Part shown: piece by piece, positions 1 to 64,000 of the stretch
Numbering within the stretch: position 1 is the stretch's first letter
Layout: every line of letters starts with the position of its first letter
From: a virus
Lineage: Duplodnaviria > Heunggongvirae > Uroviricota > Caudoviricetes
Virus record (IMG/VR): IMGVR_UViG_3300028422_000701
DNA length: 64,000 nucleotides
Reading direction: 5' to 3' (one strand)
The notes under the pieces: model-generated
Database searches by the model: none
What the model saw: only the letters and a program-made list of their open reading frames with translations
Told to the model about the DNA's origin: nothing
Position numbers and translations under genes: made by a program

Positions 1-4
1 ACAC

Positions 5-33
5 TTGTTTTTCGTACATATTAATGGTATAAT
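5..33 (+). promoter_or_regulatory. sigma-70-like early promoter TTGTTT-N17-TATAAT with TG extension
   Basis: ttgttt at 5-10, 17-nt spacer, tggtataat at 25-33; the same architecture recurs on the + strand. Confidence 0.5.
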
Positions 34-59
34 GTATTTAATAAAGGAGGGATTTAAAC

Positions 60-350
60 ATGGGAGAAAAAAATGTATGTGATATTATACTAGAATCACA
101 AAAAGTATTTAATAGTACTATAAATGATTTAATGTCATTACCACAAAGTGTTAAACGTGACACTGTTATTGGTTACACTCATTTTGTATGTGGTGCAATA
201 TTAATGGCAAATGAACGTAACTTACTTGGTGGTAGTACACGTGTTGTTGATGAGGATGACCCATATACTAGATATAATTACAACGAAGATGAAGAACCTT
301 ATTATGACGATGATGACGACACTTGTTTTTACAGCGGAGACGAAGATTAA
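60..350 (+). CDS. hypothetical protein with strongly acidic C-terminus
   Basis: ORF with RBS aaggagg upstream; C-terminal D/E-rich tail. Confidence 0.4.
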   Translation: MGEKNVCDIILESQKVFNSTINDLMSLPQSVKRDTVIGYTHFVCGAILMANERNLLGGSTRVVDEDDPYTRYNYNEDEEPYYDDDDDTCFYSGDED

Positions 351-1174
351 TAGTTTTGGAGGGAAATAAAATGGATAACTATGAAATTACAGGCAAAGAC
401 GTGTTAAAGATTACAGGAATTATATTAGGTATTGTTATATTCTTTATATTCCTATTTGGAAGTTTTAGAAGTATTAATGCTGGTGAAGTTGGCGTTAAGA
501 CAAGATTTGGTAAAGTTATAGGAACACAGTTAAATGAAGGTTTAAACTTTAAATTACCCATTGTAGAAAAGATTACTAAGATAAATGTTAAAGTTAATAA
601 ATATGAAATTACAGGTTCAGGAGCAAGTAAAGATTTACAGGATGTATCAATTGCAGTCGCAGTAAATTATAATGTTAATGCAGATAAAGCAACTGACCTA
701 TTTAAAAATGTAGGTACTAATTATGAAGTAACTATTATTGCACCTGCAGTACAAGAAGCAATTAAATCAGTTGTGTCATCTTACACTGCCGAAGAGCTTA
801 TTACTAAAAGAGCAGAAGTATCTTTAAAAATAAGTGAAGTACTTGAAAGTAAAACAGGTGACTACGGTCTAAACATTCAAACAATAAATATAACTAACTT
901 TAATTTTAGTGCTACTTACACGGCGGCTATTGAAGCAAAACAAGTTGCTGAAATGGAAGTTGCTACTGCTAAAAATAATTTAGAAAAAGCTAAAGTAGAA
1001 GCTGAAACAAAAGTTGTTGAAGCACAAGGAACTGCTGATGCTAATAAATTACTAGAAACAAGTTTAACACAGGAAATTATACAAAAAAGTTTTATTGAAA
1101 AATGGGATGGAAAGTTACCTACTGTATATGGTAGTAGCAACAGTATTCTTGATATCTCAGGATTAATTAAATAA
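323..1174 (+). CDS. SPFH/band-7 (prohibitin/HflKC-like) membrane protein
   Basis: N-terminal TM helix followed by GEVGVKTRFGKV band-7 core and a coiled-coil C-terminus. Confidence 0.6.
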   Translation: MFLQRRRRLIVLEGNKMDNYEITGKDVLKITGIILGIVIFFIFLFGSFRSINAGEVGVKTRFGKVIGTQLNEGLNFKLPIVEKITKINVKVNKYEITGSGASKDLQDVSIAVAVNYNVNADKATDLFKNVGTNYEVTIIAPAVQEAIKSVVSSYTAEELITKRAEVSLKISEVLESKTGDYGLNIQTINITNFNFSATYTAAIEAKQVAEMEVATAKNNLEKAKVEAETKVVEAQGTADANKLLETSLTQEIIQKSFIEKWDGKLPTVYGSSNSILDISGLIK

Positions 1175-1326
1175 GGAGGACAATATGGAACAAAATGAAA
1201 ACGAAAAGATTTTAAACATTTTACATAAGGCGTATAATGAAATACAAGCTTTAGGTAAAGACTTGCTTAATGGGTCAGATGAATATAAAGTACACCACGA
1301 TATGTTAGAGACAATGCAACTATTAA

Positions 1327-1704
1327 TTGATGCAGCAACTAACAGTCTTAATAAATAAGGAGGAAATTATGACTATTGAACAAATAAAAAAACTATGTTC
1401 TTTACAACATAAAGACATTTGTTATAAGGTAGTATTAAGTAATATGCCTTTTGCTTACACTGATTTGGACATTGGTAAATTAGAAAAGGATATGAAATTA
1501 AGGGAAGCTGCATTAAGCAATGAAGCTGAATTAGAAAAAATGGTAGACGAAATTGGTTTTGACACAATTGAAAAAACATTTACAGATAAAGAACTAATGG
1601 CAAACACAAAGTTTACTTACGAAGACCAACGTCAAGCATCTAAAGAAGCAATAGGGGAAGAATTAACCCTAGAAGAAGTTTTTAAAAAATATAATTTACT
1701 ATAA
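1327..1704 (+). CDS. hypothetical protein
   Basis: ORF with RBS aaggagg. Confidence 0.35.
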   Translation: MMQQLTVLINKEEIMTIEQIKKLCSLQHKDICYKVVLSNMPFAYTDLDIGKLEKDMKLREAALSNEAELEKMVDEIGFDTIEKTFTDKELMANTKFTYEDQRQASKEAIGEELTLEEVFKKYNLL

Positions 1705-1705
1705 A

Positions 1706-1730
1706 GAAAAGGTAAAACTTTTCTTTTTTT
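1706..1730 (+). terminator. rho-independent terminator
   Basis: gaaaag-gtaaaa-cttttc hairpin followed by T7 run. Confidence 0.5.
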
Positions 1731-1734
1731 AATA

Positions 1735-1763
1735 TTGTTTTATAACCCCATTTATGGTATAAT
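1735..1763 (+). promoter_or_regulatory. early promoter TTGTTT-N17-TATAAT
   Basis: ttgttt 1735-1740, tataat 1758-1763, TGG extension. Confidence 0.5.
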
Positions 1764-1845
1764 TATATTAATAAAGGAGGTAGGTTATAGGTGGTAAAAA
1801 TAACCACAAAAGATAATTTAAAACTAATATTAAAAGGAGAGAAAG

Positions 1846-3042
1846 ATGAAAAATAAAGAATTAGAAGAATTACTTACAAAAGTTAAACAGTATGCTAAGG
1901 ACAGGGGAGACCTTGTTGCTTCAACACCTCATGTATTTGCTGTAATATTAAAAGAAAATAAAAAGTATTGTAATATGTTGGATATAGACTTTAGTGAATA
2001 TGAAACTATATTTAAGCTTGAATATCCAGTAACTGACGTTAATACTAAGAATGCAGTTGTAATTGATGATACATTACAAACTTATATAGAACTTAGTACC
2101 ACAGTAGCTGATTTACTTTATACCTTAATGACAGAACGTAATGATGGTATGGATTTACTATTATGTATAACATCTTCAAATCGTTGTATTAGGTTAACTG
2201 ACTCATTGTCAAAACAACAATCAACATTAAGAAATATGCCAAAATATTTAACTAACTTGAATACAAAAAAATATGTTACTAATCCAGCTATTGGAAGAGA
2301 AGTACTTTTGGAGGAAATTGAAAAAACATTACTTAAAATGAATAAACCAAATGTGTTATTAGTTGGTGAAGCAGGTGTAGGTAAAACTGCAGTTGTTGAA
2401 GGACTTGTGTATAGAATACAAAATGGAGAGGTTAGTAATAGGTTAAAAGATGCAATAGTGTTTGGTGTAGCAACTTCTACATTAGTAGCAGGAACTAAAT
2501 ACCGTGGTGAGTTCGAAGAAAGAGTGGATAATTTATGTAAATTCTTGTCAACAGTACCTAATTCAATTTTATTTGTAGACGAAATGCACACAACATTAAA
2601 TGCTGGTAAATCAGACGGTGCAATTGATATGGCTAATATACTTAAACCATATTTAGCTAGAGGTGAAATAAGAATGATAGGGGCTACTACTTTAACTGAA
2701 TCAGAAATAATTAAAAGTGACAGTGCTTATACTAGACGTTTTACAACTATGTTAGTAAAAGAACCACTACAACAAACAAGCTTGAAAATACTTGTACAAA
2801 GTTTACCTAAGTTTGAAAAATTCTTTGGGATTAAAATAGACGAGAACTTAATGCCTTACTTGGTAAAAGAAAGCAACAAACTTAATGGTAAGTTTCCAGA
2901 CGTATGTATAGATTTACTTGAAAACGTATGTGCTGATACTATATGGAATGAGGACAAGGACTTTAACAAAAAGGATATTGACCGTGTAGTAGAAAGACTT
3001 CTAGAAAAACAAGATATGTTAATAAAGGCAGGTGAAAAATAA
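1846..3042 (+). CDS. Clp ATPase-like protein (ClpA/B/C N-domain plus first AAA+ module only)
   Basis: LLVGEAGVGKTAVVEGLVYRIQNGEV Walker A and flanking ClpABC D1 signature; ends after D1. Confidence 0.6.
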   Translation: MKNKELEELLTKVKQYAKDRGDLVASTPHVFAVILKENKKYCNMLDIDFSEYETIFKLEYPVTDVNTKNAVVIDDTLQTYIELSTTVADLLYTLMTERNDGMDLLLCITSSNRCIRLTDSLSKQQSTLRNMPKYLTNLNTKKYVTNPAIGREVLLEEIEKTLLKMNKPNVLLVGEAGVGKTAVVEGLVYRIQNGEVSNRLKDAIVFGVATSTLVAGTKYRGEFEERVDNLCKFLSTVPNSILFVDEMHTTLNAGKSDGAIDMANILKPYLARGEIRMIGATTLTESEIIKSDSAYTRRFTTMLVKEPLQQTSLKILVQSLPKFEKFFGIKIDENLMPYLVKESNKLNGKFPDVCIDLLENVCADTIWNEDKDFNKKDIDRVVERLLEKQDMLIKAGEK

Positions 3043-3361
3043 AATGTGTAGATATTGTACTTCTAACCTTAAACGAAGAAAACCAATACAAAAAGATAAA
3101 ACTAGATATATAAGGGTTATGCCTTCTAATAATGCAATACAAACTAATATATATTGGGATAATAATGACTATGGAGCACAGTTCTATATTAAGTATTGTC
3201 CAATGTGTGGTAGACAATTAGTAGGTAAACCAAGAAGTTTTAAACTAGTAAGACCTGTTAAATACACGGACCTAGCACAAGGATTGATTATGTGTAATAT
3301 AATAGTGTATGCTATGGTAATGTATGCAATATTATTGACTATATTTTTTGGAGGTAAATAA
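3032..3361 (+). CDS. zinc-ribbon protein with C-terminal TM segment
   Basis: CRYC...CPMC pairs; hydrophobic C-terminus. Confidence 0.35.
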   Translation: MKNKMCRYCTSNLKRRKPIQKDKTRYIRVMPSNNAIQTNIYWDNNDYGAQFYIKYCPMCGRQLVGKPRSFKLVRPVKYTDLAQGLIMCNIIVYAMVMYAILLTIFFGGK

Positions 3362-4092
3362 TGGAAAATAATGAATTAGAACCAAAAGTATTTTTTGACT
3401 ATTTAAAAAGTAAAAAACAAGGTATAACTGACGAAGACTTAACTAAGTTTTATGACGGTTGTTTACAACTTGTACATAAACATGAAATAACTGGACAAAA
3501 GAAAATAATTAATAAACTTGCATTTTTAGTTAATTGTGTAGACAGGGAAAGAGAGATAGTTAAACTAGGTATTAACACATTCGTATACAAGGACGATATT
3601 GAAGAGTATATTGACAATGTATCTAAAAACACTGTTAAAATAATAGAACTAGAAAACTACCCTAGAGAAATACCTGACGAGATTGTAAGTGTTATTGAAA
3701 AAACTAAAACTATATTTGATAAAATGTATGTAGTATTTACTGACTATACGGGTAGAGTTGAAAAACAAGTAGCTAAAGAACGTAGAGATAAAGACCCTAT
3801 ACTATTTGGAACATTTCAAAAGGAACTAAAAGGTGTACAAGGTCGTAACGTACAATATATTGTTAATGATAGGTTTTACTTTTTAGGAGATTGGGAAGAC
3901 GAATATTGTGATTTAACTATGGATAAGTTTTTAAATGAAGCTGGTAAAGAAAAATTAAAAACAATAGGTACACCAACTAATCCTGATTCAATTAAAGCTG
4001 AACTTAATAGACTTGACGCTGGTTTAAATATTACTACTCCTGAACCAAAACAAACTTGGTTTAAGAACATAACAAGTGTATTTAAAAAATGA
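3361..4092 (+). CDS. hypothetical protein
   Basis: ORF, ATGA overlap with the next gene. Confidence 0.4.
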   Translation: MENNELEPKVFFDYLKSKKQGITDEDLTKFYDGCLQLVHKHEITGQKKIINKLAFLVNCVDREREIVKLGINTFVYKDDIEEYIDNVSKNTVKIIELENYPREIPDEIVSVIEKTKTIFDKMYVVFTDYTGRVEKQVAKERRDKDPILFGTFQKELKGVQGRNVQYIVNDRFYFLGDWEDEYCDLTMDKFLNEAGKEKLKTIGTPTNPDSIKAELNRLDAGLNITTPEPKQTWFKNITSVFKK

Positions 4093-4385
4093 GAACAAAT
4101 GTAGACTTAACTGAAAATAGAATGTTTACTGCCCCCTTTGGTTCAACATTTAATCTTAGGGGTGTGGTAATTCATATGGAAGAACTAAAAGATACAGGAG
4201 CTATTGCACAAGGTAGTGGGTATGAAAGACTAAGTAAAAAGTTATGTGAACAAGCTGATAGTAATGAAATATGTATTGCTTGTGGACGTCCTATACACCC
4301 TTATGAACATAATGATTTGTGTAAAAAGTGTGATGAACACATAACTGACAACTCTTTTAAAAATATAATAGGAGAAACTATATGA
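4089..4385 (+). CDS. hypothetical Cys-rich protein
   Basis: CIACGRP...CKKCDEH. Confidence 0.35.
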   Translation: MRTNVDLTENRMFTAPFGSTFNLRGVVIHMEELKDTGAIAQGSGYERLSKKLCEQADSNEICIACGRPIHPYEHNDLCKKCDEHITDNSFKNIIGETI

Positions 4386-4735
4386 TAGTAAAATTAACTG
4401 TTAATGACAACGACTTTAGCCAATTATTAGAACAATTTATTACCTACGTTTTTAAAGGAAAAATGAGATGTGGGGATATTGAGAAAGATTATAATTTTAT
4501 AACTTTAGGATTAAGATCAGATGAAAAGGAAAATAAAAAAATCATACTTAATTATTTAAAAGAAGTTTTTCCAATTTATCTAAAAAATTATCTATATGAT
4601 GATGTAGAACATACTACAGCTTACTTATTGTCAAATTTTAAAGTATCAATAGTAAATATATTTAATGATAATTTGGATGAAAATGGTGAATGTGTTTACT
4701 ATTTTGTACACCATAATATCTTTATAACTAAATAA
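4382..4735 (+). CDS. hypothetical protein
   Basis: ORF overlapping the upstream stop. Confidence 0.35.
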   Translation: MIVKLTVNDNDFSQLLEQFITYVFKGKMRCGDIEKDYNFITLGLRSDEKENKKIILNYLKEVFPIYLKNYLYDDVEHTTAYLLSNFKVSIVNIFNDNLDENGECVYYFVHHNIFITK

Positions 4736-4763
4736 AATAATCAGAAATGTTAGTTAAAATACT

Positions 4764-4791
4764 TGTATTTTTCACGTATTTGTGGTATACT
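4764..4791 (+). promoter_or_regulatory. promoter TTGTAT-N16-TATACT
   Basis: ttgtat 4764-4769, tgtggtatact extended -10. Confidence 0.4.
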
Positions 4792-4945
4792 ATAAATACG
4801 GGGGTACATAAAATATATTAGGTAGGATGGTGTTTATGGCAAGAATAAGAAGAATTAAAAAATACAAAACTAGATTAGGTTGGTTATTACCAGCTGCAAT
4901 CGTTTGGGGTTTTGGGGGTACAAAAAAGAAATCGAGGTAGGAAAA

Positions 4946-6583
4946 ATGGAATGTACTAAAAACTATATTAGGGATTATAATAAGAAAAAGGAAGAAATTA
5001 ATTTTGTTGATGTAATAAAACTAAATTCCGAGAGTATAACTAACATTGGAATTATTGAAAATAATATAAAAAATCTTCAAAAGGAAATTGTTAATCAAAA
5101 TAATTTATTAAGTGTATTTAATGAAAAAATGTATGAGAAGGATTATACTAAGTTAACTACCCCAACATATATTCATTATAATAATTCGAATTATTATAGT
5201 AACTATTATTATAATAAAGACACAGGGTTAAATGAAAATTCAGATAACATTGTACAAAATGAAGTTAATATTTATAACGTGGAAAAGAAAACTGGATTTA
5301 TAGAAATGGTTGAAGGATATTATTTTGACTTAGGTTGTGTAGTAACTAAAAAATATAAATATCAAATATCCGTAGATTGTTCAACTATTAAACTTACAAT
5401 GACCCACGGCGGTATTTATTCCATTTTTGAAAATAAATTCGCAAGAGTGGATATTAAAACTGGAGAGACTACTGGAGCAGATGAACTAAGGTACTACAAT
5501 GGGAATGCATTAAATATTAAATCAAAAGAATTTATTGACGAACTTTTTGGAGTTGATTACAAAGGTAACCTTACACTTAGTCAACATTTTGATTATTATA
5601 AAAGTAATAAAAGTTATGAAATAATTATTAAAACAGCTCCTAATGAAATAATGGATATATTAATAAAACATAAATATCAAAAAAGTGAACCTATACATAA
5701 ATTATTAGGTATTGAACCAAAAACATATAATAAACTAGTTGAAAATAATTTATTAAGTTTATTTATGGAGTGTAGTGACTTAGTTACCAACCAACAAGTT
5801 AAAGATATTTTAAGTAGACAATGTAATTTAAACATTACAGAAACTGAATGGTTAGATATATTACAAGAGTTTGACAACATGATTAAAGATTTTGAATTCT
5901 TTAATGTAGAGCCTGGATACAATACTTATTCATCTCGTGGTATTTTTGGATATAGAGATGGAATAGAAATAAATAATAAGTTTGTTGCAGAAACAATAGG
6001 TACTTACATAAATGATGACATACATAAATATTATGGTTTAAGAAAATTTATTGAATATGCTAAAAATTCGGTTATAGACCAAGGGTATACTAACCTTCAT
6101 TCATTTCTACACACATTGTCAGATTACCATAGAATGTGTAAAGAAATACAATACAAACCAATCACTTTTAGTAGTTACTTACAACAAACACATGATGTTA
6201 CTTCACGTAACTACCACATTGTAATTGAAGAAAAACAAGAAGAATGGTTTAATGAAAAATATCAAGATGTTAAACAATACAATGGTAATGACAAAGACGA
6301 ATATTTAATTACTTTCCCTAAGTGTAGTGGGGACTTAAAAGAAGAAGGAAGTAAATTAAATCACTGTGTAGCAAGTTATATTAAACGTGTTATAGACGGT
6401 CAATGTTTAATTATGTTTCTAAGGGATAAAAAGAATCCTAATGAAAGTTTAGTTACATTTGAAGTTAGGGATAACAATATTGTTCAAGTAAAAGGTATGC
6501 ATAATAGGAAGCCATTTGAAAACGAAATTAAGTTTTTAACTAAGTATGCAGAAGCAAAGGGTCTTGGGTTACAATTCAATTAA
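4946..6583 (+). CDS. large protein with PcfJ-like C-terminal domain
   Basis: ATG at 4946 preceded by ggtaggaaaa RBS; C-terminal SKLNHCVASYIKRVIDGQCLIMFLRDKKNP resembles the PcfJ-family core. Confidence 0.4.
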   Translation: MECTKNYIRDYNKKKEEINFVDVIKLNSESITNIGIIENNIKNLQKEIVNQNNLLSVFNEKMYEKDYTKLTTPTYIHYNNSNYYSNYYYNKDTGLNENSDNIVQNEVNIYNVEKKTGFIEMVEGYYFDLGCVVTKKYKYQISVDCSTIKLTMTHGGIYSIFENKFARVDIKTGETTGADELRYYNGNALNIKSKEFIDELFGVDYKGNLTLSQHFDYYKSNKSYEIIIKTAPNEIMDILIKHKYQKSEPIHKLLGIEPKTYNKLVENNLLSLFMECSDLVTNQQVKDILSRQCNLNITETEWLDILQEFDNMIKDFEFFNVEPGYNTYSSRGIFGYRDGIEINNKFVAETIGTYINDDIHKYYGLRKFIEYAKNSVIDQGYTNLHSFLHTLSDYHRMCKEIQYKPITFSSYLQQTHDVTSRNYHIVIEEKQEEWFNEKYQDVKQYNGNDKDEYLITFPKCSGDLKEEGSKLNHCVASYIKRVIDGQCLIMFLRDKKNPNESLVTFEVRDNNIVQVKGMHNRKPFENEIKFLTKYAEAKGLGLQFN

Positions 6584-6814
6584 CCCAACCTTTTCTTATA
6601 TATAGATCACATAAGAATTTTTAATTTTTGTGGTGTAAAATTAAACGAAACATACTGGGTGGTATATTTATGTACCCCCAATACAAAAGTAGTTTAAAAG
6701 CGCTTTAAATAAGGTAAAAAAGGGGGTGTTATTATTAATTTTTATAACAATATTAAGGGTAGTAAAAACTATTTCCAAACAAAACAATACTTCAATGTTT
6801 GGTATAAGTTCGAC

Positions 6815-7357
6815 GTGCCTTACAAAGATGGTAGTGGTAAAACGTTCTTACGAATATATAAAGATGGAACTATAAAAACTAAAGAAGGAAGAGTTTTAAA
6901 ACGCCGTAGACAAAAAGATGGTAATGGTAAATATTTCATTTTTGTAAAAATAAAACACAAAGGTGTTGAATATAATTTTGAATATGACAGGGTAATTTAT
7001 AAAGCTACACATCCTGAATGGGATTACAAAAGTAAGGAACGTGTACTACATAAAGACGACAATTTATTTAATTCGAGACCAAGTAACTTATATTTAGCTC
7101 CACCATATAAGAAACCTAAGAAGTATACAGTGGAAACGAAAAAACTTATGAGGTACTTATATAGGTACACTGAATTAAGTTTACGTGAGATAGGTGAAAT
7201 GCATGGGTGTACAAAACAATTAGTTTGGAAATTTGTGCATGAGGTCGAGGATGAAATTGGAAAAGATAAACTTAATCCTGAGAACTATCATGAAAAGTTT
7301 AAAACACAGCTCAAGTTTGACAAAGTAACGGGAAAATTTATTTCTAGAAATTCATAA
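6815..7357 (+). CDS. HNH (HNH_3-type) homing endonuclease with C-terminal HTH
   Basis: VLHKDDNLFNSRPSNLYLA HNH_3-like motif; sigma-70 region-4-like HTH LSLREIGEMHGCTKQLVWKFV. Confidence 0.5.
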   Translation: MPYKDGSGKTFLRIYKDGTIKTKEGRVLKRRRQKDGNGKYFIFVKIKHKGVEYNFEYDRVIYKATHPEWDYKSKERVLHKDDNLFNSRPSNLYLAPPYKKPKKYTVETKKLMRYLYRYTELSLREIGEMHGCTKQLVWKFVHEVEDEIGKDKLNPENYHEKFKTQLKFDKVTGKFISRNS

Positions 7358-7364
7358 TTTACTA

Positions 7365-7393
7365 TTTACAATCTGATATTAATATGTTATAAT
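7365..7393 (+). promoter_or_regulatory. promoter TTTACA-N17-TATAAT
   Basis: tttaca 7365-7370, tgttataat 7385-7393. Confidence 0.5.
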
Positions 7394-7621
7394 GTAAATA
7401 TCACTGAGGAATCAAACCGATTTTCTTAAGGAGGTATTTATGGAGATATTAAAAAGTCTTTATGAACTAGAACTTCTTATTGGATTAGTATCAACTATTA
7501 TTTTTATTTTGTTATTTAATAAATTATCAGAACTTAATAAAAAGTTAATAGTTAAATCAATAAGGGTATTATTAAATAAAGAATAATAATATTTAACCTA
7601 TTAATAGTGAGGAGGAATAAT

Positions 7622-8566
7622 ATGAATAAATATTTAAGTTTAGTACGTTACCCAAAAGATTTAGCAATAGATGCATTAAGTAGTTTTGACGAAATTACTG
7701 TTACTGAAAAAGTAGATGGGTCTAATGCAAGTTTTAAATTGAACAAAGATGGAGAAATTAAATGCTATAGTAGAACTATGGAATTAAAAGGTGAAAACGG
7801 ATTAAATGGTTTCAAACAGTGGGTGTTAAGTAATGTTAAAAAGGAAGATTTAATTCCTAATATTATTTATTTTGGTGAGTGGTTAACAAGACACAAGGTA
7901 GTTTATCCTGAGGAATGTTATAATAAGTTTTACTTATTTGACTTATATGATGAGGTAAGAAACATTTATATAAATCCTTTTAGCGTAACTAGTGTTATTA
8001 ACTTGGTACAACAAACAGAAGGAATGAAGTTTGCTCCTTGTTTATATGCAGGAAAGAACCAACCAATTAGTTTCCTTAAAGAGTTATTAAGTGAAAGTAA
8101 ATTAAGGGAAGGTATACCTGAAGGAATAGTTATTAAGGATTACGACTATAGAAATATTCATAAAGAACTAGTAATAGTTAAGTGGCTTAATGAAGAGTTT
8201 CAAGAGTTTACACCACAAAAACAACCAAAAGTAATAAAAGAATTAACAACTGAAGAGGATATAATGAACGTTTGGTGTTTAAGCACTGTCACACAAAATA
8301 GAGTTGATAAATCAATTTTAAAATTACAGGATGACAATATACTTGAACCAAAGTTGATTATAGACCACATGAAAGACTATATTAATTTAGTAAATAAATA
8401 TGTTTATGAAGATGTAGTTAAGGAAGAATTAGAAGGATTTTTAAGTGAAAACAAAACTATTATCACTGAAGAAGAAGTTCTAAAGTGGTTAGGTAAGTTT
8501 GTAAGTTCACACGTACCAAGAATGATTAAATATTATATTGGTACATTAAACAAAGAAGGAGAATAA
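7622..8566 (+). CDS. ATP-dependent RNA ligase, Rnl2-like
   Basis: nucleotidyltransferase motif I TEKVDGSN; motif IV EGIVIKDYD; RBS gaggagg before ATG 7622. Confidence 0.6.
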   Translation: MNKYLSLVRYPKDLAIDALSSFDEITVTEKVDGSNASFKLNKDGEIKCYSRTMELKGENGLNGFKQWVLSNVKKEDLIPNIIYFGEWLTRHKVVYPEECYNKFYLFDLYDEVRNIYINPFSVTSVINLVQQTEGMKFAPCLYAGKNQPISFLKELLSESKLREGIPEGIVIKDYDYRNIHKELVIVKWLNEEFQEFTPQKQPKVIKELTTEEDIMNVWCLSTVTQNRVDKSILKLQDDNILEPKLIIDHMKDYINLVNKYVYEDVVKEELEGFLSENKTIITEEEVLKWLGKFVSSHVPRMIKYYIGTLNKEGE

Positions 8567-8567
8567 T

Positions 8568-8996
8568 ATGAAAAAAGTTAAGTTAATTTATAATTGGAAA
8601 CATAATAATACAGTATACAAGGCATGGGATAAGATATATATTAGTTTAGAAGGTATTTTAAAGGATATGAATCTTGAAGATGAAAAAGTCGCTGACCTTT
8701 ACATAGCCTTATTAAAAGGTGAAGGTAAATGTACTTTTGAAGGAGTAAATATTGAAAAAATAATTGATACTACTAAAACAAGTACAAGTTCAGATACTAC
8801 GGTAAACCTTTTTAATAGTTTCCAAGATGCAGTTAAATTTATGACAAGTTTTAAAAAACAATATGGAGATAACTTTTTGTATACAAACTTTACTGATATT
8901 AAATATGATAAGGCATATCGTTTAGAAAATAAAAATAAGGATGCTGTTGAATCATTAGTATTACAAGATGTAACAGTTGCTTGTTTAAAAAAATAA
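8568..8996 (+). CDS. hypothetical protein
   Basis: ORF with RBS. Confidence 0.4.
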   Translation: MKKVKLIYNWKHNNTVYKAWDKIYISLEGILKDMNLEDEKVADLYIALLKGEGKCTFEGVNIEKIIDTTKTSTSSDTTVNLFNSFQDAVKFMTSFKKQYGDNFLYTNFTDIKYDKAYRLENKNKDAVESLVLQDVTVACLKK

Positions 8997-8997
8997 G

Positions 8998-10149
8998 ATG
9001 AATAAATATCGTAAACAATTTTTAAACGAAGTACATAATGATTTTAAAGGGGTTTATAAACATTTATGTGAATTAGAAAAGGATGGGTATATTAATATAA
9101 AACAACATGATACCTATCCTAATCTTAAACTTTTTAATTATACCGACCTATGTACATTTGAAAGGAAATGGGACTACTATACACTTAATTGTAGGGGTTT
9201 AGTACTTGACACAGACAAACAAGAAATTGTAGCCCTACCTTTTTTAAAATTCTTTAATTATAATGAATTTGATTCAGAACTTTGTAAACCACAAAATGAC
9301 AATTATGAAGTTTATGAAAAAGTTGATGGTAGTTTAGGTATTGGTTTTTGGTATAATGATAAGGTAATGTGGGCAACACGTGGTAGTTTCACAAGTACCC
9401 AAGCAATCAAAGCACAAGAAATGTGGGACAAAGAAGAACGTGATTACTGTGGTTACGGCTCTACTTTACTTGCAGAAATTGTATACCCTGAGAATAGAAT
9501 TATTATTGACTATGGTAAGTACGAGGGTTTAAAACTATTACAACAAATAGATAATAAAACAGGAAATGAATGCAGTTACGAAAGGTTATTAGAACTTAGA
9601 GATTATACTAACATTGACATAGCTAACAAAGAAGAAATAAACAGTATTGAACAACTTATTGAAAATATAAATAAATATAAAGGTACTGAAAGGGAAGGTT
9701 ATGTTTTAAAGTTTAAAGATTGTACTAGGTTAAAAATAAAGAACAAAGAATACTTAAATATTAATAGATTGGTATTTGGTATTAGTGATAGAAGTTTAAC
9801 CGAAAACTGGAGAGATGGTAAAGCTGAAGACTATTTAAGCTTAATACCTGAAGAGTTTACCGAGAGTATAAAAGAAAAGTTTCAGTTACTTGACAGTGCC
9901 TTATTATATTGGAAACTAGAAGTAGCAAGTGCAGTTAGGTTTATAAATCACTTTCATATTGAAAGAAAAAATGTACAAAAAGAATTAAGGACAATGTTTG
10001 ACCCAATAACTATTAATTGTGTGTTTGAACATTTTAAATGGCAAGAAACTTGTAATACAGTTTACACATATCCCTTACAAGATGCAGTTAACAAACTGTT
10101 AAGGGAACATATATATCGTAACTATAGAGAATATATTAAGGGGGAATAA
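8998..10149 (+). CDS. ATP-dependent RNA ligase, T4 Rnl1-like
   Basis: motif I EKVDGSLG (T4 RnlA has KEDGSL); motif IV EGYVLKF; motif V LKIKNKEY. Confidence 0.55.
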   Translation: MNKYRKQFLNEVHNDFKGVYKHLCELEKDGYINIKQHDTYPNLKLFNYTDLCTFERKWDYYTLNCRGLVLDTDKQEIVALPFLKFFNYNEFDSELCKPQNDNYEVYEKVDGSLGIGFWYNDKVMWATRGSFTSTQAIKAQEMWDKEERDYCGYGSTLLAEIVYPENRIIIDYGKYEGLKLLQQIDNKTGNECSYERLLELRDYTNIDIANKEEINSIEQLIENINKYKGTEREGYVLKFKDCTRLKIKNKEYLNINRLVFGISDRSLTENWRDGKAEDYLSLIPEEFTESIKEKFQLLDSALLYWKLEVASAVRFINHFHIERKNVQKELRTMFDPITINCVFEHFKWQETCNTVYTYPLQDAVNKLLREHIYRNYREYIKGE

Positions 10150-10151
10150 TT

Positions 10152-10406
10152 ATGTTTACGTTTTATTTAATTGGTTTTTATCTTTTCTTATTTGTAATGT
10201 TTATTGTAAATATTGCTTTAATAAAAGACATTAAATCATTAATTAATAACATATGTAACACAACAAGTTCACTTAATAACCAAGCTTCAAAATTAATGAT
10301 AGGGGTAATAATTTTTACAGGGTTATTATCCTTTGACATTATTTTTAGTGCTATGTGGTTCTTAGTTATAACTCTTTTGTTAATTATAACTATGAACAAT
10401 AAGTAA
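10152..10406 (+). CDS. small membrane protein
   Basis: three hydrophobic segments. Confidence 0.35.
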   Translation: MFTFYLIGFYLFLFVMFIVNIALIKDIKSLINNICNTTSSLNNQASKLMIGVIIFTGLLSFDIIFSAMWFLVITLLLIITMNNK

Positions 10407-10473
10407 TAATTGTACTACTATAAATGATTAAATACAATTATAAAATAACATACTATTTGTAGGAGGAAAGAAA

Positions 10474-12519
10474 ATGAGAAATATAGAGGAATCACAAAAG
10501 GATTTCCAAGATAGATACACCAATATTGTAAAAGATATTGAAAGTATAGCATTAAACGATGCTAAAAATGAAGACAAAAAAAGAGAAAATGGAAACATAA
10601 ATGGTGACAGTGCTATGGGTACTATGTTACAATTTGGAAGTACAGTTGGAAGGGAATTTACTAAAAGTTATTTAATGAATCCCTTGTATAGTAAACTACA
10701 TGATGAAGGTTTAATACATATTCATGATATGGATTTTTATCCTGAGGGTACAACAACTTGTATGCAAATAGATCTTGAAAAATTATTTAAGGAAGGTTTC
10801 AATACAGGGCATGGTTATTTAAGAACACCTAACGACATTATGTCTTATGGTGCTTTAACTGCTATTGCAATACAGGCTAATCAAAATGACCAACACGGAG
10901 GACAAAGTATACCATTTTTAGATTACTATTTAGCTCCTGGCGTATTGAAAACATTTAAAAAACAATATAAACAAACGTATGTTGATATGGCGGATGCTTT
11001 AGGGATTAATGAAGATGAAATTCATAGTGTTATAACATACATAAATAGTTTAAATAGTTTAAAAGAAGCTAAAGAAAATAGTGTTAAATTAACTGATAAT
11101 ATCTTAGTTATGGCTTATGATAAAGCGTTACAAAAAACGGAACGCATTACCTACCAAGCAATGGAAGCGTTAGTTCATAACTTAAATACTTTACACAGTA
11201 GAGCAGGTGCACAAGTACCGTTTAGCAGTGTTAATTTTGGTACAGACATAAGTGATGAGGGAAGAATGGTAGTAAGATCTTTCTTACTGGCAACTGATAA
11301 AGGTTTAGGTAAAGGTGAAACACCTATATTCCCAATATCAATATTTAGGGTAAAAGAAGGAGTTAACTATAATCCAACTGATCCTAATTATGATTTATTT
11401 AAACTAGCTTGTAAAGTTTCAGCTAAAAGGTTATTTCCAAACTTTGTGTTTCAAGATGCTCCATTTAATATGCAATATTATAACCCTAATGACTATAGAA
11501 CAGAAATTGCTACTATGGGATGTCGTACAAGAGTTATGGGGAATGTATGTGGTGAAAGTACAACTCCGGGACGTGGTAATTTAAGTTTTACAACAATTAA
11601 CTTAGTACGTCTAGGAATAGAACACGGTCTAGTTTCAGGTACTGTACAGAAACCTGATTTAGAAGGATTTTATAAAGACTTATTTACTTTAATGGATATA
11701 GTTAAAGAACAACTACTTGAACGTTATAGATGGCAATGTCAAAAACATAAATACAATTTTCCATTTTTAATTAATGAAGGTGTGTGGTATGGTGGGGAAA
11801 GATTAAATAACGATGACCAACTTGATAATGTATTAAAAACAGGAACATTAAGTATTGGATTTATTGGACTTGCTGAATGTTTAGTAGCATTAACTGGTTA
11901 CCACCACGGAGAAAATAATGAAAGTTATAAACTAGGTTATGACATAGTTAAAGAAATGCGTGTTAGATGTGACTATTATTGTAAACAATATGGTCTTAAT
12001 TTTAGTTTACTTGCAACACCAGCAGAAGGTTTAAGTGGTAGATTTACACGTATTGATGCTAAAAAGTATGGTAAAATCATAGGTGTAACTGATAGGGATT
12101 ATTACACAAATAGTTTCCACATTCCAGTTTACTATAATATTTCAGTAACTGACAAAATTCAGTTAGAGGCTCCATTTCATGAACTAACAAATGCTGGTCA
12201 TATTACTTATATAGAACTTGATGGGGATACTTGTAAAAATGTGGATGCATTTGAGAGTGTTATACGTACTATGAAGGAAGCAGGTATTGGTTATGGTGCC
12301 ATAAACCATCCAGTTGATAGAGATCCAGTTTGTGGGTTTAACGGTATTATAGATGATGTTTGTCCACAATGTGGTAGGTCAGAAGGTTCACATAAATTTG
12401 AGCGTATAAGACGTATTACTGGATATTTAGTTGGGACACTTGATCGTTTTAACGATGGTAAACGTGCTGAAGAACACGATAGAGTTAAACATAATTTAAA
12501 AGATAAAGAGGAGAATTAA
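10474..12519 (+). CDS. nrdD: anaerobic ribonucleoside-triphosphate reductase (class III)
   Basis: 681 aa; C-terminal glycyl-radical motif RIRRITGYL and CPQCG zinc ribbon. Confidence 0.85.
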   Translation: MRNIEESQKDFQDRYTNIVKDIESIALNDAKNEDKKRENGNINGDSAMGTMLQFGSTVGREFTKSYLMNPLYSKLHDEGLIHIHDMDFYPEGTTTCMQIDLEKLFKEGFNTGHGYLRTPNDIMSYGALTAIAIQANQNDQHGGQSIPFLDYYLAPGVLKTFKKQYKQTYVDMADALGINEDEIHSVITYINSLNSLKEAKENSVKLTDNILVMAYDKALQKTERITYQAMEALVHNLNTLHSRAGAQVPFSSVNFGTDISDEGRMVVRSFLLATDKGLGKGETPIFPISIFRVKEGVNYNPTDPNYDLFKLACKVSAKRLFPNFVFQDAPFNMQYYNPNDYRTEIATMGCRTRVMGNVCGESTTPGRGNLSFTTINLVRLGIEHGLVSGTVQKPDLEGFYKDLFTLMDIVKEQLLERYRWQCQKHKYNFPFLINEGVWYGGERLNNDDQLDNVLKTGTLSIGFIGLAECLVALTGYHHGENNESYKLGYDIVKEMRVRCDYYCKQYGLNFSLLATPAEGLSGRFTRIDAKKYGKIIGVTDRDYYTNSFHIPVYYNISVTDKIQLEAPFHELTNAGHITYIELDGDTCKNVDAFESVIRTMKEAGIGYGAINHPVDRDPVCGFNGIIDDVCPQCGRSEGSHKFERIRRITGYLVGTLDRFNDGKRAEEHDRVKHNLKDKEEN

Positions 12520-12520
12520 T

Positions 12521-12931
12521 ATGAATAAAAATACACAAATGCACGAAGATATAACTACTAATTTACATAAAATATATGTAGCTAAGAATCATGATTATGG
12601 TAATAGTGTACATGATACATATGAAAAATACGGTTTAGTTTCATTTTTAGTAAGAATGGAAGATAAAATAAGTAGAGCAAGAACTTTAGACCAAAAGAAG
12701 GAACAATATGTTTCAGACGAAAAGTTGGAGGATACTTTACTTGACTTAGCTAATTATGCTATAATGGCAGTAATGGAATTAAGATTGGCTAAAGAACAAC
12801 TAACACAAGAGGATTGTGTTGAAGAAAATACCAGTTATTTTGTAGAAGGTTACACTGTTAAGGATAATCAAATTGTAAGTGTAAAAGATAATAAGGTTGT
12901 GGAAATAGATGAAACTAAAATTAGCTGGTAA
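12521..12931 (+). CDS. hypothetical protein, possibly MazG-like all-alpha NTP pyrophosphohydrolase
   Basis: E/D-rich helical pattern RMEDKISRAR...LEDTLLDLANYA; position between nrdD and nrdG. Confidence 0.3.
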   Translation: MNKNTQMHEDITTNLHKIYVAKNHDYGNSVHDTYEKYGLVSFLVRMEDKISRARTLDQKKEQYVSDEKLEDTLLDLANYAIMAVMELRLAKEQLTQEDCVEENTSYFVEGYTVKDNQIVSVKDNKVVEIDETKISW

Positions 12932-13442
12932 TATAGTTTATGATAGTATAGTTGATGGTCCCGGACTACGTGCTACAATTTTTGTACAGGGTTGTACACA
13001 TAATTGTCCGGGTTGTCATAACCCTAGTACACACGACTTAAATGGTGGTACTGAGGTAGACATTAACGATATTATTAATGACTTAGAAAAGCATAAAAAA
13101 CAATTTAGTGGTGTTACTTTAAGTGGTGGGGAACCACTATTACAACAAGATAAATTAATACCTATTTGCTTGTGGTGTATAAATAATCATAAAGATATTT
13201 GGTTATACACAGGCTTTACATACGAAAAAGTAAATACATTAGAAATAATGGATTATATAGATATTGTAGTAGATGGACAGTTTATAGAAAAATACAAGTC
13301 ATATAATTGTTTATTTAAAGGAAGTACTAACCAACGTATAATAGACGTTAAACAAAGTAAAAAATTAAATGAAACATTTTTAAGTATTTACAATGATCAA
13401 CCTACAACTAGTGTAAAGAATAAAAACAATATTTTCATATAA
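12909..13442 (+). CDS. nrdG: anaerobic RNR activating protein (radical SAM)
   Basis: CTHNCPGCHN CxxxCxxC cluster. Confidence 0.8.
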   Translation: MKLKLAGNIVYDSIVDGPGLRATIFVQGCTHNCPGCHNPSTHDLNGGTEVDINDIINDLEKHKKQFSGVTLSGGEPLLQQDKLIPICLWCINNHKDIWLYTGFTYEKVNTLEIMDYIDIVVDGQFIEKYKSYNCLFKGSTNQRIIDVKQSKKLNETFLSIYNDQPTTSVKNKNNIFI

Positions 13443-13447
13443 TAATA

Positions 13448-13476
13448 TTGTTTTTCTCTTACCCTTATGTTATAAT
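13448..13476 (+). promoter_or_regulatory. promoter TTGTTT-N17-TATAAT
   Basis: ttgttt 13448-13453, tgttataat 13468-13476. Confidence 0.5.
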
Positions 13477-13499
13477 GGTATTGTAAAGGAGGGAAGGTC

Positions 13500-13919
13500 A
13501 TGAGTAGTAAACAAAAAACCCCTAAGCAAATAATGAAAACATTATGTAGTGAATTACATAAAAGAGGTTTTATAGTACAATACTATGAAGCTTATAGTAC
13601 GTGTAGTTGTTATATTAAATTAGATTACGGTGCCTGTTATAGTATAAGGGTAAGTGATCACGATGGTTTTAGCCATTTAAAATACCGTTATAATGTTATG
13701 AATGATATAGTAAATAATTACACCGTTTTAGACGAAGGTAAAGAAAGAAAATATTATGGATTTACAGAATTAAATGAATTAGTTAATGATATAGTAAACT
13801 GTAGAGAAAATTTAAAAATTATGATGGGTGAGACGGGGTATAAAGACTATATTAAATCTTATAAATTAAGTGCACAATGTAGTACTGGATTTTGGTCTCA
13901 GTGTCATTTATATAAGTAA
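13500..13919 (+). CDS. hypothetical protein
   Basis: ORF with RBS aaggaggg. Confidence 0.4.
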   Translation: MSSKQKTPKQIMKTLCSELHKRGFIVQYYEAYSTCSCYIKLDYGACYSIRVSDHDGFSHLKYRYNVMNDIVNNYTVLDEGKERKYYGFTELNELVNDIVNCRENLKIMMGETGYKDYIKSYKLSAQCSTGFWSQCHLYK

Positions 13920-13931
13920 AAGGAGAATAAA

Positions 13932-14882
13932 ATGAGTAAAGTAATAATGATGGTAGGGTTGCCTGGAAGTGGCAAAACAACATTTGCAAAAAATGTTTTA
14001 ATGAAAAAAGATAATTATATATATTTAAGTAGTGATGATTTACGTGTAGAATTATTTGGGTTTGAATACCAAACACGTAATGATGAATTATTTAAGGAAT
14101 TAGGTAGAAGATTAAAAGCTGCTATCGTTAATAAGCAAAATGTAATATATGATGCCACTAATATAAATAGAAAAAGAAGAATGGGGTTAATAAGAAATAT
14201 AAAACAATTAGATCCTAATGGTGAAGTTGAAGCATATTGTTTATGTATACCTTATGAATTTATACTTAATAGAAATTTAGTTAGAGAAGAACGTCATATA
14301 CCTGAAGATAAATTAGAACAAATGTATAGAGGTTTTAATGTACCTATAATGTCAGAGGGATTTAGTGATATTACGTTGTTAACTGTTACTGATACAATAA
14401 CTGCAAATGTGTTTAAAGGTTTTGTAGCGGAAACACAAGAAGGACGTTTACATTTAGACTTATTACCTTATTACAATGAATTAAAGGATTATGATCAAAA
14501 GAGTATTTATCATGATTTTACACTAGACAAACATATTGAAAATGTGTTTAATAGAACGTGTGAAATTAAAAATGTAAACGGTGCTTTATGTTTAGCAGCT
14601 GCTTTACATGATATTGGTAAACCTGACTGTTGCACTGTAAAGGAAGATGGTATACACCACGGTTTTGCAGGACATGAAAATGTAAGTGGGTATAAAGCAG
14701 CTATGTTATTAGGTAGATGCGATATATTAAGTAAAGAAACTAAAGATTTAGTTTTAACTATAATTAATTTACATATGATGATTAAAAATAGTGAAATTTC
14801 AGATGACACATTACTTGAATATTGTGGTAGTGAGGAATACCTAAACTATTTAAAAATGTTTAATAATTGTGACCAAAATTAA
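13932..14882 (+). CDS. P-loop polynucleotide kinase-like N-domain fused to HD phosphohydrolase domain (RNA-repair Pnkp-like)
   Basis: Walker A MVGLPGSGKTTFAKN; HD motif AALHDIGKP...HHGFAGHE. Confidence 0.55.
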   Translation: MSKVIMMVGLPGSGKTTFAKNVLMKKDNYIYLSSDDLRVELFGFEYQTRNDELFKELGRRLKAAIVNKQNVIYDATNINRKRRMGLIRNIKQLDPNGEVEAYCLCIPYEFILNRNLVREERHIPEDKLEQMYRGFNVPIMSEGFSDITLLTVTDTITANVFKGFVAETQEGRLHLDLLPYYNELKDYDQKSIYHDFTLDKHIENVFNRTCEIKNVNGALCLAAALHDIGKPDCCTVKEDGIHHGFAGHENVSGYKAAMLLGRCDILSKETKDLVLTIINLHMMIKNSEISDDTLLEYCGSEEYLNYLKMFNNCDQN

Positions 14883-14909
14883 AAAAGTTTAAAAATTTCA
14901 CAAAAAAGT

Positions 14910-14938
14910 ATTTACAAATCAGATCTTATATGTTATAA
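14910..14938 (+). promoter_or_regulatory. strong promoter TTTACA-N17-TATAAT (TG-extended) at the head of the 1-kb ORF-free region
   Basis: tttaca 14910-14915; tgttataat 14930-14938. Confidence 0.55.
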
Positions 14939-14944
14939 TATATA

Positions 14945-15855
14945 CATAAAGTTAATTAAGAGGAAAAAATGTATAAGCAAGCATTTATTAACTTTATACT
15001 GTATAAGCGCAAAAAGACCCCTGTTTTATAAACGTTACCTTTACAGGTAGCGCAAGAAATATAATTATTTTGATAATAATCGTATTTCTTGCAGTACTTG
15101 TAAAAGTACTATTTAGGTACAACCAGCAACAACATAGTAATTAACGATGGTTAATATTTGTCTTTATATCTTTACGATATCAGGACATATCGACACTGTG
15201 TAAAAGTAATTTTACACTTGTCAAAAGCATAAAGAGACTACGGTTTCTTTGTACATTTAAAACGTACCTAGCTATACATATACAAAACTTTAGATACATA
15301 CAGCAATTAAAAATAAAAAAAGAAAATGCCGAAATTTTTCAAAAATGTATCTAGTTAAGTTTAGTTTACTCAAATGTTGATTAGGGTCGATATGGGATTA
15401 AATGCTAGACTTAAAGACAACACTACCTTCGAATGAACTTAATACAAAGGCAAAGTTAATTCTTTGCTTCATGGGCATAATGTCTACTTAACTTGTAAAA
15501 ATGTACCCCAGCACCAGAGCCAAGTAATTGCGGTACATAGGTAGATTAACGAAGTATACATTAGTTAATGATAACAATAGTAATTTGAATTTTCCGGGAA
15601 TTCGAAAGTTTGGGAAACGGTTATTGTTTAAAGTTATACCCATGAAGGAAAGAATTAATTTCCAAAATTAGATACTTACAGCAACTTAAAAATTAGGTCG
15701 CCAAAACACGTATTTGACTAAATACACGTATCTAGATAGTTAAAAAGTATATAATTAGATTCTCACAGCAAACCAAAATAAAGGAAGAATTTGTAAATCT
15801 TAACCAAAAGAATCTAGCATTATATAAATAACTACCTACGGGTAGTTTTCTTTTC
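14945..15855 (+). ncRNA. candidate structured non-coding RNA locus (possible Y-RNA-like partner of the downstream Ro60-like gene)
   Basis: no ORF of 60 aa or more in about 1 kb; promoter at 5' end, hairpin plus T-run at 15831-15855; two perfect 7-bp hairpins with GTAA loops at 15093-15110 and 15199-15216. Confidence 0.3.
15831..15855 (+). terminator. rho-independent terminator
   Basis: aactacc-tacg-ggtagtt hairpin followed by ttcttttc. Confidence 0.5.
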
Positions 15856-15876
15856 AAATAAAAGGAGGAATAAATT

Positions 15877-17412
15877 ATGAATTTTGACAAAGCATTACAA
15901 GAAGAAACAAACGTAGCATTCACTGAAAATGGTGGAGCTAGTAACCTAAGTACGCTTGACAAATGTTTAGACCTGTTTGCACGTTGTGGTAGTATGAGAT
16001 CTGCAAAAGAACAAGATATTATTGAACTTGTAGATAGAGCATATGGTCAAAACAAACAACTTACTTTACTAATTTTATTTTACAACTGTGATATTAAAGA
16101 AGGTTTAGGTGAAAGACGTTTTACACAGATAGCACTTAAATACCTTGCAAACAAAGACCCTAATACGCTTACAAAAGTAGCTAGTTTACTACCTACATAT
16201 AACCGTTGGGACTTAATGTATTGTTTCGTTGGTACACAATTACAAAAAACAGTATTTGGTATAATGAAAGAACAATATGTTTCAGATTTGGACGCTTTAC
16301 AAAAAGATTCTGAAGCCAACATAAGTTTGATTGGTAAGTGGTTAAAAAGTGAAAATACTGAAAGTAAAATATCTCGTAAACTTGCACGTTTAACTATAGA
16401 AGAATTTGGGGTAACTGAAAGACAATATAGAAAAGCATTAGTAACTTTACGTAAAAGAATTAAGATTGTAGAACACAACTTAGTTAATAAAGAATACGCA
16501 AGTATTGATTATGATAAAATACCAGCCAAGGCTCTTATGAAGTATATTAAGGCATTTTATCGTAACGACGAAGCTAAGATAAAGGCTTACTTTGATAGTA
16601 TTGAACGTGGAGAAAAAGAAATTAAAGTTACAGGTATTTACCCACATGATATTTTATATCAAGCAACAGGTGGTGTAACTTGTGGAAATAGTTATTTAAA
16701 ACCTAGAAAAAGTGTTCCAAACCAAAACTACTATAATGAATTATGGAAAAACCAAAAAGATTATATGAAAGAAGATGATCTTACTATGGTTGTAGCTGAC
16801 ACTAGTGCCAGCATGACATCTCCAATTAGTATTAATTCGAATGTTTCAGCATTAGATGTTGCTATGGCATTGGGTATTTATTGTAGTGAAAGATTAAAAG
16901 GACAATACACTAACAAAATGATTACGTTTAGTTCAAGACCTAGTTATGTAACACTAACAGGTGAAGATTTACTAAGTAAACTTAGATGTGTTCCTAGTAT
17001 TGTAGATAACACTAATCTTGTAGCTGTATTTAAACTTTTACTTGACACTGCTAAAAGTTATAACATAGACGAAAAGGAATTTCCTAAAAAGTTACTTATT
17101 ATAAGTGACATGGAATTTGATGCGTCTACCGAAACACGTTATGGTAATAAAAGAACTACTGTGTTTAGAGACATAAAAAATATGTTTGATGGTACAGGGT
17201 ACAAAATGCCACAAATAGTGTTCTGGAATGTTAATAGTAGAAATACACAATTTCCTATAACTGTAAATGACGAAGGGGCAGTACTTATAAGTGGGTATAG
17301 TCCAGTAGCATTAAAGGCAGTATATGAAAGTGAAATATTTACTCCTGTTGATGTTATGATAAAAGCAGTTACAGCACCACGTTACTACCAAGTAATAGAA
17401 AAGTTAAAGTAA
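15877..17412 (+). CDS. Ro60-like protein (TROVE-like N-region plus C-terminal vWA domain with MIDAS)
   Basis: 511 aa; C-terminal vWA with DTSASM (DxSxS) MIDAS motif; N-terminal helical repeat region. Confidence 0.5.
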   Translation: MNFDKALQEETNVAFTENGGASNLSTLDKCLDLFARCGSMRSAKEQDIIELVDRAYGQNKQLTLLILFYNCDIKEGLGERRFTQIALKYLANKDPNTLTKVASLLPTYNRWDLMYCFVGTQLQKTVFGIMKEQYVSDLDALQKDSEANISLIGKWLKSENTESKISRKLARLTIEEFGVTERQYRKALVTLRKRIKIVEHNLVNKEYASIDYDKIPAKALMKYIKAFYRNDEAKIKAYFDSIERGEKEIKVTGIYPHDILYQATGGVTCGNSYLKPRKSVPNQNYYNELWKNQKDYMKEDDLTMVVADTSASMTSPISINSNVSALDVAMALGIYCSERLKGQYTNKMITFSSRPSYVTLTGEDLLSKLRCVPSIVDNTNLVAVFKLLLDTAKSYNIDEKEFPKKLLIISDMEFDASTETRYGNKRTTVFRDIKNMFDGTGYKMPQIVFWNVNSRNTQFPITVNDEGAVLISGYSPVALKAVYESEIFTPVDVMIKAVTAPRYYQVIEKLK

Positions 17413-17417
17413 ATAAA

Positions 17418-17441
17418 ACTCACATAATGTGAGTTTTTTTG
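17418..17441 (+). terminator. rho-independent terminator
   Basis: actcacat/atgtgagt hairpin followed by T7. Confidence 0.6.
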
Positions 17442-17491
17442 TTTACTTTTAAGTAAAAATATGGTATAATATATACATAAGGAGAGTTAAT

Positions 17492-17917
17492 ATGGAAAAT
17501 AATGTAATAGACTCATTTAGTGGTGAGTATGAATTTTTAAGTAATTTTTATGTTAGAGAAATGACCTTTAGAGGTTTAAAATGTACAAGTTCAGAATCGG
17601 CATTTCAGGCTATGAAAACAACCAACTTAGAACAAAGGAAAGAAATTGCTGCTGCTTTACCTTCAAGATCTAAAAGACTTGGTAGAAAAGTACAACTAAG
17701 AAATGATTGGGATTATATAAAAACAAATGTTATGTATGAAATAGTTTTGGCTAAGTTTACACAACATCCTGATTTAAAACAAAAGTTATTAGACACAGGT
17801 GATGCTAAGTTAGTTGAAGGTAATACTTGGGGAGACCAATTTTGGGGTGTTTGCGACGGTGTAGGACAAAATGAACTCGGTAAAATATTAATGTGGGTGA
17901 GGTTTGAATTATCATGA
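17492..17917 (+). CDS. NADAR (YbiA/DUF1768) domain protein
   Basis: FLSNFY...SSESAFQAMK signature of the NADAR fold. Confidence 0.6.
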   Translation: MENNVIDSFSGEYEFLSNFYVREMTFRGLKCTSSESAFQAMKTTNLEQRKEIAAALPSRSKRLGRKVQLRNDWDYIKTNVMYEIVLAKFTQHPDLKQKLLDTGDAKLVEGNTWGDQFWGVCDGVGQNELGKILMWVRFELS

Positions 17918-18714
17918 TAGGACAAAAATCATTAATTAATTATATAGATAATATGAAAGAACTGCCTAAGTGTATTTTATTACAAGGTATTAGGGGTTCT
18001 GACACACATAGTGTGGCTAATTATATTAAAGATAAATACCCTAACCATCAACTTGGTATTATAGACACGTTAGATGTTGAAACATTTAAGTTAATAAATA
18101 TCGAAGCAGAACAAACAATAACACCATTAATAATTTATATTGATAACTTAGATTTAAGTAGTGTACAATGTCAAAATATTGTTTTAAAAGAACTTGAAAC
18201 AGAAAACAATTTAGTTCATTTTATACTTGGTTGTTCAAATAAGGAAAACATAATTAGCACAATAGTTACTAGAAGTGTTACTTTAAAAATGTTACCTTAT
18301 ACTAAACAAGATATGGAACTATACAAAATTAAATACCATATTAAAAATAATATTGATTTAAGTATTATTGAGACACCAAAAGAATTACAGTATTGTGATA
18401 CTATTTACGATAAAATGGAAACAGTTATAAATACAGCTAATGCTTTAGTTTCAAAGTTACCAATAGTAAATACAAGTAACGCTTTAAAAGTTACTAAAAT
18501 TATACTTGACTTAGACACTAACCCAATGTTAATTACTATCTTTACTCACATATTACAAAAAGAAATTATGGGTAGTGATTACTTTTCAACAGGTCAAAAA
18601 ATAAAAATGGAATATATGTTGGAACGTACATTACAGGAGTTAAATAATAATATAATAACACCTAGTAGTGCTTTAGACACCCTTATAATTAATTTAACAT
18701 ATACCATTATGTAA
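17914..18714 (+). CDS. hypothetical protein, possibly degenerate clamp-loader (delta-prime-like) subunit
   Basis: weak AAA-like pattern LLQGIRG and NIVLKELE sensor-like segment. Confidence 0.3.
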   Translation: MIGQKSLINYIDNMKELPKCILLQGIRGSDTHSVANYIKDKYPNHQLGIIDTLDVETFKLINIEAEQTITPLIIYIDNLDLSSVQCQNIVLKELETENNLVHFILGCSNKENIISTIVTRSVTLKMLPYTKQDMELYKIKYHIKNNIDLSIIETPKELQYCDTIYDKMETVINTANALVSKLPIVNTSNALKVTKIILDLDTNPMLITIFTHILQKEIMGSDYFSTGQKIKMEYMLERTLQELNNNIITPSSALDTLIINLTYTIM

Positions 18715-18726
18715 AGGAGGATATTT

Positions 18727-19521
18727 ATGTTATATATAGGAGACAAATCATATTTTAAAAGTAAATATCCTAATTTACAGGAAGTAACTAGTTGTATACA
18801 AATAACAACTAATCAATTAAACTTGTTTAGTACTAACAATAATGAACTTTTATATTGTGGTGATGACATACTTAATGTTGAACCACAAGAAATAAAAGGT
18901 AGTATATGTTTGTTAACAATTGATAAAAGAAGTAAACTATATAAATATTTTAGTAAATTAAATAAAGTAGAATGCGAACCTGAAGTAACTGACCAATTAG
19001 TTAACAACATCTTTCCGGGGGCTAATACTAATTTATTTAAAGGTATTTCATATAGTAGTTTATTAAAAATTAAAACACAATACGATTTAATAAATAACCC
19101 AACAGTAAATGATTTAAAATGGTTAGTAAGTAACACAAACACTGACTGTATATTTGAATGTATTGAACAATTGCTTAATAAGAATGTAGGATTTTTTACA
19201 TTATACAATTATTTAATTGGTTGTGGTGAAAGTAAGTTTAAAATACTTGTAATGGTTAAAAAACGTGTACAACAATTAATACAGGTTTATAACTACAAAA
19301 ATGCGGATATAAACGAGATTGTTAGTAAAACAGGTATAAACTACTATGGGGTTAAGAACTCCCTTGTATTGGTGTTTAAATACAATTTAGTAGAGCTTAT
19401 TACTATATATAATAAGTGTAACAATGTAGAAGTTGGAATTAAGGAAGGTTTATATAGTGAACTAATAGATATAGACAACTTATTTATTAGTATCTTCCAT
19501 AAGGAAAATATATATGAATAG
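18727..19521 (+). CDS. hypothetical protein
   Basis: ORF with RBS aaggagg. Confidence 0.35.
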   Translation: MLYIGDKSYFKSKYPNLQEVTSCIQITTNQLNLFSTNNNELLYCGDDILNVEPQEIKGSICLLTIDKRSKLYKYFSKLNKVECEPEVTDQLVNNIFPGANTNLFKGISYSSLLKIKTQYDLINNPTVNDLKWLVSNTNTDCIFECIEQLLNKNVGFFTLYNYLIGCGESKFKILVMVKKRVQQLIQVYNYKNADINEIVSKTGINYYGVKNSLVLVFKYNLVELITIYNKCNNVEVGIKEGLYSELIDIDNLFISIFHKENIYE

Positions 19522-19541
19522 AAAGAATAAAGGTGGTAAAA

Positions 19542-20711
19542 ATGAATGATGCAATAAGTGTAATTACCAAATTAAAAGAAAAAGGTTTTGAAGCCTATTT
19601 AGTAGGTGGGTGTGTAAGAGATTACATACTTGATAAAGTCCCAAATGATTATGATATTTGTACTAATGCTTCACCTAGTGACATGATGCGAATATTTAAT
19701 TATGAACTTACAAATGGAATTGAATATGGTTGTGTAACAATACTTGAAGGTAGTTCTAAAATACAGGTTACTACATACAGAACTGAACAATACAATGGTG
19801 TTAATAGGTCACCTAGTGTTAGGTATAGTAGAGATGTTAAAGAAGATGTAATTCGTCGTGACTTTACAATTAATGGTTTGTTACAAGATGAAAACTTAAA
19901 TATTATAGACTATGTAGGTGGTGTACACGATTTAGTGTATGAAACAATTAAGTTTGTAGGTGACCCAAGAGAAAGAATTATGGAAGATCCTTTAAGAATA
20001 CTACGAGCAATAAGATTTAGTTGTACCCTTAATTTCACTATCGATCCAGACCATTTTATCATAATGAAAGAATTAAGAAATGAATTAAGTAGAGTAAGTG
20101 CTGAAAGGATACAATATGAATTAAATAAGATGTTTAGTTGTAACAATGTTAAACGTGCTATTTATTTATTAAAGGTACTTGGTTATGATTTTTATGGTTT
20201 ACCTATAAAGGACTGTTTTAACTATGTTACTAATGGAGATTACTTAATGCAACTTGCACATATAAATCATAGTTATTTATATAAAGTAAGTGACGTACTA
20301 AATAGTTTGAAATATACAAAAAGTGAAATTGCTATTGTAATTATGTACATTATGTGTTATAATAATATTGTTAATTCCAGTAACTTGGATGTAACCATAA
20401 AGGAAATAATTAATGAATATGGGGAAACTAATTTTTTAAAGGTTTGCGAATATATACGTAATTGTAATCAACCATTATATATAAATGTTTACTTTAGATA
20501 CAAAAATATTTTAAACAGAAAAGAAGCTTGTACTATTAAGGATTTAAAAATAAATGGGGAAGATTTAATTAAGCTTGATGTACCTGAACACAAACGTGCT
20601 AGGGTATTAAATTATTGTTTAGAAACAATACACGAGTTTCCAGTATTAAATACAAAACCAATGTTAAAAAGTATTATAAAAGACTTTTTACAAGAAGATT
20701 ATTTTGAATAA
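19542..20711 (+). CDS. cca: tRNA nucleotidyltransferase (CCA-adding enzyme)
   Basis: LVGGCVRDYIL and DYDICT head-domain motifs; ATG 19542 after aaggtgg RBS. Confidence 0.7.
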   Translation: MNDAISVITKLKEKGFEAYLVGGCVRDYILDKVPNDYDICTNASPSDMMRIFNYELTNGIEYGCVTILEGSSKIQVTTYRTEQYNGVNRSPSVRYSRDVKEDVIRRDFTINGLLQDENLNIIDYVGGVHDLVYETIKFVGDPRERIMEDPLRILRAIRFSCTLNFTIDPDHFIIMKELRNELSRVSAERIQYELNKMFSCNNVKRAIYLLKVLGYDFYGLPIKDCFNYVTNGDYLMQLAHINHSYLYKVSDVLNSLKYTKSEIAIVIMYIMCYNNIVNSSNLDVTIKEIINEYGETNFLKVCEYIRNCNQPLYINVYFRYKNILNRKEACTIKDLKINGEDLIKLDVPEHKRARVLNYCLETIHEFPVLNTKPMLKSIIKDFLQEDYFE

Positions 20712-20727
20712 TAAAGGTGGAGATTAA

Positions 20728-21528
20728 ATGAAATACTTTGTAGTAAGTGACATACACGGACATTTTAAGGAATTAAAGTATTACTTATACAAGGCAGGGT
20801 ATAGATACAAAAACCCTAAACATAAGATTATTGTATGTGGTGATATATTTGATAGGGGTAATGAGTCTTTAGAAGTACTTACCTATGTTAGAAGGTTACA
20901 ACGTAAAGATAAACTTATACTTGTAAGAGGTAACCACGAAAATTATTTTCAAATGTTCTTAGAAGGTGCAAGCATTGCATGGCATTGGTTTAATAATGGT
21001 TTTTACAAAACAGTTAATAGTTTAACAGGTTATGCAGACCATTTTAAGAGTACTATGGAATTATGGGAAAATAACCAAAGTGTTGAAGCTAATAATGTAA
21101 CTTACGATACTTACTTGAAGTATGAAAATTGGGTACGCGGTGATTTAACATCATACTACCATTGGTTATTACCTTGGTTACAACAATTACCTGATTATTA
21201 CGAAACAGAACACTATATATTTACCCACGCAGGTATTGACACAAATACTTATGATTATAGAACTCCAACTAGTAAAAGTTGGTTTGAATTACAACAAGAT
21301 GATGGAAGTTTCTTTAATAAAAGTATTTGTAATACTGAAAAAACTGTTGTTATTGGACATTTTGCAACAGACAGGTTACGTGATATGTATAATATACCTT
21401 TAACTAACACCACTAATGACATATTAGTTAGGGAAGATAAAAAGGTAATTGCTATTGATACCTGTACAATATTAACAAAAAGAATAAATGTTTTAATTAT
21501 AGAAGAAGAAGGAGAAGACAAACAATGA
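20728..21528 (+). CDS. Ser/Thr protein phosphatase-family metallophosphoesterase
   Basis: SDIHGH, GDIFDRG, GNHE motifs. Confidence 0.65.
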   Translation: MKYFVVSDIHGHFKELKYYLYKAGYRYKNPKHKIIVCGDIFDRGNESLEVLTYVRRLQRKDKLILVRGNHENYFQMFLEGASIAWHWFNNGFYKTVNSLTGYADHFKSTMELWENNQSVEANNVTYDTYLKYENWVRGDLTSYYHWLLPWLQQLPDYYETEHYIFTHAGIDTNTYDYRTPTSKSWFELQQDDGSFFNKSICNTEKTVVIGHFATDRLRDMYNIPLTNTTNDILVREDKKVIAIDTCTILTKRINVLIIEEEGEDKQ

Positions 21529-22046
21529 AACAATTATGGAACGAAAATTTAATACCCTACATAACTGACAAACAGTTAAATTATTTATGGGGATATGTAA
21601 ACAGTTTATTACAAAAAATAAGTGATGGCGAAACAGTTGACACTTATGCTTGTACTAGCAAGGAAAGGTTATGGGCATACACTTTACTAGTTGAATACGA
21701 ACTTATTAGACGTGGATTAGATGTAGACTTTGGTTTACTAGAAGGTGAGGTTCACTTTTACAACCTACATAGTTTACACTATAATATGATTATTAACTAT
21801 AATAATGTAGTAGGTTATATTAAACAAGGTAGATGTTATGTCGACCACCATGATGCACAACTATGCGAACAAATAGTTAAGTTAAATGCTAAAAATGTAA
21901 CACCAAGAAACTTTGAAGGTACTTGGGATAATTGGTACACTAGTTATGAAGAAGGAACATTACCTGTACGTAATATACATAAAACATTAGCAAAATTTAT
22001 TATAGACGATATTGAATATAGAATTAAAAAAACTGAAGAGGAGTGA
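21525..22046 (+). CDS. hypothetical protein
   Basis: ORF overlapping the upstream stop. Confidence 0.4.
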   Translation: MKQLWNENLIPYITDKQLNYLWGYVNSLLQKISDGETVDTYACTSKERLWAYTLLVEYELIRRGLDVDFGLLEGEVHFYNLHSLHYNMIINYNNVVGYIKQGRCYVDHHDAQLCEQIVKLNAKNVTPRNFEGTWDNWYTSYEEGTLPVRNIHKTLAKFIIDDIEYRIKKTEEE

Positions 22047-22050
22047 TAAT

Positions 22051-23088
22051 ATGTTAGCTGTAAAATATAGACCAAGGTTATTTACAGAAGTGATAGGACA
22101 GAGTGTTATAATTCAAATATTACAAAACCAAATTGAACAAGGTAAAGTAGTAAGCAGTTATTTATTCAACGGGGGTAGTGGTACTGGAAAGACCACTATT
22201 GCCCGTATTTTTGCTAATACACTAGATAGTGAAGTAGTAGAAATAGATGCTGCAAGTAATAATGGTGTGGATAGTATTAGACAAATAAATGACAATGTTA
22301 AATACCAACCACTTAATCATAAGTATAAAATATTTATAATAGATGAGTGTCATATGTTAAGTACAGGCGCTTGGAACGCTTTACTAAAAACACTTGAAGA
22401 GCCACCATCATATGTAATATTTATTTTATGTACAACTGACCCACAAAAAATACCTGAAACTATTATTAGTAGGGTACAAAGGTACAACTTCCAACAACCA
22501 TCACAAGAAGAAATAAAAAATAATTTAGTAGACATTTATACAAAAGAAGGTTATGAACTTGAAGAATATAGTATGGAAGCACTTAATTATATAAGCAAAC
22601 TATGTAATGGTGGGGTTAGATTAAGTATTAGTATGTTAGAAACTTGTTTACATAGTGGGCAATTACTTAGTGTAGACGTGGTTAATAGTGTACTAGGTAG
22701 GGTTGACACACTTAATTACATTACAATGTTACAACGTATTGTAGATAAGGATTATAGTAACCTTATAGACGAACTTGAAATTACAAAAGAACAAGGTATG
22801 AATTTTAAACAATATATACAAGAATACTTAGTATTTATAGTTGACCTAAAAAGATATATAATTACACGTGATTTAAGTACCTGTTTAGTTAGTGAAACAT
22901 ACTTAGAGGATATTAAAGGATTGTTAAATAACATAGTGGATATGTATGGTGGGGATATTAATAAATTAAACACCTTATTAAACACCATTTACAGCTCTTT
23001 ACAACAACTTTTAAGGGACTCCCAATACCTAAACAACCCTTACTATATTTTACTTGGTAATATGTTAAAAATAGGGGAGGAATTGTAA
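22051..23088 (+). CDS. dnaX: clamp-loader AAA+ ATPase (DNA polymerase III gamma/tau-like)
   Basis: NGGSGTGKTT Walker A; IIDECHML Walker B; SRVQRY sensor; ATG 22051 after gaggag RBS. Confidence 0.7.
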   Translation: MLAVKYRPRLFTEVIGQSVIIQILQNQIEQGKVVSSYLFNGGSGTGKTTIARIFANTLDSEVVEIDAASNNGVDSIRQINDNVKYQPLNHKYKIFIIDECHMLSTGAWNALLKTLEEPPSYVIFILCTTDPQKIPETIISRVQRYNFQQPSQEEIKNNLVDIYTKEGYELEEYSMEALNYISKLCNGGVRLSISMLETCLHSGQLLSVDVVNSVLGRVDTLNYITMLQRIVDKDYSNLIDELEITKEQGMNFKQYIQEYLVFIVDLKRYIITRDLSTCLVSETYLEDIKGLLNNIVDMYGGDINKLNTLLNTIYSSLQQLLRDSQYLNNPYYILLGNMLKIGEEL

Positions 23089-23324
23089 TGAGACTATATG
23101 CAATTAAAGATATTAAAAATGGGGGATTAATAAAAGTTAGTTGTGAACAAAATTCCCCTTTTTACCTTTCATATGATGGGTGTAATAAAGCTTTGAATTA
23201 TTATTGTAGACCTTATGAAAGATATAGTAGAACTAAAGAAGAAAATGAAAAAATATTTAATGAAAAGTTAGCTAATTATAAAGTAGTTAAATTTGAGGTA
23301 ACCGAAATAAATGAAAACATATAG
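23088..23324 (+). CDS. hypothetical protein
   Basis: ORF. Confidence 0.35.
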   Translation: MRLYAIKDIKNGGLIKVSCEQNSPFYLSYDGCNKALNYYCRPYERYSRTKEENEKIFNEKLANYKVVKFEVTEINENI

Positions 23325-23503
23325 AATAAATGTATGGGTTAGTGACGGTATATACCCACAACACGAAAAAGAAATATTAATTAATTTAAACCAAGATGAA
23401 CTTAATTGTGTTGAAAAAATAATAAGTGCTTTGTTTAATAATACTAACTTTTATAGGTACAGTATTACCGAGGTAACTATATTATAAAAAAGGAGGAAAT
23501 AGA

Positions 23504-23803
23504 ATGGAAATAAACGAAGAATTATTAAAAACATATGATGTGTATTTATACACTAGTATGAATCCTATTACTAAAACAGCACAGGGTGTATACTATAGAC
23601 GTTTAAACGAATTTCAATTTAGTAAAATACTAATGAGGGTTAAATGGTACAAAGAATTAAGAGGTACACCTACATATAGTAATGCTAAACAGTTGATGAC
23701 TGTACACGAAGTAATAAGAGAAATTAATGAAACTAAGTATTTAGAAATAGGTACTAGAGTACAGTATTGTGATTTATCCCAAGACATAATAAAAAAGGCT
23801 TAA
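23504..23803 (+). CDS. hypothetical protein
   Basis: ORF with RBS aaggagg. Confidence 0.4.
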   Translation: MEINEELLKTYDVYLYTSMNPITKTAQGVYYRRLNEFQFSKILMRVKWYKELRGTPTYSNAKQLMTVHEVIREINETKYLEIGTRVQYCDLSQDIIKKA

Positions 23804-23818
23804 CGCCTTTTTTTTTGT
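23791..23818. terminator. bidirectional rho-independent terminator between convergent gene blocks
   Basis: aaaaaa-aggc-ttaac-gcct-ttttttttt. Confidence 0.6.
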
Positions 23819-25062
23819 TATAGTGTTATTTGGTAAGTAGTAATAGGACCTTTTAATTCTTTGTTATATAGGAATGCTTGCATTGTTTTATAACTAGTTG
23901 TGTAACCTTTTTTATAGTGCCAGTTATCATCACCTGCAAGTGTACCAACAGTACGTTTAACAACACCACTTTTTTCCTTAACTTCCATATGATGTGTATG
24001 TCCTACAAACCATTCACTATACTCTGTAACACCCCATAGTGTTCTTTGTTCACTTTGCATAAGTTCAAATAGTCTATCTCCTTCATCGTCACCGTGGGTA
24101 AACCCAAGTAAGTTAATTCCAATTTGTCTGTATTGTCTACTCTTTGCACTACTGTCTACTGTAACTCTTCCATTATTACTGTACTGAGCTCTAAGTACTT
24201 CTAATGCAAAAAATGACATTTTAGTATCGTGATTGCCGGGTACATAAAATACATCAATATTACAATGGTTACTAAGTTCATCAATAATACTTTCTAACCA
24301 TTCTACCCCTTCCCTAAATACTTGTCTAAGTGTAGTTTGGGTGTCTTGTCTAGTACCATTAGTAGTAGTAACTTCTATATTATCGTAATGAAAAAAATCA
24401 CTACCTATTGGAAATAATATATTGTCAATAGTGTCTAAGTTTACACGATTTAATAATTCATACAAAGCATATTCATATCGACATTTTGTACTAAATATAT
24501 CTACATTATCGTCTACTTCTCCCTCCCAACTATACTTTCCAAAGTGTACGTCGTATAGTGGTAAAACAAGTGTATTATTATTAACCTCTTTAAACCTTAT
24601 TTTAGGCTCTTTTAACGGTGAGTCTGTTAACCTAGTAACAATATACTGTAACTCCTCTTTCCCGTTAAATACCCAGTTATTTATAGGCTTAAACGTAGCC
24701 TTAACATTATAGTTTGTTATAACCATTGGCTCCATTTGTTTGTTCTTCATTGTAACGTTGTGTGCACCACATTTGTACCCTGTACACTCCCATTTATCCC
24801 CGTCAATATCAAACAATGATCTAAGTTGATCTAATGTTAAATTGGCAGGGTTAGTATTTAATATTTTAGTGGCACTTAGCGTACCATTGTTGTAAATAAC
24901 TTCCCCATCCTGTAAATTAGGTTCAACTCCAGTTTGATCATTATTTTTTAATAAATCATTTATCTTTTGGTAAGTGGTTGGGTACTTATTAGGGTTCTTT
25001 TTGGCTCTACATATTGTACTTACACTTACTTTAAGTGTCTTTGCCAGTTGTTTGTTTGTCAT
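23818..25062 (-). CDS. HTH domain fused to calcineurin-like metallophosphoesterase
   Basis: N-terminal HTH LAKTLKVSVSTICRAKK; YVPGNHD and GHTHH motifs. Confidence 0.55.
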   Translation of the reverse strand: MTNKQLAKTLKVSVSTICRAKKNPNKYPTTYQKINDLLKNNDQTGVEPNLQDGEVIYNNGTLSATKILNTNPANLTLDQLRSLFDIDGDKWECTGYKCGAHNVTMKNKQMEPMVITNYNVKATFKPINNWVFNGKEELQYIVTRLTDSPLKEPKIRFKEVNNNTLVLPLYDVHFGKYSWEGEVDDNVDIFSTKCRYEYALYELLNRVNLDTIDNILFPIGSDFFHYDNIEVTTTNGTRQDTQTTLRQVFREGVEWLESIIDELSNHCNIDVFYVPGNHDTKMSFFALEVLRAQYSNNGRVTVDSSAKSRQYRQIGINLLGFTHGDDEGDRLFELMQSEQRTLWGVTEYSEWFVGHTHHMEVKEKSGVVKRTVGTLAGDDNWHYKKGYTTSYKTMQAFLYNKELKGPITTYQITL

Positions 25063-25417
25063 TTAGTTCCTCCTTCATTTGTAATAGTTCTAGTTTATCT
25101 TTGTATTGTAAATAACCTTTACGTAGCATATATTGATATATTTGTTTTCTAAGACTAGTTTCTTTTTCATGACAGTACTTACATAGTGTAATTAAGTTTT
25201 CGGGCAACCCTTTACCGCCGTGGCTACGACGCTCTATATGGTGAGTTTCTAAACAAACTATACCACCACATAGGGCGCATTTATTATGGTCACGGTGTCT
25301 AACAAACTCGAAAACTTCGTTACTTATCTGTAGACTTTGTTTTCTTTCCTGTTTGTTTTTTTGTCGTTGTCTTTTTTGTTTTAGTTGTTGTTCTTTTTGG
25401 TACATTAACTTCCTCAT
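25031..25417 (-). CDS. HNH endonuclease
   Basis: CALCGG...HHIERRSHGG...CKYCHE; start codon uncertain (overlaps neighbour). Confidence 0.55.
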   Translation of the reverse strand: MRKLMYQKEQQLKQKRQRQKNKQERKQSLQISNEVFEFVRHRDHNKCALCGGIVCLETHHIERRSHGGKGLPENLITLCKYCHEKETSLRKQIYQYMLRKGYLQYKDKLELLQMKEELNDKQTTGKDT

Positions 25418-26003
25418 AAGAACTAAGCACTGTTGTTTGGGAAGGCATTGTTATTTTTTGTTCCACCATTTCGTGTGTAACTATTCCTAACTGTTTAGCT
25501 TCTTCGTAATTTAAAAACCACTCACGTTTACCTTTGTCTATTACCTCTAATTGTTTATCCGTAATACGTGTATACTTAGTAATAAGTTTATGCATACAGT
25601 TGGTTAAATCCTGTTTAAATTCCACTTCATTTTCGTGGTCAACACGTTTACCATACATACCATAACTTAAATCATGGTACATTAAATGGGCATTATTACT
25701 CATTGTTCTAACTCTTGCTGAACACAAAATTAAAAACCCAGCACTGTAAGCATAGCCGTCTACGTGTACATTAACATTGTACTCTTGTATAATGTCTATT
25801 AAGGCAAAAGTATCATGTAGTGAACCACCACACGTTTTAACACGTAAGGTTTTGTTTTTATTTACGTTATCAAATATCTCTTTTATACATTTATTAACAC
25901 TAAATTCGTTAACCTCATCGTATAAAAATATAATAGCATCGGTCTCGGTTACGTGAGGCATTGGGCTCTTACATAACACTTTCATCATTTCTTTTTCATC
26001 CAT
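25320..26003 (-). CDS. ClpP-like serine protease
   Basis: GYAYSAGFLI resembles the ClpP GxAASMG active-site segment; K/T-rich C-terminal tail. Confidence 0.55.
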   Translation of the reverse strand: MDEKEMMKVLCKSPMPHVTETDAIIFLYDEVNEFSVNKCIKEIFDNVNKNKTLRVKTCGGSLHDTFALIDIIQEYNVNVHVDGYAYSAGFLILCSARVRTMSNNAHLMYHDLSYGMYGKRVDHENEVEFKQDLTNCMHKLITKYTRITDKQLEVIDKGKREWFLNYEEAKQLGIVTHEMVEQKITMPSQTTVLSSYEEVNVPKRTTTKTKKTTTKKQTGKKTKSTDK

Positions 26004-26119
26004 AGTTGGACCTCCCTTTTTCTACTACCTACAAAATATAACAACGCGTTATTTTAGTAGTAATTAAATTATAACATACTTTTATTTAAAAATAAACATT
26101 TAATTACTACTTTTTATAA

Positions 26120-27103
26120 CTAATCGGTATTTCTTATAGCTTCAATAGTTAGTTGTTTTATTTCGTTGTATAAGTCTTCATTATCATGTAAAAATTCTAC
26201 AACTTTTGGTTTGCCCTGTCCTATTTTTGTTTCATTATAAGAGAACCATGAACCACCTTTGGTAATAACACCCAAGTCACTTGCTACATCGGCAAGTTCA
26301 CTATAAGGGTCTAATCCTTTACCAAATTCAATGGTAACATCTGTTTTCTTAAATGGTGCTGCTACTTTATTTTTAACTACCTTTACAGTTGCAGTTGTAC
26401 TTTCTTCAGTGTTGTTGGCAGTTGCACCTTTTCTTATTTCAATACGTTGTGATGCAGCAAACTTTAATGCTTGACCACCTGGAGTAGTTTCAGGATTTCC
26501 ATACATAACACCAATTTTCATACGTATTTGATTAATAAATACTATTGTAGTGTTTGTCTTTTGGGCAACGGCTACAAGTTTACGCATTGCTTGTGACATT
26601 AACCTTGCAAGTAAGCCAATATGTGTGTCTCCCATTTCTCCTTCAATTTCTGCTTGTGGTGTAAGTGCGGCAACACTGTCAATTACTATTAAACTTATTT
26701 GCCCAGTACGTGCAAGGGCTTCACAAACTTCAAGTGCTTGCTCACCATTGTCAGGCTGGTTAAAAATCAACTTATTAAAATCTACCCCTAAGTTACCTGC
26801 ATAATAAGTATCTACTGCGTGTTCAGCATCTATATAGGCACATACTTTATCAGGAAACTTTTTTTGTGCTTCTGCTACTGCGTGTAAAGCAAGTGTAGTT
26901 TTACCACTACTCTCAGGTCCATATATTTCTATAATTCTACCCTGTGGATAACCACCACCTAAAATGTGGTCTATTTTTAAACTACCACTACTTATAGTAG
27001 GTACTTTTTTAATAGTTTCCTCAGTTAAAATCATAACACTTTCATCACCAAATTGTTTTCTTAATACTTTAAGTGTGTCTACTATGTCTTGATTTAATTC
27101 CAT
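26120..27103 (-). CDS. recA: RecA-family recombinase
   Basis: GPESSGKTTLALH Walker A, 327 aa, RecA core order. Confidence 0.85.
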   Translation of the reverse strand: MELNQDIVDTLKVLRKQFGDESVMILTEETIKKVPTISSGSLKIDHILGGGYPQGRIIEIYGPESSGKTTLALHAVAEAQKKFPDKVCAYIDAEHAVDTYYAGNLGVDFNKLIFNQPDNGEQALEVCEALARTGQISLIVIDSVAALTPQAEIEGEMGDTHIGLLARLMSQAMRKLVAVAQKTNTTIVFINQIRMKIGVMYGNPETTPGGQALKFAASQRIEIRKGATANNTEESTTATVKVVKNKVAAPFKKTDVTIEFGKGLDPYSELADVASDLGVITKGGSWFSYNETKIGQGKPKVVEFLHDNEDLYNEIKQLTIEAIRNTD

Positions 27104-27290
27104 ATTGTTCTTCCTTCCTTATGTTATTGTATAATTAGTTACACTAACTATACTATATTCTATTAGTATTACAGGTACAACTATGCCTTCATCATTACAA
27201 GAAGGAAAATTCCATACATTTGTTATATGGTAGTTTCCTTTAATAAAATCTTGTAGTTCTTTTACGTTATATACTATTTTATAAAACATA

Positions 27291-27758
27291 TTACCACTTA
27301 AAATTATTTAATTGTTCTTGTAATTTCTTTAAAGCATTTATTTTAGTTTCGTAGTTGTTATAAAATTTCTTAAACCTTGTTAGGTTAAGTTTAATTTCAT
27401 TTAAACTAGTCCATTCTTCAATAGTGTCCTGTAATGCTAATGTGTCAAAATATTCATTGGCTGGAAACTTATTACTATTATGTTCTGTTTCCCATTGATC
27501 TCTATGTTTCTTAACCGCTAAAGCGTGGTCTTTATCACATAGTAATTTTTTGTTTTCGTATTCTTTTTCATACCTAGCAAGTATCTCTCCAGCTACCATT
27601 TGTAAGTCACTTAATATAACTGTTTTTTCTGCTATACTACTTGCGTCAGTGTTAGGTAGTACCTCTACCTTTTTACTTAAATCATTAATAATATATACAA
27701 GTTGGTCTTGTGTATATGTTATTAAACTAAAAGGGTCTAAGTTATAATTGTTTTCCAT
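27291..27758 (-). CDS. hypothetical protein
   Basis: ORF. Confidence 0.35.
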   Translation of the reverse strand: MENNYNLDPFSLITYTQDQLVYIINDLSKKVEVLPNTDASSIAEKTVILSDLQMVAGEILARYEKEYENKKLLCDKDHALAVKKHRDQWETEHNSNKFPANEYFDTLALQDTIEEWTSLNEIKLNLTRFKKFYNNYETKINALKKLQEQLNNFKW

Positions 27759-28239
27759 ATTTTATAATTAACCTCCTTAATAAGTCTTCAACATCGTATA
27801 CGTAGGTTACAATTTTCTTAGTTCCATACATCGGTGTCGCTTCAATGTCTCCATTTTTTATATGGTTACGACTTATACTTTTAGCTCCAGTTTTTGCTAA
27901 CCTATTTAATTCATTTATGTGAACAAAATAATGTTCATCAAACTTACTGTATTTAATTAGTACACCCGGAATAACACCATCATATTTAGTTTTATTAGTT
28001 AACCCATCTTTTTGGTTTTTACTAATATGATTTAACGGTAATGTGCCCGTAGCCGTACTTTTTAACTCCATATAAAAGATGTTTGGGTATAGGTAGTTAA
28101 TATAGTCGCAAATGTTAGAAACGGCTGTAAAACCACCCATAGTATCGTATAAGCGTGTGATACATAAATTTTGTACCTCACAACTTATGTTAAAGTCTTC
28201 TTCAAAACGTTTACCACTATTCTTCGCCATCTTCATCAT
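27742..28239 (-). CDS. RecU-like Holliday junction resolvase
   Basis: SGKRFEEDF...FYMELKSTATGTLPL...HYFVHINEL parallels RecU catalytic segments. Confidence 0.45.
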   Translation of the reverse strand: MMKMAKNSGKRFEEDFNISCEVQNLCITRLYDTMGGFTAVSNICDYINYLYPNIFYMELKSTATGTLPLNHISKNQKDGLTNKTKYDGVIPGVLIKYSKFDEHYFVHINELNRLAKTGAKSISRNHIKNGDIEATPMYGTKKIVTYVYDVEDLLRRLIIKYGKQL

Positions 28240-29086
28240 CTCCTGCTACTGTAAAATCTACTTTAGTAAGGTCTGGTGTAAAACCATCATTACCACAACG
28301 ATTTTTATAATGACAGTATTTACATTTTGATATTTTAATAGTACGTGGTGGTAGTTGTTCTAATTTTTGGTAAGTTTTAACATTTTCTATTTCTCCTATT
28401 ACATCTTGTTTAACTTGTCCGTCAACAAAAAATTCAATAGGTAGTAACTTTAAGTTGTCCCTGTTTTCGTACACATAAAGTATATTATCAATACCTAAGG
28501 CAATACTATATGCCCCACCCTGTCTTTGGTGTTCTTCATAAGGTACACGTTCAACTTCTTTGTACTTAACTGTCCATTTATAGTTACCCATAGTTTTAAT
28601 TTCTATAATATAATAAACACCTTTTATTTTTACAATACCATCACATAAAAATCTAGCACTTATTATATCATTATAAAGTTTAACTTCATTACCTTGTCTT
28701 TCAATTACTTGGGTTTGTAGTTCAGGGTGTTCCTCTAAGTATTGAATAGGGTCTACCCATTCTATGTCAAACCCATTTTCTTTCATTTTCATAACAATTT
28801 GTTGTATACGTTCATGTCGGTCTGTACCAGTTTGTAACATACTTAGGTTAGGTCCAGCCTCACTTGGAGGTCTGTTATCGGGTTCTTCTTCTATACCTTG
28901 TACCTTGTAATATAACTGTCTAGCACAACCACCAAGACTACTTGGACTAAACATATCTTTTTTTGGCATTCTTGGTGGGTTCATTTTTTGTTGTGTACAG
29001 TAAAAAGCATATTCAAATTGTTCAGCAATAGACTTAGGTTTAGTTGCTTCACGTATTAATTTAGCAAGTATATTACCACTACTCAT
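28217..29086 (-). CDS. Cas4/RecB-like PD-(D/E)xK exonuclease with Cys cluster
   Basis: N-terminal GGCARQ Cys plus C-terminal CKYCHYKNRC; central D/E/K nuclease core. Confidence 0.55.
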   Translation of the reverse strand: MSSGNILAKLIREATKPKSIAEQFEYAFYCTQQKMNPPRMPKKDMFSPSSLGGCARQLYYKVQGIEEEPDNRPPSEAGPNLSMLQTGTDRHERIQQIVMKMKENGFDIEWVDPIQYLEEHPELQTQVIERQGNEVKLYNDIISARFLCDGIVKIKGVYYIIEIKTMGNYKWTVKYKEVERVPYEEHQRQGGAYSIALGIDNILYVYENRDNLKLLPIEFFVDGQVKQDVIGEIENVKTYQKLEQLPPRTIKISKCKYCHYKNRCGNDGFTPDLTKVDFTVAGDDEDGEE

Positions 29087-30161
29087 TAGTATTACCTTCT
29101 GTTAATGGGGCAAGTATTTGTACTAAATTAGGGGTTTTAATAAATATAGGGCTATAACCTTCACAGTAACCAATAGTTATATTAGTTTTTTGTTTATTTA
29201 TTAAATCGCTTAGTGCTTGTACGTCAAGTAACACATTTAAACTTATAGGTATTTCAGCAACGTCAGTTGTTAAAACTTCTTGTGTACCTTTAGTGTCTTG
29301 TAAACAAAGTTTATCATCAACTGTTTTTAAATAAATAGTATTGTTTGAAAGTATTTTAACTCTGTCAATAATATTTTGTATGTTACTTAATGTGTCAGTT
29401 AATAATAATGTTTGTGTAAGTTCAAATTCTTTAAAATTTAGGTAGTTAGGGTAATCTCCCTTACCTGGCTGTTCACCACCATATATAGTGTAGTTATCAC
29501 TAACTATCATTACTACACCATCTTGTTGGTATAAATTAATATCTACTGTACCATCTATTGTAAGTAATAATTCTACCATTCTTTGTGTTAAGTAAAATGG
29601 TGTTGTGAAACTGTTGGCTAACCCTGTTGCAATACTTAATTTAATACCGTCTGTTGTAACAATATCTTTATCATTCAAGTAATAACCCATTAACATAGGG
29701 TTAACAATTAATTTACCCAAAGCGGCACTTGCAGTATCAAAAAGTAATAAATCTTTTATATTAAGTTTACCACTTACTACTTCTTCACTTGTAACATCAA
29801 GTAACGCAGGTTCAGGTACTATGTCAGTTAATATATCCATCTTATAAACACCATTACCTATTATTTCAAGTAATGTATTATTGTGTTTAAGTGTTATTGT
29901 TTCCGTTGTAATTTTTTGTACTAATTTAATAAACTGCTCCCCCATAATACTATAAGTATCTTCTTGTTCACAATCTACATTTAAACTAATTAAATACGTG
30001 TTGTTACCATCACTTGTATAAAATGTAAGTTGTTTGTCTTTTAGTTTAATAGTAATATAGTTAGTATATGGTACTATTTTATTACTGCCAAGACCTTTTA
30101 ACAATTTACGGGTTACATTTTGTAGTAATATCGTATTTAATGTTATCTTTTCATATTCCAT
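29079..30161 (-). CDS. dnaN: bacterial-type DNA polymerase III beta sliding clamp-like protein
   Basis: about 360 aa, three-repeat architecture, N-terminus MEYEKITLNTILLQNV; ATG 30161 after aggagg RBS. Confidence 0.5.
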   Translation of the reverse strand: MEYEKITLNTILLQNVTRKLLKGLGSNKIVPYTNYITIKLKDKQLTFYTSDGNNTYLISLNVDCEQEDTYSIMGEQFIKLVQKITTETITLKHNNTLLEIIGNGVYKMDILTDIVPEPALLDVTSEEVVSGKLNIKDLLLFDTASAALGKLIVNPMLMGYYLNDKDIVTTDGIKLSIATGLANSFTTPFYLTQRMVELLLTIDGTVDINLYQQDGVVMIVSDNYTIYGGEQPGKGDYPNYLNFKEFELTQTLLLTDTLSNIQNIIDRVKILSNNTIYLKTVDDKLCLQDTKGTQEVLTTDVAEIPISLNVLLDVQALSDLINKQKTNITIGYCEGYSPIFIKTPNLVQILAPLTEGNTNE

Positions 30162-30171
30162 TTTGTTCCTC

Positions 30172-31103
30172 CTAAAATAATGTATTTTGTTTTGGTTTTG
30201 TACCATAAGTACAAACGTTATCTTTTGCTTTTTGTTCTAAGTACTTTATGTTAAATAAAGTTCTCTTCTTGTAGTCTTCACTAAGTTCCTCAATGGTATA
30301 ACCAAACTTATTTACATAACTAGTTATTGCCTTTTGTACTGGTAATGATTGGTTAACAAAGTGTTGTTTTTTGTTGGTACTTTTGTCACTTAATAGTATG
30401 GCACCAAAGTCTGACATTACACCACCATTAGCACTTTGCATAATCCAACTACTTGCGTCTGCACTGTATAATGGAAATTGTGCTATTAAATCAAAGTCTT
30501 GTACCCCTAAGGCATGAACCTTAATATCAGGATTTTTGCTATGTTTAATAATTTCAAATATCTTATGCAACTTAGCAACCTTTTCTGCCTTTGTTTTACC
30601 TACTATATTTCCAATAGCAACTAAATCTACTTTAGGTTCAAAGTTAAGTATATTCTCTAAATACATAGTATTACTACCAGCATGAAATACAGGAACAAGT
30701 TTTTGTGGACTTTTTACTTTACCATACATATATAAAAAGTTTTCCCACGTTTTCTTATTAGCTTCTAAACGTTCCTGACTTGTAGCATTTTTACCCAATC
30801 TGCCTGGTATTGAATCTACTTCCATAAAGTAACGTAAACCATCGTCCCATTTATTAACGTAAGCAATGTATTCATCTATGTCTACACTAACACCACGTGT
30901 CCAAGCAGTGAATGCACCACTATCTAAAAAAGTTAATTTACCTGCTGCACAACGTTTCTCAAATGGTCTTTTATCGTTCCAGTAACTTAATAACCTGTGT
31001 AGGTCTTGTTGGTCTATATACTCGTCAGCTTCAGGACACTGAACCGGACGCCAGCAAAATAAATATTAAAAGGTTTTTTATCTTTTAAATTGTTGCTGTT
31101 CAT
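30172..31103 (-). CDS. dpdA: DpdA-like (TGT-family) 7-deazaguanine DNA transglycosylase, 5' end disrupted by a +1/-1 frameshift
   Basis: ATG 31103 opens a 29-codon frame ending at 31014; the overlapping frame 31065 to 30172 contains FLDSGAF (TGT DSG motif) and VHALGV. Confidence 0.55.
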
Positions 31104-31108
31104 AATCA

Positions 31109-31819
31109 TCACTCTCCTTTATATTTCCAAATATAACCCAAACCTGTCTTGTTTACACCTTGTAAACACTTACCAATAGTATCAACACAACAATTATTAT
31201 CTTTTGCCGCTTGTACTATACTTGGATAACTATTTAAAAATTTTCCTTCTTTACTATATTGTTCTATTTCTTTACCCATAATTAATTTACAGTTTTTATG
31301 TGCTAGTATTTCTGGTAACAAATAAACCTCGTGTTCATATAACCATACATACCCCTTACATAATATTTTATTACGACAAGCATAATTAATACTATTATAA
31401 TGAACCTTCATTTGTTTGGCAGCTATACCACTACTTTCAAAAATGTTTATTTGGTTACCATTTAAATCGTATTGTAAAACTGTTTTACTTCTTTTGTTGT
31501 CCTTACCACTATTAACAGGACAAGCATCCCCACCTATTGTTGAATTAAAACCTTTATTATAACTATTATATAAATCAACATAGTAAATTTCTTTTTGTTT
31601 TAACTCTTTCATTGTGTTTGCATTATCTATAACTTCCCACGTAAAGTAATCTTTTGGATATTTACTTAGAGCCTTTTGGAATTTGTGGTTCTTTTTAAGG
31701 TCGTAATAATGTTTTTTAATACGTTCTTTTAAGGTATGGGTAGTTATTCCAATATAAACTCTTCCATCTTTATGTGTGCATTTGTAAACAATGCCTTCCA
31801 TATTATTCTCCTTTCTCAT
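31109..31819 (-). CDS. GIY-YIG homing endonuclease
   Basis: GIVYKCTHKDGRVYIGITT GIY-YIG motif. Confidence 0.65.
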   Translation of the reverse strand: MRKENNMEGIVYKCTHKDGRVYIGITTHTLKERIKKHYYDLKKNHKFQKALSKYPKDYFTWEVIDNANTMKELKQKEIYYVDLYNSYNKGFNSTIGGDACPVNSGKDNKRSKTVLQYDLNGNQINIFESSGIAAKQMKVHYNSINYACRNKILCKGYVWLYEHEVYLLPEILAHKNCKLIMGKEIEQYSKEGKFLNSYPSIVQAAKDNNCCVDTIGKCLQGVNKTGLGYIWKYKGE

Positions 31820-31889
31820 TACTTAAATTATACCATATCTGTGGTGAAATGTCAAGTAATATAAATAAAAAAAGTTGGTTGTTCACCAA

Positions 31890-32174
31890 CTATTTTTTAA
31901 GTAGTTTTACATTTACTCTGTCACGGTAACTACCATTATTTATCCATAATCTATATTCTTGATGTATTTCAAAACAGTGTGGATAGTTAATGTCTTCGTT
32001 GTAACATATAGACATCTCTTCATCAATTATGGGTATAGTAACATATTTGTGGTCTTTACTTAAAACTACACCACATTTGTATTCTCCATTAAAGTATTCG
32101 TTTTCTATAAGTATGTAATAATCTTCATAGGGTATATTTTCCTGTTTAAGGACCTTTATAACCTCGTTTAACAT
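31890..32174 (-). CDS. hypothetical protein
   Basis: ORF. Confidence 0.35.
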   Translation of the reverse strand: MLNEVIKVLKQENIPYEDYYILIENEYFNGEYKCGVVLSKDHKYVTIPIIDEEMSICYNEDINYPHCFEIHQEYRLWINNGSYRDRVNVKLLKK

Positions 32175-32395
32175 TACTTAATAAATAGGTAACCAAACAC
32201 TTTTAAAGCCGTGTACATACCCATTATACCCATAATACCACTAAAACTAATAGGGTGGGTAGCAAACCTGTATAACCCACTTGTTTCACTTGGTACACCA
32301 AATATGCGTGTACAAATAAATAGTACCATAAAACTAACTACAAATCCTATTATAAATAATATAGGGGTATCCCAACTAAATATTTCTTTTAGCAT
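32174..32395 (-). CDS. small membrane protein
   Basis: two TM segments. Confidence 0.35.
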   Translation of the reverse strand: MLKEIFSWDTPILFIIGFVVSFMVLFICTRIFGVPSETSGLYRFATHPISFSGIMGIMGMYTALKVFGYLFIK

Positions 32396-32868
32396 TTAGC
32401 ACCTCCAAAGTAAATTAAAAATCTCCAATTACTATTATCAATACGTTTCATTTTTAAGTCTTTAACCTGTTGTTTGTTATCATAATACATTGTTAACTGT
32501 TTGTTAACTAAGTCACTTGCCTTTAAGTCAGGGTATAAAGCAACTAATGTAGCAAGATCAACATTGTTAAGGTTGGTATAAGTTTGTTGTTCATAATTCA
32601 TATAATTACCAACTATTTTAGTGATACCAACTTCTATATCAGCATTTTCTACTTCTAGCATTTCTATTTTTTGGTTTATTGTAGTATTGTCAAGTAGTTT
32701 AAAACTAACGGAGAATAATAAACCTACCATTACAAAAAATGCTACCACAAACAGTGTGCCACCAATACCCAAAAATGTTTCTTGGGTATTATTATCATAC
32801 TTAGCATTGTCCCCCTTTGCTACAATAAACACACCACAAATCATTATTAGTAAACATATAATTACCAT
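32389..32868 (-). CDS. membrane protein
   Basis: two TM segments. Confidence 0.35.
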   Translation of the reverse strand: MVIICLLIMICGVFIVAKGDNAKYDNNTQETFLGIGGTLFVVAFFVMVGLLFSVSFKLLDNTTINQKIEMLEVENADIEVGITKIVGNYMNYEQQTYTNLNNVDLATLVALYPDLKASDLVNKQLTMYYDNKQQVKDLKMKRIDNSNWRFLIYFGGAKC

Positions 32869-32880
32869 ATTATTTCCTCC

Positions 32881-33648
32881 TTATAATATTATATTACCTT
32901 CACTTGGTTTAATGTCTCTTTGTAATAAGTAAAGGTATGCATCTTTAATATCATTTTCTTCTTTAGCACCACGACCATATGTACCGTTGTCAATTTGTGT
33001 CATAACAAGTTTTAAGTAAGCCATAACGTCACTTAATACATCGTCACTAAATTTCATACCATTTAGCATAAATGCAATAACTTTTCTAACACATGGTTTA
33101 CATTTAAAACAAGGTTTTCCATCGTGTGGGAAGTAACAACTAAAACTGCCGTTCCATGCTTCTTCTAGTGTACCACCTTTGTCTAAATACATTTTAAGTA
33201 ATTCACGTTTAGTGTATTCTTTAAAGTCTACATTAATACGTATATTACGTTCTTCAGTCCAGTGTTGTTTTTGGTACAAGAAACTAAATAGTTCTCCTGC
33301 CTTTTGTGCGAACTCAGGACTCTTATCTAAAACTCTGTCCCCGTAAGTTGCACCCAAACATATTTCATCGCCATAGTTAGTTGCTATAGCAGTAAAATAT
33401 AAGTTACGTAAAGGAATTATTTTATCTTCCCTTTCAATACTATGTAGGTTAAGTACATCTTTTAGTACAATAACATCACTATCTAGTTTACTTATTTCTT
33501 CTTTACTATAGCTACTATTAATATCTATGTATAGTTTTACATCAGGTTCCCATATTTTACTTATTAACCAACTATCCATACCACCACTATAAAGTAGTAC
33601 TTTTTTACTTTTTGGGTTAAAGTCTGTCATAACCATTACCCCTTTCAT
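32881..33648 (-). CDS. queC: 7-cyano-7-deazaguanine (preQ0) synthase
   Basis: PP-loop LLYSGGMDS; C-terminal zinc cluster CYFPHDGKPCFKCKPC. Confidence 0.65.
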   Translation of the reverse strand: MKGVMVMTDFNPKSKKVLLYSGGMDSWLISKIWEPDVKLYIDINSSYSKEEISKLDSDVIVLKDVLNLHSIEREDKIIPLRNLYFTAIATNYGDEICLGATYGDRVLDKSPEFAQKAGELFSFLYQKQHWTEERNIRINVDFKEYTKRELLKMYLDKGGTLEEAWNGSFSCYFPHDGKPCFKCKPCVRKVIAFMLNGMKFSDDVLSDVMAYLKLVMTQIDNGTYGRGAKEENDIKDAYLYLLQRDIKPSEGNIIL

Positions 33649-33904
33649 TATCGGCTTTTATTTTACCTTTAATATTTTTTAATCTTTGTTCAATACGTTT
33701 TATAATAACATTTTGTGCTTCCTCCATTGTGGCATACATAAAGTTTTCGTTAGTGTGTGTTGTACCGTTAGACACAATTTCATAACAAAGATTATTGTCT
33801 CTATCAATAGCCATACCCGTAACAGTATATTTATAAATGTTATCTTTATACCATAATTCATCGATTACGTATACATCTTGTCCTAGTTTAAATTTTGGTT
33901 CCAT
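33617..33904 (-). CDS. hypothetical protein
   Basis: ORF. Confidence 0.35.
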   Translation of the reverse strand: MEPKFKLGQDVYVIDELWYKDNIYKYTVTGMAIDRDNNLCYEIVSNGTTHTNENFMYATMEEAQNVIIKRIEQRLKNIKGKIKADNERGNGYDRL

Positions 33905-33905
33905 A

Positions 33906-34136
33906 TTATCTTTCTCCTTTTAAAATTAAATATTCATCTACAGCTCTAATAGATTCTACTACTTTATCAAGTAGTTCTATTAGTTTCTTTTCTTGGTTAA
34001 TATCTAAGTTGTTGTGTTGTATACCCATAACATTAACTTCATTATCAACCATATAATCTACTTTTTTATGGTCAGTAATAAATGTTGTATTACCCCACAA
34101 TCTAATATCGTAATCAGTTACACTTCTTTTTTCCAT
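33906..34136 (-). CDS. hypothetical protein
   Basis: ORF. Confidence 0.35.
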   Translation of the reverse strand: MEKRSVTDYDIRLWGNTTFITDHKKVDYMVDNEVNVMGIQHNNLDINQEKKLIELLDKVVESIRAVDEYLILKGER

Positions 34137-34147
34137 ATTAATCCTCC

Positions 34148-34567
34148 TTATTTAAAGTATGCTTTATTATGGTAGTCAACTAATTCATACTGTGTTAAAT
34201 CAGTACCAATTAATTCTTCAGGTGTTTTAGTAGGGTTACTTACAATACATTTAACAACGGCGTGTAAACCGTAATGTAATTGTAAACCTATTGTTTTACT
34301 TGTAATGCCTGTAATGTCACGTATGTCTTCCCATACTTCTTCATTACCGTAAGGTCTTTTACCGTCCATTTCCATAGCACCAAACTCACACCCATTATTA
34401 CTTATAAAGTATGCACGTCTTAAAAGTAATAAATGATAGTTAGTTAATACGTGTGTATTTATTTTTTCTTCATTTTTGTTAATAAGGTTAAGTTCTTTTA
34501 AAACCTCATCTCCATATTCATCTTGTATTAAAGCAATTGCCCTTTTGGCTTCTTTACTTAATTCCAT
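34148..34567 (-). CDS. hypothetical protein
   Basis: ORF. Confidence 0.4.
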   Translation of the reverse strand: MELSKEAKRAIALIQDEYGDEVLKELNLINKNEEKINTHVLTNYHLLLLRRAYFISNNGCEFGAMEMDGKRPYGNEEVWEDIRDITGITSKTIGLQLHYGLHAVVKCIVSNPTKTPEELIGTDLTQYELVDYHNKAYFK

Positions 34568-34624
34568 ATTACCCTCCTTTATATTACTATTATACCATAT
34601 TAATTATAGAAAGTAAAGGACTTA

Positions 34625-35071
34625 TTAAATAAGCCCTTGTTTTTCAAGTTTTTCTAGTACTTCGTTACGTTTATTGGTATTCCATACCATATTCATATGT
34701 CTATTACCAACTTCATTACGTACTTGATTTCTTGCAATTTTTCTATTATAAACAGTAAATTGTTTATTTTTACCACTACCAACAACTTCAACACCTAGTT
34801 TTGTTTTAAGTTGTTTACCATTTTTATCCCTGTTAAAAGGGTATATAAGTGTGTTCTTACCTAGTGTTTTACAAACATTTAAAGCATGGTTTAACTTTAG
34901 TTGTCTAATGGTATATTTAACTAGTTCCTTAAGGTTGTTAACTACTGTGTCTTCATTAGTAGTTGCATCTTTAATACTAACTGGTTCAATACCTTCCTTC
35001 GTTAGTTGTTCTTTAATTTCGTCAAGATCTGCATAAACATATCCAGCTGTTCTTAATTTTTTGTCGTCCAT
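34625..35071 (-). CDS. hypothetical protein
   Basis: ORF. Confidence 0.4.
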   Translation of the reverse strand: MDDKKLRTAGYVYADLDEIKEQLTKEGIEPVSIKDATTNEDTVVNNLKELVKYTIRQLKLNHALNVCKTLGKNTLIYPFNRDKNGKQLKTKLGVEVVGSGKNKQFTVYNRKIARNQVRNEVGNRHMNMVWNTNKRNEVLEKLEKQGLI

Positions 35072-35072
35072 A

Positions 35073-35615
35073 TTAATTCTCCTCTTTTATCATAATGTGA
35101 TTTAAGTTACGTTTTAAACCATTATCATCTAAACCATAACCATATACAAATAAGTCATCTATTACATATAACTTCCAATCAGGTATATATACTTTTTTAC
35201 TAGGGTCTATTGCTTTATCTAAAAGTACACACGTATTAATACTTACAGGATTCATTTTCATAAGTTCTTCAGTAACTGCTTTTAACGTAACCCCAGTATC
35301 ACAAATGTCGTCCATTATAATAACATGACAACCACCCACATCAGGTAATTTAGTTTCTATCTTTAATTTACCTTGTTTGTTGTCAGTGTAGCTTTTTACC
35401 TTTATAAATTCAAGTGTATGATCAGTAGTTAACTTACGTGTTAAGTCACTTACAAAGTGCACACTACCGTTTAAAATACCAATAATAACAACTTTATTTT
35501 CTTCGCTTGCTTGTATTTTTAATTTTAAATACTCGTCAATATCTATAGCTAAATATTTTAAATCGTATTGTAGTTCCTTACTATTTATTAAAACATTTTT
35601 ATTCTTTTTAAACAT
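35073..35615 (-). CDS. hpt: hypoxanthine-guanine-type phosphoribosyltransferase
   Basis: PRPP-binding motif VIIMDDICDTGVTL; ATG 35615 after aggagg RBS. Confidence 0.65.
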   Translation of the reverse strand: MFKKNKNVLINSKELQYDLKYLAIDIDEYLKLKIQASEENKVVIIGILNGSVHFVSDLTRKLTTDHTLEFIKVKSYTDNKQGKLKIETKLPDVGGCHVIIMDDICDTGVTLKAVTEELMKMNPVSINTCVLLDKAIDPSKKVYIPDWKLYVIDDLFVYGYGLDDNGLKRNLNHIMIKEEN

Positions 35616-35625
35616 TTTGTTCCTC

Positions 35626-35910
35626 CTAGTACCTACGTACATCTTTTATTCTTATATAGTCTCCACTACATTTTTGTAGTGTAATAATTTCACGTAAAAT
35701 AAGTTCTCCAAATGTAATTATAAGATACCAACTTGTTTCGTTTATTGGCAAGTTGGTAACCTTATACCCTACATTTTTGGTGTTAAGTATTAAACTATTA
35801 TATTCGTCTACTGTTAATATTTTATTTACTTTTGGATACCATAAATCTTTAGCTTTATAACTCATCTTGTATGTCTTCTCCATACCAACGTTCGTTAATT
35901 TCACCATCAC
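35626..35910 (-). CDS. hypothetical protein
   Basis: ORF overlapping the polymerase start. Confidence 0.3.
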   Translation of the reverse strand: MMVKLTNVGMEKTYKMSYKAKDLWYPKVNKILTVDEYNSLILNTKNVGYKVTNLPINETSWYLIITFGELILREIITLQKCSGDYIRIKDVRRY

Positions 35911-38125
35911 ATTTAATAGGCATCTTTAGTTTAATATTAGCAGCGTCTTTCATTATTTGTACCATTATACTTAACGCCTCCTTAGCATTTTCTTTTGGTA
36001 CTTCCCCAATTACTTCATCATGTATTGTAAGTAATGTCTTGTACCCAAGTTCACGTAATCTTTCATTTCTGTATAACATAAGTATTGCTACTTTAGTTAT
36101 ATCAGCACTACTACCTTGTATTGCACTATTTAGTATTTGTCTTTGTGCCTGTGCTATAGCTGTACCATTATCAATAATTTTAACTCTAAAATGTTGGGCT
36201 ATTTCAGGCATTCTTTTTCTAGCCTCCCATTTGTTAAATTGGTTTAACATATTACGGGCACTTTCACATAATGTAGGATCTTGTCCAGTAATACTAAATT
36301 GTGGTAAGTTATAATCAGGTAGTCTTCTTTTTCTTCCCCATATAGTTTTAACAAAACCTTTTTGTCTAACTAATTCTTGAAGTTGTTGTTCAAAAACTTT
36401 AATTGAAGGATAAGTTTCGTAGAAACGGTTAATAATATCCTTAGCTTCATCAACAGACGTTTTTATTTGTTCTGCAATACTTGCAGCCCCACGCCCATAT
36501 AAAATACCAAGTAAAACACTTTTAACATAACCTCTACGTTGTTTAGCTTCAGGACTAAATTTTTCTAAACATTCTTCATAAGGTAGGTTGTATATTTTAC
36601 TAGCCATGTCACTATATAAATCTTTACCTGTTGTATAGGCTTCAATCATATGTGGGTCTTGGGCTAGAAATGCAGTAAGTCTTGGTTCAATTTGGCTATA
36701 GTCAGCTCCTATAAAATAATAACCTTCTTTTGGTATAAACATTTTACGTATGTCTGTATTATGGGAAGGTATATTTTGTAAGTTAGGGTCACTACTACTA
36801 AATCTACCTGTATCAGCTCCATATTGGTTAAACTTACCGTGTACACGTCCAGTATTAGGACTAATACTTTTATTAGGTAGTTTATCAATATAAGTTCCAA
36901 GTAATTTTTTTAATCCTCTATATTCAAGTAACTTAGTTATCATTTGGTTAAGTTCAGGGTATGCCTTACCAACTTTTGCCAATTCTTTTTTACCAACACT
37001 TTCCTTTTTAAGTCCTACTTTTAAATAATCTACTTTTAATATTTTAAATAATAAAATATTAAATTGTGTAGGACTATCTAGGTTAACAGGGTCATTAAGT
37101 TTACTATATAACTCAGGTTGTTCCTGTTTAAATTGTGGTAAATAAGGGTTTATTAAGTTACTAACAAGTTCATTTAATTCTATAAAACAAGCATCTATTT
37201 GTTCAGTATACTTAACACTTAACTCATGTGCATATTCTATATCAATACTAACACCAGTATCCTCCATACTTGCTACTGCCTCAGTAAGTGGGGCTTCTAT
37301 TTGGGTAAATAAATAACCAGTATCTACTAAATCTTGTTCTATACAAGGCTCACTAACACCATCTAAAAATGGTAATTGGAATTTGTATAGTTCGTATGTA
37401 GCCCACGCATCAAATGCTGCATAGTAATACACACGGTTAGGGTCTAGTATGTCAAAGGTTAAATGTCCAAATAGTTTTTTATAATTATCAGGGTCTATTG
37501 TTTTCTCAGGTGTACCTAAACAATATTTTTCCCATAACCATTTTAAGGCATGAGAACTGTCGTTTTCGTTTAAAAACTTACCTGCAATAAGACAGTCCCA
37601 ATAAGGTCTTATGTATTCATTTCCTTTGTAGGCATTGTTTATGTATCTAAGGTCAAAGGTAGCATTGGCAAATAATACTTTTAATTTACCATTTCTACTT
37701 AAATCTATAATACTTTTTATAAAGTTAGTTGCGTCTATATTAGGGTAGTTTAAATGTCCAACAGGTACATACAAACTTGTCTCCCCCTCAGTGTATAAAC
37801 ACAAACCAACTAGTTTGTCGTCAATTGGGTTTAAGCCAGTTCCTTCTGTATCTAAAGATAAAACGCCTGTTTGAATTATCTTTTGTAAGTAATCATTCAG
37901 GCGTTGTTCATCTTTACATAATTCCAATACCACGTCAGGTCTTTTATGTTGTAGCCTTGTTACGTACTCGTCCATACGTTTATAACATTCTTCAACATCT
38001 TGTACCCTTGTTCTAACTACACGTACTTGTTTAGGCTTTTTAGCTTTATCAATTACTTCTTTAGCAGTTAGTTTTGGTGTTGGTTGTTTAACGGCAATGC
38101 CAGCAAATAAACTATTTTGGTTCAC
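35855..38125 (-). CDS. family A DNA polymerase (Pol I-like) with 3'-5' exonuclease domain
   Basis: Exo I LSLDTEGTGL; motif A DYSQIEPR; motif B RRGYVKSVLLGILYG; motif C TIHDEV. Confidence 0.85.
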   Translation of the reverse strand: MNQNSLFAGIAVKQPTPKLTAKEVIDKAKKPKQVRVVRTRVQDVEECYKRMDEYVTRLQHKRPDVVLELCKDEQRLNDYLQKIIQTGVLSLDTEGTGLNPIDDKLVGLCLYTEGETSLYVPVGHLNYPNIDATNFIKSIIDLSRNGKLKVLFANATFDLRYINNAYKGNEYIRPYWDCLIAGKFLNENDSSHALKWLWEKYCLGTPEKTIDPDNYKKLFGHLTFDILDPNRVYYYAAFDAWATYELYKFQLPFLDGVSEPCIEQDLVDTGYLFTQIEAPLTEAVASMEDTGVSIDIEYAHELSVKYTEQIDACFIELNELVSNLINPYLPQFKQEQPELYSKLNDPVNLDSPTQFNILLFKILKVDYLKVGLKKESVGKKELAKVGKAYPELNQMITKLLEYRGLKKLLGTYIDKLPNKSISPNTGRVHGKFNQYGADTGRFSSSDPNLQNIPSHNTDIRKMFIPKEGYYFIGADYSQIEPRLTAFLAQDPHMIEAYTTGKDLYSDMASKIYNLPYEECLEKFSPEAKQRRGYVKSVLLGILYGRGAASIAEQIKTSVDEAKDIINRFYETYPSIKVFEQQLQELVRQKGFVKTIWGRKRRLPDYNLPQFSITGQDPTLCESARNMLNQFNKWEARKRMPEIAQHFRVKIIDNGTAIAQAQRQILNSAIQGSSADITKVAILMLYRNERLRELGYKTLLTIHDEVIGEVPKENAKEALSIMVQIMKDAANIKLKMPIKCDGEINERWYGEDIQDEL

Positions 38126-38835
38126 TAGAACATTTTAGCTGGTGAATTTGTATTGTTTGTTTGTGTAGGTGTTGTAGGCATAACAATATTAGGGTTAACA
38201 TTAAATTGTGTTGTTTGTGGTTGAACATGTTGTGAATATGCATTCATTATATTAGTACTTGTTTGGTTGGTGTTTAGGTTTAATGTACCTTGTGCTGCTT
38301 GAATCATTTCTTCTTCAGTTAACTCAAGTACAAAACCTTTGTGTCCATCAACTATTTTTTTACGTTCAGGTAAGTTAGGTACTGCACTATTAATAGCTGA
38401 TACCACAGGTGATATAAAGTATTTAGTGTCCTTACTACCTCTATTACCTTGTCTTGTAATGCTATATGGAATCTTATTTAAAGCTCCATTTTGGTTCATA
38501 AATACTATTAATTGTTCAATATGGTTTTTACCTCTATCCCAAATTAATACTTCTTCTGTACCTTCTTTTACAAGTTGAATCATAGCTCTTAACATTGGTT
38601 TATAACCAGAACGTGCTAATGCGTCGTTGTCACTGTTTTGTTTTACATATCTTTCCTTGTCTCCAATTTTAATTTTGTAAACAATAAACCAGTCCAATTC
38701 GTTAGGGTTATCCCCATATAAGAATCTAACCACGGCACTGTCACCGTTGTTTTGTAGGTTAAAGAAACTTGTACCTCCATTGTTACCATATTTTTTTAAT
38801 GCATCTTCAAGTGATAAGTTTGTGTTGTTGTTCAT
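38125..38835 (-). CDS. hypothetical protein with Q/N/T-rich C-terminal tail (possible ssDNA-binding protein)
   Basis: position beside the polymerase; low-complexity tail ending in F. Confidence 0.3.
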   Translation of the reverse strand: MNNNTNLSLEDALKKYGNNGGTSFFNLQNNGDSAVVRFLYGDNPNELDWFIVYKIKIGDKERYVKQNSDNDALARSGYKPMLRAMIQLVKEGTEEVLIWDRGKNHIEQLIVFMNQNGALNKIPYSITRQGNRGSKDTKYFISPVVSAINSAVPNLPERKKIVDGHKGFVLELTEEEMIQAAQGTLNLNTNQTSTNIMNAYSQHVQPQTTQFNVNPNIVMPTTPTQTNNTNSPAKMF

Positions 38836-38840
38836 ATTTT

Positions 38841-39275
38841 CTAATCCTCCTCTGTGTAAGTTGCGAAACTTGTTGGTGTTTCGTATAATTTAATTTCTGT
38901 TACCTTCATACCTACTGGCAATGCCTCATTTATATCTTTAAACATAATACGACTCATGTTTTCACAAGTAGTTCTACAACCTATTACTTTATTTTTGTAA
39001 CCAAGTTCTTGGATATATTTTAAAATAGGTTCGTCACCACAAGCAATAAATGCGTGGTCATATTTTGATAAGATAGCTTCTTCTACGATAGATTTTAAGT
39101 TTTTAAAATCTATTATCATACCCTCTTTAGGGTGGGCTGTAATACTTTCAACTACTGGACCTGTTAAGGTTACAAATAGTTTATAAGTATGTCCATGAAT
39201 ATTTTTACATAAACCATCATGATTTAGTAATTGGTGAGAACAGTCAAAACTGTACTCTTTTGTTACGGTTAACAT
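38841..39275 (-). CDS. queD: 6-carboxy-5,6,7,8-tetrahydropterin synthase
   Basis: CSHQLLNHDGLCKNIHGHTYKL (Cx..HGH zinc motif). Confidence 0.7.
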   Translation of the reverse strand: MLTVTKEYSFDCSHQLLNHDGLCKNIHGHTYKLFVTLTGPVVESITAHPKEGMIIDFKNLKSIVEEAILSKYDHAFIACGDEPILKYIQELGYKNKVIGCRTTCENMSRIMFKDINEALPVGMKVTEIKLYETPTSFATYTEED

Positions 39276-39557
39276 ATTATTCCTCCCTTTAATAAGTTGT
39301 AGCCCCCCACCAAACTACATAATACTGTACCCATTATTAATGGTTAACTAACCACCATGTCAACAGTATCCCAATAAATTAATTATACCACAATCTTGTT
39401 AGAATGTAAATACTTTTTAACAACTTATGAGTTGTTTATATAAATCATAAGCCACACTCCAACCAAGAAATGCAGCAAGTGTTGTAATAAGGGCTATGAC
39501 AATAGCAGCTACCATTACGGCAAACATTTTTTCATCTTCGCTCATATGTAATCCTCC

Positions 39558-40244
39558 TTATTTAATTGCTTGTAAAAATCTTTCTTCTAAGTGTTTATCA
39601 GTTCTAAATACACCTCTTGTACTTATAGTAACTGTACTACTATCAAATGGTGCTTCAACTCCTCTGGCTGTCATACAAGTATGTGTTTCTTCTAAACAAA
39701 CAATTACACCTTGTGCGTCCATTTCTTCCATTAAAGCATTTGCTATTTGATCACTTAGTCTTTCTTGTAGTTGGAAACGTTTAGCGTAACCTTCTACCAT
39801 TCTAGGTATTTTACTTAAACCAACTACTTTTTTATTAGGTAAATAACCAATACTTACATAACCATAAACAGGTAATACGTGATGTTCACAAACACTACGG
39901 CATTCAATACGTTTAACAATTACAATATCGTCATTACCACTATCTTTAAAGTTATAATCTAGGTCATCGTCATCTAAGTTAAATTGTACTTCTAAGTAGT
40001 CTTTAGGATTTTCACAATAACCTCTTGTCATTTCAAGCCAAGCTTTAACTACTCTAAAAGGTGTGTTTTTCATACCATTACTTTCACTATCACCACCACA
40101 AATGTCAATAAGTTTAGCAATACTAGGCATGATTTCGTTTTCTATACTTTCCATTATATCGTTATGGTCACCACTGCCTTTAATAATAACTCTATTTATG
40201 AGTAGTTTATTTATTTTTTCACGTTGTTTTTCATTTAATTCCAT
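39558..40244 (-). CDS. folE: GTP cyclohydrolase I
   Basis: CEHHVLP zinc-binding motif plus a D/N-rich insertion. Confidence 0.75.
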   Translation of the reverse strand: MELNEKQREKINKLLINRVIIKGSGDHNDIMESIENEIMPSIAKLIDICGGDSESNGMKNTPFRVVKAWLEMTRGYCENPKDYLEVQFNLDDDDLDYNFKDSGNDDIVIVKRIECRSVCEHHVLPVYGYVSIGYLPNKKVVGLSKIPRMVEGYAKRFQLQERLSDQIANALMEEMDAQGVIVCLEETHTCMTARGVEAPFDSSTVTISTRGVFRTDKHLEERFLQAIK

Positions 40245-40253
40245 ATTTCCTCC

Positions 40254-41021
40254 TTACACGCCCTGCCTATTACCCCATACCAAAGTATGAAGTTGTAACA
40301 TAACATAAACGTCTTCCATATCACTTTCTAAAACCTTGGTAACAAGTTTTTCATAATCTTGTATTACCCTGTTTCGTACATTTAATATATCTTGTTCCCC
40401 AACGTCAGTGTTACCAACATTTAAGTACAATTTTATACCAGTTCTATTTGTACGTAGTTTAATATCTTGTATTAAGTTATAGTATCTACGAGCAAATTCA
40501 AAATCCTCGTCGTTAAATACTGGTATTTTAATTGTAACAGGTAAATTAAAACGTACTTTAGGATTATACATTAACCAATTACCTACGTTATCAATTACAT
40601 CAGGTTGTCCACTAGATGGTGCTTTTGGGCTAATAACCACATTGTCTACCTTGTCTAGCCAATCAGGTAATTTACTACCTTGTGTTTCAACATCCACTTT
40701 AATGTCAGCTTCATGTAATGCATTAATAACTTTACTAAAGTCATATAAACAAGGGTTACCACCTGTTAGTACAACATTTTTTGTATTTGTGTCTTGACAT
40801 TTAATTATTAATTCAAATAGTAGTTCATCTTCAGTATACACTTTTGTGTCATTATTTCTCTTCCAAGCAAACTTACTATCACACCAACTACAATTAAAAT
40901 CACACCCTACAACTCTAACAAATAAAGTTTTTTTACCTGTGTTAGGACCTTCTCCTTGTATTGTAGGACCTCAACCGAACACTTCGGCAACAGGTATTCT
41001 TACTGTTCTTTCGGTATTCAT
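40254..41021 (-). CDS. queE: 7-carboxy-7-deazaguanine synthase (radical SAM) interrupted by an in-frame TGA
   Basis: ATG 41021 gives MNTERTVRIPVAEVFG, then TGA (plus-strand tca 40971-40973), then GPTIQGEGPNTGKKTLFVRVVGCDFNCSWCDS continuing into the annotated ORF. Confidence 0.7.
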
Positions 41022-41587
41022 ATGTTATCACTCTCCTTTATATGTTTCCACGAACGGTTGTTATAAATATCCCATATAGTAGCATATTTTATATTAGGAT
41101 ACTTTTTACAAACGTCTTTTAAACATATCTTTTTATATTTCATATTTTTAATGTCTTGTACTATATTAACATTAAGTAAACAGGCTGGGTTGTCTACCCC
41201 TAACCGATTACGTAAATGAGTTCGTATAGCGTGTTGTGTATTTTCTTTAGCGGTTACCCATTCTAAGTTGTTAACAAAACAATTATTTTTGTTGCCATCA
41301 ATATGGTTAACCTGTGGTAAATTATCAGGATTTGGTATAAAAGTTTGGGCTACCAATATGTGAACTAAATGTTGTTGTTCCTTACCATCTTTACATAAGG
41401 AAACAACGGGGTATCCGTTAGGTTTAAATGTATTTTTCTTTATAACACCTTTAAACGTACGAAGTCTACCCATACTATCTGTGTAAGTTCTATCAAGACT
41501 TCTTACTGTTCCATAATTAGATATCTCATACCAACCTTCATAGTTAGGAATCGGTTTAAATATTTCTGCTACTGGTATTTTAACCAT
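41018..41587 (-). CDS. HNH homing endonuclease with AP2-like DNA-binding domain
   Basis: GWYEISNYGTVRS AP2-like; NHIDGNKNNCFVNNLEWVTAKEN HNH_3. Confidence 0.6.
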   Translation of the reverse strand: MVKIPVAEIFKPIPNYEGWYEISNYGTVRSLDRTYTDSMGRLRTFKGVIKKNTFKPNGYPVVSLCKDGKEQQHLVHILVAQTFIPNPDNLPQVNHIDGNKNNCFVNNLEWVTAKENTQHAIRTHLRNRLGVDNPACLLNVNIVQDIKNMKYKKICLKDVCKKYPNIKYATIWDIYNNRSWKHIKESDNI

Positions 41588-41647
41588 TTTTACTCCTCCT
41601 TAACTATAAATAAATTATACCATATTAACTTCTGAAAGTAAATATCT

Positions 41648-42631
41648 TTAATTAAATAACATACTATTTTCACAAGTTAATAATTGTGCAGGTGTTAAAT
41701 CATTAATATCCTTACACCCTTTTGGAAATATAAATCTTGTTACAAGTTTATATTTTATTTTTTGGTTTAACATATTGGCTCCAATTTTACCTGCCTTATC
41801 ATTATCAGTTGCCACTATTATGTGGTTAACAGGTAAATTTTTTATTAAGTCTAATTGTTGTGGTGTAGGAACAGCTTGCATCATTGCTACAGCAAGTTTA
41901 CCATAACTCCATAAATATAAAGCATCAATTATACTTTCAACTACATACACACATGATGTGTCCATAAGACTTAATTGTGGATTGTTTAAATGTTCATTTA
42001 CTTTATCAATAGCATATAAGGTAGTTCCTTTACGTCCATCGTTATCATTTATAAACATTTTAATTTTGGTACATCTTTTTTGTACCATAATACATTTAGA
42101 ATCTATATTATAAACTGGAAAACATACAACCTCGTTAATGTGGTCATAACTAATTTTAAAATATTCTAGTATAGCCGCATTTAACCCCCTATTAAGTAAA
42201 TACCAGTTATTATTAACATTATAATCAGTGTCCGTAGGTAAGTCACAATAAGTTATAGGTAAGTCCGGTTTATTTTCTTTAAGTATATTTATAACTGGGC
42301 GTTCCTCTTGGGTAAACATAAAATGTTTACTTAACCATATCATGCCATAATGACCTTTATCGTCGTAACCAAACACATAGCTAATTAATTCAGTTAAATC
42401 AACTGTTTTGTTACAAGTAAAACAGTGACACACACCTGCATCTTGTTTACCTTTACTATCTAGTAATATACCCATACTTGGATGTTGTTCCATACCATTA
42501 CCATGATAAGGACAACTAAACATAATGTTATCCCCTGTTTTTTTAATCTTTGTTAAAAAGGTAGATTTATAAAAGTGTAATTCTTGTAATAAAGTGTCAA
42601 ACACTTCTTCTATATTTAAGTACTCTAACAT
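41648..42631 (-). CDS. DnaG-like DNA primase
   Basis: zinc ribbon CPYHGNGMEQHPS...CHCFTC; TOPRIM-like IVATDNDKAG. Confidence 0.6.
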   Translation of the reverse strand: MLEYLNIEEVFDTLLQELHFYKSTFLTKIKKTGDNIMFSCPYHGNGMEQHPSMGILLDSKGKQDAGVCHCFTCNKTVDLTELISYVFGYDDKGHYGMIWLSKHFMFTQEERPVINILKENKPDLPITYCDLPTDTDYNVNNNWYLLNRGLNAAILEYFKISYDHINEVVCFPVYNIDSKCIMVQKRCTKIKMFINDNDGRKGTTLYAIDKVNEHLNNPQLSLMDTSCVYVVESIIDALYLWSYGKLAVAMMQAVPTPQQLDLIKNLPVNHIIVATDNDKAGKIGANMLNQKIKYKLVTRFIFPKGCKDINDLTPAQLLTCENSMLFN

Positions 42632-43945
42632 TTAAAACACCTCACTACTACTAATATGTGTAGCCACTACTGGTGTATCCTCAACACTTGGGTCTACAAA
42701 ATCTTGAAATATACCATAGTTAATATTCCACAACATTTTAAACCCAACTTCCTTGTCCCCATTAGTGTTCTTACGTACTATTACATTAAGTACATCCTTG
42801 TTAACGGCAAATGTAATTACCTTAGTACTGTTATGAGCCACACCGTCGCTCTCGCTAAGGTCTTCTAACTTAGGGGGATCCAATATACCCGACTCGGTTA
42901 ATCCCGCGCTATTCCTGTTAGTTTGGCTATTTACAAGTATAGGTATATTAATTGTTTCTACAAGTAAACGTAAGTCTTCCATTATGTGGCTATATTTAAG
43001 TCTTTCACTATCGTTACGCTTACCTCTATAGTCCTCCATTAAACTTAATTGGTCAAGTACTACAACGTCAGGCTTATATTTTTCAATTAACATTTTTAAC
43101 CTATTTACGTCAAGTCTATTACCACCTAAGTGTTTTGGTGTTACAACAATAAAAGGTATATCATTAGTACTTAGGTCAGCTACATATTTAAAATAAGTTT
43201 CTTTATTAACGTCTGTGTTGTCTCCAAGTTGTTCTTCACCATATAGTAAACCCTTATTACTAAAATTCTTATTTAAGGTGTCAAATCTAAAACCCATAAT
43301 AGTTTCATTCATTTCTCCACTATAATACAAAATACTTTTACCACTTTTCCACATATTGTTTGCTATTTTTAAACTTAAGAAACTTTTACCTTGATTAGTT
43401 CTTGCTGCAAGTACAACTAAGTCGTTCTGTAAAAAACCACATATAATGTTGTCTAATTGTATAATGCCAGTTGGAACTCCAAGTGCTCCTTTGTTATTAA
43501 TAGCTTGTTGATATGCATTAGCACGGCTAACATCTTTTATAATATTAACCCCTAAAGGTTGTTTACTTTGTATATTACGTATTTGTTCTACGTGTGAAGC
43601 AAGCACGTTAAATGCTTTTATACTGTCCTTACCACTTAGTTCGGTTCCCCATATTTTTGCAGTGTCAAGTTGTAACCTATAAATTAAATCTTCGGCAAAC
43701 TTACTAACTAAGTAACTATCCGTTTCATCTACTTGTATAATGTCAAAGTCATTAAACTCATTTAAAAATGTAAGGGTATCAGGAACCTTACCATAAGTTT
43801 GGTAGTGGTTTAATATAAATTGTAGTTCCTGTTTATACGTGTCACTAAAATCATTAATATTTATATTATTGTTATATAGTATTGACACATCTTTAGTACT
43901 TAATATTTTATTTATTATTTGTACTTCTATCATTAGTTCCACCAC
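42632..43945 (-). CDS. DnaB-like replicative helicase
   Basis: Walker A AARTNQGKSFLSL; RecA-fold C-domain; 437 aa. Confidence 0.7.
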   Translation of the reverse strand: MVELMIEVQIINKILSTKDVSILYNNNININDFSDTYKQELQFILNHYQTYGKVPDTLTFLNEFNDFDIIQVDETDSYLVSKFAEDLIYRLQLDTAKIWGTELSGKDSIKAFNVLASHVEQIRNIQSKQPLGVNIIKDVSRANAYQQAINNKGALGVPTGIIQLDNIICGFLQNDLVVLAARTNQGKSFLSLKIANNMWKSGKSILYYSGEMNETIMGFRFDTLNKNFSNKGLLYGEEQLGDNTDVNKETYFKYVADLSTNDIPFIVVTPKHLGGNRLDVNRLKMLIEKYKPDVVVLDQLSLMEDYRGKRNDSERLKYSHIMEDLRLLVETINIPILVNSQTNRNSAGLTESGILDPPKLEDLSESDGVAHNSTKVITFAVNKDVLNVIVRKNTNGDKEVGFKMLWNINYGIFQDFVDPSVEDTPVVATHISSSEVF

Positions 43946-44640
43946 CTTTTTTCGTTACGTCTACCTACACCCACAAATTGTATAGGTCTACATTTTTCAC
44001 TTATTCTGTCTGCTATTCTATCGTCAAGTCTAGCGGCTAATTGTTGTATATTATAATTACTAGTAAATATCATACTTTTATTTAACATATATCTTTCATT
44101 AATATACATATAAAGTTTGTTCTTTACCCAAGTTGTAGGTGCTTCTACACCAATATCATCAAATATTACAAGCGATGCTCCAAGTATATTCTTTTCTATG
44201 TTACTTATATAATCCTTATTATCCATATTAGATCTAAGTTCTTCAAATAAAGTAACAACATTTACATAATATACAGGTAGTTCATCCTTTGTAACATACT
44301 TCCAACCATTATTTATAATTTGTTCAAAAGATATTTTTAATGCCCAACTTGTTTTCCCTGTACCACTTTTTTCACTATATATGTACAACCCGTGTCCATT
44401 TTGTATATGGTTAACAAGGTTAGTTTTATATTCGTTACATATAGTAAATGATTCGAGGTCACACGTTTCAGGTATTAAAGTAATATCTTGTAAACTAAGT
44501 TTAGGAAGATTACTATCTAAAATAGAATTAACCATTCCCGTATAATGTATACACCCAAGTTTACAGTTATTTTTAAACTTACAGTTTTTTACATTAGGAC
44601 AAGGGTTAATATTGTAATCTTCCCACCAAAATTTTTCCAC
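43933..44640 (-). CDS. DnaC/DnaI-like helicase loader ATPase
   Basis: Walker A SGTGKTS; Walker B FDDIGVE; N-terminal Cys cluster. Confidence 0.55.
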   Translation of the reverse strand: MEKFWWEDYNINPCPNVKNCKFKNNCKLGCIHYTGMVNSILDSNLPKLSLQDITLIPETCDLESFTICNEYKTNLVNHIQNGHGLYIYSEKSGTGKTSWALKISFEQIINNGWKYVTKDELPVYYVNVVTLFEELRSNMDNKDYISNIEKNILGASLVIFDDIGVEAPTTWVKNKLYMYINERYMLNKSMIFTSNYNIQQLAARLDDRIADRISEKCRPIQFVGVGRRNEKRWWN

Positions 44641-45290
44641 TAAAATATATTATTACTTAATTGAATATTGCCTATTGAAGGAGTATTAATACTAATTTCA
44701 GTAAACATTTGTTCGTTAAGATATTTTTCAAAGTTTCCGGGTCTAAATAAAGTTGTTGGACATAAATATTTAGGGTTGTTAATAAAAAATATGTCTTTAC
44801 ATTTATTATCAATTACCCTCTTAAAGTCACTTACCTTATACCCCTCTTTTAACCTTGATGAAATAAACTTAACTGTGTCACTTCCTGATGCAGTAAAACG
44901 TTTACCAGTTTTAGTATTTAAGTATTCAATTATTTCCTTTATTTCTTTAGTGTAGGTTGGAACTTGTTCAAAAGCAGCTATTGGTTGTTTAGGTGGGTTA
45001 TTATTTTCATTACCACCTTTTTCTAATAATGTAATAAATAAATCGTTCTCCTTAACAACATAAATATATTCTAATTCTGCTAAGTGCTGTAACCATAACA
45101 TAAGTGTTTTTTCATTTGGTTGTTCGTCATTACGTACAAAATATTTACCCAAATTACTACACTTTATTTTTAACTTACCATCCTTATCTATTAAAGAAGT
45201 TATTATGGCATACAATAACTTCTCATTAGATGTAAGTTTTCCGTTTAAAATAATATGTGATGGCACTACACAATAATAGGACATATTCAT
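44640..45290 (-). CDS. replisome organizer-like protein (DnaD-like N-region plus conserved phage C-domain)
   Basis: C-terminal TKTGKRF...RLKEGY...FRPGNFEKY resembles the conserved phage replisome-organizer C-domain. Confidence 0.4.
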   Translation of the reverse strand: MNMSYYCVVPSHIILNGKLTSNEKLLYAIITSLIDKDGKLKIKCSNLGKYFVRNDEQPNEKTLMLWLQHLAELEYIYVVKENDLFITLLEKGGNENNNPPKQPIAAFEQVPTYTKEIKEIIEYLNTKTGKRFTASGSDTVKFISSRLKEGYKVSDFKRVIDNKCKDIFFINNPKYLCPTTLFRPGNFEKYLNEQMFTEISINTPSIGNIQLSNNIF

Positions 45291-45291
45291 A

Positions 45292-45495
45292 TTATATCTC
45301 GTCGAATGTTTTAATTGTTTCGGCTACACGTTTATCTAATTCTGTATTAACTGTTGCCCAACCCATTTCTTTAACTTCTTCAGTTACGTCATTTTCGTCA
45401 AGTTCTACAGTTATACCATAACTAACACTAATACTATTATAATTATGTGATATTTTAACTTCTTTTTTAAACTCCATTTGTTTTACTTTTGCCAT
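45292..45495 (-). CDS. hypothetical protein
   Basis: ORF with RBS aggagg. Confidence 0.35.
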   Translation of the reverse strand: MAKVKQMEFKKEVKISHNYNSISVSYGITVELDENDVTEEVKEMGWATVNTELDKRVAETIKTFDEI

Positions 45496-45496
45496 A

Positions 45497-45715
45497 TTAT
45501 TTTTCCTCCTTTATTTCCATATCATTTAAGTCTGCGTCACCATAGTCATCAATTTCGTAATCATCTACTACTAAATCTAAATAATCTCTTATTTCATCAT
45601 AATCCATATTTTTAATGTCTTCTACAGAATCTGCTTCAATAACACCCTCTAAGTGTCCATAGCGTAAATGTCCCATTACATAATCAACTGGGATTGTAAC
45701 TTTATATCTTGCCAT
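45497..45715 (-). CDS. hypothetical highly acidic protein
   Basis: 72 aa, D/E/Y-rich. Confidence 0.4.
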   Translation of the reverse strand: MARYKVTIPVDYVMGHLRYGHLEGVIEADSVEDIKNMDYDEIRDYLDLVVDDYEIDDYGDADLNDMEIKEEK

Positions 45716-46137
45716 TATTTCTTGGCTCCTTTCTTTTTGTCTGTTATTTTAGTAACATATAAACTACCTGTAACAGATGTTTCAATACAATCTTGTAGTA
45801 ATACAGGGTCTAATTCCCCAAATGCTACGGCATTGTCTAATGCCATTTCATCAACGTATTCAACTACTTTTGTTTTAACCAATGAATCTTGTCCAATAAG
45901 TTTTAAAGTACTAATAAGTTTTTCTTGGTTCATAACATTTGTTTCTTTTTTACGATAATCTACTTTTATTTTTAAATCCTCGTAAGTAAGAGTATCCCCA
46001 ATTTGTAAATCTGATAAAATAATTTCCTTAGGGGATTTTAATTTCTTTTCAGCATCCTTTTTAATTTCGTTATAAGTATAGTAATCCAATACTGCCTGTT
46101 TATAACTTTTATCCTTGACTTCCTTTTGTGATAACAT
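45715..46137 (-). CDS. hypothetical protein
   Basis: ORF. Confidence 0.35.
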   Translation of the reverse strand: MLSQKEVKDKSYKQAVLDYYTYNEIKKDAEKKLKSPKEIILSDLQIGDTLTYEDLKIKVDYRKKETNVMNQEKLISTLKLIGQDSLVKTKVVEYVDEMALDNAVAFGELDPVLLQDCIETSVTGSLYVTKITDKKKGAKK

Positions 46138-46283
46138 ACGTAAACACTCCTTTCACTATTATTCGTACACTCATATATATTACAATCAGCCACGAAATAA
46201 TGTCTAAATTAAGTACACCACATAAATACAAAATTGTACATATTAAAATTAAAATTTCATGAATGTTTTCATTAATTATTAAT

Positions 46284-48017
46284 TTAATCATTATAATCCT
46301 CCTGTAAACTTAAAATACCAAGTAATTGTAAAACATCTTTCTTTTGTGTTTTTAATTGTCCATCAACAATATAATCACTTAGGTCACGTTTACCTTCTAT
46401 CATTTTTTCTATTTCTTCATCTATAGTATCCTTTGCTACTAAGGTAACAACATTTACAGTTCCAGCTGTACCTATTCTATGTGCTCTATCCTCGGCTTGA
46501 GCTTTATTTGCATCATTCCAAGGACTGTCCATAAATATAACATAACTAGCCTTATTTAAAGTATAACCAGTACCCATAGCTCCAATAGTACCAACAATAA
46601 CGTTATTATCTTTTGTTTCCTGGAATAATCGTATGTTATACATACGTTGTTCATCCTTAACATCACCTGTAATAGTAAGTGGGTTATATTGGTTTAAACG
46701 GTTTGTTATAGCCGCAACCATTTGTTCCCAATTACTAAAAATTATAACTTTGTTACCCCTACTAACGATCTCGTCTACTAGTTCTTCTAACCTGTCCATT
46801 TTTGGGTCATCCTTAATATCAGGGGCTAGTAATTGTGGGTGTCCAGTAATCTGTCTTAATCTAATTAATTTAGCAAGTGGATTTGGGCTTATCATAATTT
46901 CATCTATTTGGGTAATTAATTCATCCCTTATATCATTATATAAGTTTTGTTGTTCTTTACCCAATTCAATATAGTCTATTGATCTTATTTTAGGTGGTAA
47001 ATCTAAAACATCCTCTTTTTTACGTCTTAATTGGGCTGTACTAAGTAACTCTTGTAATTTATCTAGGTTTTTATACCCTAGTATTTCTCTACCCCCAAAA
47101 CCACCCATAATACAATATTTTAACTTAAACCTAGTTAAACTATCTCTATCGTAACCTAACCAATATAAAACATTGTATAAGTCAATAGCATTATTCATTA
47201 ATGGTGTACCAGTTAGTGCAATTTTATAATAACTCTGTAGTTTATGTATTGCCTTACCTGCCTGACTTTGGGAATTTTTTAATTTATGAAATTCGTCAAT
47301 AATTATCATTCCTATCTCTCCGCAATTAACTAACATTTGTAGTTTAAGTACGATATCTTTATTACGTAAACTTTCTTGGTTGGTTATTATAAAAAAGTCA
47401 TTTGGTAAGTTATCTAAATCTTCTAGTTTTCGTTTAGTATCCCCTTGTACAAGTTTATTCTTCTTGTTGGTATAAGTACCAATTATATGGGCTGTTTCAT
47501 AAGTATGTTGGTTTATTTCACTTAACCAATTCCATTTTAAACCATTAACCCCACAAATGATTAAACAATGTTTAAAACTATTTTTTCTACTTGCAGCAAT
47601 AACACTACTACTTAGTGTCTTACCTAAACCTTGGTCATCCGCAAGTAGAAAACAGTTATGTGTTTTTGCAAATTCAATTGCCTCTACTTGGTGTTTAAAT
47701 AATTTAGTTTTACATTCTATTTCTTCATTAACTGATTTATTTTTACCTTTTGTTTCCCTGTACTGTGATACCTTAGAAATTATTTCCGTACAATCGTTAT
47801 AAGAACCAATACCGTAGTCTTCAAATTTTTGCATTAATAAATCAAAGTCTTCTATAGGTACTTCCCATTCCTTACTGGTGGATAAAAAATAAGCCCTTGG
47901 TAATTCATGTAACCTTCTAACAGTTTCCATATTATAGGGAAACCATATGAAGATGGCTTTCTTTCTTTTATCCGTAAGTATTGCATGACGTACATCTAAG
48001 TATATAACATTAACCAT
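46284..48017 (-). CDS. SNF2-family helicase
   Basis: LLADDQGLGKT, DEFHKLKN, QAEDRAHRIGT motifs. Confidence 0.75.
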   Translation of the reverse strand: MVNVIYLDVRHAILTDKRKKAIFIWFPYNMETVRRLHELPRAYFLSTSKEWEVPIEDFDLLMQKFEDYGIGSYNDCTEIISKVSQYRETKGKNKSVNEEIECKTKLFKHQVEAIEFAKTHNCFLLADDQGLGKTLSSSVIAASRKNSFKHCLIICGVNGLKWNWLSEINQHTYETAHIIGTYTNKKNKLVQGDTKRKLEDLDNLPNDFFIITNQESLRNKDIVLKLQMLVNCGEIGMIIIDEFHKLKNSQSQAGKAIHKLQSYYKIALTGTPLMNNAIDLYNVLYWLGYDRDSLTRFKLKYCIMGGFGGREILGYKNLDKLQELLSTAQLRRKKEDVLDLPPKIRSIDYIELGKEQQNLYNDIRDELITQIDEIMISPNPLAKLIRLRQITGHPQLLAPDIKDDPKMDRLEELVDEIVSRGNKVIIFSNWEQMVAAITNRLNQYNPLTITGDVKDEQRMYNIRLFQETKDNNVIVGTIGAMGTGYTLNKASYVIFMDSPWNDANKAQAEDRAHRIGTAGTVNVVTLVAKDTIDEEIEKMIEGKRDLSDYIVDGQLKTQKKDVLQLLGILSLQEDYND

Positions 48018-48040
48018 ACCTCATCTCCTTCATATATTAA

Positions 48041-48069
48041 ATTATACTACATCTTACGTGAAATGTCAA
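48041..48069 (-). promoter_or_regulatory. promoter TTGACA-N17-TATAAT (minus strand) for the SNF2 block
   Basis: minus-strand TTGACA (plus 48064-48069) and TATAAT (plus 48041-48046), 17-nt spacer; aaagtgtgaaaa motif upstream. Confidence 0.55.
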
Positions 48070-48114
48070 TAGAAAATAAAAACAAAGTGTGAAAACTTTG
48101 TTTATTTTATTTTA

Positions 48115-48191
48115 TGGTGCTCCCGATAGGACTCGAACCTACAAGACCTTGTTTCTAAGACAAGGATGTTTACCAGTTTCATCACAGGAGC
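48115..48191 (-). tRNA. tRNA with anticodon UAG (Leu anticodon) but class-I (short variable arm) shape
   Basis: acceptor GCTCCTG/CGGGAGC plus A plus CCA; anticodon arm CCTTGT-CTTAGAA-ACAAGG; T-arm GTAGG-TTCGAGT-CCTAT. Confidence 0.55.
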
Positions 48192-48196
48192 ATATT

Positions 48197-48276
48197 TGGA
48201 GACCTAAGTAGGATTCGAACCTACGACATATACCAGATTTGCAGTCTGGCGCCTTAAACCACTTGGCTATTAAGTC
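48197..48276 (-). tRNA. tRNA-Cys(GCA)
   Basis: acceptor GACTTAA/TTAGGTC; anticodon loop CTGCAAA; CCA encoded. Confidence 0.7.
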
Positions 48277-48281
48277 ATATA

Positions 48282-48373
48282 TGGCGTCGAGTACTAGATT
48301 CGAACTAGTGGATCCCCTAAAGGATCGACGGTTTAGCAAACCGTTGGTTTAAGCCATGCTCACCCAACTCGAC
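48282..48373 (-). tRNA. tRNA-Ser(GCU)
   Basis: acceptor GTCGAGT/ACTCGAC; loop TTGCTAA; long variable arm. Confidence 0.7.
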
Positions 48374-48474
48374 ATGAAGTGTAAGGTACGTACTTTTGAA
48401 AGGTTGTTTCCCTATGTCTTAGGTAGAGCCTTACGTACACTAAGACGTATATGTAGATAATAAGTATACAATTT

Positions 48475-48550
48475 TGGTTGTCCCTGAAGGATTCGAACCT
48501 CCACATTACGGGTTCAAGGCCCGCTATCTTACCAATTTGATCAAGGGACA
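48475..48550 (-). tRNA. tRNA-Gln(UUG)
   Basis: acceptor TGTCCCT/AGGGACA; loop CCTTGAA. Confidence 0.7.
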
Positions 48551-48556
48551 ATACTA

Positions 48557-48631
48557 TGGTGTTCCCGATAGGATTCGGACCTATGTAATACGCTTTAGAA
48601 GAGCGTTGCCTATCCACTAGACTACGAGAAC
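48557..48631 (-). tRNA. tRNA-Arg(UCU)
   Basis: acceptor GTTCTCG/CGGGAAC; loop CTTCTAA. Confidence 0.7.
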
Positions 48632-48869
48632 ATAATGGCGCACGATTTCTACACTGGAATACGTGCCTAAGTGTTCGTATCAACTGCTTACCTATAAAAC
48701 TTCGAATTAATACAGGTGCCTTCAACGTAGTATAACTGGTACTAACCCTTGAGGCTTATACAACCCAATCTATATTTGCGTAGTATAGAAACGACTTCCT
48801 ATGGTTCACCGGAAGTTAGGTTACTCTATTTCATACTAAATATACCACTATTTAGTAAAATATTTTTAA

Positions 48870-48946
48870 TGGCGGTTCGTACGGGAGTCGAACCCGTTTG
48901 CTAACTCGCTGACAACGAGGTGTCCTAACCATTAGACCTACGAACC
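48870..48946 (-). tRNA. tRNA-Asp(GUC)
   Basis: acceptor GGTTCGT/ACGAACC; loop TTGTCAG. Confidence 0.7.
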
Positions 48947-49343
48947 ATTAAAGGGCTGGAAGATGAGGAATCGAACCCCAAGCAAATCTTTATTATACTA
49001 TATATTTACTGCAGTACTATATAGTTTTTATTATATTCAAACACTTTCTAAAGCTGACGCTATCCATTTGTCTTATCTTCCAATATAAAAATGGTGAGGG
49101 GTATAAAGGAGTCGAACCTTTATTTACACCGTACATAGCCAACCCGTCAGTTGGAATTGTTACCACAAGGCAACAACCTTCCCCGTCAACCCCATATAAG
49201 TGGCACACAGTGTAAGAATCGAACTTACCCAGTCGGTTTTGGAGACCAACTCGCCATCCTTGGAACATTCCCATGCATATAAATATATCGTAACCCCGTG
49301 TTTTAATTGCTTTCTGCACACGATACTGACCAGCAATAATAAA

Positions 49344-49431
49344 TGGTGCTCCCCGCGAGACTCGAACTCGCACGCCCACAACGGGCATAGGATTTTAAGT
49401 CCTACGTGTCTACCAATTCCACCAGGAGAGC
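49344..49431 (-). tRNA. tRNA-Leu(UAA)
   Basis: acceptor GCTCTCC/GGGGAGC; loop CTTAAAA; long variable arm. Confidence 0.7.
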
Positions 49432-49604
49432 ATGAAGACTTTTTTACACTACTAGGTAAAGTCAAACCCCGTATGTTTTGGATCCACGACCTGCTTATGT
49501 AAACATACAAACAATATTAACTTGCTGGCGAACTTTTACTAGTTAACAAATAAAAGCTGGTTCAGAACTTTTAGTACGGTATTTTCTCACCGTTAATTTT
49601 TATA

Positions 49605-49680
<76 letters not shown>

Positions 49681-49691
49681 AAGTTAGGTAA

Positions 49692-49982
49692 TTACTTACC
49701 TAAGTGTTGATCAAGTTTGTTTGCTATTTCTTGTAATTTTGGCATTATTTTTAAATATTTACGTGCATTAAATGTTGCAAATACATAAATACCTTTATCT
49801 ATTAAATTACAATAATATACGTTACCCATATTTACCATATCAGACATACTTGAAGTGTCATATAAATCATATCTGTCTATAACTCCACGTTCAACTTTCG
49901 ATATTAGGAACATTGCATCCATATATTGTTTAGCATCGGGCATATTATCAAACCTTTTAATTAAGGTTAACCATTTTGCCAT
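49692..49982 (-). CDS. hypothetical protein embedded in the tRNA array
   Basis: 96-aa ORF with RBS aggagg. Confidence 0.4.
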   Translation of the reverse strand: MAKWLTLIKRFDNMPDAKQYMDAMFLISKVERGVIDRYDLYDTSSMSDMVNMGNVYYCNLIDKGIYVFATFNARKYLKIMPKLQEIANKLDQHLGK

Positions 49983-50055
49983 AAATACCTCCTTATTACC
50001 CCTATTAAGAAACTACGGTAGGTTAGTTTCTTAATACGAGTAACAAAATAATAAA

Positions 50056-50131
50056 TGGTGGACAGACTTGGTATCGAACCAAGATCCGAGGATTTTCAGT
50101 CCCCTGCATAGACCATCTTTGCTATCTGTCC
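50056..50131 (-). tRNA. tRNA-Phe(GAA)
   Basis: acceptor GGACAGA/TCTGTCC; loop CTGAAAA. Confidence 0.7.
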
Positions 50132-50205
50132 AAATATAAGTTGTTTAATTAACTTATACATATATTATAACATACAACGTACTAAAAGTAAATATTAAAG
50201 TATGA

Positions 50206-50742
50206 TTATTTATGTTTATTCTTTATATAACATTTACCACAAGCTGGAACATATTCATTATTACCAACTAATACCTTACCTTTTATATCATTACCTCTGT
50301 AAAGGGTAAATTTGGCAGGTTTATTACAGTAATAACAAGTTGCGTCATAAAACGTTATCTCGTCGGCTACTGCCATAATATTAGGCATTATACCAAATGG
50401 TTCTAATTCACTTGTCATTGCTAAACCTGAAATATAAAAGTCTTTGTCTTCATATAAAGACATATCAGTAATACTTTTTACATCCCCAGTTAAAAATTGA
50501 AACTCATCAATAAATATAGTTGTAACATTAGGTTTAAGTGTTTCTTTTAATTCTTTTAAATCCTCTATTAAAGTAGCTCTTAGTTCAGTAGTATTATTTC
50601 TACTTTTAATAATACCATAATCCCTATTGTCAACTTTTGGTTTATAACATTGTATAATATCTTTATTCCACATATTGTTATATACGTTAAGTAAACCGTT
50701 AGTTTTACCACTAAACATAGGTCCTGTGTAAACTCGTATCAT
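50206..50742 (-). CDS. tdk: thymidine kinase
   Basis: GPMFSGKT Walker A, C-terminal zinc ribbon CYYC...CGKC. Confidence 0.8.
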   Translation of the reverse strand: MIRVYTGPMFSGKTNGLLNVYNNMWNKDIIQCYKPKVDNRDYGIIKSRNNTTELRATLIEDLKELKETLKPNVTTIFIDEFQFLTGDVKSITDMSLYEDKDFYISGLAMTSELEPFGIMPNIMAVADEITFYDATCYYCNKPAKFTLYRGNDIKGKVLVGNNEYVPACGKCYIKNKHK

Positions 50743-50764
50743 GTATTTCCTCCTAATATATAAA

Positions 50765-50850
50765 TGGTGCCGCCTCTAGGTAACGATCCTAGCGAGCCTC
50801 ACGACAACTGCTTTACAGGCAGCCCCCTCTCCTTATGGGAATACGACGGC
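50765..50850 (-). tRNA. tRNA-Tyr(GUA)
   Basis: loop CTGTAAA, long variable arm, non-canonical T-loop ATCGTTA. Confidence 0.55.
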
Positions 50851-50858
50851 AAATATAA

Positions 50859-50934
50859 TGGCGCCTGATACAGGACTCGAACCTGTGACAATCCGGTTAA
50901 CAGCCGGGCGCTCTACCAACTGAGCTAATCAGGC
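50859..50934 (-). tRNA. tRNA-Asn(GUU)
   Basis: acceptor GCCTGAT/ATCAGGC; loop CTGTTAA. Confidence 0.7.
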
Positions 50935-50936
50935 AT

Positions 50937-51012
50937 TGGTACTCCGTGCGGGATTTGAACCCGCAATTACCACCTTGAAAGGGTGGTGGCTTAACCGTTC
51001 GCCTAACGGAGC
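50937..51012 (-). tRNA. tRNA-Glu(UUC)
   Basis: acceptor GCTCCGT/ACGGAGT; loop CTTTCAA. Confidence 0.7.
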
Positions 51013-51017
51013 AATTA

Positions 51018-51094
51018 TGGTACACCCTGTAAGACTCGAACTTACGACCTTCTGCTTGTAGAACAGATGCGCTAACCAACTGTGCTAAGGGTGC
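51018..51094 (-). tRNA. tRNA-Val(UAC) with unusual C33
   Basis: acceptor GCACCCT/AGGGTGT; loop TCTACAA. Confidence 0.5.
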
Positions 51095-51205
51095 ATGACG
51101 TGGCTTCTTTATTTGTGTACCTTTATTACAGGGTATTCGATGTACCCACCTGAAGCCGATCCCCACTTCATCTAGTTTATGTACGGGGGATTTATTTTTA
51201 ATTTA

Positions 51206-51282
51206 TGGTGTATCTGAAGGGACTCGAACCCATAATCTTTTGGTTCGTAGCCAAGTGCTTTATCCAGTTAAGCTACAGATAC
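51206..51282 (-). tRNA. tRNA-Arg(ACG)
   Basis: acceptor GTATCTG/CAGATAC; loop CTACGAA. Confidence 0.6.
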
Positions 51283-51285
51283 ATA

Positions 51286-51399
51286 TTAACCACGTTTTTT
51301 CTTTTTATTAGTTTTACCTTTACTAGTAGTAGTTGCTATTTTAGCAAAGTGTGCACTAAACTTTTCTTGTTTGTGTTTACTACCTTTTCCTTTTGCCAT
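51286..51399 (-). CDS. 37-aa lysine-rich small protein
   Basis: MAKGKGSKHKQEKFSAHFAKIATTTSKGKTNKKKKRG; RBS aaggagtga 9 nt upstream. Confidence 0.3.
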   Translation of the reverse strand: MAKGKGSKHKQEKFSAHFAKIATTTSKGKTNKKKKRG

Positions 51400-51423
51400 A
51401 TTAATCACTCCTTAATTATATAA

Positions 51424-51500
51424 TGGTGCGCCACCGAAGACTCGAACTTCGGACCTCTCACGTATCAGGCGAGTACTCTAACCAACTGAGTTAATGGCGC
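51424..51500 (-). tRNA. tRNA-Ile(GAU)
   Basis: acceptor GCGCCAT/GTGGCGC; loop CTGATAC. Confidence 0.7.
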
Positions 51501-51503
51501 AAG

Positions 51504-51578
51504 TGGTGCATCCAGAAAGATTCGAACTTTCAACCTCTACATTAAAAGTGTATTATTCTACCATTGAATTATGGATGC
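51504..51578 (-). tRNA. tRNA-Lys(UUU)
   Basis: acceptor GCATCCA/TGGATGC; loop CTTTTAA. Confidence 0.6.
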
Positions 51579-51579
51579 G

Positions 51580-51747
51580 TTATGTATCTTGTGCACCCTT
51601 ATACTTTCGTTTTCTAGGTATTAGATACTTTAATGACTTATGTACTTTACCACCCTTCATGACTTGTTCTTGATGCCATAAATTGGGTAACTTAGCATAA
51701 TCTATTTTGTTTGTAGGTAATTTTATAACTTGTTTTTTCTTACTCAT
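51580..51747 (-). CDS. 55-aa basic small protein
   Basis: MSKKKQVIKLPTNKIDYAKLPNLWHQEQVMKGGKVHKSLKYLIPRKRKYKGAQDT; RBS agaggtga; ends 2 nt before tRNA-Lys. Confidence 0.3.
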   Translation of the reverse strand: MSKKKQVIKLPTNKIDYAKLPNLWHQEQVMKGGKVHKSLKYLIPRKRKYKGAQDT

Positions 51748-51770
51748 TTTAATCACCTCTTATATATTTA

Positions 51771-51846
51771 TGGTGGAGAATAAGGGACTCGAACCCTTGA
51801 CCTACTGCGTGCAAGGCAGTTGTTCTACCAGCTGAACTAATTCCCC
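51771..51846 (-). tRNA. tRNA-Ala(UGC)
   Basis: acceptor GGGGAAT/ATTCTCC; loop CTTGCAC. Confidence 0.7.
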
Positions 51847-51850
51847 ATAA

Positions 51851-51928
51851 TGGTCGGGATAGAGGGATTCGAACCCCCAACGCCTCCGCTCCAAACGGAG
51901 AGTTCTACCAAATTGAATCTACATCCCG
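51851..51928 (-). tRNA. tRNA-Pro(UGG)
   Basis: acceptor CGGGATG/TATCCCG; loop TTTGGAG. Confidence 0.7.
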
Positions 51929-51952
51929 ATATAGTTAGTTAAATAAAATATG

Positions 51953-52234
51953 CTATCTTATTCTTTCTATTGTTTGACCTTGGTTGTTTAATAAAAATAC
52001 TCCTGCATACAAACTTGGTCTACTTTCTTTGTCTAATATTTTAAGTTCTACTTCTTCATCAGTTGGTATTCTATTTAATGGTAATGTATATAATAATTCC
52101 TTACTTCTATACATATTTATAAAATCCCTATTTGACGCATCTGTAAATGTGTTTACATTATCTATATCGGCATATATGTGCTTATGTCCATCTATAGACA
52201 ATCCTTTACTATATTCAACTAATTCTACTATCAT
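51953..52234 (-). CDS. hypothetical protein embedded in the tRNA array
   Basis: 93-aa ORF. Confidence 0.35.
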   Translation of the reverse strand: MIVELVEYSKGLSIDGHKHIYADIDNVNTFTDASNRDFINMYRSKELLYTLPLNRIPTDEEVELKILDKESRPSLYAGVFLLNNQGQTIERIR

Positions 52235-52280
52235 TCTATCTTATCTCTTTTCTATCTAACTATCTATCTAACTAACTATT

Positions 52281-52357
52281 TGGTGCCAGTAACAGGACTT
52301 GAACCTATAATCCCACGGGTATGAACCGTGTGCATTAACCATTTGTGCTATACTGGC
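52281..52357 (-). tRNA. tRNA-Met(CAU) elongator-type (or Ile2 if lysidinylated)
   Basis: acceptor GCCAGTA/TACTGGC; arm CACGG-TTCATAC-CCGTG. Confidence 0.65.
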
Positions 52358-52360
52358 ATT

Positions 52361-52434
52361 TGGTTGCAGTTGCTAGGATTCCAACCTAGTATCTTCCTAT
52401 AACGAGGCGTGCGTGCATCACACTCTCAACTACA
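52361..52434 (-). tRNA. tRNA-like gene, anticodon unresolved
   Basis: T-arm CTAGG-TTGGAAT-CCTAG and acceptor TGTAGTT/AACTGCA plus CCA; anticodon arm pairs poorly. Confidence 0.35.
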
Positions 52435-52438
52435 TATA

Positions 52439-52514
<76 letters not shown>

Positions 52515-52521
52515 ATATAAT

Positions 52522-52598
52522 TGGTACTCGTTGATGGACTTGAACCACCGACCGCTCGCGTATAAGGCGTTTACTCTAACCAACTGAGCTAAACGAGC
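52522..52598 (-). tRNA. tRNA with anticodon UAU (Ile-AUA reader?), weak anticodon stem
   Basis: acceptor GCTCGTT/AACGAGT plus CCA; loop CTTATAC. Confidence 0.4.
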
Positions 52599-52671
52599 AA
52601 TTAGCGTACCACTTTGATATAAGGTCCAAAATGTTTCCAACTGTAAACTCCCTATGGGTTACCATAATTTT

Positions 52672-52752
52672 TGAACTGGGGAGGACTCGAACCTCCATAC
52701 CCAAACTTGTTGTGTTGTACGTACAACGCTTTTCCAATTAAGCTACCTGTTC
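52672..52752 (-). tRNA. degenerate tRNA-like element (no encoded CCA)
   Basis: T-arm GGAGG-TTCGAGT-CCTCC, acceptor GAACAGG/CCAGTTC with one mismatch; 12-nt palindrome TTGTACGTACAA replaces a normal anticodon arm. Confidence 0.3.
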
Positions 52753-52759
52753 ATATAAT

Positions 52760-52832
52760 TGGTGGAGTCATTAGGATTCTAACCTAAATTGAAGGCAACG
52801 CGTGACTTACTTCTAGTAACATACTTTTCCCC
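52760..52832 (-). tRNA. degenerate tRNA-like element
   Basis: T-arm TTAGG-TTAGAAT-CCTAA and TGACTCC-A-CCA 3' end, but the 5' acceptor matches 5 of 7. Confidence 0.3.
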
Positions 52833-52840
52833 ATATAAAT

Positions 52841-52941
52841 TGGTGCGGACGGGAGGGATCGAACCTCCAAACTTGTGTACTTAAAGCCTGCCTTAAAAGT
52901 CATGAACAATTAAGGGTGTATACCCATTTCACCACGACCGC
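52841..52941 (-). tRNA. long (about 100 nt) tRNA-like element
   Basis: T-arm GGAGG-TTCGATC-CCTCC, acceptor GCGGTCG/CGTCCGC (1 mismatch), CCA encoded; anticodon region does not resolve. Confidence 0.3.
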
Positions 52942-53394
52942 ATTTTGTGTTACCTCACTTGTTTTTTAAAAGGTTATAGAGTAACTATTTACTGTTATTT
53001 CCCTTTAGTACCTTATAGGCACTGTACTAAATAATACATTAAAGTTTTAAATTAATCATTACGCTTAGATTAATTCTTTGCGTTATGGCAGGTATCTCCA
53101 TTTGTATTTATCAGCTTAACAAATAAAATAAAAATAACTTTTACCCGCTGTATTTTTATATTTTATTTAGTACACTAACTACAAGAGTTAATGTGTATAG
53201 TAATGCCTCGGACTCATTACTAAATTTCCTACACTAAGGTATTACCTTAGACCGAGTAGCATATTGTAGAGTTATTAACTCCTTTGTAAGATGTAAACAT
53301 ATTGCAATGTTTTATGTTTTTAGTCAGCTGTTTTACAAATATTAAACATAAACTCATACATCTTACAAAGCAAAGAACAATTTTATTTGCTCTT

Positions 53395-53454
53395 GGCGGG
53401 GCAGTAGGATTTTACCTACCGTTAGTATTACTACTAACACCTTTGTCCCCCGCC
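53395..53454. ncRNA. 60-nt three-helix tRNA-like structured element
   Basis: GGCGGGG ... CCCCGCC outer helix enclosing GTAGG-ATTTTA-CCTAC and GTTAGTA-TTAC-TACTAAC hairpins. Confidence 0.3.
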
Positions 53455-53587
53455 AGCAACAAACAAATGTTGCCCCTAGTTTACAGGTTATACGCTTCCT
53501 CTGTTGTAGCTCATTCTGCGTTAACCATAATTTCGGTCGATACTTTGCTACAAGGGTTTACCAGCATCTTTCCCTTAATTTTTAATA

Positions 53588-53677
53588 TGGCGCCAGGAGA
53601 GGGATTCGAACCCGCAGTACGCTTTCACGTACACTGGTTTTCAAGACCAGCTCTTTCACCAATTCAGACATCCTGGC
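53588..53677 (-). tRNA. tRNA-Ser(UGA)
   Basis: acceptor GCCAGGA/TCCTGGC; loop CTTGAAA; long variable arm. Confidence 0.7.
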
Positions 53678-53841
53678 ATCTCTTCGCCAAGGAACCTTTG
53701 TAAGTCACGTTTTTGTCTTGTTCTTACATAGCCACTTCCCATATTACGCTCACGTTTTCTATTTTTTGTATTTCTTCCGTGACCAAAGGCTGAGTAACAA
53801 CCAAGTACTTTTTTAACGTAACTATTTTTTGTTTTCATGTA
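53656..53841 (-). CDS. 61-aa basic small protein
   Basis: MKTKNSYVKKVLGCYSAFGHGRNTKNRKRERNMGSGYVRTRQKRD...; perfect RBS aaaggagg; 3' end overlaps tRNA-Ser by 22 nt. Confidence 0.3.
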   Translation of the reverse strand, partial: YMKTKNSYVKKVLGCYSAFGHGRNTKNRKRERNMGSGYVRTRQKRDLQRFLGEEMPGCLNW

Positions 53842-53880
53842 AATTACCTCCTTTAGAAGATAATCACACCCTTTCGTTAT

Positions 53881-53955
53881 TGGTTGGAAAGGTGGGAATC
53901 GAACCCACATGCTTAGATTCACAATCTAATACGTTAACCATTACGTCACTAACCA
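53881..53955 (-). tRNA. tRNA with GUG anticodon (His?) and imperfect acceptor stem
   Basis: arm TTAGA-TTGTGAA-TCTAA; T-arm GTGGG-TTCGATT-CCCAC; acceptor TGGTTAG/CTTTCCA has two U-U mismatches; no G-1:C73. Confidence 0.4.
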
Positions 53956-54121
53956 CATATTGGAGTCAGGTTTATTTCTGCACTTGGAAAACCCTTCACG
54001 AAAACCATCCAAAAATTTTTACATAAAGCTCAACGCCCTATATTGCGATTTAACCGAATCGACATCAGTACTTTATAATTTATTAAATCTTTGTATCTTC
54101 AATGGAATAATGAGTTCCACT

Positions 54122-54197
54122 TGTTGTTAATTGGAGAAAGTGATGGGATTCGAACCCACGTAATCTGCTTGGAAGGCAGATAGACTAGACCACTGTC
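54122..54197 (-). tRNA. tRNA-Gly(UCC)
   Basis: acceptor GAGAGTG/CACTTTC; loop CTTCCAA. Confidence 0.7.
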
Positions 54198-54289
54198 CTA
54201 CACTCTCAAGTTACCTTATACATACAGGTCGGTATATATAAGGTTGTATTCCTATGGAATTTCGTTTGTTAATTTAACTTAACAAATTA

Positions 54290-54318
54290 ATTATAACACA
54301 TTCTATTATGAATGTCAA
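54290..54318 (-). promoter_or_regulatory. promoter TTGACA-N17-TGnTATAAT (minus strand) driving the tRNA array
   Basis: minus-strand TTGACA (plus 54313-54318), TATAAT (plus 54290-54295), 17-nt spacer, TG extension; aaagtgtgaaaa motif upstream as at 48090. Confidence 0.55.
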
Positions 54319-54426
54319 TAGTAAAGTGTGAAAAAGTTTAATTTGTGGGTTTAAACTTTTTCAATGAGGGAGTAATAATATGGTGTACGACTTTTTTGGT
54401 AAGGTCATTCGTCAGGACCGTGTATA

Positions 54427-57400
54427 TTATAATAAGGATGTAACGCTAGCGTTTTTAAGTTTATACTTAATTCCGTCGTATACAGTATAATTTAATGTTC
54501 CTAAGGTTAATTGTACAGTACCACTATTACTAGGGAAATAACGTTCAGTAATTTGTATAACTCTATAATTAGCAATTACACCTATTTCTTCTAATTTAAC
54601 CGTTATAATGTCACCTAAATAAAATGTTTTGTCTACCATACTTTCTAACTTAGAAGCTGGAACTGTAACTTCAATTGAAGTAGTTTGGTTTAAACTTTCA
54701 ATTTCTGCTTCGGTTGTTGAAATAACAGAATTAAGTGAAGATTGGTTACGACAATCTTTATAACCTAATTTACTGTTTACCCCGTAAGCATTTTTATTTC
54801 CACCAAAATAAATAGTTCTAGCTGATCCTTGTCCTTGACCTGCACTTATTAATTGATTAATTGTACTTAAAGTGTCTTCTGTATTTGTAACCCCAGTAAT
54901 ATCACCTGTACTAAAATTAAGTACAACAGGGTTATTAATTTGTTGGTTTAAACTTCTATTTACCCCTTTTACAATCATACAAGTATTTGGCATAATAGTA
55001 CGTGTATTATAAATGTTAATACCTTTTTTTAAATTATAAACATCGGTGTATAATAACCAACTATAATCAGTTCCTGAACATAATTCAAATAGTGAAGTAC
55101 TTAATACTTTAAATCTAAAACTATTACTTACTAGTGGTCCTTCCCAAGATGTTGAATCAAATAAAGTACCAAAGTTTACATTACCCATACTCCAAGACAT
55201 AGGTATATTTTGTTGTGGGATAATTTGGTTGTTTGATCTAGTTTTATATATTAAATCAAATATAGCATAAGTTACTGGAACATTTGTATAAATAATTGAA
55301 GAATCACTTGTACCATCTGTGTCTCCAGTTATTGTTGTGTCTAACACATAATTGTATGCTGGAACAAAAGTACCGTTATTGGCTAAATAATTATCCATAT
55401 AAGTAATGTAACGTTGTAAATCAACACAAGCCGCATCAACTAATGTTTGGGTAGTGTCGTCTGGTGTATCTAACATTGTTGTTTGATATAATAATAATTT
55501 GGTTCTTAAAGTAGTTAAGTTAGTTGTAAAATCAGTTGTTGGTGAGTTACTTATTTTAGCATACTTTATACCATCTTTAAATTTTGTTTGTAAGTCTTCA
55601 AAATCAGTATAAGGGTAAGTTATTTGTCCTGTACTTAATAATGTTCCTCCCGGAGGCACAATAGTAGAAAAACTAAATAAACCTTTAACTTCTATACCCC
55701 TAACACACATATTGTAAACAATATTATCTTCATCTTTTTGTACCTGTAACCTCTTGTATAAGATTATATATTGACGATAATATTTACCCCATGTGTCATT
55801 AATTATAATATCATTTTCGGTATCACCATATATAAAGTTAGTTGTTTTTTGTTCTAACTCTGGTAATAGTATATAATCACCTATGTTTATATTAGATACG
55901 TCTGTTAATTTAGGGTTAAGATTTAATGTCACTGTTCCTATGTCACTCCAAGCTCTACTTAAAGTTATATCAGTGTAATTACGTATAGTTTGTTTTTGAA
56001 CAAAGTCAACTGGAACACCAAGGGAAACAAAAGTACATTTAATAGAATCTTGATTTTTAAACACCCCTCTATTTTCCATAACGAAAGAACTATCATAAGC
56101 TGATTCCCAAGTAGTAAAATGAGGTACGTGATATAAAATAGAACAATTATCTTTGTTTAAAATACTATTATCTTTAATATAAGATACAGCTTCTTGTGCA
56201 ACTTCTTTACATTCAAGTTTAGTTAAATAAGTTAGCCCTATGGCTAAAGTAAATAAAGACCAATCACATAAAGAATCAAATTCAACTGAATTGAATATAA
56301 TAACATTAGGTTTACCATTCCAAGGTGGTAAATAACTACTGTTAGAATAGGTTTCATACCCCGTATATTCTATTTCTCGTTCATTTTGGTCATAAGCAAT
56401 ATAGGTTCCAGGATTTTCAAGTAATGTTTCTTCATCTGTGTTAGGAACCCACGTAAAGGCAAGGGTGTTAACTTCACCAGTTTTAAACCTAGTTTTAAAT
56501 ATGTGAGAAAATTCATAATTTGTACTATAAGAAGAAGTGGAAATATAGTAAAACTGTAAGTCATATATAAATTCACCATCTTGTTGTTGGGTAATGTTTA
56601 TAACTTTAAGGTTATAATTTCCAAAACTACCTATTATAGCTCCTTCAGTTAATTCTTTTTTATTAACCATAAATTTTAAATACATACTATACATATAATG
56701 AGTAAATCCAGACATAGAAATTTGAACTATGTTTACAGTACTTAATTTATTATTAGAACAAGCGTCATTACTGTAAACGTAACCACTATAATCAATATAG
56801 TTTACGTTACTGTTTGTAAGTTGTGATTTACCTATATTGGAATCTAGTTCATAAAATCCTTCCTGTGGTTGTATAGTGTTGTAATAATAACCTTTTAACG
56901 TCATATCGGATAAAATTATACCATCGCTGCTATACGCCAATCTATGTACAATTAAGCTATCAGTAATGTCAGATAAATCTATATCCGTTCCTATTATTGT
57001 TTCAATACCATTTATTACAATGGATAGTTGAACATCTCCATATTTTAATAAAGTCTTTTTAAATTTTATATTATAACCACTCATATATTCTGGCGCATAT
57101 AAACTACTTGATTCTACATAATTATTAAAATATGGTAAAGGTATTAAATGTTGTGTTGTATTGTCTAAGTAGTTACTTTGGTATAATAAGTAAAACTTAT
57201 TATTTGTATATATAATATTAGCAAATTGCGTACCTTGTTGAAATAAGTTAGTATTATAACAATAGTTATGTGTACAATCATAATTTACAATGGTTGTATA
57301 GTCACTTGTATTTTCATTATAACCTAATATTTTAAATGAGCTTAGTACACCACTTAAATAGGTTTTTGTATCACTATTTAATGTACCTATATAATTATAT

Positions 57401-59673
57401 AAACGTGTAACATTATAGTTAAAAGATCCACAATCTCCCCAATCAGTACCCCCAGTATTATAGAAAGTAATTGATTTTGTTTGATTTAATGTTCCATCAA
57501 TATATAACTTAATAGTAAATATACCACCAGTATGTACACCACTAGATTGAACTAATTCTAATACGTATGTGTGTTCAGTTGTTAAGGTTAAACCAGTAAA
57601 ATCAACTGTTTTTGTGCCTAATGTACCTGTCATAGCTAATCGTAAAGTATTAGTTGAAGCAGTAGGTGTATATAATTTTATATTATCTGTATTATTTATA
57701 TTACCCAAATCAAATATATAACCATTTGTTATAATTGAGTTTAATTTTAACTTAAATTCAATTTTATTAGTAAAATGTAATGGTTTAATATACGTACCCT
57801 TGATATAAGAAGTTGTACCATTAAGTACCACAGTGTTATCACTATGAGTACAATTATATAATCTCGCAGAACCATAATTACCACTAATGTCCATTAATGT
57901 ATTATAACCAACTACTAGTCTGTCTGCACTATAAGATAATTCAGGAGTTATAAAATTAAAAGTATGTTCTGGAACCACATTTGGTGTGTAACTGTTGTAA
58001 AATCTTATACAAGCAGGTTCAGTATCAGTAGACCTAAAGAATCCTTTTTCAAATTCATGTTCTATTGATGTTCTTGTTATAGGAGAAGCAATTTTAGTAT
58101 AATAATATTGACCTGTTTCTGTATCATAGTAAGTAAATTTAACTCCAGTAGTAGCTGTTAATATATAACACATAGGAGCAGTACTATCAAGTTTTGTTTT
58201 ATTAATAAGACCTATAAATTTACTATTAGCAAGTGTTTCAAAAAAAGGGTTACCTAAAGTTGCGTGTGTTTTATCATAAGTGTAGTAATACAATTTACCG
58301 TTATCATATTTGTCATTTGTTATAATTCCATTTACAATATTTGCACCAATAAAAGAAATTGCAAGAATGTTATTTTTAATTGTTAACCCACTAGACATAT
58401 ATAAATTTCCACTGTTATTATAAGCATCATTAACTGTAAATAACCAGTGTGCATTATAAGGTGTAGGTTGTGTTGTTATTTGTCCATATTCATTCATTGT
58501 GTATTGGTAACAAACTAAATAGTATGTTATCGGTACACTTACAGTTTTACTATCATCTGTGGATAATGTGTTATGGTATAAATAAATATCGCTTACATTA
58601 GTATAATCAAAAAATGTCATATAGTATGCGGTTGCTGGTGTAGTAAGAACTTGCGATCCATTAAATGTATTAAAAACTTGACTACTGATAAATTGTTTGC
58701 TTTGGTTCATATACATTATACTTAGTTGTCTTGTTTCAGTATTGTTAGGTGTTGTATAAGTATAATGATCATTACTTGGGTTTAAATAAGGTAATGGTAT
58801 AATACCGTAAGGACTAGTAGTTGGTACTCCTTCTACAAGTTCTGTATGATAATAATCACTTGGTAGTAGGTTCCATTTAGCACCGTCATATGTTTTGCCT
58901 TCAGGAAAAGTTATAGTAAATATATCAGTATCTGTACAATAAACTCCCCTAACTAGTGTGTTGTCTACATTACCGTGCACTAATGTTGTACTACCCGTAG
59001 TTGTGTTTATTTGATAAATACAAAAAGGACTTTCAACAAAATGGTAACCATCAGTCGTACTATCTGCACTACAAAAAATGCTTATATTAACTAAATTGAT
59101 ATTTTCATTTGTTACAATATCTTTTTTTACATAAGGATATAAGTTTAAATCCCTAGTGGTAATCTCGGTATTATCATAATCTCTAACTATGTAGTTAGCC
59201 AAAGAAGTACAACTTTTTATATTAGTTGTTGTATTGTCTATTACATATAAATAAACATTAAGATTAAGTTGGTATAAGTCATAACCTTTACCTACAACGT
59301 AAGTATTATATTCATCACTAATCATTTTATAAACGTGAATATTGTATTCTTTATCATAATTAGTTTCGTTTATGTTAGTTACTGTATAACAATATAATTT
59401 ATTATCTCTACTAACAAAAAATTTTGGGGAAGTTAAAGAAATGGCTAAAAATCCTGTTGGGTTTAGAGCGGTTAGATCATAAGAGGTAACATCTCTTGAG
59501 TCATCTATTATGTTAACTGTACCATTATCTTCTATTACATTAATAAAGTCAGCAGATACGGAAGCAGAATTAAGATTATATGTGTTAAAACTAACTGCAT
59601 AATCATCATACTGTTCTATTTTTGCTATTTTAACTTCTGGTGCTTCTCTTAATGTTGGTGATATATTAGCCAT
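54427..59673 (-). CDS. giant tail fibre / receptor-binding protein (1748 aa)
   Basis: N/T/Y/S-rich beta-rich composition typical of phage fibres; located beside the lysin and collar-fibre genes. Confidence 0.55.
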   Translation of the reverse strand: MANISPTLREAPEVKIAKIEQYDDYAVSFNTYNLNSASVSADFINVIEDNGTVNIIDDSRDVTSYDLTALNPTGFLAISLTSPKFFVSRDNKLYCYTVTNINETNYDKEYNIHVYKMISDEYNTYVVGKGYDLYQLNLNVYLYVIDNTTTNIKSCTSLANYIVRDYDNTEITTRDLNLYPYVKKDIVTNENINLVNISIFCSADSTTDGYHFVESPFCIYQINTTTGSTTLVHGNVDNTLVRGVYCTDTDIFTITFPEGKTYDGAKWNLLPSDYYHTELVEGVPTTSPYGIIPLPYLNPSNDHYTYTTPNNTETRQLSIMYMNQSKQFISSQVFNTFNGSQVLTTPATAYYMTFFDYTNVSDIYLYHNTLSTDDSKTVSVPITYYLVCYQYTMNEYGQITTQPTPYNAHWLFTVNDAYNNSGNLYMSSGLTIKNNILAISFIGANIVNGIITNDKYDNGKLYYYTYDKTHATLGNPFFETLANSKFIGLINKTKLDSTAPMCYILTATTGVKFTYYDTETGQYYYTKIASPITRTSIEHEFEKGFFRSTDTEPACIRFYNSYTPNVVPEHTFNFITPELSYSADRLVVGYNTLMDISGNYGSARLYNCTHSDNTVVLNGTTSYIKGTYIKPLHFTNKIEFKLKLNSIITNGYIFDLGNINNTDNIKLYTPTASTNTLRLAMTGTLGTKTVDFTGLTLTTEHTYVLELVQSSGVHTGGIFTIKLYIDGTLNQTKSITFYNTGGTDWGDCGSFNYNVTRLYNYIGTLNSDTKTYLSGVLSSFKILGYNENTSDYTTIVNYDCTHNYCYNTNLFQQGTQFANIIYTNNKFYLLYQSNYLDNTTQHLIPLPYFNNYVESSSLYAPEYMSGYNIKFKKTLLKYGDVQLSIVINGIETIIGTDIDLSDITDSLIVHRLAYSSDGIILSDMTLKGYYYNTIQPQEGFYELDSNIGKSQLTNSNVNYIDYSGYVYSNDACSNNKLSTVNIVQISMSGFTHYMYSMYLKFMVNKKELTEGAIIGSFGNYNLKVINITQQQDGEFIYDLQFYYISTSSYSTNYEFSHIFKTRFKTGEVNTLAFTWVPNTDEETLLENPGTYIAYDQNEREIEYTGYETYSNSSYLPPWNGKPNVIIFNSVEFDSLCDWSLFTLAIGLTYLTKLECKEVAQEAVSYIKDNSILNKDNCSILYHVPHFTTWESAYDSSFVMENRGVFKNQDSIKCTFVSLGVPVDFVQKQTIRNYTDITLSRAWSDIGTVTLNLNPKLTDVSNINIGDYILLPELEQKTTNFIYGDTENDIIINDTWGKYYRQYIILYKRLQVQKDEDNIVYNMCVRGIEVKGLFSFSTIVPPGGTLLSTGQITYPYTDFEDLQTKFKDGIKYAKISNSPTTDFTTNLTTLRTKLLLYQTTMLDTPDDTTQTLVDAACVDLQRYITYMDNYLANNGTFVPAYNYVLDTTITGDTDGTSDSSIIYTNVPVTYAIFDLIYKTRSNNQIIPQQNIPMSWSMGNVNFGTLFDSTSWEGPLVSNSFRFKVLSTSLFELCSGTDYSWLLYTDVYNLKKGINIYNTRTIMPNTCMIVKGVNRSLNQQINNPVVLNFSTGDITGVTNTEDTLSTINQLISAGQGQGSARTIYFGGNKNAYGVNSKLGYKDCRNQSSLNSVISTTEAEIESLNQTTSIEVTVPASKLESMVDKTFYLGDIITVKLEEIGVIANYRVIQITERYFPSNSGTVQLTLGTLNYTVYDGIKYKLKNASVTSLL

Positions 59674-59684
59674 TTACATCTCTC

Positions 59685-60614
59685 CTATCTTTGTTTAACT
59701 AGTTTTTTGTTTCCAAATGTTTCTAGTGTTTGTGTTGTTTGTATTGGTTCACCATTTTTGTTATAATTTATGTCAACCCACCAAGCTCCTTTTAAATTAA
59801 CCATTCCTTGTTGTCTTGCAAAAGGTGTTTGGTCTAAAATAGCTGGTACTTGAAAACAAGTAACGTCTTGGTATTTCATAAAAAATGCATCGTGGTAATG
59901 TCCCATACATACAATATGTGGTTTTTCATCTTGTGGAATTGACTCTACATATTTTTGTAGTTTATAACTTTTTGCATAAGCCCTTCCACTAGCTCCGTGA
60001 AATAAACGTATTTTTAATTTACCAATTTTTACATCAGCCACGTCACTACCTAAATAAATTAGGTCTTCACGTTGTTTACCTATTGATTTACCAATGTCAT
60101 ACCCATCGTTTCTAATATGGGTAAAATCATGGTTACCTGCAATAAATAAAGTTTTAATTCCGTCTTCATGTGGATAATTTTGTACAACATAATCTGTTTG
60201 TTGGTCAGCTCCATGAGCTTTCAATTCATATATATGATTTGCTCTATTAGGGTAATAACCATCAGTTATGTCTCCACTATGTAAAACAGTTGTTATACCT
60301 TTTTCTTTTGCTTCCTTGTATAAATATCTTAGTATATCTAACCTATCATATTTACTTGCAAGGTGTGTATCACTAATTAACAAAAGAGATTGTTGATTTA
60401 AAGAATCCAAAGTGTAAATATCATTTACGTTCTTTGGTTTCAATAACTTAACAATTTCTCCGTTAACAATATCATACATTTCTCCGTTGTTTTTTAATTC
60501 TTGTACTATACCATAAACTTCATAAGTTTCAATACCTAGGTCTTTACTTATTTCAGCTACAGTTTTTTTCTTGTTGATATAATATTTTATTTTATTTATT
60601 TGTTCTTCATTCAT
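59685..60614 (-). CDS. HTH domain fused to calcineurin-like metallophosphoesterase (paralogue of 23818-25062)
   Basis: N-terminal HTH TVAEISKDLGIETYEVYGIV; ISDTHL, SGDITDG, AGNHD, GHYHD motifs. Confidence 0.55.
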   Translation of the reverse strand: MNEEQINKIKYYINKKKTVAEISKDLGIETYEVYGIVQELKNNGEMYDIVNGEIVKLLKPKNVNDIYTLDSLNQQSLLLISDTHLASKYDRLDILRYLYKEAKEKGITTVLHSGDITDGYYPNRANHIYELKAHGADQQTDYVVQNYPHEDGIKTLFIAGNHDFTHIRNDGYDIGKSIGKQREDLIYLGSDVADVKIGKLKIRLFHGASGRAYAKSYKLQKYVESIPQDEKPHIVCMGHYHDAFFMKYQDVTCFQVPAILDQTPFARQQGMVNLKGAWWVDINYNKNGEPIQTTQTLETFGNKKLVKQR

Positions 60615-60645
60615 AGTTAACCCCCATTAACAATCAATTTATATA

Positions 60646-61536
60646 TTATATTTTTTGGATTGATGATTCGTTAAAGAACCCAGTTGTACCTTGGTCGTTT
60701 CCAACTTGGTATGGATATGGTCTTAAAGTTTTACCGTCATTTTCATACCATATATTAAGAATACGTCTTGTCCAACCTATGGCTACTGTATAACCAGCAG
60801 ATGTAGATTCTGAACTAGCTGCATAATGTCCTATTATTTTAACATTGTCCCCAATATTAAAACTTGGTTTTGTAACAACAGGTTCTACATAAGGTGTTAA
60901 TTCTCCTTCTGCAACCCAACCTAAGCCATTATCAATATTGTAAGGTTTAGTTGTTCCTGCTTTATTGTATGTTTTACTAATTGTACATACAAGGTTTTGT
61001 CTAGTTTGTCCTGCCTTTTCTCCTTTAGCATTTCCGAATAAAGTACCAGTAAATACCATTTTTTGTCCTACACTATATTTTAAAGTAATAGGGTCGTTAT
61101 TTACGGGTTGTACAGGTGTAACTACATTATAAATACTTGGTCTAAATGAACCAGCAATACCACTATAAGTAATATTTAAGTATCTTGTGGCGCCTGGATT
61201 TTGGGTTAAGAATAATCCTGTTCCATTACCATTATCTTTAACAAACATTGCAATGTGTGATAAATTAGTAACTGCACAAGGACCTATCCAAATAGCCCAG
61301 TCTCCTGGCTGCATAGCACCAGTGTTTGCTATAAAATGGTTTAATACACCATTATTAGCACGTTTTTCCCATATCGATCTTACATATCCAGTAGGAGCAC
61401 ATCCGATTGTTGGTATTCCAGTCATTTTACAAAACTTAGCAAATAAATCCCAACATTGTCCTCCATAATAACCATCAACATCAATAACTTGGTTAATAGT
61501 AGCGTTTATAAAATCTTGAATTTTAATATAATTCAT
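60646..61536 (-). CDS. CHAP-domain peptidoglycan hydrolase (endolysin or tail lysin) with C-terminal binding domain
   Basis: GGQCWDL catalytic Cys and downstream His; SH3-like C-terminal region. Confidence 0.6.
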   Translation of the reverse strand: MNYIKIQDFINATINQVIDVDGYYGGQCWDLFAKFCKMTGIPTIGCAPTGYVRSIWEKRANNGVLNHFIANTGAMQPGDWAIWIGPCAVTNLSHIAMFVKDNGNGTGLFLTQNPGATRYLNITYSGIAGSFRPSIYNVVTPVQPVNNDPITLKYSVGQKMVFTGTLFGNAKGEKAGQTRQNLVCTISKTYNKAGTTKPYNIDNGLGWVAEGELTPYVEPVVTKPSFNIGDNVKIIGHYAASSESTSAGYTVAIGWTRRILNIWYENDGKTLRPYPYQVGNDQGTTGFFNESSIQKI

Positions 61537-61706
61537 TATTATTCACCTTCTTTTGTTTCTGTAGATTTTTTAGGTACTTCAGGGTTAGCATATTCTTCAG
61601 CTGCTAAACCTTCTGTTCTTTGTACTTCGTCAGGTAATAATCCTTCTAATGTTTCAATAACAGTACCTTCTTCAATTATAATTTCTTCCATTTTTATTTT
61701 CCTCCC

Positions 61707-61994
61707 TTATTTATAGTCCAAAGCTTCTTTAACTAAGTTAAATACATTTTGAACAAAATTTGTCATAGCTTTCTTTGTAATAAATATGCGTAATGATTTT
61801 GGTAACATTTCGTATATAGTATTAACTACATAAGCTAATTTTTCTTGTCCGGCATTACTACCTAATTCTTCTTCAGCTTTTACAATTAAGCTAACAATAG
61901 TTGGGCGTAAACCTTCTTTTTTTATTTTACAAATTATTCCCACAATAAATAGTAAAACAATAAGTACGGCAAGTATAATAAATAGTGTGTTCAT
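61707..61994 (-). CDS. holin (LL-H-like: N-terminal TM plus hydrophilic C-region)
   Basis: N-terminal TM FIILAVLIVLLFIVGIICKI; adjacent to the lysin. Confidence 0.45.
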   Translation of the reverse strand: MNTLFIILAVLIVLLFIVGIICKIKKEGLRPTIVSLIVKAEEELGSNAGQEKLAYVVNTIYEMLPKSLRIFITKKAMTNFVQNVFNLVKEALDYK

Positions 61995-62073
61995 ATAGTA
62001 ACCTCCTTTTATTTATATATAATTAGTATAACACAAATTGAATAAAAAGTCAAGTGTTTTATAAGTATATTTA

Positions 62074-62745
62074 TTAATTTTCAAGATTTAGTAAGTTACT
62101 AATAATTGCTGCCTTTTCATATATTTCACTTTTAATGGTGTCATCCATTTCTTTTGGAGTATATAAGTATTCTACACATATAAACCCAATAACTGTGTCG
62201 TTTTTAGATTTTAAAGCAACACCATATTTAGATTTTACACTTCTTGATGATAAAAATTCATACATTGCAATGTCTTTATTTTTTATTAATCCAATACGAG
62301 GTAAAAAACAATAACCAGTTTCATCAAGTTGTTGACACCAATAAGACATTAAAGCTCTAAATTGATTTTGAAATTCTGTGATTAAAGGTTTAATGGATGT
62401 GTTTACAACTTCATTAGTCATACTCATTTTTAAAAATGAATTACCAGCCATATCCACCCCACCATTATGATATCTTACTACTGATACTCTTGATGCTTTA
62501 GTATTTTTTAATAACAGATTTATATTGTCCTTTATTGCAGATTCAACCTCTGTAAATTTTTTATTTTCATCACTTGATAATACGTGTGGTTTATTGATTC
62601 CATTATCAATTGTAAATTGTAATAGTTTGTCATAATTTTTTTGATTATTTTTGTTGTTCATTATATATTGTAAAATAAGTACCCCAGCACAAACTAAAGG
62701 GGTTCCTACTTCACCTATAAGTTTTAATATTTCTGTTAATGTCAT
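62074..62745 (-). CDS. hypothetical protein with N-terminal TM
   Basis: ORF in the lysis/tail region. Confidence 0.35.
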   Translation of the reverse strand: MTLTEILKLIGEVGTPLVCAGVLILQYIMNNKNNQKNYDKLLQFTIDNGINKPHVLSSDENKKFTEVESAIKDNINLLLKNTKASRVSVVRYHNGGVDMAGNSFLKMSMTNEVVNTSIKPLITEFQNQFRALMSYWCQQLDETGYCFLPRIGLIKNKDIAMYEFLSSRSVKSKYGVALKSKNDTVIGFICVEYLYTPKEMDDTIKSEIYEKAAIISNLLNLEN

Positions 62746-62769
62746 ATTTGTATCTCCTGTCTTAACCTG

Positions 62770-63900
62770 TTATGCTATTCTAAGCCATAAATATATTTCT
62801 TGTACTGGTATTGTAGCACCTGGAATACCACCACTATAGTTTACTTTTTGTCCTATACAATACCACCAACCTGCATTACTACCATCTAAAAGTGCTTCGG
62901 CACTACTACTCTTAGCAATACCACCGTACCAACCATTTGAGTTCATTTGAATTGTAATAGCACTATAACCTGTTACTGTTTCTGCTGCAGCTAATAATGG
63001 ATTTGAAGATTGTCTCCAACGATTATATTTATTACCTTCTCCTGGTATTTCCATCATAAATTCAAAACCACCAAATGAAGTATTTCTAAATTTTTCTATT
63101 AGACCTAAGATAGACCACTTGTAACTTTGAAATGATTGACCTAATTCTGCTAAATCTGTCCACAATACTGTACCATTCATACTATTAGTATAGTAAACTT
63201 TCATCCAAGTAGCACCACCAAATGTTTTTGTTTCAAAATTAAACATATTTGCCATTAAAGTGTTAATTGATAGTATTCTATTATCTAAATCGGTAGCATT
63301 AGCTGCACTACTTGCATCTACTGTGCTTGTACTACCATAACCATCAATAATTTGTCCAGTTACAGGTAAAACACCCTCTGTATTTTTTGCTTTAATAATC
63401 CAGTTATCAATTTCAGTTGGCTGAATGTTATTGTGTGCTTCATTGTTACCTATTTGATTCATTGTTAAACTGTGGGAGTGATCATATGAATAAATTGTTA
63501 CTCCGCCACCATCTGAATATCCACTACCATTATTATGAATTGAAAATCCTGATGAACCCCAAGGTGTATCGTGGTCAGTTCCTATTGGAACTCTTGAATT
63601 GTTAGCTGAACCTGATGGAGTAAATTTTGGTAGTTGACCAACAGTTAAAGCAACTGTTTCACTACCTAGTTTATTACCTAACGTACCAAAAGTGGCATCT
63701 CCTTCTTTATACCCTGCAGAAACCCTACCTCTTTTATCAGGTACATTAAATGTTGTACTACCATCACCACTACCATAGGTTGTACCAACTGCAGCAAATA
63801 AATCTGCATATATTGTTCTTGAAACAGCTTGTCCTCTGCACCATAAAAAGTTAGTAGGTAAAACTGTTCCAGCAAAAGGTATTTGACCACCTATTGGCAT
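62770..63900 (-). CDS. tail fibre protein with phage tail-collar domain
   Basis: IYADLFAAVGTTYGSGDGSTTFNVPDKRGR matches the collar-domain motif. Confidence 0.6.
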   Translation of the reverse strand: MPIGGQIPFAGTVLPTNFLWCRGQAVSRTIYADLFAAVGTTYGSGDGSTTFNVPDKRGRVSAGYKEGDATFGTLGNKLGSETVALTVGQLPKFTPSGSANNSRVPIGTDHDTPWGSSGFSIHNNGSGYSDGGGVTIYSYDHSHSLTMNQIGNNEAHNNIQPTEIDNWIIKAKNTEGVLPVTGQIIDGYGSTSTVDASSAANATDLDNRILSINTLMANMFNFETKTFGGATWMKVYYTNSMNGTVLWTDLAELGQSFQSYKWSILGLIEKFRNTSFGGFEFMMEIPGEGNKYNRWRQSSNPLLAAAETVTGYSAITIQMNSNGWYGGIAKSSSAEALLDGSNAGWWYCIGQKVNYSGGIPGATIPVQEIYLWLRIA

Positions 63901-64000
63901 ACTCTCTAATACAGTATTACTAGTAATTTCAAGATTTCCTGAACCAGTTATATCTTGTCCATTTATAGTTTTTATATTAGAACCACTAACAAGTTTATCT
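63901..64000 (-). CDS. 3' end of a further tail-related ORF that continues beyond the window
   Basis: open minus-strand frame through the window edge. Confidence 0.3.

What the first reader, a model, noticed from the sequence alone, without database searches (positions are those of the whole stretch)
7622..20711. Expanded RNA-repair toolkit: Rnl2-like and Rnl1-like RNA ligases, kinase-HD protein, CCA-adding enzyme, plus Ro60-like and NADAR proteins
T4 uses Pnkp plus Rnl1 to heal tRNAs cut by host anticodon nucleases. This phage has two distinct ATP-dependent RNA ligases (KVDGSN at 7622-8566; KVDGSL at 8998-10149) and a P-loop kinase fused to an HD phosphohydrolase (13932-14882) rather than the T4 HAD phosphatase. 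It also has a CCA-adding enzyme (19542-20711), a Ro60-like protein and a NADAR protein, all in one + strand block, plus about 28 tRNA genes elsewhere. The kinase-HD healing enzyme combined with dual ligases is an unusual arrangement, suggesting defence against more than one class of host tRNA- or rRNA-targeting nuclease.
Basis: partly seen in the sequence, partly recalled or inferred. Interest (0 to 1): 0.6.

Follow-up and report, generated by a model that had tools for sequence, protein, structure and literature searches.

The report
Phage RNA-repair genes plus Ro60-like RNP
Its Ro60-like gene also sits behind an unannotated 1-kb cluster of small structured RNAs, and that RNA class accompanies this protein family in hundreds of phages and is probably its Y-RNA-like partner.

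Summary
The + strand block encodes an Rnl2-like ligase, an Rnl1-like ligase, a polynucleotide-kinase/HD fusion, a Ro60-fold protein (Pfam DUF2828/DUF7788), NADAR and a CCA-adding enzyme. Next to the CCA gene lies a lambda-phosphatase/ApaH/Pnkp-type phosphoesterase. There are 25 tRNA genes elsewhere, not 28.

The "unusual arrangement" claim does not hold. Cultured Bacillus phage Sophrita has the same Rnl1-like, kinase-HD and Rnl2-like set, and kinase-HD proteins form more than 1,600 clusters.

It has a promoter-like and a terminator-like site and folds with z = -8.6. It holds four copies of one RNA unit: a 7-bp stem closing a conserved ACAGCAA strand.

This unit flanks DUF2828 genes, always on the gene strand:
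- 71 of 80 metagenomic phage loci carry it.
- It is also present in Bacillus phage Tsamsa, mycobacteriophage Tourach and, weakly, a Felixounavirus.
- Stem covariation is heavy: 60 distinct heptamers each have an exact complement.

Some copies are embedded in, or permuted with, tRNA-like bodies. Rfam has no matching family. I read this as a new variant of the Ro60-Y RNA ribonucleoprotein, sitting in an otherwise ordinary phage RNA-repair gene set.

The parts
7365..7393 (+). sigma-70-like promoter (TTTACA-17-TATAAT with TG) upstream of the ligase genes
   Evidence: 11 of 12 consensus positions. It is one of only two such sites in 7000-21600. This is a consensus match only.
7622..8566 (+). Rnl2-like ATP-dependent RNA ligase (the ORF is open from GTG 7607)
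   Evidence: Motif I is KVDGSN. PF09414 scores 76 bits and phrog_548 matches full length. A family profile hits T4 Rnl2 2hvq over residues 2-296 vs 4-325, E 4e-7.
8568..8996 (+). 142-aa ORF of unknown function between the two ligase genes
   Evidence: No significant Pfam or PHROG hit. No homologue in the Ro-like loci.
8998..10149 (+). Rnl1-like RNA ligase
   Evidence: Motif I is KVDGSL. PF09511 scores 76 bits. TIGR02308 scores 68.6 bits, below its equivalog cutoff. T4 Rnl1 structures match at E 2e-13. It is 33% identical to Sophrita gp164.
13932..14882 (+). Polynucleotide 5'-kinase fused to a C-terminal HD (HDIG-type) phosphohydrolase
   Evidence: The AF2 model has pLDDT 91.
14911..14939 (+). 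sigma-70-like promoter (TTTACA-17-TATAAT with TG) at the head of the non-coding cluster
   Evidence: 11 of 12 consensus positions.
15113..15272 (+). RNA unit A: the stem TAGGTAC/GTACCTA closes CCAGCAA plus a 134-nt insert of four hairpins
   Evidence: Motif and complement found. The fold has z = -5.9. The covariance models do not find it, because of the large insert.
15289..15355 (+). RNA unit B: stem TAGATAC/GTATCTA plus ACAGCAA
   Evidence: Model R2, which was built without window sequences, scores it 47.3 bits, E 2e-8.
15357..15666 (+). Further structured RNA with a long stem (15453-15480 paired with 15634-15661); identity unknown
   Evidence: Inverted repeat I2 has 28-nt arms, 89% complementary. 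The fold has z = -2.9 to -4.2. No homologue in 1.7 Mb of related loci. No Rfam match.
15667..15737 (+). RNA unit C: stem TAGATAC/GTATCTA plus ACAGCAA
   Evidence: R2 scores it 39 bits, E 1.6e-6.
15754..15820 (+). RNA unit D: stem TAGATTC/GAATCTA (a compensatory change) plus ACAGCAA
   Evidence: R2 scores it 40.9 bits, E 6e-7.
15830..15847 (+). Terminator-like hairpin between unit D and the ribosome-binding site of the Ro60-like gene
15877..17412 (+). Ro60-fold protein: a HEAT-repeat ring plus a vWA domain with an intact MIDAS motif (Pfam DUF2828 + DUF7788)
17415..17437 (+). Strong terminator-like hairpin that ends the RNA + Ro60-like gene unit
   Evidence: a 10-bp stem followed by a T run.
17492..17917 (+). 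NADAR-domain protein
   Evidence: PF08719 scores 100 bits. It also resembles T4 gp30.3.
19533..20711 (+). Class II CCA-adding-type tRNA nucleotidyltransferase, with no HD domain of its own
   Evidence: PolyA_pol head and RNA-binding domains match. NF009814 scores 242 bits, below its cutoff of 290.
20728..21528 (+). Calcineurin-like metallophosphoesterase of the lambda-PPase/ApaH/PrpE/bacterial-Pnkp clade; a candidate extra 3'-end healing enzyme
   Evidence: phrog_8238, middle part; TIGR04075 positions 184-300, E 3e-12; 4j6o.
48115..54207 (-). Array of 25 tRNA genes, with a thymidine kinase gene inside it

Best explanation
The interval belongs to the early/metabolic region of a large, 30% G+C phage-like genome. 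It carries two things that happen to be neighbours here.

**(1) A T4-style RNA end-healing and sealing set.**
- The kinase domain would phosphorylate 5'-OH ends.
- The HD domain, and possibly the nearby metallophosphoesterase, would remove 2',3'-cyclic or 3' phosphates.
- The Rnl1-like ligase would seal broken tRNA loops, and the Rnl2-like ligase would seal nicks in duplex RNA.
- The CCA enzyme would restore tRNA 3' ends.
- All of these roles are inferred from family membership.

**(2) A self-contained Ro60-like ribonucleoprotein locus.** Its order is promoter, about 900 nt of structured RNA, a leaky terminator, the Ro60-fold gene and a strong terminator.
- The RNA holds at least four units of one family. 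In each, a 7-bp stem formed by the unit's ends closes a conserved single-stranded ACAGCAA and a variable body.
- I infer that these are the Y-RNA-like ligands of the Ro60-fold protein. The stem plus ACAGCAA would be the protein-binding module, analogous to the stem plus GNCGAA/GGUCCGA of known Y RNAs.
- In related phages the variable body is a tRNA mimic.
- The particle probably gates or tethers host RNA-processing enzymes or tRNA-directed defence factors. That last step is the weakest.
For: **Enzyme identities**
- Sequence and fold searches agree on every assignment.
- The same enzyme set occurs in a cultured phage.

**Ro60 fold**
- AF2 model pTM 0.90. Its four best PDB hits are all Ro60, E 9e-9 to 9e-6, full length.
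- The MIDAS residues D308, S310, S312, T379 and D411 are invariant in 34 homologues.
- Mycobacteriophage homologues (32% id, E 3e-79) are already annotated 'Ro-like RNA binding protein'.

**RNA cluster in the window**
- No ORF of 50 aa or more on the + strand.
- An 11/12 promoter-like site and a terminator-like site.
- The 906-nt fold has z = -8.6.
- Four motif copies occur only there within the 64 kb.

**RNA family**
- Of 520 N7-N3-CAGCAA sites on the gene strand of DUF2828 loci, 133 have the exact complement of the heptamer 15-100 nt downstream. Swapped controls give 3.6 (maximum 9), the upstream side gives 5, and the opposite strand gives 2 of 217. Sixty distinct heptamers are involved.
- Six of the 7 stem pairs covary.
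- All 110 covariance-model hits lie on the gene strand.
- A model built without window sequences finds exactly three hits in 64 kb, all in the gap.
- 71 of 80 loci carry a unit. Of 302 units, 118 lie in the 500 nt upstream of the start codon.
- In the reciprocal search by a 15-mer alone, 30 of 120 loci carry the gene, and 32 of 32 motif-gene pairs share a strand.
- Units sit next to the gene in Tsamsa, Tourach and Enterococcus VRE9_2, and weakly in Felixounavirus VpaE1.

**tRNA mimicry**
- Permuted and tRNA-embedded forms exist.
- 46 of 110 units hold an anticodon-arm-like hairpin, against 6.3 in shuffles.

**Literature**
- Ro60 and Y RNAs are encoded together on one strand (PMC4201824).
- A phage Ro60 binds adjacent Y-like RNAs and host PNPase (PMC12135203).
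- Bas63 gp130 is Ro60-like, lies next to tRNA genes and counters the Ppl defence (10.1101/2024.10.10.617714).
Against: - No binding, expression or RNA-end data exist. Promoter and terminator calls are consensus matches only.
- Window units B-D lack a clear tRNA-like or anticodon-arm body. Unit A and the 310-nt middle RNA have no homologues.
- The conserved strand ACAGCAA is not the known Ro60-binding motif. The protein does not match Pfam TROVE.
- Repair enzymes are not conserved neighbours of the Ro60-like gene, so a functional link between parts (1) and (2) is not shown.
- The HD domain's substrate is unknown. The metallophosphoesterase could equally be a protein phosphatase or an Ap4A hydrolase.
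- The CCA enzyme scores just below its equivalog cutoff.
Confidence: 0.62

Rival explanations
1. The units are cis-acting elements rather than trans-acting partner RNAs. They could be RNase processing signals for polycistronic tRNA/sRNA transcripts. They could also be a 5'-UTR operator through which the Ro60-like protein, or something else, controls expression of the gene.
For: - The commonest position is 70-200 nt upstream of the start codon.
- In the window, unit D is followed by a terminator-like hairpin just before the ribosome-binding site.
- Units also lie between tRNA genes.
Against: - Many units have their own -10/-35 boxes, placing the start at the first stem base.
- Several copies occur per locus, downstream of the gene as well as upstream.
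- Units are grafted onto complete tRNA-like bodies in two permuted topologies. That is hard to explain for an operator or a cleavage signal.
Confidence: 0.2
2. The genes in the block are functionally unrelated neighbours.
- The ligases and the kinase-HD serve nucleic-acid metabolism or, as with T4 Rnl1/gp63, virion assembly.
- NADAR reverses ADP-ribosylation.
- The Ro60-like particle is an anti-defence factor unconnected to RNA repair.
For: - Around 85 other Ro60-like genes, repair enzymes are within 3 kb only twice.
- The block is interleaved with NrdD/G and clamp-loader genes.
- phrog_562 is annotated as a tail-fibre attachment catalyst.
- An NCBIfam model links NADAR to anti-phage systems.
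- The Bas63 homologue counters a PHP-domain (probably DNA-directed) defence (10.1101/2024.10.10.617714).
Against: - Rnl1-like and kinase-HD genes overlap in Sophrita, which argues that those two at least act together.
- Bacterial Ro60 genes are part of RtcB RNA-repair operons (PMC7790460, PMC4201824).
- This one genome holds the CCA enzyme, two ligases, a kinase-phosphoesterase and 25 tRNAs.
Confidence: 0.3
3. The stem/ACAGCAA module is an intron-like insertion. In related phages it interrupts the anticodon stem of real tRNAs and is removed by an endonuclease. The halves are then rejoined by the kinase-HD and ligases. The free-standing units are degenerate or excised copies.
For: - ARAGORN and Rfam-140-nt tRNAs with 30-70-nt insertions next to the gene in most loci.
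- In examples such as L010:1863-1980 the remaining sequence gives a regular cloverleaf with a 7-nt anticodon loop.
- The healing and sealing enzymes resemble those of the yeast tRNA-splicing ligase (general knowledge).
Against: - Free-standing units have their own promoters and no tRNA exons.
- Permuted forms close the acceptor stem with a loop, so they cannot be charged.
- No splicing endonuclease was identified.
- Repair enzymes are absent from most loci that carry the interrupted tRNAs.
- The window itself has no interrupted tRNA with this module.
Confidence: 0.07

Closest known systems
Ro60-Y RNA ribonucleoproteins (bacterial Rsr with YrlA/Yrn1; Thermus phage phiLo Ro60 with Yrl1/Yrl2)
   Same: - The protein fold is the same: a HEAT ring plus a vWA domain with MIDAS.
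- The RNAs are encoded within a few hundred nt of the gene, on the same strand.
- Each RNA has a terminal stem with a conserved strand just inside it.
- Some family members carry T-arm/acceptor/D-arm tRNA-like domains in the permuted order described for YrlA (PMC4201824, PMC12135203).
   Different: - The protein matches Pfam DUF2828/DUF7788 rather than TROVE, at 13-14% identity to solved Ro60s.
- The conserved strand is ACAGCAA, not GNCGAA(N)G or GGUCCGA.
- A minimal 60-70-nt form and a form embedded in an otherwise complete tRNA exist.
- There is no Rfam model.
- Binding is untested.
Escherichia phage Bas63 gp130 (PhageMaP preprint 10.1101/2024.10.10.617714)
   Same: - It is a Ro60-like protein by structure comparison, lying directly upstream of the tRNA array.
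- A Felixounavirus homologue (VpaE1) has this layout, is 31% identical to the window protein, and has weak unit matches in the array.
- The authors suggested that some 'tRNAs' may be Y RNAs.
   Different: - I did not compare the Bas63 sequence itself.
- In the window the tRNA array is 30 kb away on the other strand, and the RNAs are free-standing units.
- The reported phenotype is countering the Ppl defence. It has no shown link to RNA repair.
T4 Pnkp + Rnl1 (+ Rnl2) tRNA repair
   Same: - A kinase of the same fold with the catalytic Asp/Arg and P-loop.
- Rnl1-family and Rnl2-family ligases.
   Different: - The 3'-end healing domain is HD, not the HAD/DxDxT phosphatase.
- The ligases are below equivalog thresholds.
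- No activity data exist.
Bacillus phage Sophrita/Tsamsa group (Joanripponvirinae) gene set
   Same: - Sophrita has Rnl1-like gp164, kinase-HD gp165 and Rnl2-like gp171.
- Tsamsa-group phages have a DUF2828 gene preceded by the same RNA units after a tRNA array.
   Different: - Identity is only 30-37%.
- The gene order differs, and there the Ro-like gene follows the tRNA array.
- There is no nucleotide-level relative of the window.
Runella slithyformis HD-Pnk and bacterial Pnkp (kinase-phosphoesterase-ligase), recalled from memory for HD-Pnk
   Same: - A 5'-kinase is combined with a metal-dependent phosphoesterase for end healing.
- The window's metallophosphoesterase matches the Pnkp phosphoesterase module.
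   Different: - The domain order here is kinase then HD, and I recall the opposite order for HD-Pnk.
- The phosphoesterase and ligase are separate genes.
- No Hen1 was looked for.

Membership tests
Ro60 / TROVE proteins | HEAT-repeat ring capped by a vWA domain | tested here: met
   AF2 model pTM 0.90. The four best Foldseek PDB hits are Ro60 structures, about 550 aligned columns, TM 0.45-0.58, probability 1.00.
Ro60 / TROVE proteins | Sequence match to the Pfam TROVE domain | tested here: not met
   A Pfam scan at E <= 0.01 returns only DUF7788, DUF2828 and VWA_2.
Ro60 / TROVE proteins | MIDAS motif DxSxS...T...D in the vWA domain | tested here: met
   D308, S310, S312, T379 and D411 are invariant in 34 homologues.
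Ro60 / TROVE proteins | Binds Y RNA and misfolded RNA | not testable with these tools
   Only genomic linkage to candidate RNAs is shown.
Bacterial/phage Y RNAs (YrlA type) | Encoded within about 4 kb of the Ro60 gene, on the same strand | tested here: met
   The window units lie 60-760 nt upstream. All 110 hits are on the gene strand. The positional peak is next to the gene.
Bacterial/phage Y RNAs (YrlA type) | Stem formed by the 5' and 3' ends | tested here: met
   133 of 520 sites have an exact complement, against 3.6 in controls. Six of 7 pairs covary. The RNA ends themselves were not measured.
Bacterial/phage Y RNAs (YrlA type) | GNCGAA(N)G / GGUCCGA Ro60-binding motif near the 5' end | tested here: not met
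   The conserved strand is ACAGCAA.
Bacterial/phage Y RNAs (YrlA type) | tRNA-like domain (T arm, acceptor-like stem, D arm) | tested here: inconclusive
   It is present in relatives (L045:4668-4781, L075:2792-2907, L205:5524-5649). It is absent or unrecognisable in window units A-D.
T4 Rnl1 family | Nucleotidyltransferase motifs I, IV and V in Rnl1 context, and a family HMM match | tested here: met
   PF09511 scores 76 bits against a cutoff of 28. The alignment to 2c5u/5tt6 has K, EGYV and KIK in register.
T4 Rnl1 family | Equivalog-level score (TIGR02308) | tested here: not met
   68.6 bits against a cutoff of 242.
T4 Rnl2 family | NTase domain plus the Rnl2-type C-terminal domain | tested here: met
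   PF09414 scores 76 bits. The profile aligns to 2hvq residues 4-325, E 4e-7, ahead of Naegleria Rnl5, which matches the NTase domain only. A single-sequence search found nothing.
T4 Pnkp | 5'-OH polynucleotide kinase domain | tested here: met
T4 Pnkp | HAD-type (DxDxT) 3'-phosphatase domain | tested here: not met
   The C-terminal half is an HD/HDIG domain.
Class II CCA-adding enzymes | Head domain with GGxVRD...DxD, RRDxTxN and EDPxRxLR motifs; equivalog score | tested here: inconclusive
   The motifs can be read in the sequence. PolyA_pol scores 108 bits. NF009814 scores 242 bits against a cutoff of 290. CCA-adding, A-adding and poly(A) activities cannot be told apart here.
NADAR | Pfam NADAR domain above its threshold | tested here: met
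   100 bits against a cutoff of 35.

The most novel reading that the evidence does not exclude
DUF2828-type Ro60-like proteins and the stem/ACAGCAA RNAs form a widespread, so far undescribed class of phage Y ribonucleoproteins.
- The class spans Firmicute, Actinobacterial, Enterobacterial and many uncultured phages.
- The same protein-binding module is attached in three circularly permuted ways to mimics of tRNA or of the anticodon arm. The loops are often Lys-UUU or Asn-GUU-like.
- The particle would act as a decoy, sensor or repair platform against tRNA-targeting host defences.
- In this phage it would work alongside the adjacent kinase-HD, ligases and CCA enzyme.
Probability: 0.3. Interest if true: 0.8.

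Novelty: new variant of a known kind. Interest (0 to 1): 0.6.

Why it matters
The enzyme toolkit alone is one more example of phage RNA repair.

The RNA finding matters more. It gives a very common but functionally opaque phage protein family a concrete, testable set of candidate RNA ligands. That family has 709 phage records and more than 5,500 protein clusters, annotated only as 'RNA-binding' or 'Ro-like'. The candidate ligands come with a defined stem and a 7-nt conserved strand that can be mutated.

One homologue is already reported to counter a bacterial defence system, and its authors could only guess that neighbouring 'tRNAs' might be Y RNAs.

Cultured phages carry both the gene and the RNAs: Tsamsa, Tourach, Enterococcus VRE9_2 and, weakly, Felix O1-like phages. 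Binding, processing and defence-escape experiments are therefore feasible now.

The result also warns that many 115-140-nt 'intron-containing tRNAs' called in phage genomes may be Y-like tRNA mimics.

Tried and rejected
- **Near relatives.** Megablast of the block against 50,697 phage records found nothing. A single-protein locus search in IMG/VR found no close relative.
- **Rfam.** Gathering and E-value scans of the window, the gap, 19 related loci, and Tourach plus VpaE1 returned only tRNA-type hits or noise. No Y RNA, GOLLD/ROOL, ribozyme or riboswitch appeared.
- **Motif as a general genome repeat or promoter.** Rejected. It occurs only in the gap within the 64 kb and is strand-locked to the gene in other phages.
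- **Chance complementarity.** Rejected by the swapped-heptamer, upstream and opposite-strand controls.
- **Units in the window's own tRNA array.** None were found.
- **Conserved repair-gene neighbourhood around Ro-like genes.** Not found.
- **Homologues of the 5' leader, the unit A insert and the 310-nt middle RNA.** None.
- **tRNA-like RNA next to the SPFH/Band-7 gene.** None; the gaps there hold small ORFs.
- **PDB sequence searches.** Searches with the Rnl2-like protein alone and with the HD half alone gave nothing useful.
- **Word-indexed protein search for the Rnl2-like protein.** It gave only 3 sequences.
- **Papers not held.** Burroughs & Aravind 2016 and the supplements of Chen et al. 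2014 were unavailable. I could not check whether any of their phage RNAs coincide with this family.

Full report

Yes. ORF listing shows an unbroken run of + strand genes from about 4.9 kb to 23 kb.

- **7607/7622-8566 (Rnl2-like).** It carries KVDGSN and matches Pfam RNA_ligase (76 bits) and phrog_548 over its full length. Single-sequence PDB searches found nothing. A profile of four family members has T4 Rnl2 (2hvq) as its best hit across both domains, E 4e-7.
- **8998-10149 (Rnl1-like).** It carries KVDGSL and matches Pfam RNA_lig_T4_1. It aligns to T4 Rnl1 structures at E 2e-13 with the adenylation lysine, EGYV and KIK motifs in register. It scores below the NCBIfam equivalog cutoff.
- **13932-14882 (kinase-HD).**
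  - It is a P-loop kinase plus an HD/HDIG domain.
  - Sequence neighbours are PSTK, Pnkp1, T4 Pnk and bacterial Pnkp.
  - The AF2 model (pLDDT 91) superposes on C. thermocellum Pnkp kinase and T4 Pnk at 2.4-2.8 A.
  - In 30 homologues the P-loop, the Asp35/Arg38 5'-OH site, the lid arginines and the HD metal ligands (H201, H226-D227, H248, H281, D314) are invariant.
- **17492-17917 and 19533-20711.** These are NADAR and a class II CCA-type nucleotidyltransferase.
- **tRNA genes.** Both ARAGORN and Rfam find 25, not about 28.
- **20728-21528.** It is a calcineurin-like phosphoesterase of the lambda-PPase/ApaH/PrpE/Pnkp clade.
- **Interruptions.** The block also holds NrdD/NrdG, a DUF1599 protein and clamp-loader subunits.

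**2. The 'Ro60-like' protein**

- 15877-17412 matches Pfam DUF2828 + DUF7788 (vWA) and phrog_850 'RNA-binding protein', not TROVE.
- An AF2 model from 34 homologues is confident (pLDDT 88.8, pTM 0.90).
- Its four best PDB matches are human and Xenopus Ro60 and the Thermus phage phiLo Ro60. They cover the full length at probability 1.00, E 9e-9 to 9e-6, and 13-14% identity.
- The MIDAS residues are invariant.
- The family is large: more than 5,500 protein clusters and 709 phage records.
  - The records include mycobacteriophages, where it is already annotated 'Ro-like RNA binding protein' (Tourach gp54, E 3e-79).
  - They also include Felixounaviruses, Listeria, Staphylococcus, Enterococcus, Campylobacter and Vibrio phages, and Bacillus Tsamsa-like phages.
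- So the label is right at fold level and is not new.

**3.

Between the kinase-HD stop (14882) and the Ro60-like start (15877) there is no + strand ORF of 50 aa or more.

- The gap begins with one of only two 11/12 extended -10 promoter matches in the region (14911-14939).
- It ends with a terminator-like hairpin (15830-15847). A strong terminator follows the Ro60-like gene (17415-17437).
- The 906-nt stretch folds with z = -8.6.
- It contains four copies of TTAGRTAC-NNN-CAGCAA, found nowhere else in the 64 kb at 2 mismatches or fewer.
- Each heptamer is complementary to a downstream GTRYCTA. One copy shows a compensatory change, TAGATTC/GAATCTA.
- This defines units A (15113-15272), B (15289-15355), C (15667-15737) and D (15754-15820).
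- A further long-stem RNA lies at 15357-15666.
- Rfam has no match.

**4. The same RNA in other phages**

- **First sighting.** Bacillus phage Tsamsa has a 610-nt non-coding gap upstream of its DUF2828 gene. The gap has its own promoter and the same motif.
- **Strand bias.** I fetched 80 IMG/VR loci through a protein alignment. The motif occurred about 110 times on the gene strand and about 7 times on the other.
- **Unbiased stem test.** I took all 520 N7-N3-CAGCAA sites without restricting the heptamer.
  - 133 have the exact Watson-Crick complement 15-100 nt downstream.
  - Swapping heptamers among sites gives 3.6 (maximum 9).
  - The upstream side gives 5, and the opposite strand gives 2 of 217.
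  - Sixty different heptamers are involved.
- **Covariation.** On a 45-unit alignment, 6 of 7 stem pairs covary. Those rows were chosen for a perfect stem, so one search is the fair test.
- **Covariance models.**
  - A second model was built from those hits alone, without window sequences. It finds exactly three hits in the 64-kb window, units B, D and C, at E 2e-8 to 2e-6.
- **Position.** With a strict definition, 71 of 80 loci carry a unit. Of 302 units, 118 lie in the 500 nt before the start codon, 37 lie just after the stop, and almost none lie inside the gene.
- **Reciprocal search.** Scanning IMG/VR with the 15-mer AGACACATACAGCAA alone returned 120 loci. Thirty carry a DUF2828 homologue, and 32 of 32 motif-gene pairs share a strand.
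- **Cultured phages.**
  - Tourach has three tandem units directly downstream of its gene.
  - Enterococcus phage VRE9_2 has units next to its gene.
  - Felixounavirus VpaE1 has weaker matches in the tRNA array that follows its gene.

**5. Anatomy of the family**

The constant part is the 7-bp helix followed on its 5' strand by NNN-CAGCAA. Three connectivities occur.

- **(i) Minimal 60-70-nt RNAs.** The helix is formed by the two ends. Many have a promoter placing the start at the first stem base.
- **(ii) 110-130-nt RNAs.** The same open helix encloses a hairpin, a T arm, an acceptor-like hairpin and a D arm. This is the permuted tRNA order described for YrlA. Examples are L045:4668-4781, L075:2792-2907 and Tourach L205:5524-5649.
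- **(iii) 115-140-nt RNAs with open acceptor ends.** They have normal acceptor, D and T arms. The helix is closed by a short loop and branches from the 5' side of the anticodon stem. ARAGORN and Rfam call these 'tRNAs' with insertions.

Forty-six of 110 units contain a stem of at least 4 bp with a 7-nt YU-NNN-R-N loop, against 6.3 (maximum 12) after shuffling. UUU is the commonest 'anticodon'.

The window's units B-D are AT-rich and lack a clean version of this hairpin. Unit A closes a four-hairpin domain.

**6. How it most likely works**

*Shown by computation:*
- the enzyme families and the Ro60 fold;
- the RNA family, its stem, and its tight, strand-specific linkage to the gene.

*Inferred from established knowledge:*
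- **Partnership.** Ro60 proteins bind Y RNAs encoded beside them. Binding goes through a terminal stem and a conserved strand just inside it, and bacterial and phage Y RNAs mimic tRNA (PMC4201824, PMC12135203). The stem/ACAGCAA RNAs are therefore most simply the Y-RNA-like partners of this divergent Ro60 clade.
- **Repair chemistry.** Kinase-HD heals ends, the ligases seal them, and the CCA enzyme rebuilds 3' termini. This follows the T4 Pnkp/Rnl1 paradigm, with HD replacing HAD.

*Not shown:*
- No functional coupling between the particle and the repair enzymes is demonstrated. Repair genes are almost never within 3 kb of the gene elsewhere.
- In the window the RNA cluster plus gene looks like its own transcription unit.
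- The only phenotype in the literature is that a Felixounavirus Ro60-like protein counters the Ppl defence. Its authors guessed that neighbouring 'tRNAs' could be Y RNAs (10.1101/2024.10.10.617714).

**7. Comparison and novelty**

- **Toolkit.** It is a new member of a known kind.
  - Sophrita has an Rnl1-like gene overlapping a kinase-HD gene, plus an Rnl2-like gene.
  - Kinase-HD proteins are common.
  - Combinations of Rnl1, Rnl2, kinases, phosphoesterases, CCA enzymes, NADAR and Rot/TROVE proteins in large phages are reviewed in PMC7824862.
- **RNA family.** It differs from described Y RNAs in its conserved motif, in its minimal and tRNA-embedded forms, and in its protein clade. I found no description of it in Rfam or in the papers I could search.
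- **Caveat.** Two key sources were not available. Form (ii) in mycobacteriophages may overlap with RNAs reported in 2014.
- **Rating.** I rate the whole as a new variant of a known kind.

**8. Verdict**

- The 'unusual kinase-HD plus dual ligase' point is ordinary.
- The interesting result is the Ro60-like locus with its RNA cluster.
- Interest is 0.6. It would be higher if binding and a defence-related function are shown.

Noticed in passing
window 323-1174 (+): This ORF is an SPFH/Band-7 protein (Pfam, 124 bits). It is followed by an AAA ATPase (1846-3042) and a PcfJ-like protein (4880-6583). From memory, SPFH proteins have been proposed as RNA-repair scaffolds with a tRNA-like RNA. No RNA was found next to this one, and the gaps hold small ORFs.
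   Followed up: partly
window 14969-15031 (+): A 20-codon ORF (MYKQAFINFILYKRKKTPVL) lies at the 5' end of the non-coding transcript, right after the promoter-like site, with a good AAGAGGA ribosome-binding site. It could be a leader peptide, a small protein or chance.
   Followed up: no
window 15357-15666 (+): This 310-nt structured segment lies between units B and C, with a 28-nt-arm long stem (15453-15480 / 15634-15661). It has no stem/ACAGCAA motif, no Rfam match and no homologue in 1.7 Mb of related loci.
   Followed up: partly
window 52841-52941 (-) and 52671-52753 (-): Two odd tRNA-like genes sit in the array. One is 101 nt, called Met(CAT), with a roughly 13-nt 'anticodon loop', a long variable arm and an encoded CCA. 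The other is 83 nt, called Val(TAC). Neither carries the ACAGCAA module.
   Followed up: partly
window 50206-50742 (-): A thymidine kinase gene is embedded in the middle of the tRNA array.
   Followed up: no
window 54427-59673 (-): A very large ORF of 1,748 aa lies next to the tRNA array. I did not examine it.
   Followed up: no
L008-L011, L017, L021, L026-L030, L048-L057 and others (IMG/VR loci), within 600 nt of the DUF2828 gene: Tandem sets of 115-140-nt 'tRNAs with introns' occur here. ARAGORN assigns their anticodons inconsistently. They carry the closed stem/ACAGCAA (or ACUGCAA) branch and often a short anticodon hairpin reading GUU or UUU. Automatic annotation would count them as ordinary or intron-containing tRNAs.
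   Followed up: partly
L205:5400-5810 (Mycobacterium phage Tourach): The 378-nt unannotated gap after the 'Ro-like RNA binding protein' gene holds three tandem units: minimal, permuted tRNA-like, minimal. A terminator follows them. This is a compact, experimentally tractable example.
   Followed up: partly
window 12521-12931 (+): A DUF1599 ('nucleotide modification associated domain 1') protein is wedged between NrdD and NrdG and overlaps the NrdG start.
   Followed up: no
L207:4091-6249 (Bacillus phage Sophrita): The Rnl1-like gp164 and kinase-HD gp165 genes overlap by 4 nt, which suggests translational coupling of sealing and healing enzymes. In the window the same two genes are 3.8 kb apart.
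   Followed up: partly

What the first reader, a model, noticed from the sequence alone, without database searches (positions are those of the whole stretch)
14883..15876. 1-kb ORF-free structured region with its own promoter and terminator, immediately upstream of a Ro60-like gene: candidate viral Y-RNA-like ncRNA locus
This is the largest ORF-free interval in the otherwise tightly packed + strand block. It opens with a near-consensus TTTACA-N17-TGnTATAAT promoter (14910-14938) and closes with a hairpin plus T-run (15831-15855) just before the RBS of the TROVE/vWA gene. Inside are two perfect 7-bp hairpins capped by identical GTAA (GNRA-type) tetraloops, at 15093-15110 (agtactt-gtaa-aagtact) and 15199-15216 (tgtaaaa-gtaa-ttttaca). 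Inside is also a direct repeat of acacgtat (15706-15713 and 15725-15732, with an intervening short stem) and repeated agcgcaaRaaa motifs. In Deinococcus, Salmonella and mycobacteriophages, Ro60 orthologues are co-encoded with Y RNAs that tether Ro60 to exoribonucleases. A phage Ro60-like gene preceded by 1 kb of promoter-driven structured non-coding sequence fits that arrangement, but the RNA cannot be assigned to any known Y-RNA class from sequence alone.
Basis: partly seen in the sequence, partly recalled or inferred. Interest (0 to 1): 0.78.

Follow-up and report, generated by a model that had tools for sequence, protein, structure and literature searches.

The report
Y-like RNA array beside Ro-like gene
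This 1-kb gene-free stretch carries four copies of a small folded RNA that sits next to the same Ro60-shaped protein gene in many unrelated phages, which suggests a widespread and apparently undescribed phage version of the Ro60/Y-RNA particle.

Summary
Positions 14883-15876 are the largest ORF-free gap outside the tRNA array. A near-consensus promoter and a terminator-like hairpin bound the gap, and it folds far better than shuffled sequence (z = -8.5).

The region holds four paralogous modules: A 15113-15271, B 15290-15354, C 15668-15735 and D 15755-15817. Each is a 7-9 bp closing helix whose 5' strand is followed by NNN-CAGCAA, with compensatory changes between copies.

The same module occurs beside DUF2828 genes in 59 of 80 metagenomic phage loci and 7 of 7 cultured phages tested. 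All 152 covariance-model hits lie on the gene's strand. A model trained without window sequences finds units D, B and C at E = 3e-8 to 6e-7.

Longer relatives carry a permuted T-arm/acceptor-like/D-arm tRNA-like domain, as YrlA Y RNAs do. The downstream protein is DUF2828 by sequence, but its predicted structure matches Ro60 over its full length.

No Rfam 15 family and no paper I could search covers this RNA. I read it as a new variant of the Ro60/Y-RNA system. Binding of the RNA by the protein is inferred, not shown.

The parts
14911..14939 (+). Sigma-70-type promoter-like site: TTTACA (-35), 17-nt spacer, TG-n-TATAAT (extended -10)
   Evidence: 11 of 12 matches plus TG. It is the best-scoring site in 13.5-18 kb. 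This is a consensus match only.
14969..15031 (+). 20-codon small ORF (MYKQAFINFILYKRKKTPVL) preceded by the Shine-Dalgarno sequence AAGAGGA (14958-14964). Status unknown.
   Evidence: Read directly from the sequence. No comparative support. Its leader folds no better than shuffles (z = -0.6).
15034..15110 (+). Cluster of three adjacent hairpins (15034-15051, 15052-15092, 15093-15110).
   Evidence: z = -6.7; 0 of 200 shuffles fold as well. No relatives were found.
15113..15271 (+). Module A. Closing helix UAGGUAC (15114-15120) / GUACCUA (15264-15270), CAGCAA at 15124-15129, 3' flanking G at 15271.
   Evidence: z = -5.9. The leave-out covariance model gives E = 0.057, ranking 4th in the whole window.
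15290..15354 (+). Module B. Closing helix UAGAUACAU (15291-15299) / AUGUAUCUA (15345-15353), CAGCAA at 15301-15306, one interior hairpin.
   Evidence: Leave-out covariance model: 41.2 bits, E = 4.2e-8.
15355..15667 (+). Unassigned structured element. It comprises a hairpin at 15355-15414 and a 26-of-28 bp long-range helix (15453-15480 with 15634-15661) enclosing about 150 nt.
   Evidence: z = -3.5. No Rfam hit, no covariance-model hit, no relatives.
15668..15735 (+). Module C. Closing helix UAGAUAC (15669-15675) / GUAUCUA (15728-15734), CAGCAA at 15679-15684.
   Evidence: Leave-out covariance model: 37.0 bits, E = 5.5e-7.
15755..15817 (+). Module D. Closing helix UAGAUUCU (15756-15763) / AGAAUCUA (15809-15816), CAGCAA at 15766-15771.
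   Evidence: Leave-out covariance model: 41.6 bits, E = 3.4e-8.
15830..15855 (+). Terminator-like hairpin (7 bp, loop UACG) plus a U-rich run. It lies 8 nt upstream of the AGGAGG (15863-15868) of the next gene.
   Evidence: z = -4.2.
15877..17412 (+). DUF2828/DUF7788 protein (511 aa) with a predicted Ro60-like fold (alpha-helical repeat ring plus vWA domain with the MIDAS motif DxSxS at 308-312).
   Evidence: Pfam. MIDAS columns are invariant in 28 homologues. AlphaFold2 pLDDT is 81. The Foldseek top 11 PDB hits are all Ro60/TROVE, E = 8.5e-10 to 7e-5, over the full length.

Best explanation
The interval is a non-coding RNA operon leader. The proposed pathway has five steps.

1. **Transcription (inferred).** It starts at the promoter at 14911-14939. 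It runs through four paralogous small structured RNAs (modules A-D) plus other structured spacers. It then partly reads through the hairpin at 15830-15855 into the DUF2828 gene.
2. **Module anatomy (shown by sequence and comparison).** In each module the 5' and 3' ends pair into a 7-9 bp helix with consensus N-A-G-R-C-R-C / G-Y-G-Y-C-U-N followed by G. In this AT-rich phage the helix reads UAGAUAC/GUAUCUA. Three nucleotides after the 5' strand comes an invariant single-stranded CAGCAA, which opens a variable interior.
3. **Processing (inferred).** The modules are cut out of the precursor as RNAs of about 60-160 nt.
4. **Protein binding (inferred).** The co-encoded Ro60-fold protein binds them through the helix and the CAGCAA element. 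This would parallel the way Ro60/Rsr recognises the (G)NCGAA element at the base of Y RNAs. On this reading the modules are the Y-RNA-like partners of a DUF2828-type Ro protein.
5. **Role of the interior (more weakly inferred).** In relatives the variable interior is an anticodon-loop-like hairpin or a permuted tRNA-like domain. It may present a tRNA-like surface that tethers or diverts tRNA-acting enzymes. These could be repair or processing enzymes or an exoribonuclease, or host anticodon nucleases or other defence factors. That role would fit the RNA-repair genes surrounding the locus.
For: **Paralogous modules with compensatory changes.** The closing helices read UAGGUAC/GUACCUA, UAGAUAC/GUAUCUA (twice) and UAGAUUC/GAAUCUA. 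The motif TAGATNCNNACAGCAA occurs 3 times in 64 kb, all in this region, against 0.1 expected.

**Family membership by a leave-out test.** Covariance model R2 was built only from other phages. It finds D, B and C at E = 3.4e-8, 4.2e-8 and 5.5e-7, and A at E = 0.057. Nothing else in the window scores below E = 1.

**Linkage to the gene.**
- All 152 covariance-model hits (E <= 1e-3) in 729 kb of DUF2828 loci lie on the gene's strand. They fall in 59 of 80 loci, and 67 of the 150 aligned hits are within 500 nt upstream of the gene.
- In the 600 nt upstream of 70 genes, CAGCAA occurs 169 times on the + strand and 4 times on the - strand. Of the + strand copies, 55% are enclosed by a 7-bp helix, against 5% inside the gene.
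- Modules lie next to the gene in 7 of 7 cultured phages tested, with hosts in Staphylococcus, Bacillus, Listeria, Enterococcus, Campylobacter, Mycobacterium and Escherichia.
- In the reverse test, 12 of 30 motif-plus-helix hits in IMG/VR have DUF2828 on the same strand in the stored stretch. Only 2 of 50 motif-only hits do.

**Covarying helix.** The pair at columns 6/80 is AU 36, UA 24, GC 14. The pair at 9/77 is AU 44, GC 25. The pair at 11/75 is AU 41, GC 25, UA 6.

**Y-RNA architecture in relatives.**
- Long modules carry a T-arm, then an acceptor-like hairpin, then a D-arm, inside the closing helix.
- 18 of 43 long modules have a canonical T-arm, against 4 of 163 short ones.
- YrlA is the best, though weak, Rfam match.

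**Protein fold.** The Foldseek top hits are Ro60/TROVE structures, including the Thermus phage phiLo Ro60.

**Precedent.** Phage phiLo encodes two Yrl RNAs upstream of its Ro60 gene. Each has a 5'-3' stem and a bulge with a CGAA motif that the protein binds (PMC12135203). Bacterial YrlA has GNCGAA near its 5' end (PMC4201824).

**Genomic context.** The window encodes Rnl2-like and Rnl1-like RNA ligases, a kinase-HD protein, a NADAR protein, a CCA-adding enzyme and a phosphoesterase.
Against: - No transcript, processing or binding data exist for this phage or any relative I examined.
- The window's own modules lack a tRNA-like domain. Rfam tRNA and YrlA models do not hit them even at E <= 10.
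- The conserved motif is CAGCAA, not the (G)NCGAA element that Ro60/Rsr is known to contact. The protein shows no sequence-level similarity to Ro60 in the PDB.
- The seed alignment was selected for perfect helices, so the pair counts are partly circular.
- Module A is only marginally significant to the covariance model.
- About 40% of the interval has no comparative support. That covers the small ORF, the three-hairpin cluster and the 313-nt middle element.
- The upstream position of most modules is also what a cis-acting leader would show.
Confidence: 0.62

Rival explanations
1. Cis-regulatory leader. On this view the modules are binding sites in the 5' untranslated region of the DUF2828 mRNA. 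The protein, or another factor, would use them to autoregulate translation, stability or read-through of the 15830-15855 hairpin. They would not be free-standing trans-acting RNAs.
For: Most modules lie upstream of the gene and on its strand (129 of 150 hits upstream, 67 within 500 nt). In the window the only good promoter precedes the whole array, and a terminator-like hairpin sits between module D and the ribosome-binding site.
Against: - Modules also lie downstream of the gene (21 of 150 hits; SEP9 and Whirlwind have theirs only downstream).
- They also occur inside tRNA arrays kilobases away and in multiple copies.
- Some occur without the gene in the stored stretch (18 of 30).
- Long forms carry complete tRNA-like domains, which is typical of stable processed RNAs.
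Confidence: 0.15
2. Free-standing tRNA-derived mini-RNAs that work without the DUF2828 protein. They could be decoys or substrates for host anticodon nucleases or tRNA-modifying enzymes, or punctuation for processing of tRNA-operon transcripts. Proximity to DUF2828 would then reflect only a shared tRNA-maintenance gene neighbourhood.
For: - 46 of 140 short modules have a 7-nt interior loop with the anticodon-loop signature C-U-NNN-A-A. The most frequent 'anticodons' are UUU, GUU, UGA, GCU, GUA and UUG. Shuffled interiors lack the signature.
- Modules often sit 3-4 nt after tRNA genes inside arrays.
- The same hairpin-plus-C(A/U)GCAA element is inserted into otherwise canonical tRNAs.
Against: - Modules follow the DUF2828 gene even where no tRNA is nearby. 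In this window the tRNA array is 32 kb away on the other strand. Campylobacter Los1 and SEP9 show the same.
- The invariant CAGCAA and the conserved AGRCRC helix have no counterpart in tRNA. They look like a dedicated protein-recognition element.
Confidence: 0.13
3. A DNA-level element, such as a replication origin with iterons, a recombination or packaging site, or repeated operators. The repeats and inverted repeats would act as double-stranded DNA.
For: The stretch is AT-rich and non-coding, with four direct repeats and many inverted repeats.
Against: - Spacing of the repeats is irregular (177, 378 and 87 nt).
- The family is completely strand-specific, with 152 hits on the gene's strand and none on the other.
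- The two halves of each inverted repeat covary rather than being conserved as half-sites.
- Relatives embed tRNA-like domains.
Confidence: 0.03
4. Decayed or unrecognised coding sequence, or non-functional filler, whose apparent structure comes from base composition.
For: A 20-codon ORF with a Shine-Dalgarno sequence exists at 14969-15031. The phage has no close relatives, so conservation of the full interval cannot be tested.
Against: - There is no ORF of 52 aa or more in any frame within the gap. The longest are 51, 47, 42 and 39 aa, and one 76-aa minus-strand ORF (15732-15962) only overlaps its 3' end.
- Folding z-scores were computed against dinucleotide-preserving shuffles.
- Models built from unrelated phages recognise the modules.
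Confidence: 0.02

Closest known systems
Bacterial and phage YrlA-type Y RNAs with Ro60/Rsr (Rfam RF02553; Chen et al. 2014, PMC4201824)
   Same: - The RNAs are encoded within a few kb of the Ro-type gene, on the same strand and often in several copies.
- The 5' and 3' ends pair into a stem.
- A short conserved single-stranded motif lies near the 5' end.
- Long family members carry a permuted tRNA-like domain (T-arm, acceptor-like hairpin, D-arm).
- The genomic setting is RNA repair.
   Different: - The motif is CAGCAA after an AGRCRC helix, not GNCGAA(N)G.
- The YrlA covariance model scores 14.9 bits against a gathering score of 69 on a long relative. It gives nothing on the window.
- The window's four modules have no tRNA-like domain.
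- The partner protein is DUF2828/DUF7788, which neither Pfam nor a PDB profile search recognises as TROVE.
Thermus phage phiLo phiRo60 with Yrl1/Yrl2 (PMC12135203)
   Same: It is a phage-encoded protein with the Ro60 fold, and Y-like RNAs lie directly upstream of its gene. The RNAs consist of a 5'-3' stem flanking a bulge that holds the protein-contact motif. phiRo60 is among the top structural matches of the window protein.
   Different: - phiRo60 is a recognisable Ro60 homologue, and its RNAs use the CGAA motif.
- For phiLo, binding and a PNPase complex were shown experimentally. Nothing has been shown here.
- This locus has four modules plus extra structured RNA.
Bas63 gp130 (Felixounavirus Ro60-like protein that counters the Ppl defence system; PMC11482910)
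   Same: It appears to belong to the same DUF2828-type protein family: the Felixounavirus VpaE1 homologue lies directly upstream of a tRNA array, as the preprint describes for gp130. The authors guessed that some neighbouring 'tRNA' genes might be Y RNAs. In VpaE1 I find three CAGCAA modules in gaps of that tRNA array, one with a YrlA-like tRNA domain.
   Different: The preprint identified no RNA partner. Its phenotype (anti-Ppl) concerns the protein only. Whether the window protein has an anti-defence role is unknown.
tRNA genes and phage tRNA arrays
   Same: - The closing helix is 7 bp and is followed by a single conserved nucleotide, like an acceptor stem plus discriminator base.
- Interior 7-nt loops have the C-U-NNN-A-A signature.
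- Modules are interspersed with tRNAs in other phages.
   Different: There are no D or T arms in the short forms. ARAGORN and the Rfam tRNA model do not detect them. The CAGCAA motif is foreign to tRNA.

Membership tests
Y RNA / YrlA (Rfam RF00019, RF02553) | Scores at or above the curated Rfam gathering threshold | tested here: not met
   No Y_RNA or YrlA hit in the window at gathering score or at E <= 10 in 14700-16000. A long relative scores 14.9 bits against a gathering score of 69.
Y RNA / YrlA (Rfam RF00019, RF02553) | 5' and 3' ends pair into a stem that closes a large internal loop | tested here: met
   7-9 bp closing helices in all four modules, with compensatory changes between copies. 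The helix covaries across 75-150 family members.
Y RNA / YrlA (Rfam RF00019, RF02553) | Conserved Ro60-contact motif GGUCCGA / GNCGAA(N)G in the 5' strand | tested here: not met
   The invariant motif at the equivalent position is CAGCAA (99-100% conserved in 150 sequences). A GCCGAA in the loop of module B is not conserved.
Y RNA / YrlA (Rfam RF00019, RF02553) | tRNA-like domain in the order T-arm, acceptor-like stem-loop, D-arm | tested here: not met
   Absent from window modules A-D: no tRNA or YrlA hit and no T-arm. It is present in long family members elsewhere.
Y RNA / YrlA (Rfam RF00019, RF02553) | Encoded near a Ro60-type gene and on the same strand | tested here: met
   Module D ends 60 nt before the start of a gene whose product has the Ro60 fold. 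The same linkage holds across phages.
Y RNA / YrlA (Rfam RF00019, RF02553) | Bound by the Ro60 protein in vivo or in vitro | not testable with these tools
   Requires RIP/CLIP or EMSA.
Ro60 / TROVE protein family (Pfam PF05731) | Sequence-level match to TROVE or to solved Ro60 chains | tested here: not met
   Pfam finds DUF2828, DUF7788 and a weak VWA_2 match only. A profile of 28 homologues finds no Ro60 chain in the PDB at E <= 1.
Ro60 / TROVE protein family (Pfam PF05731) | Helical-repeat ring plus C-terminal vWA domain with a MIDAS motif | tested here: met
   AlphaFold2 model with pLDDT 81. The Foldseek top 11 PDB hits are all Ro60/TROVE, with 520-600 aligned columns and E down to 8.5e-10. 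D308, S310 and S312 are invariant.
CAGCAA-module family defined here (models R1 and R2) | Recognised by a covariance model built without the window's sequences | tested here: met
   D at 41.6 bits (E = 3.4e-8), B at 41.2 bits (4.2e-8), C at 37.0 bits (5.5e-7), A at 17.8 bits (0.057). The next hit has E = 1.3.
tRNA | Cloverleaf detected by ARAGORN or by Rfam RF00005 | tested here: not met
   No tRNA call in 14883-15876.
Intrinsic terminator / sigma-70 promoter | Consensus sequence features | tested here: met
   Activity was not tested. Promoter-like sites overall are not enriched in 13.5-18 kb (20 found against 27 expected), but this is the best one.

The most novel reading that the evidence does not exclude
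DUF2828 proteins and CAGCAA modules would together form a large, previously unrecognised branch of the Ro60/Y-RNA world that is specific to phages. In this reading the helix-plus-CAGCAA element is a portable handle for the Ro-like ring. The handle is attached either to minimal anticodon-arm mimics, to permuted tRNA-like domains, or even inserted into working tRNAs. The particle would then guard or repair the phage's tRNA supply, or act as a decoy for host anticodon nucleases and other RNA-targeting defences during infection.
Probability: 0.3. Interest if true: 0.9.

Novelty: new variant of a known kind. Interest (0 to 1): 0.8.

Why it matters
**A candidate RNA partner for an orphan protein family.** Ro60/Y-RNA particles are known from animals, some bacteria and a few phages, and their bacterial roles are still being worked out. 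DUF2828 'Ro-like' genes occur in at least 709 sequenced phage genomes. These include Felix O1-like, Listeria P100-like, Staphylococcus, Campylobacter, Bacillus and cluster L mycobacteriophages. I found no described RNA partner for them.

**Directly testable predictions in cultured phages.** A defined RNA family with a sharp motif, a covarying helix and three topologies gives concrete things to test: what the protein binds, which nucleotides matter, and whether the tRNA-like parts recruit repair enzymes or divert defence nucleases. One family member's protein (Bas63 gp130) already has an anti-defence phenotype.

**Annotation.** The work flags dozens of unannotated RNA genes, and at least one probably spurious CDS, in public phage records.

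Tried and rejected
**Searches for known families and close relatives**
- Rfam at gathering score and at E <= 10 gave no known family in the region. The best hits were spurious miRNA or leader models.
- A DNA similarity search of the interval against 50,697 phage records found only an 87-nt promoter-region match.
- Searches for close relatives of the phage found nothing above 40-41% protein identity, so direct comparative folding of the whole interval was impossible. These were the IMG/VR peptide scan, the exact-protein look-up and the 5.8-billion-protein search. The only other contig recovered is identical to the window.
- blastn and nhmmer of the interval against 81 DUF2828 loci found nothing beyond the module 5' motif and the promoter. 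The 313-nt middle element and the three-hairpin cluster therefore stay unexplained.

**Sequence-level tests and readings rejected**
- A profile search of the PDB with the DUF2828 alignment found no Ro60 hit. The relationship shows only at the fold level.
- I considered the repeated motif as a phage promoter or an iteron. I rejected both because it occurs nowhere else in 64 kb, its spacing is irregular, and it covaries with a downstream complement.
- I looked for T-arm or D-arm remnants in module A and in the middle element by eye and by regex. None were found.
- I checked the window's own tRNA array for modules or CAGCAA insertions. None were found.

**Literature**
- Searches for DUF2828, Ro-like, YrlA/Yrl and phage small RNAs found no paper describing an RNA linked to DUF2828.
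- Subscription-only literature was not searchable, and one review (PMC10870794) was not held.
Full report
**Setting.** The window is an AT-rich (30% G+C) stretch of a large phage. It has a 25-gene tRNA array on the minus strand at 48.1-54.2 kb. The phage has no close relative in the collections searched. The nearest homologue of the gene next to the finding is about 40% identical. The only other contig carrying that protein is identical to the window.

**Checking the observation.**
- Positions 14883-15876 form a 994-nt gap between a kinase-HD gene (13932-14882) and a 511-aa gene (15877-17412). It is the largest gap without an ORF of 70 aa or more outside the tRNA array.
- The promoter-like site TTTACA-17-TGtTATAAT lies at 14911-14939 and matches 11 of 12 consensus positions. 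The hairpin plus T-run lies at 15830-15855.
- The two GTAA-capped hairpins and the acacgtat repeat are at the stated coordinates.
- The + strand transcript 14945-15855 folds at -215 kcal/mol against -157 +/- 7 for shuffles (z = -8.45). The reverse strand gives z = -5.98.
- In a sliding scan of 12-19 kb, 15000-15300 stands out at z = -4 to -5.3.
- By segment, the three-hairpin cluster 15029-15115 has z = -6.7 and module A -5.9. The middle element has -3.5, modules B, C and D have -2.9, -3.1 and -1.5, and the terminator hairpin has -4.2.
One addition is a 20-codon ORF with a good Shine-Dalgarno sequence at 14969-15031.

**What the region contains.**
- A repeat search found a 16-24 nt motif, TTAG(A/G)T(A/T)C-NNN-CAGCAA, four times on the + strand, at 15113, 15290, 15668 and 15755. 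It occurs nowhere else in 64 kb, with 3 strict matches against 0.1 expected.
- Each copy is the 5' half of a helix whose 3' half lies 60-157 nt downstream. The helices differ by compensatory changes: UAGGUAC/GUACCUA (A), UAGAUAC/GUAUCUA (B and C) and UAGAUUC/GAAUCUA (D).
- Each 3' half is followed by G.
- The interval is therefore an array of four paralogous stem-closed RNA modules, separated by other structured RNA.

**The same module elsewhere.**
- I fetched 80 IMG/VR loci encoding relatives of the downstream protein. In most of them the gene is embedded in, or next to, a same-strand tRNA array. Many have ORF-free stretches of 400-1900 nt upstream.
- A simple pattern (7-bp helix, 2-4 nt, CAGCAA, complement) found 398 + strand instances (overlapping registers included) against 32 on the - strand, concentrated in the 500 nt before the gene.
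- A test that does not presuppose the helix gives the same answer. In the 600 nt upstream of 70 genes, CAGCAA occurs 169 times on the gene strand (4.0 per kb) and 4 times on the other strand. Inside the gene the density is 0.4 per kb. Of the upstream copies, 55% are enclosed by a 7-bp helix, against 5% inside the gene.
- A covariance model built from 75 short modules found 152 hits at E <= 1e-3 in 729 kb, all on the gene strand, in 59 loci.
- A second model was built only from those non-window hits. It recovers window modules D, B and C at E = 3.4e-8, 4.2e-8 and 5.5e-7, and module A at E = 0.057. Nothing else in the window scores below E = 1.
- The consensus is N-A-G-R-C-R-C, N-N-A, CAGCAA (99-100% conserved), a U/A-rich stretch, a variable interior, an A-rich stretch, G-Y-G-Y-C-U-N, then G.
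- The helix positions show many pair types. For example, one position is AU 36, UA 24, GC 14, and another is AU 44, GC 25. The seed was chosen for perfect pairing, so I rely on the independent tests above for significance.

**Breadth and the reverse test.**
- The model finds modules beside the gene in all seven cultured phages I fetched: Staphylococcus SEP9, Bacillus Tsamsa, Listeria LP-066, Enterococcus VRE9_2, Campylobacter Los1, Mycobacterium Whirlwind and Escherichia VpaE1. None is annotated in the records.
- I also started from the RNA side, scanning IMG/VR for AAGACACNNACAGCAA. Of 30 hits with the closing helix, 12 have the gene on the same strand in the stored stretch, mostly 100-700 nt away. 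Of 50 hits without the helix, 2 do.

**Relationship to Y RNAs and tRNAs.**
- Rfam 15 has no family for these modules. Only tRNA hits appear in 141 kb of module-rich loci, and nothing appears at E <= 1 on L017 3150-4000.
- Long modules (90-150 nt) enclose a canonical T-arm, then a hairpin, then a D-arm. This is the permuted tRNA-like domain that defines YrlA Y RNAs (PMC4201824).
- 18 of 43 long modules have a T-arm, against 4 of 163 short ones.
- YrlA is the best Rfam match to one long module, but at 14.9 bits against a gathering score of 69.
- Among short modules, 46 of 140 have a 7-nt interior loop with the anticodon-loop signature C-U-NNN-A-A, which shuffled interiors lack.
- A third topology also exists. 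Eleven otherwise canonical tRNAs beside the gene carry a hairpin plus C(A/U)GCAA inserted into the 5' strand of the anticodon stem.
- The window's own modules are of the short, non-tRNA-like kind. Module A has a four-hairpin interior.

**The protein.**
- Pfam assigns DUF2828 and DUF7788/vWA. A profile of 28 homologues finds no Ro60 chain in the PDB.
- An AlphaFold2 model (pLDDT 81) has Ro60/TROVE structures as its top 11 Foldseek matches, over the full length. They include Xenopus and human Ro60 and the Thermus phage phiLo Ro60, at E = 8.5e-10 to 7e-5. The next hits are isolated vWA domains.
- The MIDAS residues DxSxS are invariant.
- Phage annotators already call family members 'Ro-like RNA binding protein'. 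Bas63 gp130 was reported as Ro60-like and as a counter to the Ppl defence system (PMC11482910).

**Mechanism proposed.**
- Shown: the modules exist, belong to a conserved strand-specific family, and are genetically linked to a gene whose product has the Ro60 fold.
- Inferred: transcription from the 14911 promoter, excision of the modules, and binding of the helix-plus-CAGCAA element by the DUF2828 protein. The precedents are the GNCGAA/CGAA element of YrlA and of the phiLo Yrl RNAs, which also lie upstream of their Ro60 gene (PMC4201824; PMC12135203).
- Inferred more weakly: the variable interior offers a tRNA-like surface for tethering or diverting tRNA-acting enzymes.
- The neighbourhood fits an RNA-repair role. 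It holds Rnl2-like and Rnl1-like ligases (7607-8566, 8998-10149), the kinase-HD protein and a NADAR protein. It also holds a CCA-adding enzyme (19533-20711) and a metallophosphoesterase.

**Rivals.**
- A purely cis-acting leader is the main alternative. It is weakened by modules that lie downstream of the gene or kilobases away in tRNA arrays, and by the tRNA-like long forms.
- tRNA-derived decoys that work independently of the protein are possible. However, the modules track the gene rather than the tRNAs, and this window is an example.
- DNA-level and coding explanations are poorly supported.

**Novelty and limits.**
- I found no Rfam family and no searchable paper describing an RNA linked to DUF2828. 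Subscription literature could not be searched.
- I file the locus as a new variant of the Ro60/Y-RNA kind, not as a member of YrlA, because two defining YrlA features were tested and not met.
- About 40% of the interval remains unexplained. That covers the small ORF, the three-hairpin cluster and the 313-nt middle element with its 26-of-28 bp helix.

Noticed in passing
window 7607-10149, 13932-14882, 17492-17917, 19533-21528: The locus sits in a tRNA/RNA-repair gene neighbourhood. It includes an Rnl2-like RNA ligase, a T4 Rnl1-like RNA ligase, an AAA_33 kinase fused to an HD domain, a NADAR protein, a CCA-adding enzyme and a metallophosphoesterase.
   Followed up: partly
window 14958-15031: A 20-codon ORF (MYKQAFINFILYKRKKTPVL) with Shine-Dalgarno sequence AAGAGGA and 5-nt spacing lies right after the promoter. 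It ends 2 nt before the three-hairpin cluster. It could be a small protein, a leader peptide or chance.
   Followed up: no
window 15355-15667: A 313-nt structured element lies between modules B and C. It has a 26-of-28 bp long-range helix (15453-15480 with 15634-15661). It has no relatives, no Rfam hit and no covariance-model hit. It also holds a degenerate module-like stretch (UAGACUU-AAA-GACAAC at 15406, AUGUCUA at 15481-15487).
   Followed up: partly
L017 3327-3443, 3540-3655, 3754-3876; L056 3775-3887; L060 3328-3440; L005 750-868, 881-995, 3639-3766; L067 5866-5984; L069 3349-3466; L076 3370-3488: These are otherwise canonical tRNAs (for example Asn-GUU, Lys-UUU, Ile-GAU) next to DUF2828 genes. 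Each carries a 40-60 nt insertion in the 5' strand of the anticodon stem, made of a hairpin plus 2-4 nt plus C(A/U)GCAA. The insertion is too short for a self-splicing intron.
   Followed up: partly
80 IMG/VR loci L002-L081: In most loci the DUF2828 gene is embedded in, or adjacent to, a same-strand tRNA array. This window is an exception: its array is 32 kb away on the other strand.
   Followed up: partly
L087 2862-2978 (Enterococcus phage VRE9_2, record 105836-105952): An annotated 'hypothetical protein' CDS is overlapped by a CAGCAA module (2889-2960, E = 2e-6). It is probably not a gene.
   Followed up: no
L088 1708-2979 (Campylobacter phage Los1): A 1272-nt unannotated gap lies upstream of the DUF2828 gene. 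Two modules were detected at its 3' end (2804-2962). The remaining roughly 1.1 kb was not examined.
   Followed up: no
L094 157-714: An IMG/VR contig labelled as a giant-virus MAG has three tandem modules of about 50 nt. No DUF2828 homologue lies within the 11 kb held.
   Followed up: no
window 52841-52941 (-): A 101-nt tRNA-like gene has a CAU anticodon and a long extra arm (ARAGORN; Rfam tRNA 38 bits). It is unusual for a Met or Ile2 tRNA. It contains no CAGCAA element.
   Followed up: partly
window 17415-17470: A bidirectional terminator-like hairpin (17415-17437) is followed at once by a promoter-like site TTTACT-17-TGnTATAAT (17442-17470). Both lie between the DUF2828 and NADAR genes.
   Followed up: no

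Follow-up and report, generated by a model that had tools for sequence, protein, structure and literature searches.

The window analyzed here, a 64,000-nucleotide stretch, is phage DNA that encodes tail proteins, a DNA polymerase, a primase, helicases, and 25 tRNA genes. Its region from 13000 to 21000 had no megablast match among GenBank phages, indicating a phage without a close sequenced relative. On the + strand, an open reading frame (ORF) at 15877 to 17412 runs from an ATG to a stop codon and encodes a 511-amino-acid (aa) protein, exactly as delimited by the first-pass annotation, with a ribosome-binding site (GGAGG, 15864 to 15868) 8 nt 5′ of the ATG. The RNA ligases, polynucleotide kinase, and CCA enzyme that the same annotation had named as neighbors were all recovered by Pfam or PHROG matches (Table 1). 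A match of the kinase-HD gene to bacterial Pnkp, in its kinase part, stayed below threshold. In Listeria phage LP-124, too, the DUF2828 gene has a NADAR/DUF1768 gene downstream. The tRNA array of the window is 30 kb away from the DUF2828 gene and on the opposite strand.

Table 1. Features of the locus and its neighborhood (positions in the window)
Feature	Coordinates	Strand	Basis or content
Two RNA ligases, Rnl2-type (7607-8566) and T4 Rnl1-type (8998-10149)	7607-10149	+	PF09414 E 4.6e-21, PF09511 E 3.8e-21
Polynucleotide-kinase-like P-loop kinase fused to HD domain	13932-14882	+	AAA_33 E 1.3e-19, HD, PHROG 505 'polynucleotide kinase'
Predicted sigma-70-type promoter	14911-14939	+	TTTACA, 17-nt spacer, TG-TATAAT; 11/12 consensus, extended -10
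Leader 5′ part, outside the handle-RNA family	14946-15112	+	Three adjacent near-perfect hairpins, 15034-15110
U1	15113-15271	+	5′ strand TTAGGTAC (15113-15120), CCAGCAA (15123-15129), 3′ strand GTACCTAG (15264-15271)
U2	15290-15354	+	TTAGATAC, AT, ACAGCAA, one hairpin, GTATCTAG
Structured spacer, U2 to U3, no recognized family	15356-15667	+	Inverted repeat I2; folding z -4.1
U3	15668-15735	+	TTAGATAC, TT, ACAGCAA, two small hairpins, GTATCTAG
U4	15755-15817	+	TTAGATTC, TC, ACAGCAA, anticodon-arm-like hairpin (15785-15801, loop UUUGUAA), GAATCTAG
Terminator-like hairpin (7-bp stem), then T-tract TTCTTTTC	15830-15847	+	Between RNA array and GGAGG
Helical TROVE-like (HEAT-repeat-like) domain, residues 1-303	15877-16785	+	Pfam DUF2828, AlphaFold model
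vWA domain, residues 304-488	16786-17340	+	Pfam DUF7788; MIDAS D308-x-S310-x-S312 encoded at 16798-16812
C-terminal helices, residues 489-511, and stop codon	17341-17412	+	AlphaFold model
Intrinsic-terminator-like hairpin closing the unit	17415-17437	+	
NADAR-domain protein	17492-17917	+	Pfam NADAR E 1.9e-28
CCA-adding enzyme/poly(A) polymerase family	19533-20711	+	PolyA_pol head domain E 4.5e-31, RNA-binding domain
Metallophosphatase resembling phosphatase module of bacterial Pnkp	20728-21528	+	

The noncoding leader and its four repeated units

Just upstream of the gene lies a noncoding stretch of about 1 kb (14883 to 15876) that the first-pass annotation had missed and that holds no ORF longer than 51 aa. 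It begins with the best promoter-like site within 14700 to 17700. Judged by such signals, 14911 to 17437 appears to be a single expression unit encoding both the protein and an RNA array, with the next predicted promoter (17442 to 17470) following the hairpin that closes it. No promoter-like site was found between the terminator-like hairpin at 15830 to 15847 and the ATG, so the DUF2828 gene is probably expressed by read-through past this hairpin.

The leader is predicted to be strongly structured, with a minimum free energy (MFE) of -215 kcal/mol versus -158 ± 6 in shuffles (z -9.1). In its 5′ part, sliding 200-nt windows gave z -5.3 to -6.5, and 15025 to 15118 gave z -7.2. In the spacer, a 27-bp long-range stem pairing 15453 to 15481 with 15633 to 15661 (helix probabilities 0.67 to 1.0) closes a branched RNA of about 210 nt that carries two CGAA motifs. 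Rfam at gathering score returned tRNA matches only across the whole window, and Rfam 15 at a permissive E of ≤10 returned nothing relevant, and no YrlA or Y RNA, within 14700 to 17700. An nhmmer search of 82 related loci with the entire 1-kb leader as query found no primary-sequence similarity; the conserved element described below is too short, and too much a matter of structure, for a search of this kind.

Four units, U1 to U4, are arrayed on the + strand at 15113 to 15817, each built from an 8-bp terminal stem that shows compensatory changes, the heptamer ACAGCAA next to it (CCAGCAA in U1), and an insert that differs between units. The four repeats and their complementary partners occur nowhere else in the 64 kb. 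U1, which was found by repeat and pattern scans and whose insert consists of four hairpins, forms its terminal stem with a pairing probability of 0.98 in the whole-leader fold; folded alone it gave z -6.4 with the handle formed. The U2 handle forms in both the MFE and centroid structures, and U3 gave z -3.0, again with the handle formed. The U4 handle differs from those of U2 and U3 by a compensatory A-U to U-A change. The covariance model R1 scored U2, U3, and U4 at 47.5 bits (E 3.6e-9), 40.0 bits (E 2.6e-7), and 46.7 bits (E 5.7e-9), respectively, E values that hold partly by construction since all three units sat in the R1 seed alignment.

A predicted Ro60-like ring protein

Two Pfam families matched the 511-aa protein far above their cutoffs: DUF2828 in the N-terminal part (E 2.7e-30, 106 bits against 29) and DUF7788 at residues 304 to 488 (E 1.6e-39, 135.9 bits against 27.1). 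PHROG 850, 'RNA-binding protein' (phrog_850), matched residues 2 to 504 (E 2.8e-118), and NCBIfam had no model for the protein. The DTSASM motif, on which the first-pass annotation had based a C-terminal vWA domain, spans residues 308 to 313, and D308, S310, S312, T379, and D411 do not vary across the 47 sequences of a family alignment, giving a complete MIDAS (DxSxS...T...D) and bearing out that assignment. All family-invariant residues are present in the 511-aa protein, and the conserved basic or aromatic residues of its helical domain include R41, R80, R110, K154, W155, and R192. Consistent with the helical N-terminal region proposed earlier, the AlphaFold model (pLDDT 87.8, pTM 0.88) is all-helical to about residue 295 and then adopts an alpha/beta vWA fold, such that a ring of helical (HEAT-like) repeats is closed by the vWA domain. 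In the crystal structure of the Thermus phage phiLo Ro60, the helix equivalent to the C-terminal one rejoins the HEAT ring (PMC12135203).

The Ro60 architecture that the first-pass annotation had read from this layout holds for the predicted ring and its vWA closure, but not for the TROVE profile, since PF05731 gave no match at E ≤ 10 with this protein or with any of 47 family members. Its expected Pfam vWA match was likewise obtained through DUF7788, and only weakly through VWA_2 in the C-terminal part (E 9e-4, under the curated cutoff), and vWA_Ro60 was touched by just 3 of the 47 family members (E ≥ 0.029). Neither phmmer nor the 47-sequence profile recovered Ro60 from the PDB sequences, among which there were no matches at all. 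Homology with Ro60 thus rests on the fold. By its predicted fold, this 511-aa member of the DUF2828/DUF7788 family is an RNA-binding protein with the ring shape of Ro60; the original observation is confirmed as real and is not a chance pattern, and its Ro60-like reading of the protein is supported. We consider it very unlikely that the resemblance is superficial and that the protein is a generic vWA/MIDAS protein, e.g., an assembly cochaperone or a virion component, for which one could cite the missing TROVE match, the detection of the Listeria homologue CKA15_055 in purified virions by mass spectrometry (PMC12282133), and the 'vWFA protein' label that some GenBank records give to DUF2828 homologues. 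That Listeria homologue matches Rsr by HHpred (PMC12282133).

[quoted passage not shown] Bas63 gp130, a DUF2828 protein, is 32% identical to the 511-aa protein, and the closest among 5.8 billion proteins is at most about 40% identical. An IMG/VR scan with the single protein found no close relative, and the IMG/VR relatives were obtained by an alignment-based scan instead. tRNA arrays, RNA ligase, kinase, and NADAR neighbors recur in the family, but compared with its other members the protein of the window is divergent and unusual in its 30-kb distance from the tRNA array.

A family of handle RNAs linked to DUF2828 genes

We defined a handle RNA as a unit with a 7- to 8-bp terminal stem, whose 5′ strand is separated by two nt from ACAGCAA and whose 3′ strand is followed by a G, lying on the strand of a DUF2828 gene, a definition that all four units of the window fit. 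In the consensus, the stem is WAGRYRC/GYRYCUWG, and ACAGCAA is single-stranded in the predicted fold. Units are short (median, 66 nt), occur in arrays of 2 to 5 or more, and carry interchangeable inserts. At least one was present in 71 of the 83 IMG/VR loci, where the stem-N3-CAGCAA-stem pattern occurred 203 times on the gene strand versus 20 times on the other strand; 20 controls with permuted hexamers gave 7 to 31 occurrences in place of the 203. Of these units, 73 lie ≤300 nt 5′ of the start codon. The internal hairpin, which had not been used in selection, was paired in 82% versus 30 to 42% in slid controls; a short helix around it, P2, found no support at 52% paired.

In 80 independent GTDB loci, R1 gave 163 hits at E ≤ 0.01 in 75 loci, every one of them on the gene strand and all except one upstream of the gene, many at about 100 nt or less from the start codon. 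All seven handle pairs covary in these loci, and the internal hairpins covary too. R1 units also lie beside the gene and on its strand in Listeria LP-124 (three tandem units, L083 5653-5920; a relative of the CKA15 phage), Escherichia coli wV8 and Bas63, Mycobacterium LeBron, Staphylococcus S-CoN_Ph2, Campylobacter Los1, Bacillus Izhevsk, and Klebsiella phi1_175008. The Bas63 units lie at 82069-82141, 82236-82299, and 82691-82764 of MZ501086. Detectable units were absent from 12 of the 83 IMG/VR loci, 5 of the 80 GTDB loci, and Vibrio phage ValKK3. Short multicopy units flanked by inverted repeats might also be repeats at the DNA level, e.g., small mobile elements bounded by terminal inverted repeats or sites where proteins bind DNA. 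However, the strict orientation to the gene (203 versus 20 and 163 versus 0), arms that covary so as to keep pairing rather than a fixed sequence, covarying internal hairpins, and G-U pairs on the gene strand, whose counterparts on the opposite strand would be C-A mismatches, make this extremely improbable.

A reverse test that started from the RNA motif alone found a DUF2828 gene in the same stretch for 20 of 45 full units, compared with 1 of 78 motif matches lacking the 3′ partner (Fisher p 1e-9). These comparisons have shown the predicted handle RNA to be a conserved family tied to DUF2828 genes in phages of Firmicutes, Proteobacteria, and Actinobacteria; Rfam holds no such family, and we found none described in the literature searched. 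DUF2828 genes lie within or beside tRNA arrays in 49 of the 83 loci, so any noncoding RNA typical of such regions would look linked to them, and Ro60 does not need a Y RNA to bind misfolded RNAs (PMC4201824). The protein may act alone on misfolded or damaged RNAs, as Ro60 does, with the adjoining RNAs as unrelated passengers of a tRNA/noncoding-RNA region. We hold this to be quite unlikely, since the units of the window abut the gene although its tRNA array is far off and on the other strand, the motif predicts the gene in the reverse test, and the GTDB hits keep so closely to the upstream gene strand.

Two other roles for the units were considered and rejected. As promoters they fail because a -10-like hexamer lies ahead of U3 and U4 alone and 185 units share no conserved upstream motif, and as a generic flank of phage tRNA genes because only 5 of 482 tRNAs lie inside a unit.

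Many inserts resemble parts of tRNAs. Among the 185 units, 86 have a hairpin with a U33/R37 7-nt loop. CUUUUAA is the most frequent of these loops (17 units), and about 38 of them fit C-U-NNN-A-A strictly; the anticodon arm copied most often is that with the tRNA-Lys UUU loop. The tRNA-Lys(UUU) anticodon is the target of PrrC. T-arm-like hairpins occur in 33 units, and a complete tRNA lies within a single unit. No tRNA-like module is recognizable in about half of the units, and in the window only U4 has one, which is imperfect.

A candidate Ro/Y-RNA-type particle

Ro60, in humans an RNA-binding autoantigen, and its Y RNAs form a classic, poorly understood RNA-surveillance particle, in which the Y RNA is bound on the outside of Ro60, whose central hole takes up the ends of misfolded RNAs. 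The present locus resembles Ro60/Rsr systems (YrlA, or phiLo Ro60 with Yrl1 and Yrl2) in the predicted fold, with its helical ring, vWA domain, and MIDAS, and in a gene linked to RNA-repair genes, e.g., RtcB, ligases, and kinases. Y RNA genes adjoin those of Ro60 homologues on the same strand, and Y RNAs have a terminal stem formed by their 5′ and 3′ ends together with a tRNA-mimicking module (PMC4201824, PMC12135203). The handle RNAs, as candidate partners, likewise lie beside the DUF2828 gene on its strand, with a predicted terminal stem and, in many units, a tRNA-like module. The two differ in that the DUF2828 protein has no TROVE match or sequence-level similarity to Ro60; the handle RNAs match neither Rfam YrlA nor any other Rfam family, have a 7- to 8-bp stem with ACAGCAA in place of the Ro-binding bulged helix with its GNCGAA motif, and come as arrays of 2 to 5 or more short units with interchangeable inserts. 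No RNA partner of the phage Ro-like protein is named in the literature searched, and the handle family is a candidate. Two recent papers place Y RNAs among nearby tRNAs or abundant transcripts, as a guess; CKA15_055 lies downstream of extremely abundant noncoding transcripts, and the paper gives CKA15 locus tags 059 to 061 no coordinates by which to place them on the three LP-124 units (PMC12282133).

From their colocation and co-orientation, the handle RNAs are probably the partners of the Ro-like protein. We favor, with moderate confidence, the reading that the locus encodes a Ro-like ring protein and a handle-RNA array that form a Ro/Y-RNA-type ribonucleoprotein of a distinct lineage, active in conflicts over tRNA/RNA damage. 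By analogy with Ro60 and the terminal stem of Y RNAs, the protein would bind the handle to form Ro/Y-RNA-like particles, and the inserts, many of them resembling anticodon arms, T arms, or whole tRNAs, would offer tRNA-like surfaces to tRNA-recognizing enzymes. Such a particle could be a platform bringing damaged tRNA or other RNA to the kinase/phosphatase, Rnl1, Rnl2, and CCA-adding enzyme. It could instead act on nucleases and defense effectors of the host, as a decoy or a regulator.

Alternatively, the units may act in cis, as processing, stability, or attenuation signals of leader and tRNA-operon transcripts or as autoregulatory sites at which the protein acts on its own mRNA, with no trans-acting particle. 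In the window they sit in a 5′ leader between the promoter and the terminator-like hairpin directly before the ribosome-binding site, an arrangement that also fits cis-regulation, while in Felix O1-like phages they lie between tRNA genes; nor are individual units preceded by a conserved promoter motif. However, so few tRNA genes of these loci fall within a unit (5 of 482) that the units are not a general tRNA-processing cassette, and, unlike a 5′-UTR regulator, they are upstream of the gene in some phages and downstream in others. ACAGCAA is invariant across hosts of three phyla, with the DUF2828 protein as the only constant neighbor. This pattern argues for a conserved reader encoded by the phages, and the autoregulatory variant would still need the protein to bind the handle. 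We therefore regard a purely cis-acting role as rather unlikely.

Returning to the particle, the enzymes around the gene (kinase/phosphatase, Rnl1- and Rnl2-type ligases, and CCA-adding enzyme) are comparable to the polynucleotide kinase and RNA ligase 1 with which T4 repairs tRNAs in the face of anticodon nucleases, PrrC among them, and the tRNA-Lys(UUU) anticodon arm is reproduced in many handle RNAs of related phages; T4, in contrast, has neither a Ro-like protein nor handle RNAs. An antidefense role would fit the report that Bas63 gp130 counters ppl and is needed for growth on ppl-carrying hosts (PMC11482910). As counterpoints to a role against RNA damage, the authors of that study proposed that ppl attacks DNA, not RNA (PMC11482910), and CKA15_055 is found in virions (PMC12282133).

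We also put forward, tentatively and as the less probable course, that handle RNAs are a modular display in which the ring grips the invariant handle while the interchangeable insert shows a tRNA anticodon arm, a T arm, or a whole tRNA. They might then serve as a programmable decoy or sensor against tRNA-targeting defense nucleases of the PrrC/RloC, PARIS, or retron type, or as a channel delivering cleaved tRNAs to the phage ligases, with each phage carrying a set of inserts suited to its hosts' defenses.

If the handle RNAs are the partner of the Ro-like protein, they would account for many of the intergenic "gaps" and spurious small ORFs seen where phages carry tRNA genes, and Ro-type particles would be tied to the contest in which tRNAs are cleaved and repaired. 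The handle family is short, easily recognized, strictly gene-linked, and often tRNA-mimicking, and, if its RNAs are the partner, binding, structure, and genetics would be testable at once in tractable phages, with the ppl-dependent phenotype of the Bas63 protein already available for such tests.

A DUF2828 protein with a Ro60-like predicted fold

The 511-codon ORF named in the first-pass annotation was found to run from an ATG at exactly 15877 to 17412 on the plus strand, with a GGAGG ribosome-binding site 8 nt upstream. Genes for tail proteins, DNA polymerase, primase, helicases, and a sliding clamp, together with 25 tRNA genes, identify the window as phage DNA. In Pfam, the helical part of the protein matched DUF2828 (E = 2.7e-30) and the vWA part, residues 304 to 488, matched DUF7788 (E = 1.6e-39). 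Of the two Pfam families suggested beforehand, VWA was represented by a VWA_2 match, but below its cut-off, and TROVE by no match at E ≤ 10 for this protein or in any of 47 family members. PHROG 850 ("RNA-binding protein") matched end to end (E = 2.8e-118), and NCBIfam had no model for the protein.

An AlphaFold2 model built from the 47-sequence protein alignment (mean pLDDT, 87.8; pTM, 0.88) was helical to about residue 295, followed by a vWA alpha/beta domain and C-terminal helices, consistent with the two-part architecture that had been proposed. The expected DTSASM motif lies at residues 308 to 313, and the MIDAS is complete, with D308, S310, S312, T379, and D411 invariant in the alignment. 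The suggested comparison with Ro60 was borne out by Foldseek, whose top four matches in the PDB were all Ro60, i.e., human 9nf8_A (E = 1.5e-8), 9kop ("Trove domain"), Xenopus 1yvp_B, and 9nen; those ranked below were vWA-only, with E > 0.01. PDB sequence searches with the single protein and with a profile found nothing. Given the Ro60 matches and the complete MIDAS, the modeled protein is Ro60-like in architecture, yet the sequence searches did not link its family to TROVE.

Taken alone, the protein belongs to a known phage family, of which it is an ordinary though divergent member. Among the candidates scored, more than 5,500 proteins belonged to the family at E ≤ 1e-5, and the nearest non-self relative was approximately 40% identical. 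There were at least 499 DUF2828-family loci in IMG/VR and at least 560 in GTDB representative genomes, many of the latter probably being MAG-binned contigs of phage or prophage origin. The 709 GenBank phage records with a member include Felix O1-like, Listeria P100-like, Staphylococcus, Campylobacter, Bacillus, and KVP40-like Vibrio phages, and cluster L mycobacteriophages, whose copies are already annotated as "Ro-like RNA binding protein." Acidaminococcus massiliensis and Selenomonas sputigena carry a DUF2828 gene on chromosome-scale records, one a complete genome, with no handle RNA (described below) detectable within 3 kb of the gene.

A survey confined to TROVE-annotated proteins found Y RNAs (YrlA) with tRNA-like domains near the Ro60 genes of bacteria and phages, on the same strand (PMC4201824), and the Ro60 of Thermus phage phiLo binds two upstream Yrl RNAs and the host PNPase (PMC12135203). 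The DUF2828-type Listeria phage protein CKA15_055, an HHpred match to Rsr, is present in virion preparations; non-coding loci upstream of it give up to ~67% of phage transcripts, which the authors thought might be Y RNAs (PMC12282133). The PhageMaP preprint describes Bas63 gp130 as "structurally similar to Ro60" and required against the ppl defence, and guesses that some tRNAs downstream of it are Y RNAs (PMC11482910); we found bas63_0130 to be a DUF2828+DUF7788 protein 32% identical to ours (E = 5e-81). Over-expression of LeBron gp53 is moderately toxic (PMC13148394).

Gene neighborhood and structured leader

The RNA ligases, polynucleotide kinase, and CCA enzyme reported nearby were all recovered by profile matches. 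The kinase and metallophosphatase ORFs match different modules of bacterial Pnkp (TIGR04075), both below threshold, and, judging from these matches, seem to form a split end-healing system with the Ro-like gene between its two halves. LeBron likewise has genes for both an RNA ligase and a polynucleotide kinase (PMC13148394). In Listeria phage LP-124, RtcB, NADAR/DUF1768 (10377-10880 of locus L083), and an RNA ligase lie downstream of the DUF2828 gene. NADAR also comes right after the Ro-like gene of the window, and the linkage may be conserved.

Features of the window around the Ro-like gene
Feature	Coordinates	Remark
Rnl2-type ligase	7607-8566	upstream
T4 Rnl1-type ligase	8998-10149	upstream
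NrdD/NrdG		upstream
DUF1599 ORF ("nucleotide modification associated domain 1")	12521-12931	between nrdD and nrdG
Polynucleotide-kinase-like kinase with HD domain	13932-14882	upstream
Sigma-70-type promoter	14911-14939	best of region; 11/12 matches, extended -10
Three adjoining near-perfect hairpins	15025-15118	leader start; z = -7.2; outside handle family
U1	15113-15271	159 nt; 3' strand 15264-71
U2	15290-15354	65 nt; 3' strand 15347-54
Branched RNA	15453-15661	between U2 and U3; z = -4.1
U3	15668-15735	68 nt; 3' strand 15728-35
U4	15755-15817	63 nt; 3' strand 15810-17
Hairpin and T-tract	15830-15847	just 5' of ribosome-binding site
Terminator	17415-17437	after Ro-like gene
Next promoter	17442	start
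NADAR	17492-17917	directly after Ro-like gene
Clamp-loader subunits		downstream
CCA-adding enzyme	19533-20711	downstream
Metallophosphatase resembling bacterial Pnkp phosphatase module	20728-21528	downstream
25-tRNA array	48115-54207	minus strand

DUF2828 genes sit inside co-oriented tRNA arrays in the IMG/VR loci (L003-L082), with nearly all tRNAs on the gene strand; tRNA genes were found within 6 kb in 63 of 83 loci and within 1.5 kb in 49. Most relatives differ in this from the window, whose array is 30 kb away from the Ro-like gene and on the opposite strand. The array includes three tRNA-Met(CAU), one tRNA-Ile(UAU), and unusually long calls, i.e., a 101-nt "tRNA-Met" (52841-52941) and an 83-nt tRNA-Val.

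No ORF longer than 51 aa was present between the kinase stop and the ATG of the Ro-like gene. The RNA of this leader (14946-15860) folds with an MFE of -215.4 kcal/mol, compared with -158.3 ± 6.3 for dinucleotide shuffles (z = -9.1), and the leader was the strongest outlier in a 200-nt sliding fold scan across 12-20 kb. Four copies of TTAGATAC-NN-ACAGCAA are present in the leader, each beginning a unit (U1 to U4) that ends in the complementary GTATCTAG; the motif with fewer than 3 mismatches is absent from the rest of the window. The copies show compensatory changes (TAGGTAC/GTACCTA, TAGATAC/GTATCTA, and TAGATTC/GAATCTA), and every unit forms the terminal stem when folded singly. We call this stem with its motif the handle. 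R1, a covariance model of the handle RNA whose seed contained U2 to U4, had no significant match in the window outside 15288-15819.

The branched RNA between U2 and U3, approximately 210 nt, is closed by a 27-bp long-range stem and has two CGAA motifs, recalling the classical Y/Yrl layout of a long terminal stem and CGAA-containing loops. It had no match in Rfam and no similar sequence in related loci.

Handle RNAs as a conserved, gene-linked family

We scanned 82 related loci for a 7-bp stem strand followed by N3, CAGCAA, N15-150, and the complementary strand. The pattern matched 203 times on the gene strand versus 20 on the opposite one (7 to 31 matches for 20 permuted hexamers), 73 matches being ≤300 nt upstream of a start codon, and at least one unit was present in 71 of 83 loci with the window counted. 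The possibility that the handle is a tRNA flank was rejected because only 5 of 482 tRNA genes lay inside a unit.

As CAGCAA and perfect pairing were imposed by the scan, they are not independent evidence; the strand and position biases, an internal hairpin, flanking conserved bases, independent loci, and a reverse test are. In the 59-sequence unit alignment, CAGCAA was invariant, as the scan dictated; the features not imposed were an A before the motif (78%), a G following the 3' strand (83%), and, past the motif, a tract poor in G. The handle covaries at 7 of 7 pairs, and an internal 5-bp hairpin, which took no part in selecting the units, was 82% paired versus 30 to 42% with slid partners, with double changes at every pair. 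Handles differed by a Hamming distance (of 7) of 2.8 within a genome versus 3.6 between genomes, even with unrelated inserts.

Outside its seed, R1 found units on the gene strand upstream in Listeria LP-124 (three in tandem, 70-340 nt from the gene) and Campylobacter Los1 (two, just upstream), just downstream in Mycobacterium LeBron (two) and Staphylococcus S-CoN_Ph2 (three in tandem), and adjoining the gene in Bacillus Izhevsk (four) and Klebsiella phi1_175008 (two). In E. coli wV8 and Bas63, they occupy gaps between the first downstream tRNA genes, in Bas63 not the tRNAs themselves. The match was weak in Sinorhizobium phiM19, and R1 found none in Vibrio ValKK3. Among 80 GTDB loci, R1 gave 163 matches at E ≤ 0.01 in 75 loci, all on the gene strand and 162 of them upstream. 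The 93 best independent matches had handles 99.8% paired with double changes at 7 of 7 pairs, in an alignment that is model-fitted and favours pairing. In the reverse test, scanning IMG/VR for AAGACACNNACAGCAA returned 123 instances; a DUF2828 gene was in the same stored stretch for 20 of the 45 with a 3' partner versus 1 of the 78 without (Fisher p = 1e-9), and these 20 were always on the gene strand, at a median distance of ~300 nt.

The family thus defined, covarying and strictly linked to the gene, had no match in Rfam 15 and no description in the literature searched, although absence there is not proof of novelty. Small "hypothetical protein" CDSs in GenBank phages overlap units or share their gaps (L209, 5510-5599; L295, 2949-3101; and, from the literature, Listeria CKA15_059-061) and are probably mis-annotated non-coding RNA genes.

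The main rival explanation, in which the units act only in cis, is weakened, since they lie upstream of the gene in some phages and downstream in others, and ACAGCAA is conserved across hosts of three phyla. By analogy with Ro60 and the Y RNA stem, we propose that the Ro-like protein may bind the handle and that the handle RNAs would act in trans, the particle possibly acting on tRNA or RNA damage or on host defence effectors.

tRNA-like inserts of the units

The interest lies in the putative partner-RNA family and its tRNA-mimicking repertoire, rather than in the protein alone. Units have a median length of 66 nt (5th to 95th percentile, 53 to 131). A T-arm-like hairpin with a TTCGAAT or TTCAAAT loop was found in 33 of 185 non-redundant units, and a further 58 have a 5-bp hairpin with a 7-nt loop carrying U in its second position and a purine in its sixth, approximately 38 of the recorded loops being strictly C-U-NNN-A-A. 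The commonest loop, CUUUUAA (17 units), is mostly inside GACUUUUAAUC, the tRNA-Lys(UUU) anticodon arm, and other loops match the anticodons GUU, CAU, GCU, UUC, and UCC. U4 has an anticodon-arm-like hairpin with a UUUGUAA loop and a mismatched closing pair. In longer units, we read the 7-bp handle as standing where a tRNA has its acceptor stem, which would put the conserved G at the discriminator position. One unit, at 7771-7874 of locus L001, encloses a whole tRNA (7793-7860; Rfam tRNA model score, 58 bits; no ARAGORN call). In the same locus, over-long Rfam "tRNAs" of 118 nt (7100-7217) and 123 nt (9651-9773) flank the DUF2828 gene.
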